Assembly: GCA_030606485.1 (NCBI GenBank)
Contig: JAUWGH010000008.1
Span: 1-32,000 of the forward strand
Origin: Promethearchaeota archaeon
GTDB taxonomy: Archaea; Asgardarchaeota; Lokiarchaeia; Sigyniarchaeales; SOKP01
Direction: 5' to 3'
Length of the DNA stretch: 32,000 bases
In this document: piece by piece, positions 1-32,000 of the stretch
How the letters are laid out: each line of letters opens with the position of its first letter
How positions within the stretch are numbered: position 1 is the stretch's first letter
Position numbers and translations under genes: made by a program
The notes under the pieces: generated by a model
Databases searched by the model: none
What the model was told of the DNA's origin: nothing
What the model saw: only the letters and a program-made list of their open reading frames with translations

Positions 1-303
1 TCCATCTAAGTTAATCACGGCAAGACCGCCATCAGTTCCCACAACAACAAATTGTTCTCCTTCTTCTGTAAATCTAACCAACCTTGGTTGCATGGTCGGT
101 CCTTCACCAATTAACCCCTGACCAAATTTCCATAAAATTGCATTGATATCTGAATTATTAGAGGGTGTCTTAGAATTAATAGGCGATTTTTTAATGCTTG
201 ATTTAGGTACAACCAGTTCAATAACTGGAACAATCAAAATAAAAACTATAACAAATAAAGTTAAAATTTTGTAATATTTCTTAAATTTTGTCTGTATTTT
301 CAA
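1..303 (-). CDS. Secreted or membrane-anchored protein, N-terminal part only (runs off the window); possible beta-propeller
   Basis: Not in the ORF track. Hand translation from TTG at 303: MKIQTKFKKYYKILTLFVIVFILIVPVIELVVPKSSIKK...AILWKFGQGLIGEGPTMQPRLVRFTEEGEQFVVVGTDGGLAVINLDG. Open to base 1, with a basic N-terminus plus hydrophobic segment. 'VVVGTDGGLAVINLDG' resembles a propeller blade. Confidence 0.6.
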   Translation of the reverse strand, partial: MKIQTKFKKYYKILTLFVIVFILIVPVIELVVPKSSIKKSPINSKTPSNNSDINAILWKFGQGLIGEGPTMQPRLVRFTEEGEQFVVVGTDGGLAVINLDG

Positions 304-646
304 AGGATTTTCTCTTCAGATTAAAAATTTTGGATAAAATCAATAATAAATCGATTTCTCCATTAATGTCTAATTTATTACATAGAAAGACGTTTATTTA
401 AAAGTTTTTATCGTTTTAAAAATAGATCTCATAATACTTCAGATAATTCTTAGTCGTAAATAAAAATTATTCTATTTCAAATAATTCTTAACTTAAATAA
501 AACTAAATTCATTCAACAGAATATGTATTATTCGTTGTTTATTTTTGGTTACATTCCAAATATTTAAAATCGTGAGGGATAGTAATAATTATTGAAAATA
601 CATTAAAAAAAATTATCTTAAAAATTTGTATTTTTTATCTCAAATC

Positions 647-952
647 ATGAGAGAGAAAAAATTGAAAGAAAAATATTTCTTATAGGAATTTATTATTATA
701 AACATATTTGTTTTTAATCTAATTAATCCTAAATGTCTTATCCAAACTTATAGACTCGAGATATACAAAGGAGACGAATTTTTCTGGGAGGTAAAGTTAT
801 TAGACGAAAAAAAGTTAGAAGAAACTTCAGGTGCAAATTGGATGAGTTATTTAGATATGAATATCCAATTAGGCGCAAAAGAAAAAATAAGAATAAAAAG
901 TGTCGAAGACGACATTCTATCAGATTCTTGGCATATTAGAGTAAGATTATAA
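647..952 (+). pseudogene. Decayed exported-protein gene fragment
   Basis: ATG at 647, in-frame TAG at 683-685, then the same frame continues EFIIINIFVFNLINP...LEIYKGDEFFWEVKLLDEKKLEETSGANW... to TAA at 950-952. The continuation is protein-like but short. Confidence 0.4.
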
Positions 953-1339
953 TTTCAAATTCAATTTTAATATTGGAACATAAAATATTAAAAATAAACG
1001 TAGAACTAATTTGCTCTATCTATTTCAAACATCTCAAAATGATTTTATTCTTCGATAATCGATAATTTGTAAATATTCGATGTTAAATCCAATCCTATGA
1101 AATTCTAAGTAATTTAATCCTTGTATTTAAAATTTATACTCCAAACAGTATTTTCTCTTATTTTAAAAAGTGTAAAATTCACTTTAACGTATAACACGAG
1201 TCAATCATTTATTAGCGTTAAATAAACAAAGCCAATTATTATCAAAAAAGTCACAATATTTATATATAAGCATATCTAATGGTAAAATGGAGCAAATTTG
1301 ACAAAAAAATAAAATAAATCTAATTAAAAATTATATAAA

Positions 1340-1873
1340 ATGAGGGAAAGAGAAATGAAAAAGAATATTCTTCTAACAATTGGATTAATAACACTAACCA
1401 TGATATGTTTCCAAGCTATGGGATTAGCCGCAGAAATAGAAAGTTTCCCCCCTGAATGGATCACAGCAGGTAGTTTTAGTGTATCAGAAGGAACTCACTC
1501 TGGTGGCGAATTAGAAGATACTTATACATACAATTTAGAATATCTCGAAATTAGATGCGATGGAGGTACGGATCCTCCCTTTGAGGCAGAAGTGGATTTT
1601 AATTTTGGTGGAGTTAAGTGCAGTAGAGTTAAAATATATGTAGCTACAGATCCGCCATATTGTGCGGGTAATCCATGTTCAGCTTATGTAAAATATTCAG
1701 GAGAGGGATGGACTTATTTAGGCGTTTTTAATCCATATTCTTGGAAAGAATTTAATCTAAATACTGCGAAATATACCAATCAAATAAGAATATATTTTTA
1801 TCGTAATGCTGGGATTGGATATCATTATCTTAAAGTAGATTATATTAGGTGCTACACTACTGGACAACCATAA
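1340..1873 (+). CDS. Secreted hypothetical protein, predicted beta-sandwich (jelly-roll/CBM-like); likely start at 1355 (MKKNILL)
   Basis: 177-aa ORF with a signal peptide (MKKNILLTIGLITLTMICFQAMGLAA), alternating hydrophobic beta-strand patterns, many aromatics and several Cys. Confidence 0.72.
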   Translation: MREREMKKNILLTIGLITLTMICFQAMGLAAEIESFPPEWITAGSFSVSEGTHSGGELEDTYTYNLEYLEIRCDGGTDPPFEAEVDFNFGGVKCSRVKIYVATDPPYCAGNPCSAYVKYSGEGWTYLGVFNPYSWKEFNLNTAKYTNQIRIYFYRNAGIGYHYLKVDYIRCYTTGQP

Positions 1874-1915
1874 AAAAGAAGATTTTCCTTAATTACCCCA
1901 ATTATTAAATCTTTA

Positions 1916-1925
1916 TTTTTTTTTT
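1916..1925 (+). terminator. Oligo-T tract, putative archaeal terminator of 1340..1873
   Basis: T10 run about 40 nt after the stop codon. Such runs are common in this AT-rich DNA. Confidence 0.3.
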
Positions 1926-2030
1926 CCTATAATAAATCTGCAATAATGCTTCCTAATTCGCAGAATTAGTTATTGGTTTTTTTTATTTAATTTAATACTA
2001 TTTATTATTATTATTAGATATATTTCCAGC

Positions 2031-2428
2031 ATGGCTAAGCTAATTCAAGCGAAAGATCCAATTAAATTAAGTTTAAGGAACAGTAACCCCCTCAGAGCTG
2101 AGATCGAATTCAGAAATCTAGATGATACCAAGATGGTTTTGATAAATTAATAAATCTAGAGGTTCTTTGGTTGAGATGAAACCAAATTACCGAAATTAAA
2201 GGTTTAGATAAACTAAAGAATTTAAAGAGATTATATATCAATTCAAACAAGATTTCGGAGATTAAAGGTCTCGGGTCTCTTACGAAATTAGAAGTTTTAA
2301 ACATAGGAGATAACTCAATTCCGGAAGAAGAATTCGACGAATTGGGAGGATTAAACGAATGGGGAGAAGCAATTAAAGCACAGAAATTTGAAAAGTATTG
2401 CAAGAATAAAAAGATATTTACTTATAAT
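2031..2428 (+). pseudogene. Leucine-rich-repeat (SDS22-like) protein pseudogene
   Basis: The frame from 2132 reads DGFDKLINLEVLWLR*NQITEIKGLDKLKNLKRLYINSNKISEIKGLGSLTKLEVLNIGDNSIPEE..., about three LxxLxLxxNxIxxIxGL repeats. There is an in-frame TGA at 2177-2179, and the upstream ATG (2031) is in another frame. The track's 2110..2403 minus ORF is its antisense shadow. Confidence 0.72.
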
Positions 2429-2466
2429 TAGTCAAGTGTTTTCAAAAGATTTTATTATAAATTTAT

Positions 2467-3069
2467 TTAAGAGATATTAAAATTTTCTATAGTTAAAAAA
2501 TCACTCAATTTGGTAAGAAAATTTGGTCCATCTCCAGGGTTAAATTTTATATTAGCAGGATCAATTTCGTTCAAATTAATATAAGAGAGATAATCATCGC
2601 CCTTAATAACAGCTATACCAAATTTGCGTAGGTTTGTTTTTTCTTCATATTCTACTAATTCTACTTTATCTTTCATGATGGATTTATATTTTTCTTCAGA
2701 GGCTTTATCTTTAAATTCATAAAAGAATACTAAAAGACTTTTAAAGCTTCCGCTAAATAAGTTCTGCCAAAAAATCATATGTTCGATATTTTTTCTATTA
2801 TCATCTATTGAACTTTGAGGTATTTTTGCATCAATCTCATACGCCTCATCGTCTTTTTCGTAGGGATTAGGATAGTCAAACCCAATTACATCAATGACAT
2901 ATTTTTTATCTACATCTAACGAATTGAACGCTATAAAATCAAAATTTTCTAAGTTTAAGCCCATAAATGGTTGTGGTTGAGTGCTATAATTTCTTATGTA
3001 GCAAATATCTGAACTTTTTAGTATCTTTTCAAATATATCAACATAAGTTGCTTTATTTTTTTCACTCAT
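2467..3069 (-). CDS. Hypothetical protein resembling the HYExAFE family (putative restriction-endonuclease-like fold), divergent
   Basis: Motif order YVDIFEKILKSSDICYI / NLENFDFIAF / YVIDVIG / MIFWQNLFSGSFKSLLVFFY parallels HYE.AFE.YLR...VPY / SLKSLDFIV / LLVDVKG / L..WQ.LFG.GF..LLVFAY as I recall them. ATG at 3069 is preferred over the track's TTG at 3084. Confidence 0.65.
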   Translation of the reverse strand: MSEKNKATYVDIFEKILKSSDICYIRNYSTQPQPFMGLNLENFDFIAFNSLDVDKKYVIDVIGFDYPNPYEKDDEAYEIDAKIPQSSIDDNRKNIEHMIFWQNLFSGSFKSLLVFFYEFKDKASEEKYKSIMKDKVELVEYEEKTNLRKFGIAVIKGDDYLSYINLNEIDPANIKFNPGDGPNFLTKLSDFLTIENFNIS

Positions 3070-3241
3070 AATTATTCTTATCAAATTTATCTCTTAAATA
3101 TATTGCATAATTAACTTTTTAAAATACCAAAATACTGTTAGGGACATAAAAGATTTTTATAAGAAAATATGAGTTTTTCAATAAGGAATTATTGATGAAG
3201 TAAAATTTAATTTTTGTTTCAGAAAGAATTCATATTTCCAA

Positions 3242-3592
3242 TTAAGTGGGTTTAAATGTAATTCCAAAAATTTCTTTTCCATCTAAATTTTCTGTTAATT
3301 TTTGAAATTTAGATGTTAATTTCATTCCAATCTTAAGATTCTCCGAGCTTATTATTTGTCCAATCGCTTTTAATCCATTGGAGTATTCTACAACACCAAT
3401 AGTGTAAGATTTTTTATCGCGGTATTCAGAAGGAGGTGCATTAAGAATTGTATAAGTTAATAACTTGCAATCCCCAGAAGATTTAACTGTATCAAACGTT
3501 GTATTTTTACATTGGATACACCGGAGATGGTCAGGATGTTGAAGTTTCCTACATTTTTTACATTTTTTCCAAACAATAGTTGTTTCACTCAT
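3242..3592 (-). CDS. DUF35 family Zn-ribbon/OB-fold protein (thiolase partner)
   Basis: CxxC-x10-CxxC (CKKCRKLQHPDHLRCIQC) followed by an OB-fold pattern (LLTYTI...P...YTIGVVEYSNG..AIGQI...LKIGMKL). ATG at 3592. Confidence 0.9.
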   Translation of the reverse strand: MSETTIVWKKCKKCRKLQHPDHLRCIQCKNTTFDTVKSSGDCKLLTYTILNAPPSEYRDKKSYTIGVVEYSNGLKAIGQIISSENLKIGMKLTSKFQKLTENLDGKEIFGITFKPT

Positions 3593-3597
3593 AAATT

Positions 3598-6508
3598 TCA
3601 CATCTTAATATCTTCACTTCTTACTACTTCAAGAATCTCAAAATGTAAATATAAATTATTAAATAATAAGAAGAGGAGCTTTCTAATATTTAATATATTG
3701 AATATATTAAATTTATTAAGATTTTTCATGGAAAAAGAAACTTAATATTAGTATAAACTATCTTTAAGAATCATCAATACTTAAAAAAAATATTTTAAAT
3801 AAATCCAAATATTTCTCCCATTCTTTAGTTAATTGGGGATATTTTTGTTTTAAATAATCTAATAAATTAACAACAGAATATAAAATAAGAGGATCAAACT
3901 CCCAAGCATGGTATTTGTTAAAAGTAATACATTTAATTTTTAAATCTGAAATTTGCAACATATTCCTAAGAATTAATCCATAAAAAGCGACCTGAGGTAA
4001 AGTGCGTAAAAAATTTCTATCTTTTTTTTTTTCTTCATCTGGTTTATAATCACAAGCGTAAATAATTCCATCATAATAAAAAAGAAAATCAATATGCCCA
4101 CTAATATATCTAAATCCTACATTATAATATTCTACATTTTGCCAGACAAGAACTTCTGTAGCAATAAGGTTTTTATCCCTTTTTAAAAAAAATTTTTGTA
4201 ATTTCTCGTGATAAATGTTTCCTTGGTTGCTAAAATTTTCAGCAAAATCTTCAAAAAATGAGATTTTATAGTAATTTTCAGCAAAATTTATAAAATCAAT
4301 CAATTTCTTTCCTAAAAAAGAATTATCTCCTTTAATAATTAATTTATTCTTTTCTAATTTGTTTATAAATGAATTAATATCTCCTTTTTTAAGTGGTTTA
4401 TTCCGATTATGAGAAATTTTGAAATCGGAACAACAAGGATTAATAATTTTAAACATTTCTTTATCGAAAGACTTATTTTCTATAATATCAAATAGCTTAC
4501 CCAATCTCTTAGCTAAATCTTGATTGGATATTCTAAATAAATTATCATAATTGCATCTAAACAATAGACGATGCCATCGATAAGGTTCATTAGTAAAGCC
4601 CACTTTAAATTTAGTTTCAAAAATATCCTCTAAATCCTCAATTATTTCTTTAACATAGCTGCCATGAGAAAATAAAGTATCGAATTTTTCCGCTAAATAA
4701 TTATATCCTATTAATGTATCATATTTAGTTTGGATTTTAATAGTTCTAATTAACTCAATCATCAAATAGAAATACTTTTCAAACAAGTTATTTGTTTCTG
4801 GATTATTAATTAAATAAAATAATCTCCCAAATTTTCGAATATTTACATCTTTAATGTCTCTTATTTTTAATAATAACATATTATCAAAAAAATCATAAAA
4901 TTTTTCTAATACTTCAGAATTATTTATTAAAAAACAATTATTATCTAATATTTGATAAATTTCGCGATATAATTGTTTTAAAATATGAAATGGAATCTGA
5001 ATAGAATGTATATCATCATCAACTAATATTCTTGCGTTGCTTGTATACCATCTTTCATAGCCATCTTCTCCATAAGCCAATAAGAATTCATATTCATTAA
5101 ATAAATTCCTTAAAAATTGGATTATTCTCCGCGGTCCTAAAATGTTTTTATACTGTTCATTTATTTTAGTATAACTGCCATACATCTCAAAAAGTTTTAA
5201 AATATTATAAGCGAATTCTTTTGAGTAATCAATTATAGCTTTTTCGGTATAACCAATAACATCTGAAAGAGTAAGATTATATTTTTCGATCTCATTTATA
5301 ATACTATCTTTTTGAATATCCCATGAAATTGGCTCAATTTCTGAGATTATTCTATATATATCTTCCTTTTTTTGTATTATTATCAAGTTTTGTGTATAAT
5401 ATTTCATAGATTTCTTATCTAAAGTCTCATAAGTTAAAATATTAGAAGAAATATTAATAGATTCAAATAATTTTTGCAAACCATTCAGAAAATCTTCTGT
5501 ATTTTGAAATTTTATTGATAATCTACCATCAAATTTATCAAGATATTCTCTAAAACTTATATTATAAACAGATGCACTATTAATTATCCCTATTAAACAT
5601 GAATATATTAATTCATCATTTTCAAAAATCCAATTTGGTATCTCTCTTGTCCTTGAAGATATATTATCAATATACACTCCTAATGTTAAAATTTCATAAA
5701 CAATAACGGTTCTATTAATAGTAAAGTTCGATGTCTCTCCATTATCATTATAATTTACTATAAATCCATTGTCTTCTGATATGTTAAAGAGATCCAGTAA
5801 CAATTCTTTCAAATAATTAACATATCTAATATCTTTATGATACTTTTTATTGCAATAAATTACTAAAGAATAATGTGTACTTCTTGATTTCTTAATATAA
5901 ATAGAAGCTTGTCCCAATAAAATACCTACAAATTCAGCAACCTTTTGAGATTTTTGTAAATTATATAAAACTAAATCATTCCTTCCTAAAACTTTCAAAT
6001 GAGGAATCTTACGATTAGATAGTTTTTGTAATTTATCAAAATGTTCCAACGATATTGAACTTCCTCTATAAATTGCATTACTCAATTTTAAAGTATGAAT
6101 AGTATAGTTATTATAAGGATGAAGATTTTTAATTTTCTTAAAAATTTGCGCTAAAAACTCTTTTTTAACTATAACCTTTTCATTACTAAAATTGTATTGA
6201 TCCCTTAAAATGAATTTTCCATCGTTAAATAAAGCGTTTAGTTCCTTTTCATTCTCATATAGGAAATCCATTTTTAATTACTTCAAATTCATTTTGTTTT
6301 TATAATAATTTTAAAATGAAGGAAATAATAAAAACAAAAACTCTCAGAAAATATAGTATAAAATAATATTTACGAATTTTATCTATTTCATTTTTTTGAT
6401 TATTTAGTGTTAATTAAACTCATTAAAATCCTTTATATCAGTGGAAAGTAATTGTTAACTTCATATATTATGACAATTATTTCTAATTATTTTAATACAA
6501 AATCACAT
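3598..6508. mobile_element. Candidate 2.9-kb insertion between thiolase and DUF35, flanked by a 6-bp direct repeat (TCACAT; ATGTGA on the coding strand)
   Basis: TCACAT occurs at 3598-3603 and 6503-6508. The right copy is the thiolase last codon plus stop; the left copy lies 5 nt before the DUF35 ATG. The only cargo is a nuclease-domain ORF. No terminal inverted repeats or transposase were seen. Confidence 0.45.
3764..6271 (-). CDS. Fusion of a degenerate LAGLIDADG-type DNA-binding domain, a helical linker and a C-terminal PD-(D/E)XK (RecB/Cas4-like) nuclease
   Basis: aa 112-122 AEFVGILLGQA and aa 225-234 CLIGIINSAS, preceded by 'IPNWIF', match the two LAGLIDADG helices but lack the catalytic Asp. 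The C-terminus has ATEV...GHIDFL...YACDYKP...LPQVAFY, i.e. E, D, DxK and QxxxY are intact. Confidence 0.8.
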   Translation of the reverse strand: MDFLYENEKELNALFNDGKFILRDQYNFSNEKVIVKKEFLAQIFKKIKNLHPYNNYTIHTLKLSNAIYRGSSISLEHFDKLQKLSNRKIPHLKVLGRNDLVLYNLQKSQKVAEFVGILLGQASIYIKKSRSTHYSLVIYCNKKYHKDIRYVNYLKELLLDLFNISEDNGFIVNYNDNGETSNFTINRTVIVYEILTLGVYIDNISSRTREIPNWIFENDELIYSCLIGIINSASVYNISFREYLDKFDGRLSIKFQNTEDFLNGLQKLFESINISSNILTYETLDKKSMKYYTQNLIIIQKKEDIYRIISEIEPISWDIQKDSIINEIEKYNLTLSDVIGYTEKAIIDYSKEFAYNILKLFEMYGSYTKINEQYKNILGPRRIIQFLRNLFNEYEFLLAYGEDGYERWYTSNARILVDDDIHSIQIPFHILKQLYREIYQILDNNCFLINNSEVLEKFYDFFDNMLLLKIRDIKDVNIRKFGRLFYLINNPETNNLFEKYFYLMIELIRTIKIQTKYDTLIGYNYLAEKFDTLFSHGSYVKEIIEDLEDIFETKFKVGFTNEPYRWHRLLFRCNYDNLFRISNQDLAKRLGKLFDIIENKSFDKEMFKIINPCCSDFKISHNRNKPLKKGDINSFINKLEKNKLIIKGDNSFLGKKLIDFINFAENYYKISFFEDFAENFSNQGNIYHEKLQKFFLKRDKNLIATEVLVWQNVEYYNVGFRYISGHIDFLFYYDGIIYACDYKPDEEKKKDRNFLRTLPQVAFYGLILRNMLQISDLKIKCITFNKYHAWEFDPLILYSVVNLLDYLKQKYPQLTKEWEKYLDLFKIFFLSIDDS

Positions 6509-7672
6509 TCTCTCTACTAATATTGAAAGTATATTATTCCCAAATCCCCCAAAATTACAAGTTATCCCAGTTTCCGCGCCTTCGATTTGTCTTTTCCCTG
6601 CTTCTCCCCTTAATTGCCATACTAATTCCACAACTTGAGCAACTCCTGTTGCTCCCAAAGGATGCCCTCTTGCTTTTAAACCACCTGAAGGGTTAATGGG
6701 AATTACTCCACCAATTTCCGTTAATCCCTCATACGCGGCTTTAGCGCCTTCACCTTTTTTGAAGAATCCCAAATCTTCACTCTGGATCGCTTCTAGTATA
6801 GTAAATGCATCATGGGCTTCACATACATCAATATCTTCAGGTGTTTTTTTAGCCATACTATAAGCTTGTTTTGAGCAGATTTGAAGTGCCTTCAAGACAG
6901 TTAGATCTTCACGTTCATAAACGATATGAGTATCTGTCGCCTGACCTACTCCTGTGATAAGGATAGGTGTATCACAAAACTTTTTTGCTATTTCAGCAGA
7001 ACATAAAACCATTGCAGCACCTCCATCTGAAATGGGGCAAATATCATATAATCGTAATGGATCCGCTATAATTGGAGAGGCTAATGCCTTTTCAAGAGTT
7101 ATTTCTTTTTGAAAGTGAGCATAAGGATTATTCATACCATTTTTGTGGTTTTTCACGGCAATACTTGTTATCCATTCTTTGGGGACATTATACTTTTCCA
7201 TATAAGTTCGAGTAAGCATTCCAGCCAAAGATGGGAGGGAGACTCCGTGAACCCTTTCAGCATTATGATGAGTTAATGTAGCAACTGCAGAGGTTATTAA
7301 ACCAGGCGTTGTAATATGGGTCATTTTTTCAGCTCCCACAACTAGGACCATATCACATGCTCCTGAAGTAATTGAATAAAATGCATTCTTAATTGCTGAT
7401 CCTCCAGATGCTGGTCCATTCTTAACGTGGTCAGCAGCTGCTGGAATTAAACCAATTCGGTCTACCACGGCACTTGCAATTGCGGTCATATGATTTAGTG
7501 TTTCTGCTAACATGCATGATACATAAACAGCATCAAAATCTTTATCGTTTGTATTTGAATTTTCAATTGCTTGTAATGAGGCATCACATAATAGATCTAA
7601 TAAATTTTTATCTTCCAACTTCCCAAATTTTGTATGTCCAACTCCTATTATCGCTACTTTATTCATAATCAT
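6503..7672 (-). CDS. Thiolase-family protein (archaeal/SCP2-thiolase type), nucleophile Cys absent
   Basis: VAIIGVGHTKFG N-terminus, CPISDGGAAMVL, EAHDAF, NPSGGLKARGHPLGATG and NFGGFG. The (E/N)xACASG loop reads KNGPASGG. Confidence 0.92.
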   Translation of the reverse strand: MIMNKVAIIGVGHTKFGKLEDKNLLDLLCDASLQAIENSNTNDKDFDAVYVSCMLAETLNHMTAIASAVVDRIGLIPAAADHVKNGPASGGSAIKNAFYSITSGACDMVLVVGAEKMTHITTPGLITSAVATLTHHNAERVHGVSLPSLAGMLTRTYMEKYNVPKEWITSIAVKNHKNGMNNPYAHFQKEITLEKALASPIIADPLRLYDICPISDGGAAMVLCSAEIAKKFCDTPILITGVGQATDTHIVYEREDLTVLKALQICSKQAYSMAKKTPEDIDVCEAHDAFTILEAIQSEDLGFFKKGEGAKAAYEGLTEIGGVIPINPSGGLKARGHPLGATGVAQVVELVWQLRGEAGKRQIEGAETGITCNFGGFGNNILSILVERM

Positions 7673-7737
7673 GCATTTATTTTTTATTCAATTATTAATG
7701 ATAATATTTTGATTTATAAAAATTGGACTTAAGGATA

Positions 7738-7745
7738 TTTATATA
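7738..7745 (+). promoter_or_regulatory. TATA-box-like element in the divergent thiolase/zinc-ribbon intergenic region
   Basis: TTTATATA about 34 nt upstream of the proposed start at 7779, followed by an SD-like GGTGA at 7768-7772. Confidence 0.35.
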
Positions 7746-7778
7746 CTTAGTTTCTTCTTTTTTAATTGGTGATAAAAA

Positions 7779-8096
7779 ATAGTTAATTTTTGCCAGTATT
7801 GTGGAAAAAAATTAGATATAAATATTAGATTCTGCCCCGATTGTGGGTGGGAAATAAAAGAAGATTCAAATCCAAATTTTCAAACACAGTCAGTTCAAGC
7901 ATCACAAGCTGCTGATCTCTCTAATCCATATGAGATTGATAATCCAAATCCCCCATCTCAGCCAACATCACCACCAGTATATTCAGGAGTACATGGGGGA
8001 GATGATGATGTTGGATTAGCCGTTGGTGCTGCATTATTATTTGGTCGAGGTCATAGAATTTATCGTAGGAGAAGAAGAAGATCCATCTTTTTTTAA
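7779..8096 (+). CDS. Zinc-ribbon protein with Pro/Ser/Gln-rich linker and a hydrophobic plus poly-Arg C-terminal tail; non-canonical ATA start
   Basis: Not in the ORF track. (M)VNFCQYCGKKLDINIRFCPDCGWEIKE...NPNPPSQPTSPPVYSG...GLAVGAALLFGRGHRIYRRRRRRSIFF*, 105 aa. An in-frame TAA at 7773-7775 leaves ATA at 7779 as the only start upstream of the first CxxC. Confidence 0.75.
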   Translation: MVNFCQYCGKKLDINIRFCPDCGWEIKEDSNPNFQTQSVQASQAADLSNPYEIDNPNPPSQPTSPPVYSGVHGGDDDVGLAVGAALLFGRGHRIYRRRRRRSIFF

Positions 8097-8206
8097 TTTT
8101 GATTTTTTTTGAAGATACTCTTTTTTTATTAATTTTTTTAAAAAGATTTTAAGTCTAAATTGTTTATTTCTTATTATTCGAAGAAGCCAATATTTTATGA
8201 ATTTTT

Positions 8207-11200
8207 ATGAAAAATCAAGGAGCCGAATCTAAAAAATCCACTTCAAAAACCAAAAAATTATCTAAATTTTTTAAAAAGATTCAAAATAAAATTTTAAGCA
8301 TTGATGAAAAAGCACTTTTAGAATTAGAAAGGATAAAAGCAATACCTTCCAAACCAATTTACAACTATTCAACTGAAAAAATTTCAATGGATTTAAATAC
8401 AAATGTTGAAGTGGGATTAAAACAGGACGAAATCAAAGAAAGAACTAAAGAATATGGTTTTAATGAGCTTCCAAAAATAAGAAAATCGATTTGGAAGGTA
8501 TATTTAGCGCCTATTTTTAATTTTTTAATTGTTATTTTGATTATTTCTGGAATAATTATTTTGATTTTGGGAGACCCAGCTTCTACATATATAACTTGGG
8601 GCGTAATTATAGCAAATTCATTAACTGCAATCATTCAGCAGTATAGAGCCCAAAAGGCGTTAGAGTCTTTGAAAAAAATCTCGGCATTAACTACAACTGT
8701 AATTCGAGATGGGACACAAATAGAAATAGAAACTCGAGAACTTGTTCCGGGTGATATAATAGTTATCAATCAAGGAGATAAAATTCCCGCAGATTCAAGA
8801 TTAATAGAAAGTATAAATTTATCAATCAATGAAGCACCATTAACTGGAGAAAGTGTTTCAATTGAAAAGAATGAAAATATTATCGAAAAAAAGGAGCTTC
8901 CCTTACAAAAACAGCTTAACATGGCATTTATGGGAACTTATGTTGCTACAGGAAGAGGGAAAGCAATAGTTGCCAGGACCGGAATAAGAACAGAAATTGG
9001 AAAAATCTCTCAAACCTTAAATGAGATGGGAAGTATAGAAGATATTCCATTAACAAGGAAAATGAATAATTTTGCTAAATGGTTAGTTATTATCGTATTT
9101 ATAAATCTCTCAATTTTGGTGATATATAAATTAAGCGTATTAGCACTACTTGATATTTTTACTTCTGAAAATATCAAAGGAGAATTAATTGCTGCAATAA
9201 TTAGATCTATGAATGTTATCCCTATAAATCTCCCTATTTTGACCACACTAGTTATGCTCACAGGAGTGCTTAATTTAGCAAAAACTGGTGTAATAATTCG
9301 AAACTTATCAGCAATAGAATCTATGGGTAGGATCTCAGTTATTTGTACAGATAAAACCGGAACAATCACAAAGAATGAAATGACTGTCATAAAATTTTGG
9401 TTTGACGATAAAATCTATGAAGTTTCGGGTGTTGGGTATGATAAAGAGGGAGAAATTAAAATTGATGGTCAACGAGCTAATTTTAATAAGAAAAATCATT
9501 TTGATTTTTTTATTACATCTATGGTTTTGAATAATATTTCTTCGATAATTGAAGAAGAGGTAAAAATAAAAGCAAAAAAAATGAAAACCAAAAGAATTAG
9601 ACGTGCTTTAGGGAGCCCGACGGAAGTTGCATTATTAGTATTGGCTGAAAAAGCTGGTTTTGATCTTAACAAATTAAAAGATGAATTTGAATATATTCAA
9701 GAATTTTCATTCGACTCTTCCGTTAAGAGAATGAGCACAATATATAAACCTAAAAGTAAGAAACAAAAAACATTTTATGCATTTGTAAAGGGTGCTTCTG
9801 AAATAATTGTGAAAAGATGCAATCAAATTGTATTGAATAAAAAAATTATATCATTAAATGATGATAAGCAATCAGAAATTTTGAATTCAATTAAGAAATA
9901 TGCAGAGAGTGGATATCGAACATTAAGTATTGCCTATAAAGAAATAGATAAACCTATAGCGAAAAATGAAAAATTTAATCGAGATGAAATTGAAATTAAT
10001 TTAGTGTTCTTAGGATTTGTAGTAATTTTAGATCCACCTCGTGAAGGAGTAATTGAGGCAGTTAAAAATTGTAAATCTGCAGGAATCGACGTGGTCATGA
10101 TCACAGGTGATCATCCAGCAACGGCCGAAGCAATAGCAAAAAATATTGACCTTTTTGATGAGGGTGATATCGTTGTTGAGGGAAAAAATATAGAGCTTTT
10201 ACCAATAGAAGATTTCAATAAAGTATCTGTTTTTGCGAGAGTGGTTCCATCTGATAAAGAAAAAATTATTAGTAGATACCAAGAACAAGATCGTATCGTA
10301 GCAATGACTGGAGATGGAATTAATGATTCTCTTGCACTTAAATTAGCTAATACTGGGATTGCAATGGGTATAACTGGGACTGATGTTGCAAAAGAAGTAT
10401 CTGATATGGTAATCTCTGATGACGATTTTATATCAATAGAAAAAGGAGTGAGAATTGGTCGTGGAATTTTTTCTAGAATTAGAGTAATAATATTTTTCTT
10501 CATTTGCATAAATATTGTGGAAGCGGTTTTCTTTTTTACTGCAGAATTTCTTCCTATTGAAGGATTTAAGTTGTTTAATAATTGGCAGCATATATATGTG
10601 TTTGCAATTGTCCATTCTTTCCCATCACTTGCTTTAGTAGTAGACAAAGTCCCAAAAGATATTATGAAAGAACCTCCAAAAAATGAGGAAGAAATATTAA
10701 ATAGGCAATTAATTATGTTATTAATTGTTCAAGCTGCTTTAATGGGTTTAGGATTTGCTTTATCATATTATTTAACGTTTTTTGGTGTAATACCTATAAA
10801 TGAGTTTAATTTGGATCCAAATCTGAGTTATATTTTGGCGCCCGAACTATATGGTTCAGATAGGTTAGTAATGCCAATGAGTTTAGCACACCAAAAAGCT
10901 AGAACTATGTGTATGACTGTATTATTTTTCTCTGAAACAACTTTTATTTGGAGTATACGACGTCCAAATAATTCATTCAAACAAAGTTTTGTCAATGAAT
11001 TCGACAAATATTTAATTAGTATGAGTATGTTTTGTGTTTTAATACACGTTTTATTTATAATATTTTCATATCCTGTCAATTATGCGATAAATGATGTTCT
11101 AGGTTTAAATTTTCAACTAAATTATATATTTTTAGGTCCAACAGATTGGATTTGGATCCTTGTTTTTGTTGCTCAAAGTGTTGTTGGAGTAGAACTTTTC

Positions 11201-11236
11201 AAATACTTTGCAAGAAAACGAAAAATATTTTTCTAA
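8207..11236 (+). CDS. P-type ATPase, P2A (SERCA/LMCA-like) scaffold with non-canonical transport site (paralog 1)
   Basis: LTGES, DKTGT (D382), KGASE, DPPR, MITGD, FARV and TGDGIND motifs; about 10 TM segments. M4 reads NVIPINLP; M6 reads YVFAIVHSFP. Confidence 0.95.
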   Translation: MKNQGAESKKSTSKTKKLSKFFKKIQNKILSIDEKALLELERIKAIPSKPIYNYSTEKISMDLNTNVEVGLKQDEIKERTKEYGFNELPKIRKSIWKVYLAPIFNFLIVILIISGIIILILGDPASTYITWGVIIANSLTAIIQQYRAQKALESLKKISALTTTVIRDGTQIEIETRELVPGDIIVINQGDKIPADSRLIESINLSINEAPLTGESVSIEKNENIIEKKELPLQKQLNMAFMGTYVATGRGKAIVARTGIRTEIGKISQTLNEMGSIEDIPLTRKMNNFAKWLVIIVFINLSILVIYKLSVLALLDIFTSENIKGELIAAIIRSMNVIPINLPILTTLVMLTGVLNLAKTGVIIRNLSAIESMGRISVICTDKTGTITKNEMTVIKFWFDDKIYEVSGVGYDKEGEIKIDGQRANFNKKNHFDFFITSMVLNNISSIIEEEVKIKAKKMKTKRIRRALGSPTEVALLVLAEKAGFDLNKLKDEFEYIQEFSFDSSVKRMSTIYKPKSKKQKTFYAFVKGASEIIVKRCNQIVLNKKIISLNDDKQSEILNSIKKYAESGYRTLSIAYKEIDKPIAKNEKFNRDEIEINLVFLGFVVILDPPREGVIEAVKNCKSAGIDVVMITGDHPATAEAIAKNIDLFDEGDIVVEGKNIELLPIEDFNKVSVFARVVPSDKEKIISRYQEQDRIVAMTGDGINDSLALKLANTGIAMGITGTDVAKEVSDMVISDDDFISIEKGVRIGRGIFSRIRVIIFFFICINIVEAVFFFTAEFLPIEGFKLFNNWQHIYVFAIVHSFPSLALVVDKVPKDIMKEPPKNEEEILNRQLIMLLIVQAALMGLGFALSYYLTFFGVIPINEFNLDPNLSYILAPELYGSDRLVMPMSLAHQKARTMCMTVLFFSETTFIWSIRRPNNSFKQSFVNEFDKYLISMSMFCVLIHVLFIIFSYPVNYAINDVLGLNFQLNYIFLGPTDWIWILVFVAQSVVGVELFKYFARKRKIFF

Positions 11237-11295
11237 TCAAAATTTTTAAAGTTTATTTATTATGTTGGTAGTAAGATAAAAAAAGTGAAATTTTA

Positions 11296-14181
11296 ATGAA
11301 CGATATTTATTATAACAAATCTATTCAAGAAATTCGTGAAGTTTTTCAAACTAATGAAAATGCTGGATTAACTGAGATTGAGGCTAAGAAAAGGCTCGAA
11401 TTATATGGATTAAATGAGATTCCTAAAGTTAAGAAATCTATTTTTAAAGTATATTTAGCACCTCTTTTCAATTGGCTTATAGTAATATATTTAGTAGGTG
11501 CTTTAATCCTATTTTTAGCTGTTGTATTTTTAGAAGAAGGAAATCTAGGAATAGTTTATTTAACTTTAGGAATTGTCGGAATGAATTGTGTCGTAGCAAT
11601 TGTTCAGCAATTTCGTGCTACAAAGAAGCTTGAAGCATTAAGACAATTATCTGCACCTACCACTGTTGTTATGAGAGATAGTGAAAAGAAACAAATACCC
11701 ACAAATAATGTTGTTCCAGGCGATTTATTAGTTTTAAATCAAGGAGATAGAATTCCGGCAGATGCTAGGATTATTGAATCCTCAAATTTATTGGTTAATG
11801 AATCTAGTCTAACGGGGGAGAGTGAGCCAGTAAAAAAATTAGAGAAAGGAACAGCTCTTAGTGAGGAAAAAATTCCTATTTCAGAACGGAAAAATATGAT
11901 GTTCTACGGAACATTTATTGCAACAGGAAATGGTAAAGCAATAACAGTTAGGACTGGTGGCAATACTGAAATTGGTAAAATCTCACATTTAATGGAAGAA
12001 GCAGGAACAAGTGAAATTCCTATAAGAGAAAAGATGAATAACTTTGGAAAATGGCTAGGATTAGCAGTTTTGATATTCTGGTTCGGAACGTTTATGATTA
12101 AATGGATTGCGAGTGGATTTACAACTTTTGAAATAGTAGATAGTTTAAACTCGGCAATGGACATAATGCCTATTAACATACCTCTACTTACAACGATTGT
12201 ATTATTAACTGGAGTTTTATTTATGGCTCAAAAAGGAGTTGTAATTCGAAATCTTGCCTCAGTTGATAGCTTAGGGAGAGTAAGCGTTGTATGTTCAGAT
12301 AAGACTGGGACTTTAACTAAAAACCAAATGTGTGTGCAATATATTTGGGTAAATGGTTCAATATTTAAAATTTCTGGAAGTGGCTATAATCCAGAAGGAG
12401 ACATCATTTTGATGGACGATATAAAGAATCCTAAAATTATTAAAAATGTAGAAAAATATCCTCAGTTGAAACTATTGCTGATTTCAGGGTTTCTTAATAA
12501 TAATTCAGCTTTAGTTAAAAAAGAGATTAAAACTGCCACAAAAGGTCAAAAATTTATTAATAAATATGATATAATTGGCTCGCCAACTGAAGGAGCCCTT
12601 AATGTATTATATCAAAAATCCATACAAGATTATAATGTTGATGAAGAGTTTAAATTCGTAAGAGAATACCCATTTGATTCTTCAATAAAAAGAATGACTA
12701 AAATATATAAAAAAGAAAAAGAATTTTACTCATTTACGAAAGGGGCAACCGAAGTTTTGATTCCGCAATGTAAACGAGTTTTATATCATAATAAAGAAGT
12801 TGATCTATCTGAAGACTTGAAACAGGAGATTCTGAATAATGTTAATAAATATGCAAACATGGGATACAGGATATTGAGTCTATGTTATAAAAAAATAGAC
12901 ATCCTATCTGAAAATCTCGAGGAAAGTAGAGAAAATTGCGAAAAAGATATGATTTATATTGGATTTGTTACAATTTTAGATCCTCCAAGAGAAGGTGTAA
13001 AAGAATCTGTTGAATTATGCAACAATGCTGGAGTAGAAGTTATAATGATAACTGGAGATTCCTCAAATACTGCAAAAGCGATTGCATCTCAAATAGCAAT
13101 CTTATCTGAAGGAGAAGTAGTAATAGAAGGGAGTCAAATAAAATCAATTGAATCATTTGAAGAATTGAATAAAATAAGAGTCTTCGCCAGAGTATCTCCT
13201 GAACACAAACAAGATATTGTTGAAAAATATCAAGATCAGAAGAAAGTTGTTGCGATGACAGGAGATGGAGTTAATGACGCATTAGCTTTAAATATGGCAG
13301 ATGCAGGTATTGCAATGGGAATACAAGGAACTGATGTTGCGAAAGAAGCGTCTGATATGGTAATTTCTGATGATTCTTTCATTTCTATTGTTGAAGGAAT
13401 TCGAGAGGGCCGAGGAATTTTTACAAGAATTCGAACAATAGCATTTTTTTTCATATGTATAAATTTATTTGAAGGTATTTTTCAATTTATTTTATTTGCC
13501 ATTCTAGGAATGCCATATTTCCTAACGGAAGAATATTTCTTACAATGGATATTCTTGTCAATTACTATTCATACTTTCCCAGGTCTGGTTTTGACTTTCG
13601 ATACTACATCTAAAGACATAATGAAAGAGAAACCTCGTGATTCCGAAGAAATTTTAAATAAAAATGTTATTATATTACTTCTAATATTTGGTGGATTACT
13701 TGCGATTAGTATGGGAGTTGTTTATTCTATTTGTATTACAGGAATATATGGCGTTTTTCCATTGAATTATGAATTTAATATTCTAAATGCTGGTTATCTT
13801 TTCACAACTGAAACAATGTTTTTGACTCCAGGTATTGATTTAAACGTTACTAAGACACTTACTATGCTAATGACCACATTATTTTTCTCTGAAACAATTT
13901 TAGTTCTACAAATAAGACGCCCTAATAAATCTTTAATAAAAAGTATAAAAGAAGAAAGTAATAAAAGAATGTATTTAATTCTAGGCTTTCTATTTGCTGT
14001 ATTTCTATTATTAATGTATTTTCCCGGATTTCAAGTAGGCTTAGCACATATCGGGATTAATTTCATGTTTATGTATCTAACCGCATTAGATTGGCTAATT
14101 TGTTTCTTAATTTCATCAATAACAATTGTAGGTTTTGAACTAGTAAAGTATTACGCCCGAAAAAAAGAAATTTACTTATAA
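11296..14181 (+). CDS. P-type ATPase, P2A scaffold with non-canonical transport site (paralog 2)
   Basis: LTGES, DKTGT (D335), KGATE, DPPR, MITGD, FARV and TGDGVND motifs. M4 reads DIMPINIP; M6 reads FLSITIHTFP. It is colinear with paralog 1, with a 59-nt spacer. Confidence 0.95.
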   Translation: MNDIYYNKSIQEIREVFQTNENAGLTEIEAKKRLELYGLNEIPKVKKSIFKVYLAPLFNWLIVIYLVGALILFLAVVFLEEGNLGIVYLTLGIVGMNCVVAIVQQFRATKKLEALRQLSAPTTVVMRDSEKKQIPTNNVVPGDLLVLNQGDRIPADARIIESSNLLVNESSLTGESEPVKKLEKGTALSEEKIPISERKNMMFYGTFIATGNGKAITVRTGGNTEIGKISHLMEEAGTSEIPIREKMNNFGKWLGLAVLIFWFGTFMIKWIASGFTTFEIVDSLNSAMDIMPINIPLLTTIVLLTGVLFMAQKGVVIRNLASVDSLGRVSVVCSDKTGTLTKNQMCVQYIWVNGSIFKISGSGYNPEGDIILMDDIKNPKIIKNVEKYPQLKLLLISGFLNNNSALVKKEIKTATKGQKFINKYDIIGSPTEGALNVLYQKSIQDYNVDEEFKFVREYPFDSSIKRMTKIYKKEKEFYSFTKGATEVLIPQCKRVLYHNKEVDLSEDLKQEILNNVNKYANMGYRILSLCYKKIDILSENLEESRENCEKDMIYIGFVTILDPPREGVKESVELCNNAGVEVIMITGDSSNTAKAIASQIAILSEGEVVIEGSQIKSIESFEELNKIRVFARVSPEHKQDIVEKYQDQKKVVAMTGDGVNDALALNMADAGIAMGIQGTDVAKEASDMVISDDSFISIVEGIREGRGIFTRIRTIAFFFICINLFEGIFQFILFAILGMPYFLTEEYFLQWIFLSITIHTFPGLVLTFDTTSKDIMKEKPRDSEEILNKNVIILLLIFGGLLAISMGVVYSICITGIYGVFPLNYEFNILNAGYLFTTETMFLTPGIDLNVTKTLTMLMTTLFFSETILVLQIRRPNKSLIKSIKEESNKRMYLILGFLFAVFLLLMYFPGFQVGLAHIGINFMFMYLTALDWLICFLISSITIVGFELVKYYARKKEIYL

Positions 14182-14228
14182 TTTCTATTTATTATAAAAA
14201 ATAATTGAAGAATTAAATACTGATTAAC

Positions 14229-14339
14229 ATGGGAAAAGTTCGTTTTCACGACTTTATTATAGTAATCTTTTTGTTTTGCTTTTCTATTCTTGGTTTGCTG
14301 TGGCTTTATGTTCAAATATATTATGGCTTAAAATTTTAA
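14229..14339 (+). CDS. 36-aa single-TM micropeptide, candidate ATPase accessory/regulatory subunit
   Basis: Not in the ORF track. MGKVRFHDFIIVIFLFCFSILGLLWLYVQIYYGLKF*, with an ATG start, 47 nt after the paralog 2 stop and 20 nt before the next gene, on the same strand. Confidence 0.5.
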   Translation: MGKVRFHDFIIVIFLFCFSILGLLWLYVQIYYGLKF

Positions 14340-14359
14340 TTTGAATAAAAAAAGAAAAA

Positions 14360-14950
14360 ATGAAAGAATTAAATAAACTAACAGAAATTGAAAATCAAAG
14401 TTTTCCAGTAATATCAAATAAAGTTCTAAATAAAATTGTAAATTATTACGGCTTTGGATTTTTCTTTATCTTAATCTTAGTAGGGCTATTAGCTTTTTTT
14501 ACATCTAATTTTGAAGTCGTATTTAATACTACATTTTTATCATTATTGTTGATTTCTTTAACATTCTTAACTAAATTTGAAAATGCCTTTTTAAATTCTA
14601 TGCTTTCTTTATCATTTTGCTGGTTCCTATCAATGTGTACTTTACTTATACCTATAATAGATGATTTGATGTCATTTTTTAGAGATTTTCTATTACATTT
14701 TATTATTGCATTATTTCAGTTATTTTTAATAGTATCCTTAAAGATTAAATTTTCAAAACAAGCTTTATATTGGAGTAGTATTTTTTGGATGTGTTGGGTT
14801 TTTCTTTATGATGACTTATATCGAATGTATTTAATGTTAAATATTGATGCTCCAATAATTGCTGTTCAAATCTTTTTATTTTATTCATTATTTCTTTCAG
14901 TTTTTATATTTGTATTCATTAAAAAGAAGTTTAATTTACTTTTACCTTAA
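14360..14950 (+). CDS. Hypothetical polytopic membrane protein (about 5-6 TM)
   Basis: 196-aa ORF with alternating long hydrophobic segments, co-oriented with the ATPases. No family recognised. Confidence 0.7.
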   Translation: MKELNKLTEIENQSFPVISNKVLNKIVNYYGFGFFFILILVGLLAFFTSNFEVVFNTTFLSLLLISLTFLTKFENAFLNSMLSLSFCWFLSMCTLLIPIIDDLMSFFRDFLLHFIIALFQLFLIVSLKIKFSKQALYWSSIFWMCWVFLYDDLYRMYLMLNIDAPIIAVQIFLFYSLFLSVFIFVFIKKKFNLLLP

Positions 14951-15078
14951 AAAATTTTCGAAAAATTTAAGGTTTAAGTTTGAATTAGTAAAGTTTTGCA
15001 TCCGAAGAAAAGAAATTTTGTTTTAATTTCTATTTTTAATAATAAATTTTTAATAGGTTTAGACAATTTTTAAGAAAT

Positions 15079-16125
15079 ATGAAGTTTGGATTTCATATTC
15101 CCGTACCAACGCCTAGAATCACCTATATGTTTGCGGGAACTAAAAAAGCTGAAGAATGTGGATTTGATTCTGTTTTTTATGCAGATCACACAGCTATGTT
15201 ACCGCCAGGACCAGGTATTTGCTTTGATGCTTTTAGTTTTTTATCGGCATTGGCAGTGATAACGAATAAGGTTTCTTTATGTACCGGAGTTTCTGATTGT
15301 CATCGTTTCCATCCTGCTCTAATGGCTCATAAAGTGGCTACCTTAGACCATATTAGCAATGGTAGAGCTATGTTTGGTATTGGAGCTGGTGAGGCGATGA
15401 ATATTGACATGTATGGAATGAATCGAAAAAGATCCTTAACTAAATTGAGAGAATATATAATTCTAATGAGAGATTTTTGGACTAAAAGAAAAGTTAATGC
15501 AAAAAGTGAATTCTGGGGAGAGATGAAAAAGGCTTATATTCAAATAAAACCGATTCAAAAAAGCCCACCAATTTACATCGCTGGAAATGGTCCGAAAACT
15601 CGCCAATTGACTGGAGAATTAGGAGATGGATGGTATCCACTTTATCAACCTCCTTGGGTATATAAAAAAAATCAAGAGAGAGTGGCTGATGCTGCAAAGA
15701 AAGCTGGTCGGGATCCTTTGGAGATTGATTATGTATATGATTGTTTTGTGGCAATCGATGATAAAAATCCGGAAAATGCAATTAAAAGGTGCGAATTCTT
15801 TAAGGTATCTTACTTACTCAATACTTCAATACTCAATGAAGCTTATCCAAATATAAATTTATCCAGTGATTTAACAATTCATAATTTTGATATGAGCAGT
15901 GAGGGTGCAATGGAGTTATTAAAATATTTAGACCAACTACCCAAAACTATTCTTCAAGATTTTAATTGCTTGGGCACAACAGATGATGTTATAGCAAGCA
16001 TAGAGAGATATAAAGAAGCCGGAGCAACACATTTGACAATTATGAATCGAGGGCCAGATGTGAACATAGTCTATGAAATCTTTAGAGACAAAATTATTCC
16101 CTATTTTAAAGATTTAGAAAAATAA
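15079..16125 (+). CDS. LLM-class (luciferase-like) flavin/F420-dependent oxidoreductase
   Basis: AEECGFDSVFYADH, KVATLDHISNGRAMFGIGAG, PPIYIAGNGPKTRQLTGELGDGW and CLGTTDDVIASIERYKEAGATH. Confidence 0.9.
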   Translation: MKFGFHIPVPTPRITYMFAGTKKAEECGFDSVFYADHTAMLPPGPGICFDAFSFLSALAVITNKVSLCTGVSDCHRFHPALMAHKVATLDHISNGRAMFGIGAGEAMNIDMYGMNRKRSLTKLREYIILMRDFWTKRKVNAKSEFWGEMKKAYIQIKPIQKSPPIYIAGNGPKTRQLTGELGDGWYPLYQPPWVYKKNQERVADAAKKAGRDPLEIDYVYDCFVAIDDKNPENAIKRCEFFKVSYLLNTSILNEAYPNINLSSDLTIHNFDMSSEGAMELLKYLDQLPKTILQDFNCLGTTDDVIASIERYKEAGATHLTIMNRGPDVNIVYEIFRDKIIPYFKDLEK

Positions 16126-16295
16126 TTCGTTTTTCTTTTTTTTGAATGAGTTGAAATAAGGACTTTAATTAAATCAAAATAAAAAATTTGTGAAAATATT
16201 TTATAAATTAAAATCAATTAAGTTTTTTATTGATTTTTAAATATAGAGAATTGAGATAATTTAAGATAGAGAAAATTTGGAAGAAATCATTAAAG

Positions 16296-16793
16296 ATGGC
16301 TACCAAAAACGAATCAAAAAATAATTGGGATTTTTTCAATCGAATAATTACAGATGTTGATGAAAACTGGAATATTATCCAATGTATTAGTTGTGGGAAG
16401 TGTGTTGGTGATTGTCCAGCGAGTAAAATCTCGGATTTTAATATTCGGAAAATAGTTGAAAAAGTTTTGATTGGAGATGAGTCAATTTTAAAAGAAGAAG
16501 ACATATGGTATTGCTTTTTATGTAACAAGTGTTCAAAAATTTGCCCCAAAGAGGGTATTAATATACCTTTATTTATCTTATCACTTAGAAATGAAGCTTT
16601 TAAAAAAGGATATAATATTCCTCAATTGAAGAAATATGTTAAAATGTGTAAAAGGTTTTTAGAAAATGGTACTGTAATGAAAGAATCTGATTTACCTACT
16701 GAAAGAATTGAAGAGATAAAAAAGATCTGTGAATTTGCGAGAATCAAATATCTTCATAAAGCAAGCAAAAAAAATATTGGAATTGAAGAGTAA
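16296..16793 (+). CDS. hdrC: Heterodisulfide reductase subunit C-like 2x[4Fe-4S] protein
   Basis: CISCGKCVGDCP and IWYCFLCNKCSKICP; lies directly upstream of an HdrB-like gene. Confidence 0.85.
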   Translation: MATKNESKNNWDFFNRIITDVDENWNIIQCISCGKCVGDCPASKISDFNIRKIVEKVLIGDESILKEEDIWYCFLCNKCSKICPKEGINIPLFILSLRNEAFKKGYNIPQLKKYVKMCKRFLENGTVMKESDLPTERIEEIKKICEFARIKYLHKASKKNIGIEE

Positions 16794-16816
16794 ATATTGG
16801 AGTTTCGATCAAAAAG

Positions 16817-17779
16817 ATGGAGGGTTATATTAAATCAGTTGTTTTGGATACAGATGAGATTTTACAAACTTATAATGATAATCCTTTAGATTTTTTTAAA
16901 GATAAGAAAATATGTTTATTTAAAGCATGTTTAGAATATTATTATCCCGGGATAAGAACTTGTTTAAAATCGATGTTAGAAGACTTTGATCTACAAGTTT
17001 CTACATCTTTGGAGCAATCTTGCTGTTCTGGAACTTTTCTCCAGAGAAATTTAATAACTAGAGCTCAGTTCGCCGCAATTAATGAGAGGAATATTGTATC
17101 TATAAATGAAATAGCAGATATATTGATTGTTTCTTGTAATGGTTGTTACCTTTCGTTATTAAGAGGACGTAAATTTTTAAATTCGAAAGATATAAGGGAA
17201 AAAACAACTAAAATTTTAAAAGAATTTAAAAAAGATATCTTATTCTCTCCAAAATTGAAAATAGTTCATATCTTAGATTTCCTACATTTAATTAGAGAAC
17301 AAATTGGAGAAAGATTAAAATATTCATTAAATGGGTTAAAATGTGCTGTACATTATGGATGTCATTATCTTAATTTATTATTAGATAAAAAAGATATCCA
17401 TAGTTTTATTGCCCCCAAAAATAAATTAGAAGATATTTTAACTATTTTGGGTGGTTCTATTATAGAGTATCAAGAACGAGATTCATGCTGCGGGTGGGGA
17501 GCATCTCAAAACGTAATACATCGAGACGAAGCACTTCAAATTACTTTTAATAAATTAAAAAGTGCAGAAAGTGCTGGAGCTGAATTATTAGTTACTAATT
17601 GCCCAACTTGTCTTTATTCTCTTAATAAATTCAGGGATGATATGAAAGATCTTTTCGGTGAGTCTCCACAAATACCAGCGGTTCATATAAATGAGTTAAT
17701 TGGAGTTCTTATGGAATATGAGTGCGATAAATATTGTATTGAGAGAATATTACCCCTTATTGAAGAATTAAAAATATAA
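16817..17779 (+). CDS. hdrB: Heterodisulfide reductase subunit B-like CCG-domain protein
   Basis: Two CCG domains: C...YPGI / QSCCSG / SCNGC and VHYGCH / SCCGWG / NCPTC. Confidence 0.85.
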   Translation: MEGYIKSVVLDTDEILQTYNDNPLDFFKDKKICLFKACLEYYYPGIRTCLKSMLEDFDLQVSTSLEQSCCSGTFLQRNLITRAQFAAINERNIVSINEIADILIVSCNGCYLSLLRGRKFLNSKDIREKTTKILKEFKKDILFSPKLKIVHILDFLHLIREQIGERLKYSLNGLKCAVHYGCHYLNLLLDKKDIHSFIAPKNKLEDILTILGGSIIEYQERDSCCGWGASQNVIHRDEALQITFNKLKSAESAGAELLVTNCPTCLYSLNKFRDDMKDLFGESPQIPAVHINELIGVLMEYECDKYCIERILPLIEELKI

Positions 17780-17796
17780 CTTCTTTTCCCATTTAT

Positions 17797-18576
17797 CTAA
17801 ACAATTTGAGAGAAAATTTTATTAGCTTGTTGATACACAACATTATTTGATGGTAATTCAAGTAATGATTTACCGCTTAAATTGAACTTTTGAATTTCAC
17901 CATCATAGCTAAGGAATCCAAGCAATTTCATGTGATTCCCTAAATTTTTTTCAAAACTTTCTATGAATAGGTTTTTGTTTTTTCCATTAAATCGATTACC
18001 CAAGACCCATATATTTTTAAAGTCTAAACTAACTTCATCTTTCACTTCAAGAATTCTCTGTAAAGTGTGAAAACTCATTTTACTTGGGTCAGTAACTAAA
18101 ATCAAATCATCTACATCTATAGAAGTTTTTCTCGCGAAAAATTCTAAACCAGCTGGTGAGTCAATAATAGTAATTTTATAATTTTCAGCTAAAATCTTTA
18201 TCAAATGTTTTAAAATATTGTTAATAGAACAGTAGCATCCTTCCCCCTCAGATCTCCCTTGAATTATAAGGTCAAAATTATTAAATGTAATAATATGTCT
18301 AAATACTTCTTCCTCTACTAATGATTTTTCCGATAAATATGGAGGTATTTCTTTTCTTTCTAATTTTCTACCTAATTCTGTGATTACCCCAGCAATTGTA
18401 TCTCTAAAATTAGTTTGTTTATTTATTAGATCTGAGATATTAGCATCTGGATCTGCATCTATCACAAGGGTTTTTTGTTTCGGAAATTTAGAGATTAAAT
18501 ATTTTAAAAAAAGAATTGCGAGAGTTGATTTTCCAACACCACCCTTCCCTGCAAAACAAATTATTTTTTTATAAAT
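17797..18576 (-). CDS. cooC: CooC/AcsF-type nickel-insertion ATPase (MinD/ParA family)
   Basis: The frame extends upstream of the track's GTG (18465) through Walker A AGKGGVGKST, then VIDADP, GRSEGEGCYC (CxC metal motif) and IIDSPAGLEFF. There is no in-frame ATG/GTG/TTG before Walker A, so the start is placed at ATT 18576 (uncertain). Confidence 0.85.
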   Translation of the reverse strand: MYKKIICFAGKGGVGKSTLAILFLKYLISKFPKQKTLVIDADPDANISDLINKQTNFRDTIAGVITELGRKLERKEIPPYLSEKSLVEEEVFRHIITFNNFDLIIQGRSEGEGCYCSINNILKHLIKILAENYKITIIDSPAGLEFFARKTSIDVDDLILVTDPSKMSFHTLQRILEVKDEVSLDFKNIWVLGNRFNGKNKNLFIESFEKNLGNHMKLLGFLSYDGEIQKFNLSGKSLLELPSNNVVYQQANKIFSQIV

Positions 18577-18658
18577 TGCAATACCCTTTTTTTATTCTAT
18601 AATTAAATCGAATAAAATCAAAGAATTAAATAATATAATTAAGCGTAAGTTAAAAAAT

Positions 18659-19054
18659 TTAAGTCTCTTTAATTGCATTTCTTGGACAAGAATCAAGGCA
18701 TATAAGGCAACCAATACATTTTTCCTTAGTAAATTCTAATTCATAGTTGTTAGTAAAATGTAATGCTCCAGTGGGGCATAATGATATGCAAGCACCGCAA
18801 TCAATACAAAGTTCATTATCTACACAAACTGTACTTTTTCGTTCTACAGAAATACCTTCACTTTTAAAAGCTTCATTAACTTGATTCAATTTTTCAGAAG
18901 GAACATCGATGATCAAAGTTATTCCTTTTGGTGTTGTAGAAAATTTAAGAATATCAAATGAAATATTCATTTTCACAACATCTTGTAAGATTTTTGCATA
19001 ATCCTTAATACTGTCAATTATTCTGACAGGTATATTAATATTTATAATAGTCAT
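18659..19054 (-). CDS. NIL-domain ferredoxin (MJ0099/MA1822-like), partner of homocysteine synthase
   Basis: N-terminal NIL-like alpha/beta domain plus CIDCGACISLCP and CIGCLICLDSCP. Overlaps the DUF39 gene by 4 nt. Confidence 0.85.
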   Translation of the reverse strand: MTIININIPVRIIDSIKDYAKILQDVVKMNISFDILKFSTTPKGITLIIDVPSEKLNQVNEAFKSEGISVERKSTVCVDNELCIDCGACISLCPTGALHFTNNYELEFTKEKCIGCLICLDSCPRNAIKET

Positions 19055-20529
19055 TTTAGCAACAACTCCTCGGAAGTGATTAATCCAATTACTCTTTTAT
19101 TTTTATCTATTACTGGAAGTCCATTAATATTATTAACTCTCATCTTTCTCGCTGCAATATCAATGGGTTCATCATCTGTAGTCGTAATAACTTTTTTTGT
19201 AATGATTTCCGATAAGATTTCTTTATTTTCAGCAATAGCACGAGTAATATCAAAACTTGTAACAATTCCCTTTAAAATACCTTCATCATCAATTATGGCC
19301 ACATGATTTTCATTTTCTTCAATAATTTTTTTTGCAACTTTATTAATACTATCATTTAGATGGCATATTAGAGCTTGTTTTCTGAAATCTTTCACAAATT
19401 TTTGTGTTCTAACTTCCTTCATTGGTTTAAATGAGGTATCTCTTGGAAGCCTTTCAGCAGGTGGATTTAAGAAAAATTTACCTTTTTCAATCCAATTTTT
19501 TAATTCATTAGCAACTTTTCTTGCCATATAGAGAGATGAAAGTGAAGACACTTTAACCTTCTTACCCTTAATCTCGATGGTTCCGCTTTTCAATTCTTTA
19601 TAGTTAATCTCCCTTATTAAGGGTTTATCTCTTCTTGGAATACCATAATCAACAATCTCCGTTTTAATATCTTCATCTTTAATTGCAGTTTTTCTTGCAA
19701 TATTTTCATTTAATATTGGGATTGGAATTCCTAAACCAATGTAAATACTTGAACCATATTTTTCAAAATTAACTCCTTTCAGATATTCTGCGTTCATTTG
19801 CTTCAAATCGCCCTTTACAAATAATGATCCTAACCTTTTTATTGGATCATGCTGAGTTCCTTCCCCAATAACATATCCAATACCTCCACCTAAAAAAATT
19901 CTGGTTCCAATACCAATAGTTTCATAATCGGGATCATTACATAAAGGATTTAAACATCCTGCTCCTGAAAAGGTTGCATTTCCAAAATTTGGTAGAAGTT
20001 TTCCCATATATGTATATAAAGTACGATTTGTGCTATTTACTGCACAATCATACCTTTGATATGCATTCCTAGGATTTACCAAGATCGCTTGATTTATCTC
20101 GTCGATTGTAAAATAAGTGTCAACTTCTTCCTTTGGATAGCAATCAGTAGTATATGAAGTACCCCTTAAATGAATTGGTTTTCTACTTACTAAATCCTCG
20201 ATAACATGACCTCCACCGTATTCAAACGGTCTTTTGTCGTTCATGCGTGTTACCCCAATATAACAATCTACTGCAGCGTTCCCATGATAAGCATGTACTC
20301 CATTTAACCATAAATGTTCGAATTTAATTGGAGGATCTGAATGCCCAAAATTCAAGAAAGCTCCGCTGGAACACATCGCACCAAATGTTCCCGTTGTAAC
20401 TATATCGATTTCCTCTGCAGCTACTTCAATGCCTCTTTGTTCAACAATATTGATCATCTCCTCAGCAGTAACTACTACTGCTTCACCAGTTTCGATTTTT
20501 TTATTGATCTCTTCATAAGTTTTAATCAT
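19051..20529 (-). CDS. DUF39-CBS homocysteine biosynthesis protein (L-aspartate semialdehyde sulfurtransferase, MJ0100/MA1821-like)
   Basis: KTYEEINKKI...VVVTAEEM, DIVTTGTFGAMCSSGAFLNFGH, GGGHVIEDLV, LYTYMG and IGIGTRIFLGG motifs, plus a C-terminal CBS pair. SD GGTGA lies 4 nt before the ATG. Confidence 0.92.
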   Translation of the reverse strand: MIKTYEEINKKIETGEAVVVTAEEMINIVEQRGIEVAAEEIDIVTTGTFGAMCSSGAFLNFGHSDPPIKFEHLWLNGVHAYHGNAAVDCYIGVTRMNDKRPFEYGGGHVIEDLVSRKPIHLRGTSYTTDCYPKEEVDTYFTIDEINQAILVNPRNAYQRYDCAVNSTNRTLYTYMGKLLPNFGNATFSGAGCLNPLCNDPDYETIGIGTRIFLGGGIGYVIGEGTQHDPIKRLGSLFVKGDLKQMNAEYLKGVNFEKYGSSIYIGLGIPIPILNENIARKTAIKDEDIKTEIVDYGIPRRDKPLIREINYKELKSGTIEIKGKKVKVSSLSSLYMARKVANELKNWIEKGKFFLNPPAERLPRDTSFKPMKEVRTQKFVKDFRKQALICHLNDSINKVAKKIIEENENHVAIIDDEGILKGIVTSFDITRAIAENKEILSEIITKKVITTTDDEPIDIAARKMRVNNINGLPVIDKNKRVIGLITSEELLLK

Positions 20530-20634
20530 ATTATCACCTAATTTCTGTTATTAATGGGAATTGATATATCAATTTTACGATTATTATTTTTAAACTAGAA
20601 AAAAAGATTTCTTTTATAAAAATTAAATCTCAAA
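20419..20634. repeat. Imperfect ~215-bp direct repeat, copy 1 (DUF39 5' end plus upstream region)
   Basis: Aligns by eye with 21544..21758, e.g. ttgatatatcaatttt...atttttaaactagaaaaaaagatttcttttataaa versus ttggtatattaatttt...atttttaatttagataaaaatatttcttttataaa. Confidence 0.85.
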
Positions 20635-20793
20635 TATAATTATAATAACGAAAACATTAAATTTAATAACTATTAAATTGATTTACCTTCCTTACAAATA
20701 CTTTTTTCTAAAATACATTATTTATTTTTTATTGTCAAGATAAATACTTTTTAGAAATGAAATAGCAGCGATGAAATAAAAAATTAAAATAGT

Positions 20794-21063
20794 ATGAAAG
20801 AATTAGACGATTTGGACGAGTTTGATAGATCAGTTTTATTTGCTTGTTGCGACGCAAATAATTATAGTTTAAGCTCGCACGTACCAATTGAAGCAATTAT
20901 TAGAAGAATTAAAGGGATAAATTCAAAAATAATTAAAAAAGTTATTAAGATGTTAGTTTCCAACGGTTTTATTTTAAAACATCCAACAAGAAATCAAATG
21001 ACCTATCAACTCAGCAAAAAAGGATTAAATAATGGAAATAAAATAAAAAATAAAGTAAAATGA
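20794..21063 (+). CDS. Small winged helix-turn-helix protein
   Basis: 89 aa; helix IKKVIKMLVSNGFI followed by a wing KHPTRNQMTYQLSKKG. Confidence 0.65.
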   Translation: MKELDDLDEFDRSVLFACCDANNYSLSSHVPIEAIIRRIKGINSKIIKKVIKMLVSNGFILKHPTRNQMTYQLSKKGLNNGNKIKNKVK

Positions 21064-21168
21064 AGAATAGAGATGATTTTATCTAACCATACAGAATATT
21101 CTATTTCAGTAGAAAATTATATATATTGGATTTCCCTTACAATAAATAGAGATATTGAGTGAAAAAAA

Positions 21169-21453
21169 ATGCAAAATATTGCTAATCAAATTAGAAGGAA
21201 AAAAGCTTGGAAAAATAAAAAACGTATTTATGGGATCATTTGTAAAAATTCTGGTTTTACTAATTATAAATTGAGTAAAAAAATTGGTTGGACCACTGGA
21301 AAAGTCGATTATTACCTTAAACATTTACTTAAAGACGGATTGATAAAAAATGAAACTAGTATTGTTAATGGAAGGGTTCATAAGACATACTTCTCAAAGA
21401 CCGTAAAAGAATTTATTAATTGGGATGAAATGACGAATACCAAATTCGGATAA
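21169..21453 (+). CDS. Small winged helix-turn-helix transcriptional regulator (ArsR/Lrp-like HTH)
   Basis: 94 aa; GFTNYKLSKKIGWTTGKVDYYLKHLLKDGLI plus wing NGRVHKTY. Confidence 0.75.
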   Translation: MQNIANQIRRKKAWKNKKRIYGIICKNSGFTNYKLSKKIGWTTGKVDYYLKHLLKDGLIKNETSIVNGRVHKTYFSKTVKEFINWDEMTNTKFG

Positions 21454-21543
21454 AATGATAAAATATTAGCGTTTTATTTCATAGTTATAATGTTTTATCG
21501 AGTTGCATTTCATCTATTCTGAAGGATTTGTTCAACTTTAGAG

Positions 21544-21758
21544 AGCTACTTTAATGCCTTATTGTTCAACAATATTAATCATTTCTTCATCAGTAACTAT
21601 CACTGCGTCACTTTTTTCAATTTTTTTATTGATTTCTTCGTAAGTCTTTGTCACATAATCACCTTATAGTTAAAAGAAATTGAAGTTGGTATATTAATTT
21701 TGAAATTATCATTTTTAATTTAGATAAAAATATTTCTTTTATAAATATTAATCTGAAA
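21544..21758. repeat. Imperfect ~215-bp direct repeat, copy 2
   Basis: Diverged copy of 20419..20634 located about 1125 bp downstream. Confidence 0.85.
21546..21654 (-). pseudogene. Truncated duplicate of the DUF39 homocysteine synthase N-terminus
   Basis: (V)TKTYEEINKKIEKSDAVIVTDEEMINIVEQ*GIKVA versus MIKTYEEINKKIETGEAVVVTAEEMINIVEQRGIEVA. TAA at 21559-21561; the ATG at 21656 is out of frame. Confidence 0.9.
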
Positions 21759-21829
21759 ATTATGCATAAGAGTTATAAATCAAAAATAAAAAATAGATTA
21801 TTGAGAGATAAAAAAAATTTAATTCTAAT

Positions 21830-22384
21830 ATGTGGCCTAATTTAAAAGAAATTAAAAATTTGAGAAAAAAACTAAAATTAAGCCAGAAAGAATTAGGGAT
21901 AGCATGCGGCATTTCTCAACCGATAATATCTAGAATTGAACAAGGCAAGTTAGATCCTCCATATAGTAAAGCGAAGAAAATTTTTGAGTATTTAGAAAGT
22001 TTAAAGCCTAATGGAAGAAAATCAGAAAAAAAAGCTAAGGATATTATGACTAAAGAGGTAATTTTTCTCAATTCATAATCAATGGTTAAAGATGCAGTTG
22101 AGTTAATGAATCAAAATAAAATCTCACAACTGCCGATTATAGAGGGTAGCAATAATCTAGGTAGTATTACAGCGAAAAAGATTCAAAAACTTATAGCGGA
22201 TAATCCTGATATGATAAAAATAAATGTAATGCTTATAAAAGAACTTCCATTCCCAGAAATTCAAAAAGATTGGGATGTGAAAGAGATCTCTGATTTGCTT
22301 GTTAAATATAATGCAGTATCAGTAAAAGAATTCAATACTTTTATCGGTATTATTACTAACGCAGATTTTTTTAAAATTATATAA
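21830..22384 (+). pseudogene. XRE-HTH plus CBS-pair transcriptional regulator interrupted by one in-frame TAA (the track's ORFs 21830..22078 and 22082..22384)
   Basis: LRKKLKLSQKELGIACGISQPIISRIEQG HTH, then KAKDIMTKEVIFLNS*SMVKDAVELMNQNKISQLPII. Both halves are in the same frame with TAA at 22076-22078; the joined length of 184 codons plus stop suits this family. Could be a sequencing error. Confidence 0.8.
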
Positions 22385-22409
22385 GTTAGCAATAAATTTT
22401 TTTTATTTC

Positions 22410-24530
22410 TTATTTATCTCGATTTCTTATTGGTTTTTTTAATTTAAGTGGGGATTTGATTCTAAACCATCTATCAATGTTATAAAATTTTGTCTTAGGA
22501 ATTCTTATTCCGAATTTTGTTTGATATATTCGTTTCCAAATACCTATAAGAAAAGGTGTAAAAGCAGAAATGAGCATTAAATAGAGACCTATTCCAAAAG
22601 AAAACAGTCCAAAATTTCTGTATAAAGATGAAGGGTCATTAAAACATCCAAAATAACCTAAGGATAAATAAATTACATATAAGGGATAAATAATTTTAAA
22701 TAAGCTTGAAAGCATTGGTTTCTTTAAACTTAAATGAAAATATAGAATCCATGAAATAACGAATACCAATGTTAAATAAGGAGCAAGTTCTCCAACTTTA
22801 AGATCCCAAGTATATACATTATTATATAAATATTCATTTGTCCAAATTAATCCACTTGGATTAGATACGATCATTGGAAGCATTAATGAGATAAAAAAGA
22901 TCAATTCCGTTGCTCCCATAATGGAAAAGTATATAATAAAATATCTCTTACTTTTCTGTTGAATATTTACTTTTAATTCGATAAAATTTTTCTTGAGTTC
23001 AAATTGAGTACTTATATCTAATTCGCTAACATTTTTCTTGTATTCCCTCCAAATTATAAATCCAACAGGAAGAAAAATGAAACTGATAAGTAAAATGTAA
23101 AAGGGAATTGTTAGGTTGCTAATAATCAGTCCTGCTGTATAAATTCTCGAACTAAACCAAATGTTTTCTTCACCTTCTAAGTTAACAATAATATAATAAT
23201 CGATTTTCGAGCTAACAATTCCTGGCTCTAAAATCCCTGTCCAAATATTATTATCAAATTTTTTAAGATATAATTCTTCCCAAGAAGTTCCTATTATATC
23301 AACATATTTATAAACAACTTTAACTGATTCTATATTTTCATTAGTATCTAATTCTACTTGAATTGTTAAAATATCTCCTAATAAATCATATCCTTTTTTT
23401 GTGTCTTTAATATCAATTTTAAGTGGAGTTGGGCCATCATTTAAAATATAATTAATAAAATATTTTGTAGTATTTTCATAATGAGGAAATCCATGGTGTC
23501 CATTAGGATATATTTGAAGATAAGACTCGTTTTTTTGAACTGTGCTGTAAGTTTTATTAATGGAAGAATAATGGAACCATTCATCTGTTGTACCAACTTG
23601 CCACAAGATTGGTGGTAATATTTCCGACTTTAAATAATTGGTTGGATCAATTCTGAGAAGTAGATTTTCCCACAAAGAAACAGGAATATTGTCTGAGTTT
23701 TCTCCCAGAATCCAAAAAAGTAGTTTTGTGCGATCTGTTATAGTCTTTTCAAAATCACCTACGAAACAATAAGGTAATGCACCCCTAATACGTTCTCCAC
23801 AGATACTTGATAACCACATGGTATTTAATGCTCCATATGAAAAGCCAGTTACCATAATTTCAGAATTATTTACTAACGTAAGATTTTCTAATACTCTTAG
23901 TCCTTGGATTGCTCCACATAAAGTCAAATAACCATGAATTGATTTGTTATATTCTCCTGGAAAAAACATATTCTGGGGAGTAGGTTGCGCTCCTTCAGAT
24001 TCTCCATGTCCTGGATGAGAGTGGCACAAAACTATAAATCCCTCTTCTAAATAGGGAAGAGCTAATGGCCATTTGGAATTAAACGAGGCATTAGCATTTG
24101 CATCAATGCCATGCATACATAAACATCCTGGATTTTTACTTTTAATTTCTTTAGGATAAAGAAGGTATCCGCTAAGAGTTATAATTGATGGATTCGCTCC
24201 GACCCAATTTGGCGAATCAAATTGAATTTTTTGAGCGATAAATTCACTCTCTACTTTAGTATAGGAGTTAATATATTTTATAGTGGAATTTTTTCCAAGT
24301 ATGATATTTAAAGGTGTATTATTGACGCGCTTAATTTCACTCTCCCAAAATCTTAAAATATTAAAATCATTAGAATTAGAGGTCTTCATTGGTATAAAAT
24401 TATCTGGTTTATTAATATTCCCGATAGAGAGATAATAAAAAAAATTCAACCCAATTGAAAGAACGTAAATAAATATAATGGAATATAAAATTATAATGTT
24501 GATTTTTCTATTATTTCTTAAATCCATCAT
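22410..24530 (-). CDS. Membrane-anchored alpha/beta hydrolase (esterase/deacetylase-like) with a beta-rich domain and C-terminal TM helices
   Basis: N-terminal TM, LCMHG, HSHPGHGES, nucleophile elbow TGFSYGA, VGTTDEWF (Asp), PNGHHGF (His), then about four C-terminal hydrophobic segments. Confidence 0.8.
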   Translation of the reverse strand: MMDLRNNRKINIIILYSIIFIYVLSIGLNFFYYLSIGNINKPDNFIPMKTSNSNDFNILRFWESEIKRVNNTPLNIILGKNSTIKYINSYTKVESEFIAQKIQFDSPNWVGANPSIITLSGYLLYPKEIKSKNPGCLCMHGIDANANASFNSKWPLALPYLEEGFIVLCHSHPGHGESEGAQPTPQNMFFPGEYNKSIHGYLTLCGAIQGLRVLENLTLVNNSEIMVTGFSYGALNTMWLSSICGERIRGALPYCFVGDFEKTITDRTKLLFWILGENSDNIPVSLWENLLLRIDPTNYLKSEILPPILWQVGTTDEWFHYSSINKTYSTVQKNESYLQIYPNGHHGFPHYENTTKYFINYILNDGPTPLKIDIKDTKKGYDLLGDILTIQVELDTNENIESVKVVYKYVDIIGTSWEELYLKKFDNNIWTGILEPGIVSSKIDYYIIVNLEGEENIWFSSRIYTAGLIISNLTIPFYILLISFIFLPVGFIIWREYKKNVSELDISTQFELKKNFIELKVNIQQKSKRYFIIYFSIMGATELIFFISLMLPMIVSNPSGLIWTNEYLYNNVYTWDLKVGELAPYLTLVFVISWILYFHLSLKKPMLSSLFKIIYPLYVIYLSLGYFGCFNDPSSLYRNFGLFSFGIGLYLMLISAFTPFLIGIWKRIYQTKFGIRIPKTKFYNIDRWFRIKSPLKLKKPIRNRDK

Positions 24531-24700
24531 TAATCAAATCTAGTTTATGAGAAAAAATGATAATTTTATGTATTAATTTTTAAAATTCTTCTCTATTTCA
24601 GAAAAAATGTAATCTTATTATTGAATTTTTATTTTCTTATATATTCTGCATATTTTATAGAATAACAGTATCAACATTTATTTTATTAATTAGTTCACTT

Positions 24701-25006
24701 ATGAGATCAGTTTCTAGTTCGGTTGTAATTTCAGTTCTAATTCTATTTCTCGGTTTTAATATGACTTTAGGTTTTATTATGATAGCTTTTCCATATATGG
24801 AGCCAATCTATATTTTAACATATCATAGTAGTTTGTATATACAAATTTTTGATTTTCCAGAGGTTAGATATTACGATTTGTCTTTTTTGTTCCTTATAAG
24901 AACATGGTTAACACCGACCCTAATAAGCGGAATTTCTGTTCAATTAATCTATATAGGATTTGATTTAACTCTTTCATATTTTATTTTTAATCTGCGTGAA
25001 TTGTGA
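24701..25006 (+). CDS. Small hypothetical membrane protein (possibly a fragment)
   Basis: 101-aa ATG-started ORF with two hydrophobic segments, filling an otherwise empty interval. No family recognised. Confidence 0.4.
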   Translation: MRSVSSSVVISVLILFLGFNMTLGFIMIAFPYMEPIYILTYHSSLYIQIFDFPEVRYYDLSFLFLIRTWLTPTLISGISVQLIYIGFDLTLSYFIFNLREL

Positions 25007-25103
25007 TTAAAATTAAATCCTAACAATTCCCGTTAATAAAAAAAAATTAGATTGGCAATGAAAAAACTCAAAATCAAGAATAAAAAAAAATATTAAAAAT
25101 TTA

Positions 25104-26135
25104 TTATAATTTTACAATTTTACCTTTTTTATCGAGGAATATAGCGATTATAGTTATGAGAGCAATCATTAGTATGCCCACTAGCAAATCCATTTCATAT
25201 CCTATTATATCCGAAATCAAGAATTCAAGAAGGATAGCTATAATATAAATAAGGAAAGGGCTCTTTCCATAACTGTCTAAGACTATTATTGGTTTTTGCA
25301 ATTTTTTATCAATGCCAATAAATATAAATGAAAGTAAAATCGAAACTCCCATGCTTATTATGATATAAGTTAATGTAACTTGGCGTTTATTAGCGTACCA
25401 CTCTGGAATAAGTGATATTAATAAACCTCCTATGAAACAAATAACGCCTACAATAACATAAATTTGATATTTTTTCTTCTCAGTGTAATCTTCTTTTAAG
25501 ATTAATATTTCACCCAGACAAGTTGCATAGATCATAAGTACTGAGAATCCAAAAATAGTTCCTAAGATTCCCCCATGAACAGATGCAATTGCATATTCTC
25601 GCCATCCGAAGTATAACATAATTTGATAAAAAATTAATATTCCCGAAGCTATAATAGCTCGAATTCTAGGACTTAACCAAAGAAAAGGTAAAGCAATAAA
25701 ACCTACAAGTCCCAATGATGGAAGAACATCCCATACAACTATAATCATACCATCTTCTATTTTAATAAAACTCCCTTGATCAATAAGAATTACAAGCAAT
25801 CCGAGGGCCAATATAACACCATATCGTATAAAAATATGGCTAACTGCTTTTTTAACACCATCCCTCTCTTTTCGGTGGAAAAATGAAACCGGCATAAGTA
25901 ATCCCATAATGAATATAAAAGCAGGGGCGCCTACATCGTAAAAATTCATCATTGTTGTTGTTCTTTGGTTTTCAGGATGCGCAAGAAAAAATCGTGCTGC
26001 CTCACGAATAGCAATTGGAAGAAATTCGGTTACAACTAACAAGATCATTATAAACCCTCTTGCATGATCTATCCAATATAATCTTTTGGATGCTTTTTCT
26101 TTCAATTCTGATGCTACTTCTTTTGATTCTGACAT
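25104..26135 (-). CDS. Heparan-alpha-glucosaminide N-acetyltransferase-like (HGSNAT/DUF1624/DUF5009) membrane acyltransferase
   Basis: RLYWIDHARGFIMILLV, FYDVGAPAFIFIMG, HIFIRYGVILALG and YGKSPFLIYI motifs; about 10 TM. Confidence 0.8.
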   Translation of the reverse strand: MSESKEVASELKEKASKRLYWIDHARGFIMILLVVTEFLPIAIREAARFFLAHPENQRTTTMMNFYDVGAPAFIFIMGLLMPVSFFHRKERDGVKKAVSHIFIRYGVILALGLLVILIDQGSFIKIEDGMIIVVWDVLPSLGLVGFIALPFLWLSPRIRAIIASGILIFYQIMLYFGWREYAIASVHGGILGTIFGFSVLMIYATCLGEILILKEDYTEKKKYQIYVIVGVICFIGGLLISLIPEWYANKRQVTLTYIIISMGVSILLSFIFIGIDKKLQKPIIVLDSYGKSPFLIYIIAILLEFLISDIIGYEMDLLVGILMIALITIIAIFLDKKGKIVKL

Positions 26136-26257
26136 ATTTATTCAGCAAAATTTTTTTTAATTAATTAATTCCTAATTTAAAATTTTTATATTTTAGATTA
26201 GTGTTAAAAACATATTTAAACTTTAGAAGTTCTATTTGGAAAATTTATTATTCGCAT

Positions 26258-27523
26258 TTAGGAGTAATTACTATCAAATGAGGCTTGTGTTTCTGCAGTT
26301 TCTAAAAAAGAAAATTTTAATAGACTGATATAAATAATTAATAGAAAAATAGAAGCCCATAAATTAAAAGGGAATATTTGATAAGTTAAGAAGAACAACC
26401 CAGACAACGGAACAACAAGTAACGCTAAAAGAAAATATCCAATTTTGAAATTCTTTATCAATCTTGTCACTTTTAAATTAACTCTAGAATTAATTGTTAT
26501 TAAGAAAATAGATAAGAATGGCGCTAAGCTTACAATATGATGATCCCAAGAATCAAAATAAACTAATAACATGATAATCATTCCCATAATTAAGCCCTCA
26601 TTAATACCAACATTAGAATTTTTTTTAAAAATGTAAATTAAGAAACCAGGAATAGCAACGATTAATACAATAATGATGGGAATAATAAATTTACTACTCT
26701 GGATTCCCATAATATAGAAAAGATTTAAAATAGCTCTTGTAATGCTAATAGAATTATTAATTCCTTCCTCCGTATATTCGCCAGAGAAATTAATATCTAT
26801 AAATCCTTGCCACAAAGTAGGATATAAAATAAAAAATAACACGGAAATTAATATTGGAATAATTACACCAAATAAGCGCAAACTCGATCGTTTGAAATCA
26901 ATTTTTAATTTCTTATTCTTCCTATTCCAATTGATGATAATTATAAAGGGAATAATGAAAATTGCTAAAGGTTTAATTGAAATACTTATTCCTATTAAAA
27001 TACCACCTAAAAACTCATAAATTAACGAATTCTTTAAAAAGAAATATAACGCCAGTAATAAGAAAACTGTGATAAGATTATTAATTTGACCTAAAGCATA
27101 ATTCATAAAATGCGGAAAACAGAGTAAATAAATTGTAATATACTTAATAGAACGTGAATTTAAATCATTTTTTTTTGAATTTAATCGATTTAATTGTATT
27201 TTTGCTGCATTAATATAGATTATATAGCAACATGCAAAATTTAAAAACAAACTAAAAATCTGAAATACAAAATAACCAATTTCTAAACCCATCATCGAAA
27301 ATGGTGTAAAAAAATAGGCAGAAATTGGAAAATATCTATATGGAAAGAGATAATTAGATTGATTATATAAATCATTAATATCTTCAATAATTATTTTACC
27401 TGCATTAAAATAGGTTAGAAAATCACACGTTTCAGAAAATCCAGCAAAATAGAATAACATAAGAGAAATTATCAAATAAACACAATGAGTTCCTATACCT
27501 ACAAATAAAAATCTTTTATCCAT
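26258..27523 (-). CDS. GT-C glycosyltransferase family 87 (DUF2029)
   Basis: DFLTYFNAG, YRYFP, GQINNL, SIKP and SWDHH motifs in a polytopic membrane protein. Confidence 0.85.
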   Translation of the reverse strand: MDKRFLFVGIGTHCVYLIISLMLFYFAGFSETCDFLTYFNAGKIIIEDINDLYNQSNYLFPYRYFPISAYFFTPFSMMGLEIGYFVFQIFSLFLNFACCYIIYINAAKIQLNRLNSKKNDLNSRSIKYITIYLLCFPHFMNYALGQINNLITVFLLLALYFFLKNSLIYEFLGGILIGISISIKPLAIFIIPFIIIINWNRKNKKLKIDFKRSSLRLFGVIIPILISVLFFILYPTLWQGFIDINFSGEYTEEGINNSISITRAILNLFYIMGIQSSKFIIPIIIVLIVAIPGFLIYIFKKNSNVGINEGLIMGMIIMLLVYFDSWDHHIVSLAPFLSIFLITINSRVNLKVTRLIKNFKIGYFLLALLVVPLSGLFFLTYQIFPFNLWASIFLLIIYISLLKFSFLETAETQASFDSNYS

Positions 27524-27676
27524 TTTAATATATTATTAGCCCTAACCTTAATTTATTTTGTTTTTATTTTAATTAGAAATCTAAGGTTTTTTAAAAGTTC
27601 ATAAAATTAAATATTGTTTTTTAATAGAATTATTAAAAAAATTAAAAAATTAAAAAAAAAAGAGAATTTAATATTT

Positions 27677-28708
27677 TTATTCTACACTTTCAGCTTTTTC
27701 GACTTCTTCTACTTTTTCGACTTTTTCTCTCTTGCCGAGTTTTTCTTGAATTATTACCAAAAGCCATGGTATAAGTAAAGTAACTGCTAATGCTACTATT
27801 ACGTATTTAAAAAATTTCCAAATTTGAACATCTAAAGGTATTAGGCTTAAAACTAAATACAAAACAATAGTAATTACAAGCCCTATAGCTAAATTGATAA
27901 TTCTCTGTTTATTATCAAGGTCTTTCGGATTATAATGTATTTTTTCATTTTCAATTAAATAACCTACTGATAATCCGGTTAAAGCTCCGCAAGCCCTTCC
28001 ATAATCACCTAGACCCGTAGGAAAGATCAGCAACGCAACAATAAATAAAACTACAGGAATAGCTACAGCTAGTATTAGTTTTATTTTCAAATCAAATGTG
28101 TTTATTTTTTCAGTAACAAGTGGTTCTAAATTAATAAATAATAGCAAAAAGCTTATTCCAATTAATAATCCACCAACGATATCCTCAACATCATGAACTC
28201 CTATAATCTGCCTCGAAATTGCAACTAAATATATTACAACTAGAAAAATCCAAGGAATATATTTATACCACTTCTCTTGTGCATAATTCTTTTGAGTATG
28301 AAATGCGAGATATCCATATGTTGCCGTGGAGCCTTGCGCATGTCCCGATGGAAAACCATAGCCGTCAGCGTTGGCTCTAGCATTTGATGCAGGTCTAGGA
28401 TCCTTATATATATCTTTTAAAAACGAGTCCAAAAAACTCGATCCTAATAGAACAAGCATTAAATTCTTCGCAAATCGTTTATCATATATGAAAAATAAAG
28501 CTGCTCCGATTATAATATAAACTAAAGCATCTCCCAAATAAGTGATGGCAGTAAAAATATAATATACAACATCATTGTTAACTAAAGTATCACCAAACCA
28601 CGTGTTTAATCCAGCAACCATTAGCATTAATCCAACTAAAGCAATACCAAGCGTAATTTCGAGAATTAAAATATATGTTTTTTTAGATAAGATTTCTTCT
28701 TCACTCAA
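27677..28708 (-). CDS. PAP2-family membrane phosphatase
   Basis: C1 KDIYKDPRP, C2 FPSGH and C3 SRQIIGVHDVED are all intact; TTG start. Confidence 0.9.
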   Translation of the reverse strand: MSEEEILSKKTYILILEITLGIALVGLMLMVAGLNTWFGDTLVNNDVVYYIFTAITYLGDALVYIIIGAALFFIYDKRFAKNLMLVLLGSSFLDSFLKDIYKDPRPASNARANADGYGFPSGHAQGSTATYGYLAFHTQKNYAQEKWYKYIPWIFLVVIYLVAISRQIIGVHDVEDIVGGLLIGISFLLLFINLEPLVTEKINTFDLKIKLILAVAIPVVLFIVALLIFPTGLGDYGRACGALTGLSVGYLIENEKIHYNPKDLDNKQRIINLAIGLVITIVLYLVLSLIPLDVQIWKFFKYVIVALAVTLLIPWLLVIIQEKLGKREKVEKVEEVEKAESVE

Positions 28709-28953
28709 TGGTTTTTACCAATTTTTTTTTTATAAAATATATTGAAAATTAATAGTAATATTATTTTCATTTTATTATAATACTATTGTCAATTTAATTG
28801 ATTACCTACTAATAATCAAATGAAAAGTATATTGAATTTTTTGAATTTCTTTAAAAATTATAATAATAGAATTTTATATGATTCAATCGTTTTTGATTTT
28901 ATGGAGATAGAAATATATGTTATTAGATATTAGAAAAAGATTGGAGGTAAAAA

Positions 28954-29514
28954 ATGCTCATTTTTCCTTTGATTTGGATTATATTTCCAATTGTATTAAC
29001 TGTCATTCTTTTGAGTTCGTGGCTATTGGCAAGAATGAATAAATTGGAAAACAAGGTTTTGCGAAGTGGATTCATAATAGCAGGTGCCATTATCGGATTC
29101 TTTGCGTTTATTTTACCTTTTTTTGAACAACTGTGTTTTCAAGATATAATTTTAAATTATGTTATTGGAATACTCTTAACAGTGTTTGGTTTGATCGCAC
29201 GTGTGTATCCAATGATTTATCTCCGGAGGAAAGGCACTACTACAGCATTGAGCAAGGTGACAGAAATAATCGACACTGGGCCTTATGGAATAATTAGACA
29301 TCCTCAATATGCAGGAGGAATCCTCTTAATAATTGGATGGTGTCTTATCTGGGGATCGATCTTTTGTCTGTGTTTAGTCCCATTAATTGCTTTATTGACT
29401 GTTATACAAGCATTAATTGAAGAAAAGTATATTTTAGAAAAAAAGTTTGGTAATGCATATTTTGAATATAAAAAGAGAGTAGGTATGTTCATTCCAAAAA
29501 GAAGAAGACAATAG
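28954..29514 (+). CDS. ICMT/PEMT-family membrane methyltransferase
   Basis: TGPYGIIRHPQY and EEKYILEKKFGNAYFEYKKRVGMFIP motifs; SD GGAGGT lies 5 nt upstream. Confidence 0.85.
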   Translation: MLIFPLIWIIFPIVLTVILLSSWLLARMNKLENKVLRSGFIIAGAIIGFFAFILPFFEQLCFQDIILNYVIGILLTVFGLIARVYPMIYLRRKGTTTALSKVTEIIDTGPYGIIRHPQYAGGILLIIGWCLIWGSIFCLCLVPLIALLTVIQALIEEKYILEKKFGNAYFEYKKRVGMFIPKRRRQ

Positions 29515-29930
29515 AAATTAAATTATTTCCAATATAAAAACATCTAGTCTTTTCATAAATTTAATTTTGAATTAATCTAATGATCAAAAAAGGAAAATGT
29601 ATTTTTTGTTGTTGCCTAAAAATAATAAAAAACTCATAGATTATAATTAATAGGTTAAAAAGAAAACCGAAGGAATTCGGTATCTCTTTAAATTAAGTAT
29701 AAGGAGGAGATCCCGTGCAATGATTTCACGAGAAGAGGGCGAATTTTGGGCCTCATTCGCGAAATGCGTGAGTCTATCCAATGTTTTAAGTGCATTTATT
29801 TAAAAATGCTTAAGATACTTAATTTCCTTCAGTATGAAATTGTTTTTTGAAGTAATTAAATTTTACAAAACATATTATTGTTCGTATCAATCGTAAGACA
29901 ATAATTTTACAATAAAATTTCATTGCTTAA

Positions 29931-32000
29931 TTAATTTAAATTCTCATTAACTGCATATGATTTATAAAACATCTTATATATGAGATTATCTGTTTTGTCA
30001 AATAAGGGTTTTAGAATTTGATGTAATTGTTTTTGAATTTCCCATTTCGAAATCGAATTATTCACATTAGAGGTATATTTTTTGCAAACTTCTTTTGATT
30101 TAAGAGTAGCAATTTTTCCGATTTCGCTTAGATTTTTATGAATTTTATTATTTTCATTGTATTTTTCTATTGGAAACTCTAATGCTTTTTTGAAAATATG
30201 GCGCGAACTTTTTCTAATTTTGATTTGCTCGGAAAATATGGGAGAATTTAAAATTGCTGTTAAGTAATGAGCTTCATTAATATTAGTTGTATCAAGAAAG
30301 CTCAGATCACCTGTAATAATACAGTCGCCAGTAATAACTGCTGCGTTTAACATTGAACCTGAATTGTTATATACTACTTTAATATGCGAAAATTGTCTTT
30401 TATTTAACAATTTATTCCATCGATTTAAGTTTTCCATTAAGGATTTATGTTTAGTAGTTTTTTTTTTATATTTCAAGTATTTTTGATTGATTAATTCGTA
30501 AAATAATGAACCATATTTTGATAAAGCTTTAGGGTCCCAAGTTAAATTATTTTTCTCAATGGGCAAGAAGACGCTGTAGGTATGAAAGATATTAAATTTT
30601 ACCAATTCAGTACTTTTTACACATTTAAAGATATATTTTTTTTCAATAATTTGATTTTGGTATTCTATCTTATTCCAAGGAGATTTTGCTTTTTTGAGAA
30701 TTTTTTTATCCAGGTTAATAAGAGCCAATGTGTTAGATTTCTTCTTAAATTTTATGAATATAAGATTTCGTGGATTTAGGTCAGCACCTTTATGAAACAA
30801 GTCAAAATAATGAGATTTGGCATATGGATACATTTTATTTTTAATTTCTTTTGGAATTAGCTTTTTCACATAAAATTTTCCGCTTTTTTCGACAACTGCA
30901 TAAGGGATATAGATAACTTCCTTCATTTTCACTATTTTAAAACTAGAATTTGATTTTTTAAAATCAAAATGTTCGACGGGTATTTCTCTTTGCTCAAGTT
31001 CTTCCCTACTTTTATTGTTATTTAGTTTATCTTTAATTGCAAATAAACAAATAAAATCTACATTAAAGATTTTTTTAGTAAATTTCCAGATTTTAATATT
31101 TCTAAACCCACGGAATGTTCTAAATCGGTCATTATGACTTCCTGTGATAATTCCGGATGTTATTACAAAAAATATTTTACCCTTATTTTTCAAGTAGAGA
31201 TTACTGCATTGATAAAAAAACACAGCAGATAAATCTAAATTCAGAATATTCTTAGGGGATGGTTTTATTTGTAAATTTTCGACTAGAACCTTTAATTTAT
31301 TTTGTTCTTTTAAAGATTCTAACGAGCCATATGTCAGCCAAGGCGGATTTCCGATTATTAAATCGAACTTATTTTCGATATTTTCCTCCAGAAATAATGA
31401 ATCACGCAATTCTATATTTATTTTACAATGTGGAATTAAATCCTTGATTAATAGGAAAATATTTATTTTGGAAATAAATACTGCAAATGGATTCAAATCG
31501 TATCCATAAATATTATTAATTGCTGAAATTTGATTCTTTAAGGGGGTATCTTTTGATATAATATATTTAATTAGCTCAATAATGAAAGTACCAGAACCAC
31601 AAGCTGGGTCTAATACTTTATCCCCAAAATCATAGGATTTGATAATCATTTTTCTGGCAAGATAAGAAGGAGTGTAGAACTCCCCCATTGAATGCCTTAA
31701 AGTAGCAGAAATCAATTCTTGATAAATATGATGGAATAAATCCTCTCTGAGGATTTTAATATTGAGAATTGAATTATAAATATTATGGAGATTTAAGACC
31801 AATTGCTTTATCATATCATTTATTTCTTTTGGGTTATTTTCTACATTTAAAAATATCCAATTACGTAGATTCCGTTCAAAATCACTGAAATCGTTAGCAA
31901 AATTATTCAATAAACCAAAAATATTTTTTAAATCAATAAGTTCAAATTCAATTTTGCTCAAAACAACTCGGATTAAAATTATTTTTATTAATAAGGTTAA
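29931..32000 (-). CDS. N6-adenine DNA methyltransferase with C-terminal target-recognition region (type IIG/Eco57I-like RM protein), 5'-truncated
   Basis: GEFYTP, VLDPACGSGTF (motif I), GYDLNP and IIGNPPW (motif IV). The frame stays open beyond the track's TTG (31961) to the window edge, so the true start is probably outside the window. Confidence 0.88.
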   Translation of the reverse strand, partial: LTLLIKIILIRVVLSKIEFELIDLKNIFGLLNNFANDFSDFERNLRNWIFLNVENNPKEINDMIKQLVLNLHNIYNSILNIKILREDLFHHIYQELISATLRHSMGEFYTPSYLARKMIIKSYDFGDKVLDPACGSGTFIIELIKYIISKDTPLKNQISAINNIYGYDLNPFAVFISKINIFLLIKDLIPHCKINIELRDSLFLEENIENKFDLIIGNPPWLTYGSLESLKEQNKLKVLVENLQIKPSPKNILNLDLSAVFFYQCSNLYLKNKGKIFFVITSGIITGSHNDRFRTFRGFRNIKIWKFTKKIFNVDFICLFAIKDKLNNNKSREELEQREIPVEHFDFKKSNSSFKIVKMKEVIYIPYAVVEKSGKFYVKKLIPKEIKNKMYPYAKSHYFDLFHKGADLNPRNLIFIKFKKKSNTLALINLDKKILKKAKSPWNKIEYQNQIIEKKYIFKCVKSTELVKFNIFHTYSVFLPIEKNNLTWDPKALSKYGSLFYELINQKYLKYKKKTTKHKSLMENLNRWNKLLNKRQFSHIKVVYNNSGSMLNAAVITGDCIITGDLSFLDTTNINEAHYLTAILNSPIFSEQIKIRKSSRHIFKKALEFPIEKYNENNKIHKNLSEIGKIATLKSKEVCKKYTSNVNNSISKWEIQKQLHQILKPLFDKTDNLIYKMFYKSYAVNENLN

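Follow-up and report, generated by a model that had tools for sequence, protein, structure and literature searches.

How does a gene for a nuclease with a dead LAGLIDADG active site come to lie between two neighbouring metabolic genes of an archaeon, what would cut DNA in place of that site, and is the gene selfish or defensive? The question is raised by P0001, a protein encoded in the window (the whole stretch of 32,000 nucleotides that was analysed). A preliminary description, made from the sequence alone, had proposed a modular site-specific nuclease in which recognition is provided by the dead LAGLIDADG scaffold and cleavage by a different nuclease fold. This proposal is supported computationally by the analysis reported here, while cutting, the source of specificity, and the cut position are still inferred. 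On balance, we favour by a modest margin the view that P0001 is a free-standing Asgard homing endonuclease in which cleavage has been moved from the LAGLIDADG site to an added nuclease; in that statement, both cleavage and DNA specificity are inferences. The features of the locus are listed in Table 1.

Table 1. Coordinates of the insertion, its flanks, and the parts of P0001 in the window.
Feature	Position	Strand	Remark
Thiolase gene (upstream flank)	6503..7672	minus	Pfam Thiolase_N and Thiolase_C_1
Insert-linked "F-type" 3′ thiolase tract	6503..6826	minus	begins near codon 283, immediately ahead of the HDAFT motif, and runs to the stop; differs from empty alleles by 20-33%
Direct repeat copy 1, ATGTGA	6503..6508	minus	minus-strand sequence; contains the thiolase stop TGA at 6503-6505
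Insertion	3598..6502	minus	2905 bp counting one 6-bp repeat copy; P0001 gene as sole cargo; from empty-site comparison
P0001 ORF (chimeric nuclease)	3764..6271	minus	835 aa; translation without internal stop
N-terminal helical HTH-like region	5987..6184	minus	aa ~30-95; model helices 37-50, 64-69, and 75-85
Two-lobed LAGLIDADG domain	5282..5974	minus	aa ~100-330; each lobe modelled with four beta strands
LAGLIDADG helix 1	5903..5938	minus	aa 112-123; catalytic Asp replaced by Gln
LAGLIDADG helix 2	5570..5599	minus	aa 225-234; catalytic Asp replaced by Ala
All-helical middle region	4592..5269	minus	aa ~335-560 (~225 aa); also present in active relatives P0153, P0031, and P0014
Cas4/RecB-like PD-(D/E)XK module	3782..4579	minus	aa ~565-830 (~260 aa); a stand-alone protein of ~250 aa in most relatives
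Nuclease catalytic core	3980..4156	minus	E706, GHID725-728, DYK741-743, Q760xxxY764
Direct repeat copy 2, ATGTGA	3598..3603	minus	a spacer of 5 nt separates it from the DUF35 start ATG at 3592
DUF35 (OB_ChsH2_C) gene (downstream flank)	3242..3592	minus	5 nt past the thiolase stop in empty alleles

P0001 has a four-part layout: an HTH-like region at the N-terminus, then a LAGLIDADG fold of two lobes, a helical middle, and a Cas4/RecB-like PD-(D/E)XK module. The HTH-like region aligns with those of P0002-4 and P0153 and is common to the active relatives. The LAGLIDADG fold is shown by several lines of evidence: the N-terminal structure model (pLDDT 90) has the two-lobed alpha-beta-beta-alpha-beta-beta-alpha topology and beta-sheet DNA saddle of PF14528-type proteins, and its structural matches include the TliVMA intein endonuclease (Z 17.3, rmsd 3.2, 181 aligned residues), I-Tsp061I (Z 17.1), PI-PfuI (Z 16.2), WhiA (Z 15.8), and the bI3 maturase (Z 13). 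A Foldseek search with the same model returned LAGLIDADG homing endonucleases (E 1e-8), and phmmer linked P0001 to proteins that score over the PF14528 cut-off (E 1e-11 to 1e-14); no Pfam LAGLIDADG match was obtained for P0001 itself. An N-terminal region without a LAGLIDADG fold, which the preliminary description had named as an outcome that would refute it, was thus checked for and not found. Its statement that about 450 helical residues separate the two modules was only partly upheld, as this stretch is not one spacer and corresponds to the second LAGLIDADG lobe (to about aa 330), the helical middle, and the helices at the N-terminal end of the nuclease module. The middle itself gave only weak matches to HTH-like or helical-bundle structures (Z about 5).

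The C-terminal module (model pLDDT 92) resembles, over residues ~562-825, the Cas4, MGME1, AddAB, RecB, and Exo5 nucleases with Z-scores of 5-8, such as 7.9 for the N-terminal domain of F. magna DinG, 6.7 for Cas4 SSO0001, 6.5 for MGME1, and 5.9 for AddAB. Foldseek probabilities for these matches were 0.98-1.0, yet the Z values are middling, and no Foldseek match to the C-terminal model reached E <= 0.001. The family assignment therefore rests on the agreement of weak matches with each other together with the VIA-align Z-scores of 5-8. Sequence searches with P0001 were less informative: PDDEXK_1 was the sole Pfam return and was not significant (13.3 bits against a cut-off of 22, E 0.08), stand-alone relatives of the module lie just at that cut-off (22.0-22.3 bits), NCBIfam and PDB sequence searches gave zero matches, and a PDB profile search gave spurious matches only (E about 0.3).

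A complete RecB/Cas4-like set (E, GHID, DYK, and QxxxY) had been noted at the C-terminus, and this was confirmed both by the fold and by conservation: E706, GHID725-728, DYK741-743, and Q760...Y764 are invariant in four full-length homologues, and in an alignment of 59 nuclease modules G725 is found in all sequences having a residue there, with the other motif residues at 84-96%. The dN/dS of the P0001 ORF against the copies in G002 and G003 is 0.32-0.42. The module does not qualify as Cas4 proper, since it lacks the four-cysteine Fe-S pattern and the window has neither cas genes nor any match to Rfam or to repeats; its only conserved cysteines are C614, C740, and C781, without a C-terminal CxxC-type cluster. 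A conserved active site is thus shown for the Cas4-like domain, whereas DNA cutting by this domain is only inferred and its active-site geometry has not been inspected. It should be mentioned that many Cas4/RecB-like domains are end-dependent ssDNA exonucleases and not dsDNA endonucleases, which counts against the homing reading.

The loss of the LAGLIDADG active site, the other half of the early claim, also held. The positions of the catalytic acids were read from an alignment to 36 relatives with ...LGDG... and ...D(T/S)DG... motifs, and the Asp/Glu that ends each LAGLIDADG helix is absent from P0001, being replaced by Q and A, respectively. The canonical site at the helix interface therefore cannot bind metal. 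Among the 46 LAGLIDADG relatives collected, both acids are lost in all nine that carry the nuclease module (with replacement residues that differ by subclade) and in a frameshifted tenth, P0008, where the nuclease part is found in the ORF that follows the frameshift. Both LGDG and D(T/S)DG are present in 35 of the 35 intact unfused relatives, and a 36th, truncated ahead of helix 1, keeps the second motif. Among the relatives collected, there is hence an exact match between having lost the acids and carrying the nuclease module. It is possible, however, that the fused clade stems from a single fusion, in which case the perfect correlation would represent one evolutionary event. The whole architecture is preserved in homologues of only 34-40% identity and, as the search suggested by the preliminary description revealed, is shared by further assemblies of Asgard archaea (Promethearchaeota) and of uncultured archaea. 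In other proteins, the nuclease module is joined to varied HTH-type N-termini.

The gene resides in a precise insertion located in the 5-nt intergenic spacer that separates the stop codon of the thiolase gene from the start codon of DUF35. In the empty sites (G001:C32, G003:C410, and G002:C106), window position 3604 is joined straight to 6503-6505, and a single copy of ATGTGA is present. The insert has a GC content of 22-24%, compared with ~30% in the flanks, and occurs once in the host genome, which is 100% complete. No terminal inverted repeats were found at its ends. Neither a tRNA nor any Rfam family was detected in the window, and an integration site of the tRNA type is therefore lacking. 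Under classical homing, a 6-bp repeat flanking the insert would not be expected.

The site is also polymorphic. It is filled in G000, G002:C182, and G003:C319, and it is empty in G001, a 100% complete genome of the same genus that has no homologue; full-length copies of the P0001 gene were detected in only 3 of 41 related genomes. Filled and empty contigs are both present in each of G002 and G003, two further members of the genus. In addition, X2 and X4, which are independent assemblies from cold seeps, yield contigs of both kinds, joining across the insert and carrying it. The filled contigs in both G002 and G003 were taken from MAG bins and have a length of ~2.9 kb, and it remains possible that the filled/empty mixture in these two reflects co-occurring species and not alleles of one population.

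Filled and empty alleles are set apart by divergent flanks that form a mosaic of roughly 330 nt plus 300 nt. The empty allele of G003 is 95-100% identical to G000 far from the junction, 67-80% identical in the 400 nt upstream, and 84-89% identical in the 300 nt downstream, while the filled allele of G003 shows 96-98% identity beside the junction and 89-93% farther away. The empty allele of G002 is a recombinant of both haplotypes. The mosaic of F-type and E-type flanks is shown, and it resembles co-conversion; this may be its origin, with ordinary inter-species recombination not excluded. With regard to whether the gene is selfish or defensive, which had been left undecided, the examination of the flanks thus revealed precise presence/absence together with co-conversion-like mosaics, and the selfish alternative is therefore favoured.

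A possible scheme for the homing reading is as follows. The ancestor would have been a P0153-like endonuclease with HTH, LAGLIDADG, and helical domains, to the C-terminus of which a stand-alone Cas4/RecB-like PD-(D/E)XK nuclease of ~250 aa was fused; both LAGLIDADG acids would have been lost afterwards. The dead but structurally intact saddle would recognise a long site at or near the thiolase 3′ end in insert-free alleles, probably assisted by the HTH and helical regions, and the tethered PD-(D/E)XK domain would nick or cut nearby. Recombinational repair from a filled allele would then copy the 2.9-kb insert with a few hundred bases of flank, and the filled allele would be protected because its site is split or bears divergent F-type sequence. 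There is only one active site per monomer, so nicking, or else dimerisation, would be needed. No biochemistry is available, and it is only by inference that P0001 is said to cleave DNA, that a particular domain gives specificity, that the cut falls at a given position, and that one or two strands are cut.

The first rival explanation is a site-specific transposon or integrating element, in which a TnsA-like or restriction-like PD-(D/E)XK enzyme inserts the 2.9-kb unit where the dead LAGLIDADG domain directs it, with a 6-bp target-site duplication. It is supported by the direct repeat that flanks the insert and occurs only once in empty alleles, and by insertions that recur near thiolase genes in differing arrangements. 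However, the element lacks terminal inverted repeats and is single-copy in a complete genome, independent insertions bearing duplications of their own were not observed, and divergent co-transferred flanks are not predicted by transposition. Moreover, six bases of microhomology can be chance or a relic of the original illegitimate insertion, and a lone repeat is not decisive. We regard this explanation as unlikely.

Also unlikely is a defensive or exclusion nuclease, in which the LAGLIDADG scaffold would recognise foreign or competitor DNA for degradation by the Cas4-like domain, the gene being cargo of mobile DNA and not self-spreading. A DNA-binding domain joined to PD-(D/E)XK is a typical restriction-like defence architecture, the module is found on varied HTH-type N-termini, and P0002-type genes adjoin a Cas4-HhH-RNase_H_2 gene amid small ORFs. 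On the other hand, PADLOC returned no match for P0001, P0002, or P0153, no methylase or immunity partner was found, the gene stands alone inside a metabolic operon in the window and not in a defence island, and the precise filled/empty polymorphism, with its co-converted flanks, matches the expectation for homing.

The remaining two explanations are very unlikely. A domesticated WhiA- or maturase-like binder, regulating or repairing for the thiolase/DUF35 operon with the nuclease acting in repair, would agree with dead LAGLIDADG scaffolds being known to act as regulators (Z 15.8 for the match of the model to WhiA) and with the recurrence of family members beside thiolase operons, but not with a sporadic, low-GC gene that is missing from the complete same-genus genome, is pseudogenised in other copies, and interrupts a tightly coupled gene pair. 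A decaying remnant, in which the acids simply degenerated and the C-terminal domain was joined by accident and has no function, would fit the usual fate of a homing endonuclease once fixed and the broken state of some copies, but is opposed by the full architecture and invariant nuclease motifs kept at such low identity, a dN/dS of 0.3-0.4, a LAGLIDADG fold predicted with high confidence, and acids lost in every fused member and in no unfused one.

Several other members of the family lend support to the homing reading. P0153, an intact paralogue in the same genome with HTH, LAGLIDADG, and helical domains and active motifs, is likewise a precise insertion; it measures ~2.4 kb, follows a different thiolase gene at a distance of 80 bp, and is absent from G001 and G003. 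Thiolase genes also adjoin P0002 (locus L001), P0008 (L027), and the homologue at L030. Active LAGLIDADG relatives were examined at eleven loci of related genomes without a thiolase being found within 1.5 kb, and the association therefore belongs to the fused clade and P0153, not to the whole family; the flanks of the short contigs L025, L026, and L023 contain no recognisable thiolase or DUF35. More distant copies are broken, with a frameshift in L027 and an internal stop in L025/L026. In the P0002 clade, the gene adjoins a Cas4-HhH-RNase_H_2 gene amid a run of small ORFs and may therefore be cargo of a larger element there.

A bolder reading is that P0001 is the founding member of an undescribed class of Asgard homing endonucleases, in which the extinct LAGLIDADG domain would serve as address module only and the tethered Cas4/RecB-like domain would cut at a distance, inside the thiolase near the HDxFT codons. 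At this inferred cut position the insert-linked divergent tract begins, a relative (L027) interrupts a thiolase, and another thiolase (L001) has a 31-nt insertion. We lean slightly against this reading at present. For L030, interruption of the thiolase at the HDxFT site was also considered and was rejected; a deletion that fuses aa ~276 of the thiolase with aa 164 of Cas4-HhH-RNase_H_2 fits better.

Several known systems resemble parts of P0001. PF14528-type archaeal LAGLIDADG homing endonucleases (such as I-DmoI, I-Tsp061I, PI-PfuI, and intein domains) share with it the single-chain two-lobed fold, sequence homology, and sporadic precise insertion, but P0001 lacks both catalytic acids and has in addition an HTH, a helical region, and a second nuclease domain. 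WhiA/DUF199 and the LAGLIDADG maturases likewise retain the fold without catalytic acids, there as a nucleic-acid binder; however, they are conserved housekeeping or splicing factors without a nuclease domain, while P0001 is mobile, has a sporadic distribution, and carries an intact nuclease as a fused domain. Accordingly, it fails the criteria for a WhiA-like regulator (a conserved syntenic housekeeping gene with dead LAGLIDADG and C-terminal HTH). The C-terminal module has the core fold and the E ... hhD ... (D/E)xK ... QxxxY motifs of the Cas4/RecB/AddB/MGME1/Exo5 nucleases, but has no significant sequence match to a solved structure and no CRISPR or helicase context, and is fused to DNA-binding domains.

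Homing by other folds is also known. I-Ssp6803I is a PD-(D/E)XK homing endonuclease, small and tetrameric and without a LAGLIDADG scaffold, and T4 SegF and SegG are free-standing phage homing endonucleases of the GIY-YIG type that carry out "intronless homing". P0001 is like these in its PD-(D/E)XK homing chemistry (inferred here), its free-standing gene between conserved genes, and the apparent co-conversion of flanking markers, although none of them is from Asgard archaea. The closest parallels in logic are engineered chimeras (MegaTev, megaTALs, and FokI fusions), in which a DNA-binding scaffold for a long site is tethered to a separate cleavage domain. In MegaTev, the I-TevI nuclease domain is fused to a LAGLIDADG meganuclease (PMC4117789); Tev fusions to inactivated I-OnuI also exist. 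P0001 differs in being natural, in having a Cas4/RecB-like PD-(D/E)XK cutter and not GIY-YIG or FokI, in its C-terminal junction through a helical region of ~225 aa, and in a LAGLIDADG site that is dead by evolution and not by design. In the literature searched, no natural fusion of LAGLIDADG with PD-(D/E)XK/Cas4, nor any Asgard homing endonuclease of such a kind, was found.

Homing endonuclease families are sorted by a single catalytic fold. If the homing reading of P0001 is correct, this protein would represent a natural active-site swap, in which the LAGLIDADG recognition scaffold was kept and the chemistry was replaced by a different nuclease fold, and evolution would have reached the "binder plus cutter" design of the engineers (MegaTev, megaTAL, and FokI fusions). 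For the design of retargetable nucleases, it would also supply a linker and a geometry that are compact and optimised by nature. If the bolder reading were true as well, it would imply a two-module architecture ready for use in such nucleases, and "intronless homing" between Asgard populations.

P0001, the 835-aa product of an uninterrupted ORF in a cold-seep or marine-sediment MAG of the Promethearchaeota (Asgard), is encoded by a gene of 22-24% GC in surroundings of ~30%, between genes for a thiolase and a DUF35 protein. The thiolase stop codon is separated by 5 nt from the DUF35 start in G001, a 100%-complete genome from this genus, and in contigs of two further genomes of the genus (G002 and G003). 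The genome that carries P0001 (G000) has exactly 2905 bp extra directly past this stop codon. The insert holds P0001 as its one gene and is flanked by the direct repeat ATGTGA (6 bp), which is single-copy in empty sites; terminal inverted repeats were not found at its ends, nor was a second copy in the G000 genome.

Coordinates of the P0001 gene, its neighbours and related features (L-numbers, loci around relatives)
Feature	Location	Strand	Remark
P0001 gene	window 3764-6271	minus	
Thiolase gene	window 6503-7672	minus	upstream neighbour of P0001 gene
DUF35/OB_ChsH2_C gene	window 3242-3592	minus	downstream neighbour of P0001 gene
205-aa ORF	window 2467-3084	minus	directly past DUF35 gene
Contig depth jump	window 7444-7831		
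Loose contig ends	window 7620-7660		numerous
P0153 gene	L022:7630-10047; G000 contig C1, about 73629-76046		
Thiolase with 31-nt insertion	L001:16110-16230		
Truncated thiolase	L027:4930-5113		
Gene for 690-aa protein	L001:13326-15398; L002:7784-8212; L030:3638-4621		
Stand-alone nuclease modules (examples)	G032:C1:601459-602659; G025:C30:32121-33714; G028:C8:33994-35338		

The 205-aa ORF has no Pfam match and also lies beside DUF35 in G001-G003, at 84-95% DNA identity. At window 7444-7831, the depth of contigs from public runs rises several-fold (up to 457 in the cold-seep assembly X2 vs ~30 nearby), which may reflect a short sequence, either repeated or common to many genomes, upstream of the thiolase gene.

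The sole Pfam match of P0001 was PDDEXK_1 (E 0.08, aa 710-771), and no match was obtained in NCBIfam or PDB sequence searches. Among 1.8 billion representative proteins searched, 274 relatives were found, which sort into four groups by the part matched: full-length homologues, few in number and at 34-45% identity (P0002-P0005, P0007, P0008), many proteins of 200-330 aa matching only aa ~100-330, many of 130-290 aa matching only aa ~570-830, and proteins with other N-termini ahead of a P0001-type C-terminal module.

With regard to the N-terminal half, short relatives of aa 100-330 score above the Pfam cut-off for LAGLIDADG_3 (PF14528), and their signature helices end in LGDG and D(T/S)DG; the corresponding catalytic positions are Q/A in P0001 and S/Y(H) in P0002-4. 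An AlphaFold2 model of aa 1-345 (40-sequence alignment, pLDDT 90) matched single-chain LAGLIDADG enzymes in Foldseek (E 1e-8), with VIA-align Z scores of 17.3 for the TliVMA intein endonuclease, 17.1 for I-Tsp061I, 16.2 for PI-PfuI and about 15 for I-DmoI; WhiA, a regulator with a dead LAGLIDADG domain, scored 15.8. The model contains both of the four-stranded sheets that make up the DNA saddle. The N-terminus therefore adopts the LAGLIDADG fold; the preliminary description, which had proposed a dead LAGLIDADG domain here, would have been refuted by absence of the fold and is not refuted on this point.

The C-terminal half was modelled from 59 sequences (aa 346-835, pLDDT 92). Residues ~562-825 matched exclusively Cas4/RecB-type PD-(D/E)XK nucleases, namely the N-terminal domain of F. 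magna DinG (Z 7.9), Cas4 SSO0001 (6.7), MGME1 (6.5), Cas4-Cas1 (6.3), AddAB (5.9), and Exo5, RecB and the repair endonuclease NucS (5.2-5.6). The Z scores are middling, but the matches are mutually consistent. The motifs E706, G725-H-I-D728, D741-Y-K743 and Q760xxxY764 do not vary among full-length homologues; in the 59-sequence alignment, G725 is 100% conserved and the remaining motif residues 84-96%. The intact RecB/Cas4-like motif set claimed earlier was upheld by motif conservation and structural matches. A four-cysteine Fe-S pattern was not found in this module. Between the halves, aa ~335-560 are helical throughout, with weak, HTH-like matches only. Since active LAGLIDADG relatives (e.g., P0031, P0014 and P0153) share this region, it is not a linker newly made for the fusion.

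When all collected proteins were sorted by HMMs of the two domains, both occurred in nine (P0001-4, P0007, P0010, P0011, P0040 and P0055), and a frameshift that puts the nuclease part into the next ORF makes P0008 a tenth case. The catalytic acid is missing from both helices in all ten, with replacements that vary by subclade (Q/A, S/Y or S/H, R/N, K/A, K/T, R/S), whereas D is found at both helices in 35/35 intact proteins without the nuclease module; in a 36th, truncated ahead of helix 1, D is retained at the second helix. One of the 35 is P0153, a 627-aa paralogue in G000 with the HTH, LAGLIDADG and helical layout of P0001, intact LGDG and DTDG, and no nuclease module. P0001 is matched in 34/41 genomes, nearly always in the nuclease module alone, and most related genomes encode a stand-alone protein of ~250 aa equal to this module. 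Such modules (~240-300 aa) sometimes occur as tandem pairs, and in P0020, P0053, P0041 and others the module is joined to HTH-rich or unassigned N-termini. The simplest history is that a P0153-like endonuclease would have fused to a stand-alone nuclease, after which the redundant LAGLIDADG active site would have been lost. Since all fused proteins might belong to a single clade, the correlation may represent one event.

Several signatures of mobility were observed. G002 and G003 each have an empty contig plus a filled one (~2.9 kb, 97% identical to G000). In the independent cold-seep assemblies X2 and X4, contigs joining window position 3604 or 3595 to 6611 represent the empty allele (depth 22 in X2 and 3 in X4) alongside insert-carrying contigs. 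Compared with G000, the empty allele of G003 is 95-100% identical beyond ~400 nt from the junction, vs 67-80% over the final 400 nt of thiolase and 84-89% over the initial 300 nt of DUF35; the filled allele shows the reverse pattern (96-98% beside the junction, 89-93% farther away). By nucleotide alignment, the thiolase 3′ ~330 nt forms two haplotypes, diverging from just ahead of the HDAFT codons to the stop, and the empty allele of G002 is recombinant, passing from one haplotype to the other ~110 nt ahead of the stop. Both haplotypes retain intact HDAFT and GHPLGATG motifs. Decayed copies include L027 (frameshift near aa 789) and L025/L026 (internal stop), and dN/dS is 0.32-0.42 for near-identical P0001 copies. 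The P0153 gene likewise forms a precise insertion of ~2.4 kb, located 80 bp past the stop of another thiolase gene and replaced by 43 bp in G001 (C44) and G003 (C27). This second thiolase lies in an operon with an HMG-CoA-synthase-like/DUF35 fusion, and the AAA-ATPase gene downstream has a different start in both contigs. Co-occurring alleles, mosaic flanks, decay and the P0153 parallel are footprints expected of homing with co-conversion; they do not prove it, and strain mixing in MAG bins and ordinary recombination may contribute.

Fused members may target thiolase 3′ regions, because they recur beside thiolase genes, whereas no thiolase lies within 1.5 kb at eleven loci that hold active relatives elsewhere. 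In addition to the two G000 cases, a thiolase gene is 2.6 kb from P0002 (L001), a thiolase fragment adjoins the L030 homologue, and P0008 (L027) adjoins the final 100 thiolase codons, followed by DUF35, with homology beginning exactly past the HDxFT codons. The L027 thiolase, orthologous to that of L001, is truncated at this codon by the opposite-strand P0008 gene, and in L001 a 31-nt frame-breaking insertion with a 6-bp-stem hairpin lies exactly past the HDCFT codons. These events could mark a site of targeting or cleavage common to both loci, or be a footprint or a mini-intron. The inferred cut may coincide with the insertion point or lie at the HDxFT codons ~300 nt upstream, as in "intronless homing", both being compatible. 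A 690-aa gene (Cas4-like, helix-hairpin-helix and RNase_H_2, PF13482) lies convergent with and directly past P0002-type homologues in three separate assemblies, the L030 copy being internally deleted and joined to the thiolase fragment; this gene might encode a conserved partner or belong to a larger element.

The reading we favour, with moderate confidence, makes P0001 a homing endonuclease of the free-standing type, whose dead LAGLIDADG saddle would provide the address while the tethered Cas4-like domain would cleave DNA. Cleavage, strand specificity (nick or double-strand break; monomer or dimer) and the site recognised are inferences. A targeted transposon-like element is suggested by the 6-bp flanking repeat but is unlikely in the absence of inverted repeats and further copies. 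Also unlikely is a nuclease for defence or exclusion, given no PADLOC match and no defence context within the window. Very unlikely are a domesticated regulator, at odds with the sporadic distribution, and a decaying remnant, at odds with the conserved architecture and active site.

Dead LAGLIDADG binders, such as WhiA and maturases, have been described, and a separate nuclease domain has been joined to a LAGLIDADG scaffold by engineering, e.g., MegaTev (PMC4117789). In the literature searched, neither a natural LAGLIDADG and PD-(D/E)XK chimera nor such an element in Asgard archaea was found. Homing endonucleases are known as a class, within which a natural fusion of LAGLIDADG and PD-(D/E)XK domains would be new.

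What the first reader, a model, noticed from the sequence alone, without database searches (positions are those of the whole stretch)
8207..14181. Tandem P2A-scaffold P-type ATPases whose M4 motif is PINLP/PINIP, reminiscent of the lipid-flippase PISL motif
Seen: both paralogs keep TGES, DKTGT and TGDGxND, so they look catalytically intact. The M4 motif that is PEGLP in Ca2+ pumps reads N-V-I-P-I-N-L-P (nt 9212-9235) and D-I-M-P-I-N-I-P (nt 12160-12183). The Ile (I340, I293) lies exactly 42 residues before the phosphorylated Asp (D382, D335), the same spacing as SERCA E309 to D351. Known: E309 is the gating Ca2+ ligand. An Ile at this position, in N-L-I-P-I-S-L, is the hallmark of P4-ATPase phospholipid flippases (I364 of bovine ATP8A2), which are regarded as eukaryote-specific. 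Inference: these are not Ca2+ pumps. They may be an undescribed archaeal subfamily that moves a lipid or other non-metal substrate, either a parallel or precursor-like route to flippase activity. Retention in both diverged paralogs argues against sequencing error or drift.
Basis: partly seen in the sequence, partly recalled or inferred. Interest (0 to 1): 0.9.

Follow-up and report, generated by a model that had tools for sequence, protein, structure and literature searches.

The report
Asgard-wide rewired P-type ATPase pair
Two neighbouring ion-pump genes belong to a previously undescribed, Asgard-archaea-wide branch of P-type ATPases whose transport site has been rebuilt, so they are probably not ordinary calcium pumps as annotated, but nothing supports the idea that they are lipid flippases.

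Summary
Both ORFs (8207-11236, 11296-14181) keep TGES, DKTGT and TGDGxND, read PINLP/PINIP in M4, and place the Ile 42 residues before the phospho-Asp.

The Ile is not the conserved feature. In 220 relatives that position is I/L/F/V/W. The conserved set is the next residue Asn (218/220), a His replacing the M6 Ca-binding Asp, and retained M5 Asn..Glu and M8 Glu.

The proteins form one clade (100% support). It lies outside sampled prokaryotic P2A/P2B-like/P2C-like pumps and outside P3A/P3B. It occurs in 287 of 400 Asgard species genomes, usually as a conserved A-then-B tandem pair.

The flippase reading fails every testable criterion. The A-domain motif is TGES, not DGET. There is no M5 Lys. 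P4-model scores equal those of ordinary Ca pumps. Structural and sequence similarity rank P2, then P3, then P4/P5. Genuine Asgard P3A proton pumps also have a hydrophobic residue (IPVALP) at this position.

Best reading: a new subfamily of cation/proton pumps with a rewired single site and unknown ion.

First-stage readers of this scan flagged the same family on other genomes. I found no published description.

The parts
8207..11236 (+). A-type P-type ATPase gene (P0001, 1009 aa), upstream member of the conserved pair
   Evidence: ORF and translation. Full P2-like Pfam architecture. A-type clade with 99-100% support.
11296..14181 (+). B-type P-type ATPase gene (P0002, 961 aa), downstream member of the pair
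   Evidence: ORF and translation. Orthologs at 65-70% identity across Asgard lineages. AF2 model with pLDDT 84.5.
11237..11295 (+). 59-bp A/T-rich spacer between the two genes
   Evidence: Sequence. Whether the genes are co-transcribed or B has its own promoter was not resolved.
9212..9235 (+). A-type M4 motif N-V-I-P-I-N-L-P (N336, P339, I340, N341)
   Evidence: Asn at -3 from the Pro is A-type specific (10/11).
12160..12183 (+). B-type M4 motif D-I-M-P-I-N-I-P (D289, P292, I293, N294)
   Evidence: D289 is invariant in 131/131 B-type orthologs. M4 is unwound at 289-294 in the model.
10613..10615 (+). A-type M6 His803, at the position of the SERCA Asp800 / LMCA1 M6 Asp
13570..13572 (+). B-type M6 His759, aligned by HMMER to the Asp of LMCA1 LVNDSLP
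   Evidence: His is present in all M6-covering family rows and co-occurs almost perfectly with loss of the M4 Glu (that set was defined by these two features).
10511..10522 (+). A-type M5 Asn769 .. Glu772 (retained cation-site N..E)
13462..13473 (+). B-type M5 Asn723 .. Glu726
   Evidence: Glu 220/220 and Asn 188/220.
10934..10936 (+). A-type M8 Glu910
13891..13893 (+). B-type M8 Glu866
   Evidence: 214/220 in the family against E/Q mixed in canonical pumps.
9350..9352 (+). A-type phosphorylated Asp382 (DKTGT)
12298..12300 (+). B-type phosphorylated Asp335 (DKTGT)

Best explanation
The two genes are the A and B members of a conserved tandem pair. They belong to a distinct, Asgard-wide clade of P-type ATPases that branched off near the P2/P3 split.

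Shown: they keep all the E1/E2 catalytic machinery, so they should hydrolyse ATP through an aspartyl-phosphate intermediate. Their transport site has been rebuilt. The Ca2+ site-II ligands are gone: the M4 Glu is now I/L/F/V/W, the M6 Asn is now Y/F/S, and the M6 Asp is now His. The acidic residues of the M1/M2 entry funnel are neutralised. A compact polar cluster remains at the site-I position: M5 Asn and Glu, M8 Glu, the new M6 His, the new M4 Asn, and in B-type an invariant M4 Asp289 plus Thr757.

Inferred: each protein is a primary pump for a small cation or proton at a single rewired site. The His would act either as a ligand or as a built-in counter-ion, as described for P1B-4 pumps. A and B differ in site polarity (Asp289/Thr757 against Asn/Ile), so they probably differ in ion or stoichiometry.

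My split for the transported species: H+ about 30%; a transition or other divalent metal (Mn/Fe/Co/Ni/Zn/Mg) about 30%; Ca2+ at a remodelled site about 10-15%; other for the remainder. They are not P4-type lipid flippases.
For: Catalytic motifs and domain architecture are intact, and the generic P-type model is passed at 260-285 bits against a 62.3 cutoff.

All subfamily equivalog cutoffs are failed. The ranking of models is the same as for canonical P2A controls.

The exhaustive search switches sharply from P-x-N-x-P with M6 His to PEGLP with NLVTDGLP.

Across 220 family sequences: N294 218, E726 220, E866 214. Among 347 aligned sequences there is no Glu+His combination.

The clade has 100% SH-aLRT support. 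It lies outside the P2A/P2B-like/P2C-like clade (96) and outside P3A+P3B (96), rooted on P1B.

The family is found in 287/400 Asgard genomes, 70/90 high-quality genomes and 63/85 genera. A lies directly upstream of B in 26 of 30 genomes checked and in Loki, Hermod and Thor contigs.

The AF2 model has pLDDT 84.5 with M4 unwound at the motif. The best structural matches are all P2 pumps.

Family-specific loss of funnel acids and bulkier pocket residues is shown. Paralog-specific site differences are shown.

His as an internal counter-ion in P1B-4 is reported in PMC10654040.
Against: No biochemical data exist and the ion cannot be read from sequence.

A hydrophobic residue at the gating position also occurs in P4 and P5 pumps, which move bulky substrates.

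Some Asgard genomes carry genuine P3A proton pumps alongside the pair. That weakens the H+ sub-hypothesis.

This genome already has two CPC heavy-metal pumps and a canonical PEGL pair, so no obvious ion is left unserved.

That the conserved polar residues converge on one pocket rests on homology to SERCA, not on measured distances.

The tree used a quick search with LG+G4 and lacks eukaryotic P2, P4 and P5 references.
Confidence: 0.7

Rival explanations
1. First reader's idea. The pumps move a lipid head group or another bulky non-metal substrate (for example a polyamine). They would use the hydrophobic M4 residue as a gate, as a parallel or precursor route to P4/P5-type activity.
For: The M4 gating Glu is replaced by a hydrophobic residue and followed by a polar residue (Asn, where P4 has Ser). 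A-type reads N-x-I-P-I-N-L, locally like the P4 N-x-I-P-I-S-L. Acidic residues of the cation entry funnel are neutralised to Asn/Gln/Ser/Thr. In one Lokiarchaeial genome a VTT/DedA-domain gene sits between A and B. A GNAT acetyltransferase follows B in three lineages.
Against: The A-domain motif is TGES, not DGET. M5 keeps N..E and lacks the Lys that is essential in P4. Invariant buried Glu residues in M5 and M8, plus Asp289 in B-type, are typical of cation sites. The Ile varies. P4 and P5 HMM scores are no higher than for ordinary PEGLP pumps. Structure-based identity is 17-20% to P4/P5 against 26-30% to P2. Asgard P3A pumps also have a hydrophobic residue at this position. The pocket becomes bulkier, not roomier. 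VTT and GNAT are absent from this window.
Confidence: 0.1
2. They are Ca2+ (or Ca2+/Mn2+) efflux pumps as currently annotated. The site would be relocated to a site-I-like position and built from M5 Asn/Glu and M8 Glu, plus M4 Asp289 and Thr757 in B-type.
For: Database names are 'Ca2+-transporting ATPase'. The closest solved relatives are LMCA1, SPCA1 and SERCA. SERCA site-I residues N768, E771 and E908 are retained. B-type has three carboxylates in the pocket. The Asgard transporter census treats a universal Asgard P-type ATPase as a putative Ca2+ pump (PMC7997004).
Against: All known single-site Ca2+ pumps keep site II (M4 Glu plus M6 Asn/Asp), and that is exactly what is lost here. His is a poor Ca2+ ligand. 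All Ca-pump equivalog cutoffs are failed by a wide margin. The same genome has a separate canonical PEGL pair that can serve Ca2+. A-type has fewer oxygen ligands.
Confidence: 0.12
3. A and B act as an obligate heteromer or as a sensor/regulator pair rather than two independent pumps. One partner might have lost transport and act as a transceptor.
For: The strict A-then-B adjacency and order is kept across Loki-, Hermod- and Thorarchaeial genomes despite only 44% identity between the paralogs.
Against: Both paralogs retain every catalytic motif and the same core site residues. P-type ATPases normally work as single catalytic chains. Tandem pairs of PEGL and P3A genes also occur in Asgard genomes, so tandem duplication may simply be common here. 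Many Asgard genomes outside this class showed only one hit at the strict threshold.
Confidence: 0.08

Closest known systems
P2A Ca2+-ATPases (LMCA1 of Listeria, SPCA1, SERCA)
   Same: Same five-domain Pfam architecture and the same TGES/DKTGT/TGDGxND motifs. Best sequence matches (E about 1e-123 to 1e-130) and best structural matches (TM 0.6-0.76; Z 28-30). M5 N..E and M8 Glu are retained.
   Different: M4 PEGLP becomes P-[ILFVW]-N-[ILF]-P. M6 N..TD becomes [YFS]..[VLI]H. The M1/M2 funnel acids are neutralised. Equivalog cutoffs are failed (433-463 bits against 703-798). The clade lies outside the sampled P2 crown.
P3A plasma-membrane-type H+-ATPases (AHA2/Pma1; archaeal homologs)
   Same: A hydrophobic residue at the SERCA Glu309 position; Asgard P3A read IPVALP. 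A single small site is expected. Structural Z 28.9 to AHA2.
   Different: P3A keeps the M6 Asp as proton acceptor, paired with an M5 Arg (own knowledge, and PMC10654040). Here M6 has His and M5/M8 have Glu. TIGR01647 scores 323-341 against a 615 cutoff. It is a separate clade.
P4 ATPase phospholipid flippases (ATP8A2, Drs2p, Neo1p)
   Same: No Glu in M4; Ile is often next to the conserved Pro and is followed by a polar residue. Same overall P-type fold (Z 24-27).
   Different: TGES instead of DGET. No M5 Lys. Buried carboxylates are kept. The second Pro of the M4 motif is kept. TIGR01652 scores 103-111 against a 431 cutoff, no better than ordinary Ca pumps. Identity is 17-19%. No Cdc50 was detected.
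P6 ATPases (mycobacterial CtpE)
   Same: A prokaryotic P2-like lineage in which the universally conserved M6 Asp has been replaced (PMC10654040).
   Different: CtpE keeps PEGL in M4 and has Ile in M6. This family loses the M4 Glu and has His in M6.
P1B-4 metal pumps (CoaT-type)
   Same: A membrane-embedded His reported to act as internal counter-ion (PMC10654040).
   Different: P1B topology, an SPC-type M4 motif and heavy-metal-pump architecture. Only distant homology (Z about 21-22).

Membership tests
P-type ATPase superfamily (HAD-IC) | DKTGT phosphorylation motif, TGES, TGDGxND, and a score above the generic model cutoff | tested here: met
   All motifs are present in both proteins. TIGR01494 scores 260.6 and 285.1 bits against a 62.3 cutoff.
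P2A Ca2+-ATPase (SERCA/PMR1/LMCA1 type) | M4 PEGL(P) with the gating/ligand Glu | tested here: not met
   The motifs read PINLP and PINIP. I293 aligns to the Glu of LMCA1 PEAL.
P2A Ca2+-ATPase (SERCA/PMR1/LMCA1 type) | M6 Asn...Thr-Asp ligands (NLVTDGLP) | tested here: not met
   A reads FAIVHSFP and B reads SITIHTFP. His aligns to the Asp.
P2A Ca2+-ATPase (SERCA/PMR1/LMCA1 type) | Curated equivalog score (TIGR01116 703.4; TIGR01522 798.3) | tested here: not met
   Scores are 433-463 bits. Canonical controls score 685-778.
P2A Ca2+-ATPase (SERCA/PMR1/LMCA1 type) | Branches within the P2 crown group | tested here: not met
   The clade (100) lies outside the P2A/P2B-like/P2C-like clade (96) in a P1B-rooted tree. 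This was a quick search with no eukaryotic references.
P2A Ca2+-ATPase (SERCA/PMR1/LMCA1 type) | Ca2+-dependent phosphorylation and transport | not testable with these tools
   Needs biochemistry.
P4 ATPase (lipid flippase) | A-domain DGET dephosphorylation motif (own knowledge of the family) | tested here: not met
   TGES is at residues 213 and 173.
P4 ATPase (lipid flippase) | Strictly conserved M4 P-I-S-L with the gate Ile | tested here: not met
   The sequence is P-I-N-[LI]-P. Across 220 relatives the Ile position is I147 L35 F31 V4 W2 M1. The Ser position is Asn, and the second Pro is kept.
P4 ATPase (lipid flippase) | Conserved M5 Lys essential for flipping (PMC5732287) | tested here: not met
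   M5 reads ..C-I-N-x-x-E.. as in cation pumps, with no Lys.
P4 ATPase (lipid flippase) | Score on the P4 family model TIGR01652 (cutoff 431.25) | tested here: not met
   The two proteins score 102.9 and 110.6 bits. Ordinary PEGLP pumps score 91-120. Nothing in the genome exceeds the cutoff.
P4 ATPase (lipid flippase) | Cdc50 beta subunit (P4A/P4C only) | tested here: inconclusive
   PF03381 was not found in the genome, but no control genome rang either. P4B pumps lack it anyway.
P4 ATPase (lipid flippase) | Lipid-stimulated dephosphorylation and lipid flipping | not testable with these tools
   Needs biochemistry.
P3A H+-ATPase | M6 Asp proton acceptor and a score above TIGR01647 (615.5) | tested here: not met
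   M6 has His. Scores are 322.8 and 340.8 bits. It is a separate clade from genuine Asgard P3A.
P6 ATPase (CtpE type) | PEGL kept in M4 with the M6 Asp replaced by Ile (PMC10654040) | tested here: not met
   The M4 Glu is lost and M6 has His.

The most novel reading that the evidence does not exclude
The Asgard-wide PxNxP/His clade is the closest prokaryotic relative of the eukaryote-only P4 and/or P5 pumps. On this reading it already handles a non-metal substrate (a lipid head group or a polyamine), so the shift from ion pumping to 'giant substrate' transport began in the archaeal ancestor of eukaryotes. My trees lack P4/P5 references and no biochemistry exists, so this is not excluded. Every indirect test (HMM scores, structural identity, retained carboxylates) argues against it.
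Probability: 0.06. Interest if true: 0.9.

Novelty: new variant of a known kind. Interest (0 to 1): 0.58.

Why it matters
P-type ATPase classification currently stops at P1-P6, and more prokaryotic families are explicitly expected (PMC10654040). This clade fits that expectation. It is monophyletic and lies outside the sampled P2 and P3 lineages. It carries a coupled rewiring of the transport site (M4 Glu-Gly to hydrophobic-Asn, M6 Asp to His).

The clade is a near-core gene pair of Asgard archaea, the closest prokaryotic relatives of eukaryotes. It is annotated everywhere as a 'Ca2+-transporting ATPase'. A published Asgard transporter census used a universal putative Ca2+-ATPase to argue for eukaryote-like Ca2+ signalling (PMC7997004). 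If that universal gene is this family, the inference needs re-examination.

The sharply defined residue set gives a direct mutational and biochemical path to a new ion specificity, or to a new coupling mechanism with a built-in His counter-ion. The residues are N294, H759, E726 and E866, plus the A/B switch at position 289.

Tried and rejected
1. Expression. No run on record as RNA holds the stretch. Two runs labelled RNA-Seq (X19, X20) are flagged as probably DNA and give only scattered low-depth contigs. Two true metatranscriptomes of the source study laid nothing. This says nothing about expression either way.

2. Cdc50 search. Nothing was found, but no positive control rang.

3. Gene context as a functional clue.
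- The ~321-aa gene upstream of the pair in other genomes is a TFB-like zinc-ribbon protein. Its homolog here is on contig C3.
- The GNAT acetyltransferase and luciferase-like genes downstream are conserved in Loki, Hermod and Thor contigs. GNAT is absent from this window.
- The VTT/DedA gene between A and B was seen in one genome only.
- None of these fixes a substrate.

4. Measuring distances between N294, H759, E726 and E866 in the AF2 model was not possible, because the coordinates are not exposed to the Python box.

5. A tree including eukaryotic P2, P4 and P5 references was not built. No tool gave me such sequences and I did not type any from memory.

6. The Saier-lab 2010 census of uncharacterised prokaryotic families (FUPA; Chan et al., J Mol Microbiol Biotechnol 19:5) is not held in the library, so I could not check it. 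It predates Asgard genomes.

7. A literature search for the plant P3A motif string returned only noise. I used Asgard P3A sequences instead.

8. Complex prediction for an A-B heteromer was not run. The two chains exceed the size limit and no contact domain is known.

9. VIA-align listed no family closer than P2. Absence of other families from that list is not evidence.
Full report
OBSERVATION

The window holds two head-to-tail ORFs on the + strand, separated by 59 bp.
- A is 8207-11236 (P0001, 1009 aa).
- B is 11296-14181 (P0002, 961 aa).
- They are 44% identical over their whole length.

- TGES is at 213/173, DKTGT at 382/335 and TGDGxND at 701/655.
- N-V-I-P-I-N-L-P is at nt 9212-9235 and D-I-M-P-I-N-I-P at nt 12160-12183.
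- The Ile lies 42 residues before the phosphorylated Asp in both.

Both proteins have the full Cation_ATPase_N / E1-E2 / Cation_ATPase / Hydrolase / Cation_ATPase_C architecture.

WHAT IS ACTUALLY CONSERVED

An exhaustive HMMER search of 1.84 billion representatives, followed by alignment, shows an abrupt switch.
- The top ~45 clusters (1086 down to about 500 bits) carry P-[ILFVW]-N-[ILF]-[PVI] in M4, with few exceptions, together with a His in M6.
- Below them, all hits carry canonical PEGLP plus NLVTDGLP.

HMMER's own alignment to the Listeria Ca2+-ATPase puts I293 opposite the Glu of PEAL and H759 opposite the Asp of LVNDSLP.

I took the family as sequences with M6 His and no M4 Glu, so those two features are circular. 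Across the resulting 220 sequences:
- the adjacent Asn is present in 218;
- the M5 Glu is present in 220 and the M5 Asn in 188;
- the M8 Glu is present in 214;
- the 'flippase-like' position itself is I147, L35, F31, V4, W2, M1.

Of 347 aligned sequences, 220 are (non-Glu, His), 118 are (Glu, Asp) and 9 are odd variants. None combines Glu with His. The conserved signature is therefore a coupled change: M4 Glu-Gly to hydrophobic-Asn, and M6 Asp to His. The Ile is not the conserved element.

A family-versus-canonical scan adds further differences.
- The M6 Asn796-equivalent becomes Y/F/S and the Thr799-equivalent becomes V/L/I.
- The M1/M2 funnel acids are neutralised (Gln to Pro56, Asp to Asn59, Asp to Q/T/S86, Glu to Gln105).
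- There is a family-specific Lys853.
- Pocket-lining residues become bulkier and more aromatic.

The paralogs differ consistently.
- B-type (n=131) has an invariant Asp289 three residues before the Pro, Thr757 (130/131), and S/T/A at 755.
- A-type (n=11) has Asn, Ile and Phe/Tyr at these positions.

FAMILY PLACEMENT

Both proteins pass only the generic P-type model and fail every subfamily equivalog cutoff.

| Model | Score (bits) | Cutoff |
|---|---|---|
| PMR1/SERCA (P2A) | 433-463 | 703-798 |
| P3A | 323-341 | 615 |
| P5 | 239-266 | 618 |
| P4 | 103-111 | 431 |

Canonical PEGLP controls give the same ranking of models and the same P4 scores of 91-120 bits. The family is therefore no closer to P4 or P5 than any bacterial Ca2+ pump.

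An AlphaFold2 model of B was built from a 55-sequence family alignment. It has pLDDT 84.5 and pTM 0.77, and it shows M4 unwound at residues 289-294.
- The Foldseek top 50 are all P2 pumps.
- The Foldseek-independent search gives the following ranking.

| Class | Z | Structure-based identity |
|---|---|---|
| P2 (PfATP4, SPCA1, LMCA1, SERCA, PMCA, H/K) | 27-32 | 26-30% |
| P3 (AHA2, MgtA) | about 29 | 22-23% |
| P4/P5 | 24-27 | 17-20% |
| P1 | 21-23 | 20-22% |

For a rooted tree I obtained genuine Asgard P3A and P3B genes by family search. The genome's own CPC pumps served as outgroup.
- The PxNxP/His proteins form one clade with 100% SH-aLRT support.
- That clade lies outside the clade uniting P2A, P2B-like and P2C-like pumps (96) and outside P3A+P3B (96). 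The order of the three lineages is unresolved.
- A-type and B-type are separate, well-supported subclades, so the duplication is old.
- Caveats: this was a quick IQ-TREE search with LG+G4. The P2B/P2C labels come from motifs. No eukaryotic P2, P4 or P5 references were available.

DISTRIBUTION AND GENE ORDER

- All named sequences bearing the signature are Asgard: Loki, Thor, Odin, Hod, Hermod, Heimdall, Hel, Ranarchaeia, Harpocratesius and Lokiarchaeum ossiferum. The Bathyarchaeia and Firmicutes hits are canonical pumps.
- At E <= 1e-180, the family is found in 287 of 400 species genomes of the phylum, 70 of 90 high-quality genomes and 63 of 85 genera.
- A-type orthologs at E <= 1e-230 occur in 119 of 161 genomes of the class.
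- I compared coordinates for the first 30 non-genus A hits. In 26, A lies directly upstream of B on the same strand, with gaps of about 0.1-1.2 kb. In the other 4 the genes are on different contigs.
- The same order is seen in Loki, Hermod and Thor contigs.
- The window's genome (3.75 Mb, 100% complete) has six P-type ATPases: two CPC pumps, a near-identical PEGL tandem pair on contig C10, and this pair. The pair therefore adds to canonical pumps rather than replacing them.
- The organism recurs in cold-seep and marine-sediment metagenomes from about ten studies.

THE FLIPPASE HYPOTHESIS

Every P4 criterion that could be tested fails.
- The A-domain motif is TGES rather than DGET.
- The Ile varies and the Ser position is Asn.
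- There is no M5 Lys, which is essential in ATP8A2 (PMC5732287).
- Invariant buried carboxylates are retained.
- The P4 model score is far below cutoff and equal to the controls.
- No genomic hit exceeds the P4 cutoff.

The premise that a hydrophobic residue at this position is a P4 hallmark is also wrong. Asgard genes that pass the P3A equivalog cutoff read I-P-V-A-L-P.

Palmgren's 2023 review confirms that P4 is regarded as eukaryote-only. It lists only P1-P6 and expects more prokaryotic families. Its P6 (CtpE) is the converse case: PEGL is kept and the M6 Asp is replaced by Ile.

MECHANISM

Shown: intact catalytic machinery, destruction of site II, neutralisation of the entry funnel, and retention of a compact polar cluster at the site-I position.

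Inferred: a single-site pump for a proton or a small cation. His would act as a ligand or as a built-in counter-ion, as reported for P1B-4 pumps. A and B would differ in ion or stoichiometry because of the Asp289/Thr757 against Asn/Ile switch.

The ion cannot be deduced.
- H+ is plausible, but several Asgard genomes also carry P3A pumps.
- A transition or other divalent metal is plausible from the His/Glu/Glu/Asn chemistry.
- Ca2+ at a remodelled site cannot be excluded for B-type.

LITERATURE AND EARLIER NOTES

Searches found no description of this family. The Asgard transporter census counts a universal 'putative Ca2+ ATPase' (PMC7997004).

Earlier first-stage notes of this scan flagged the same motifs and tandem arrangement in this and several other genomes. 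I had already found the M6 His and the family boundary independently, and I tested those claims here.

VERDICT

This is a real, strongly conserved, apparently undescribed subfamily of P-type ATPases with a rewired transport site, present as a conserved gene pair across Asgard archaea. The substrate is unknown. The flippase analogy is not supported.

Noticed in passing
G000 contig C10:897546-903566 (loci L015, L016): A second tandem pair of P-type ATPases in the same genome. They are near-identical to each other, read PEGLV/PEGLI in M4, and score 580-605 bits on the P2A models, below cutoff. Tandem P3A pairs also occur in other Asgard genomes (for example G262:C74:960-5784, G267:C49:4805-9607, G270:C10:14205-19042). 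P-type ATPase genes in Asgard often come as tandem pairs.
   Followed up: partly
window 14229-14339 (+): A 36-codon ORF immediately after gene B, encoding a single hydrophobic helix. It is reminiscent of small single-TM regulators of P-type ATPases. It does not occupy this position in L001, L003 or L004, where a GNAT gene follows B. Conservation within the genus was not checked.
   Followed up: no
window 14360-14950 (+): A 196-aa polytopic membrane ORF (P0123) with no Pfam match. It sits where other lineages have a GNAT acetyltransferase.
   Followed up: partly
window ~7790-8096 (+): A short unlisted ORF upstream of gene A. It has a CxxC...CxxC zinc ribbon, a Pro/Ser-rich linker, a C-terminal hydrophobic anchor and an Arg-rich tail.
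   Followed up: no
window 8207-8360 (+): Gene A has a Lys-rich N-terminal extension of about 50 residues. It is conserved within the genus (88-96% identity over the full length) but absent from A-type orthologs of other genera, which align from about residue 45-50.
   Followed up: partly
L001:8904-9806 (Lokiarchaeial assembly GCA_019058395.1): A 300-aa VTT/DedA-domain membrane protein is encoded between the A and B genes in this genome. Several other genomes have 0.7-1.2 kb gaps between A and B that could hold a similar gene. The homologs in the window's genome lie elsewhere (C13, C8).
   Followed up: partly
window 25104-29514: A cluster of membrane lipid/glycan genes more than 11 kb from the pumps: Acyl_transf_3, GT87 glycosyltransferase, PAP2 phosphatase and a PEMT/ICMT-type methyltransferase.
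   Followed up: no
window 3764-6271 (-): An 835-aa ORF with no Pfam match, in the lowest-GC stretch of the window (0.232) with strong negative GC skew.
   Followed up: no
window 15079-20529: A luciferase-like monooxygenase, syntenic with the pump pair in Hermod and Thor contigs. It is followed by an HdrC/HdrB-like Fer4 + CCG pair, a MinD/ParA-like ATPase, a ferredoxin, and an HcyBio + CBS homocysteine-synthesis gene.
   Followed up: partly
window 29931-31961 (-): An N6 DNA methylase of the Eco57I/MmeI type, probably a type IIG/IIL restriction-modification enzyme, running to the window edge.
   Followed up: no
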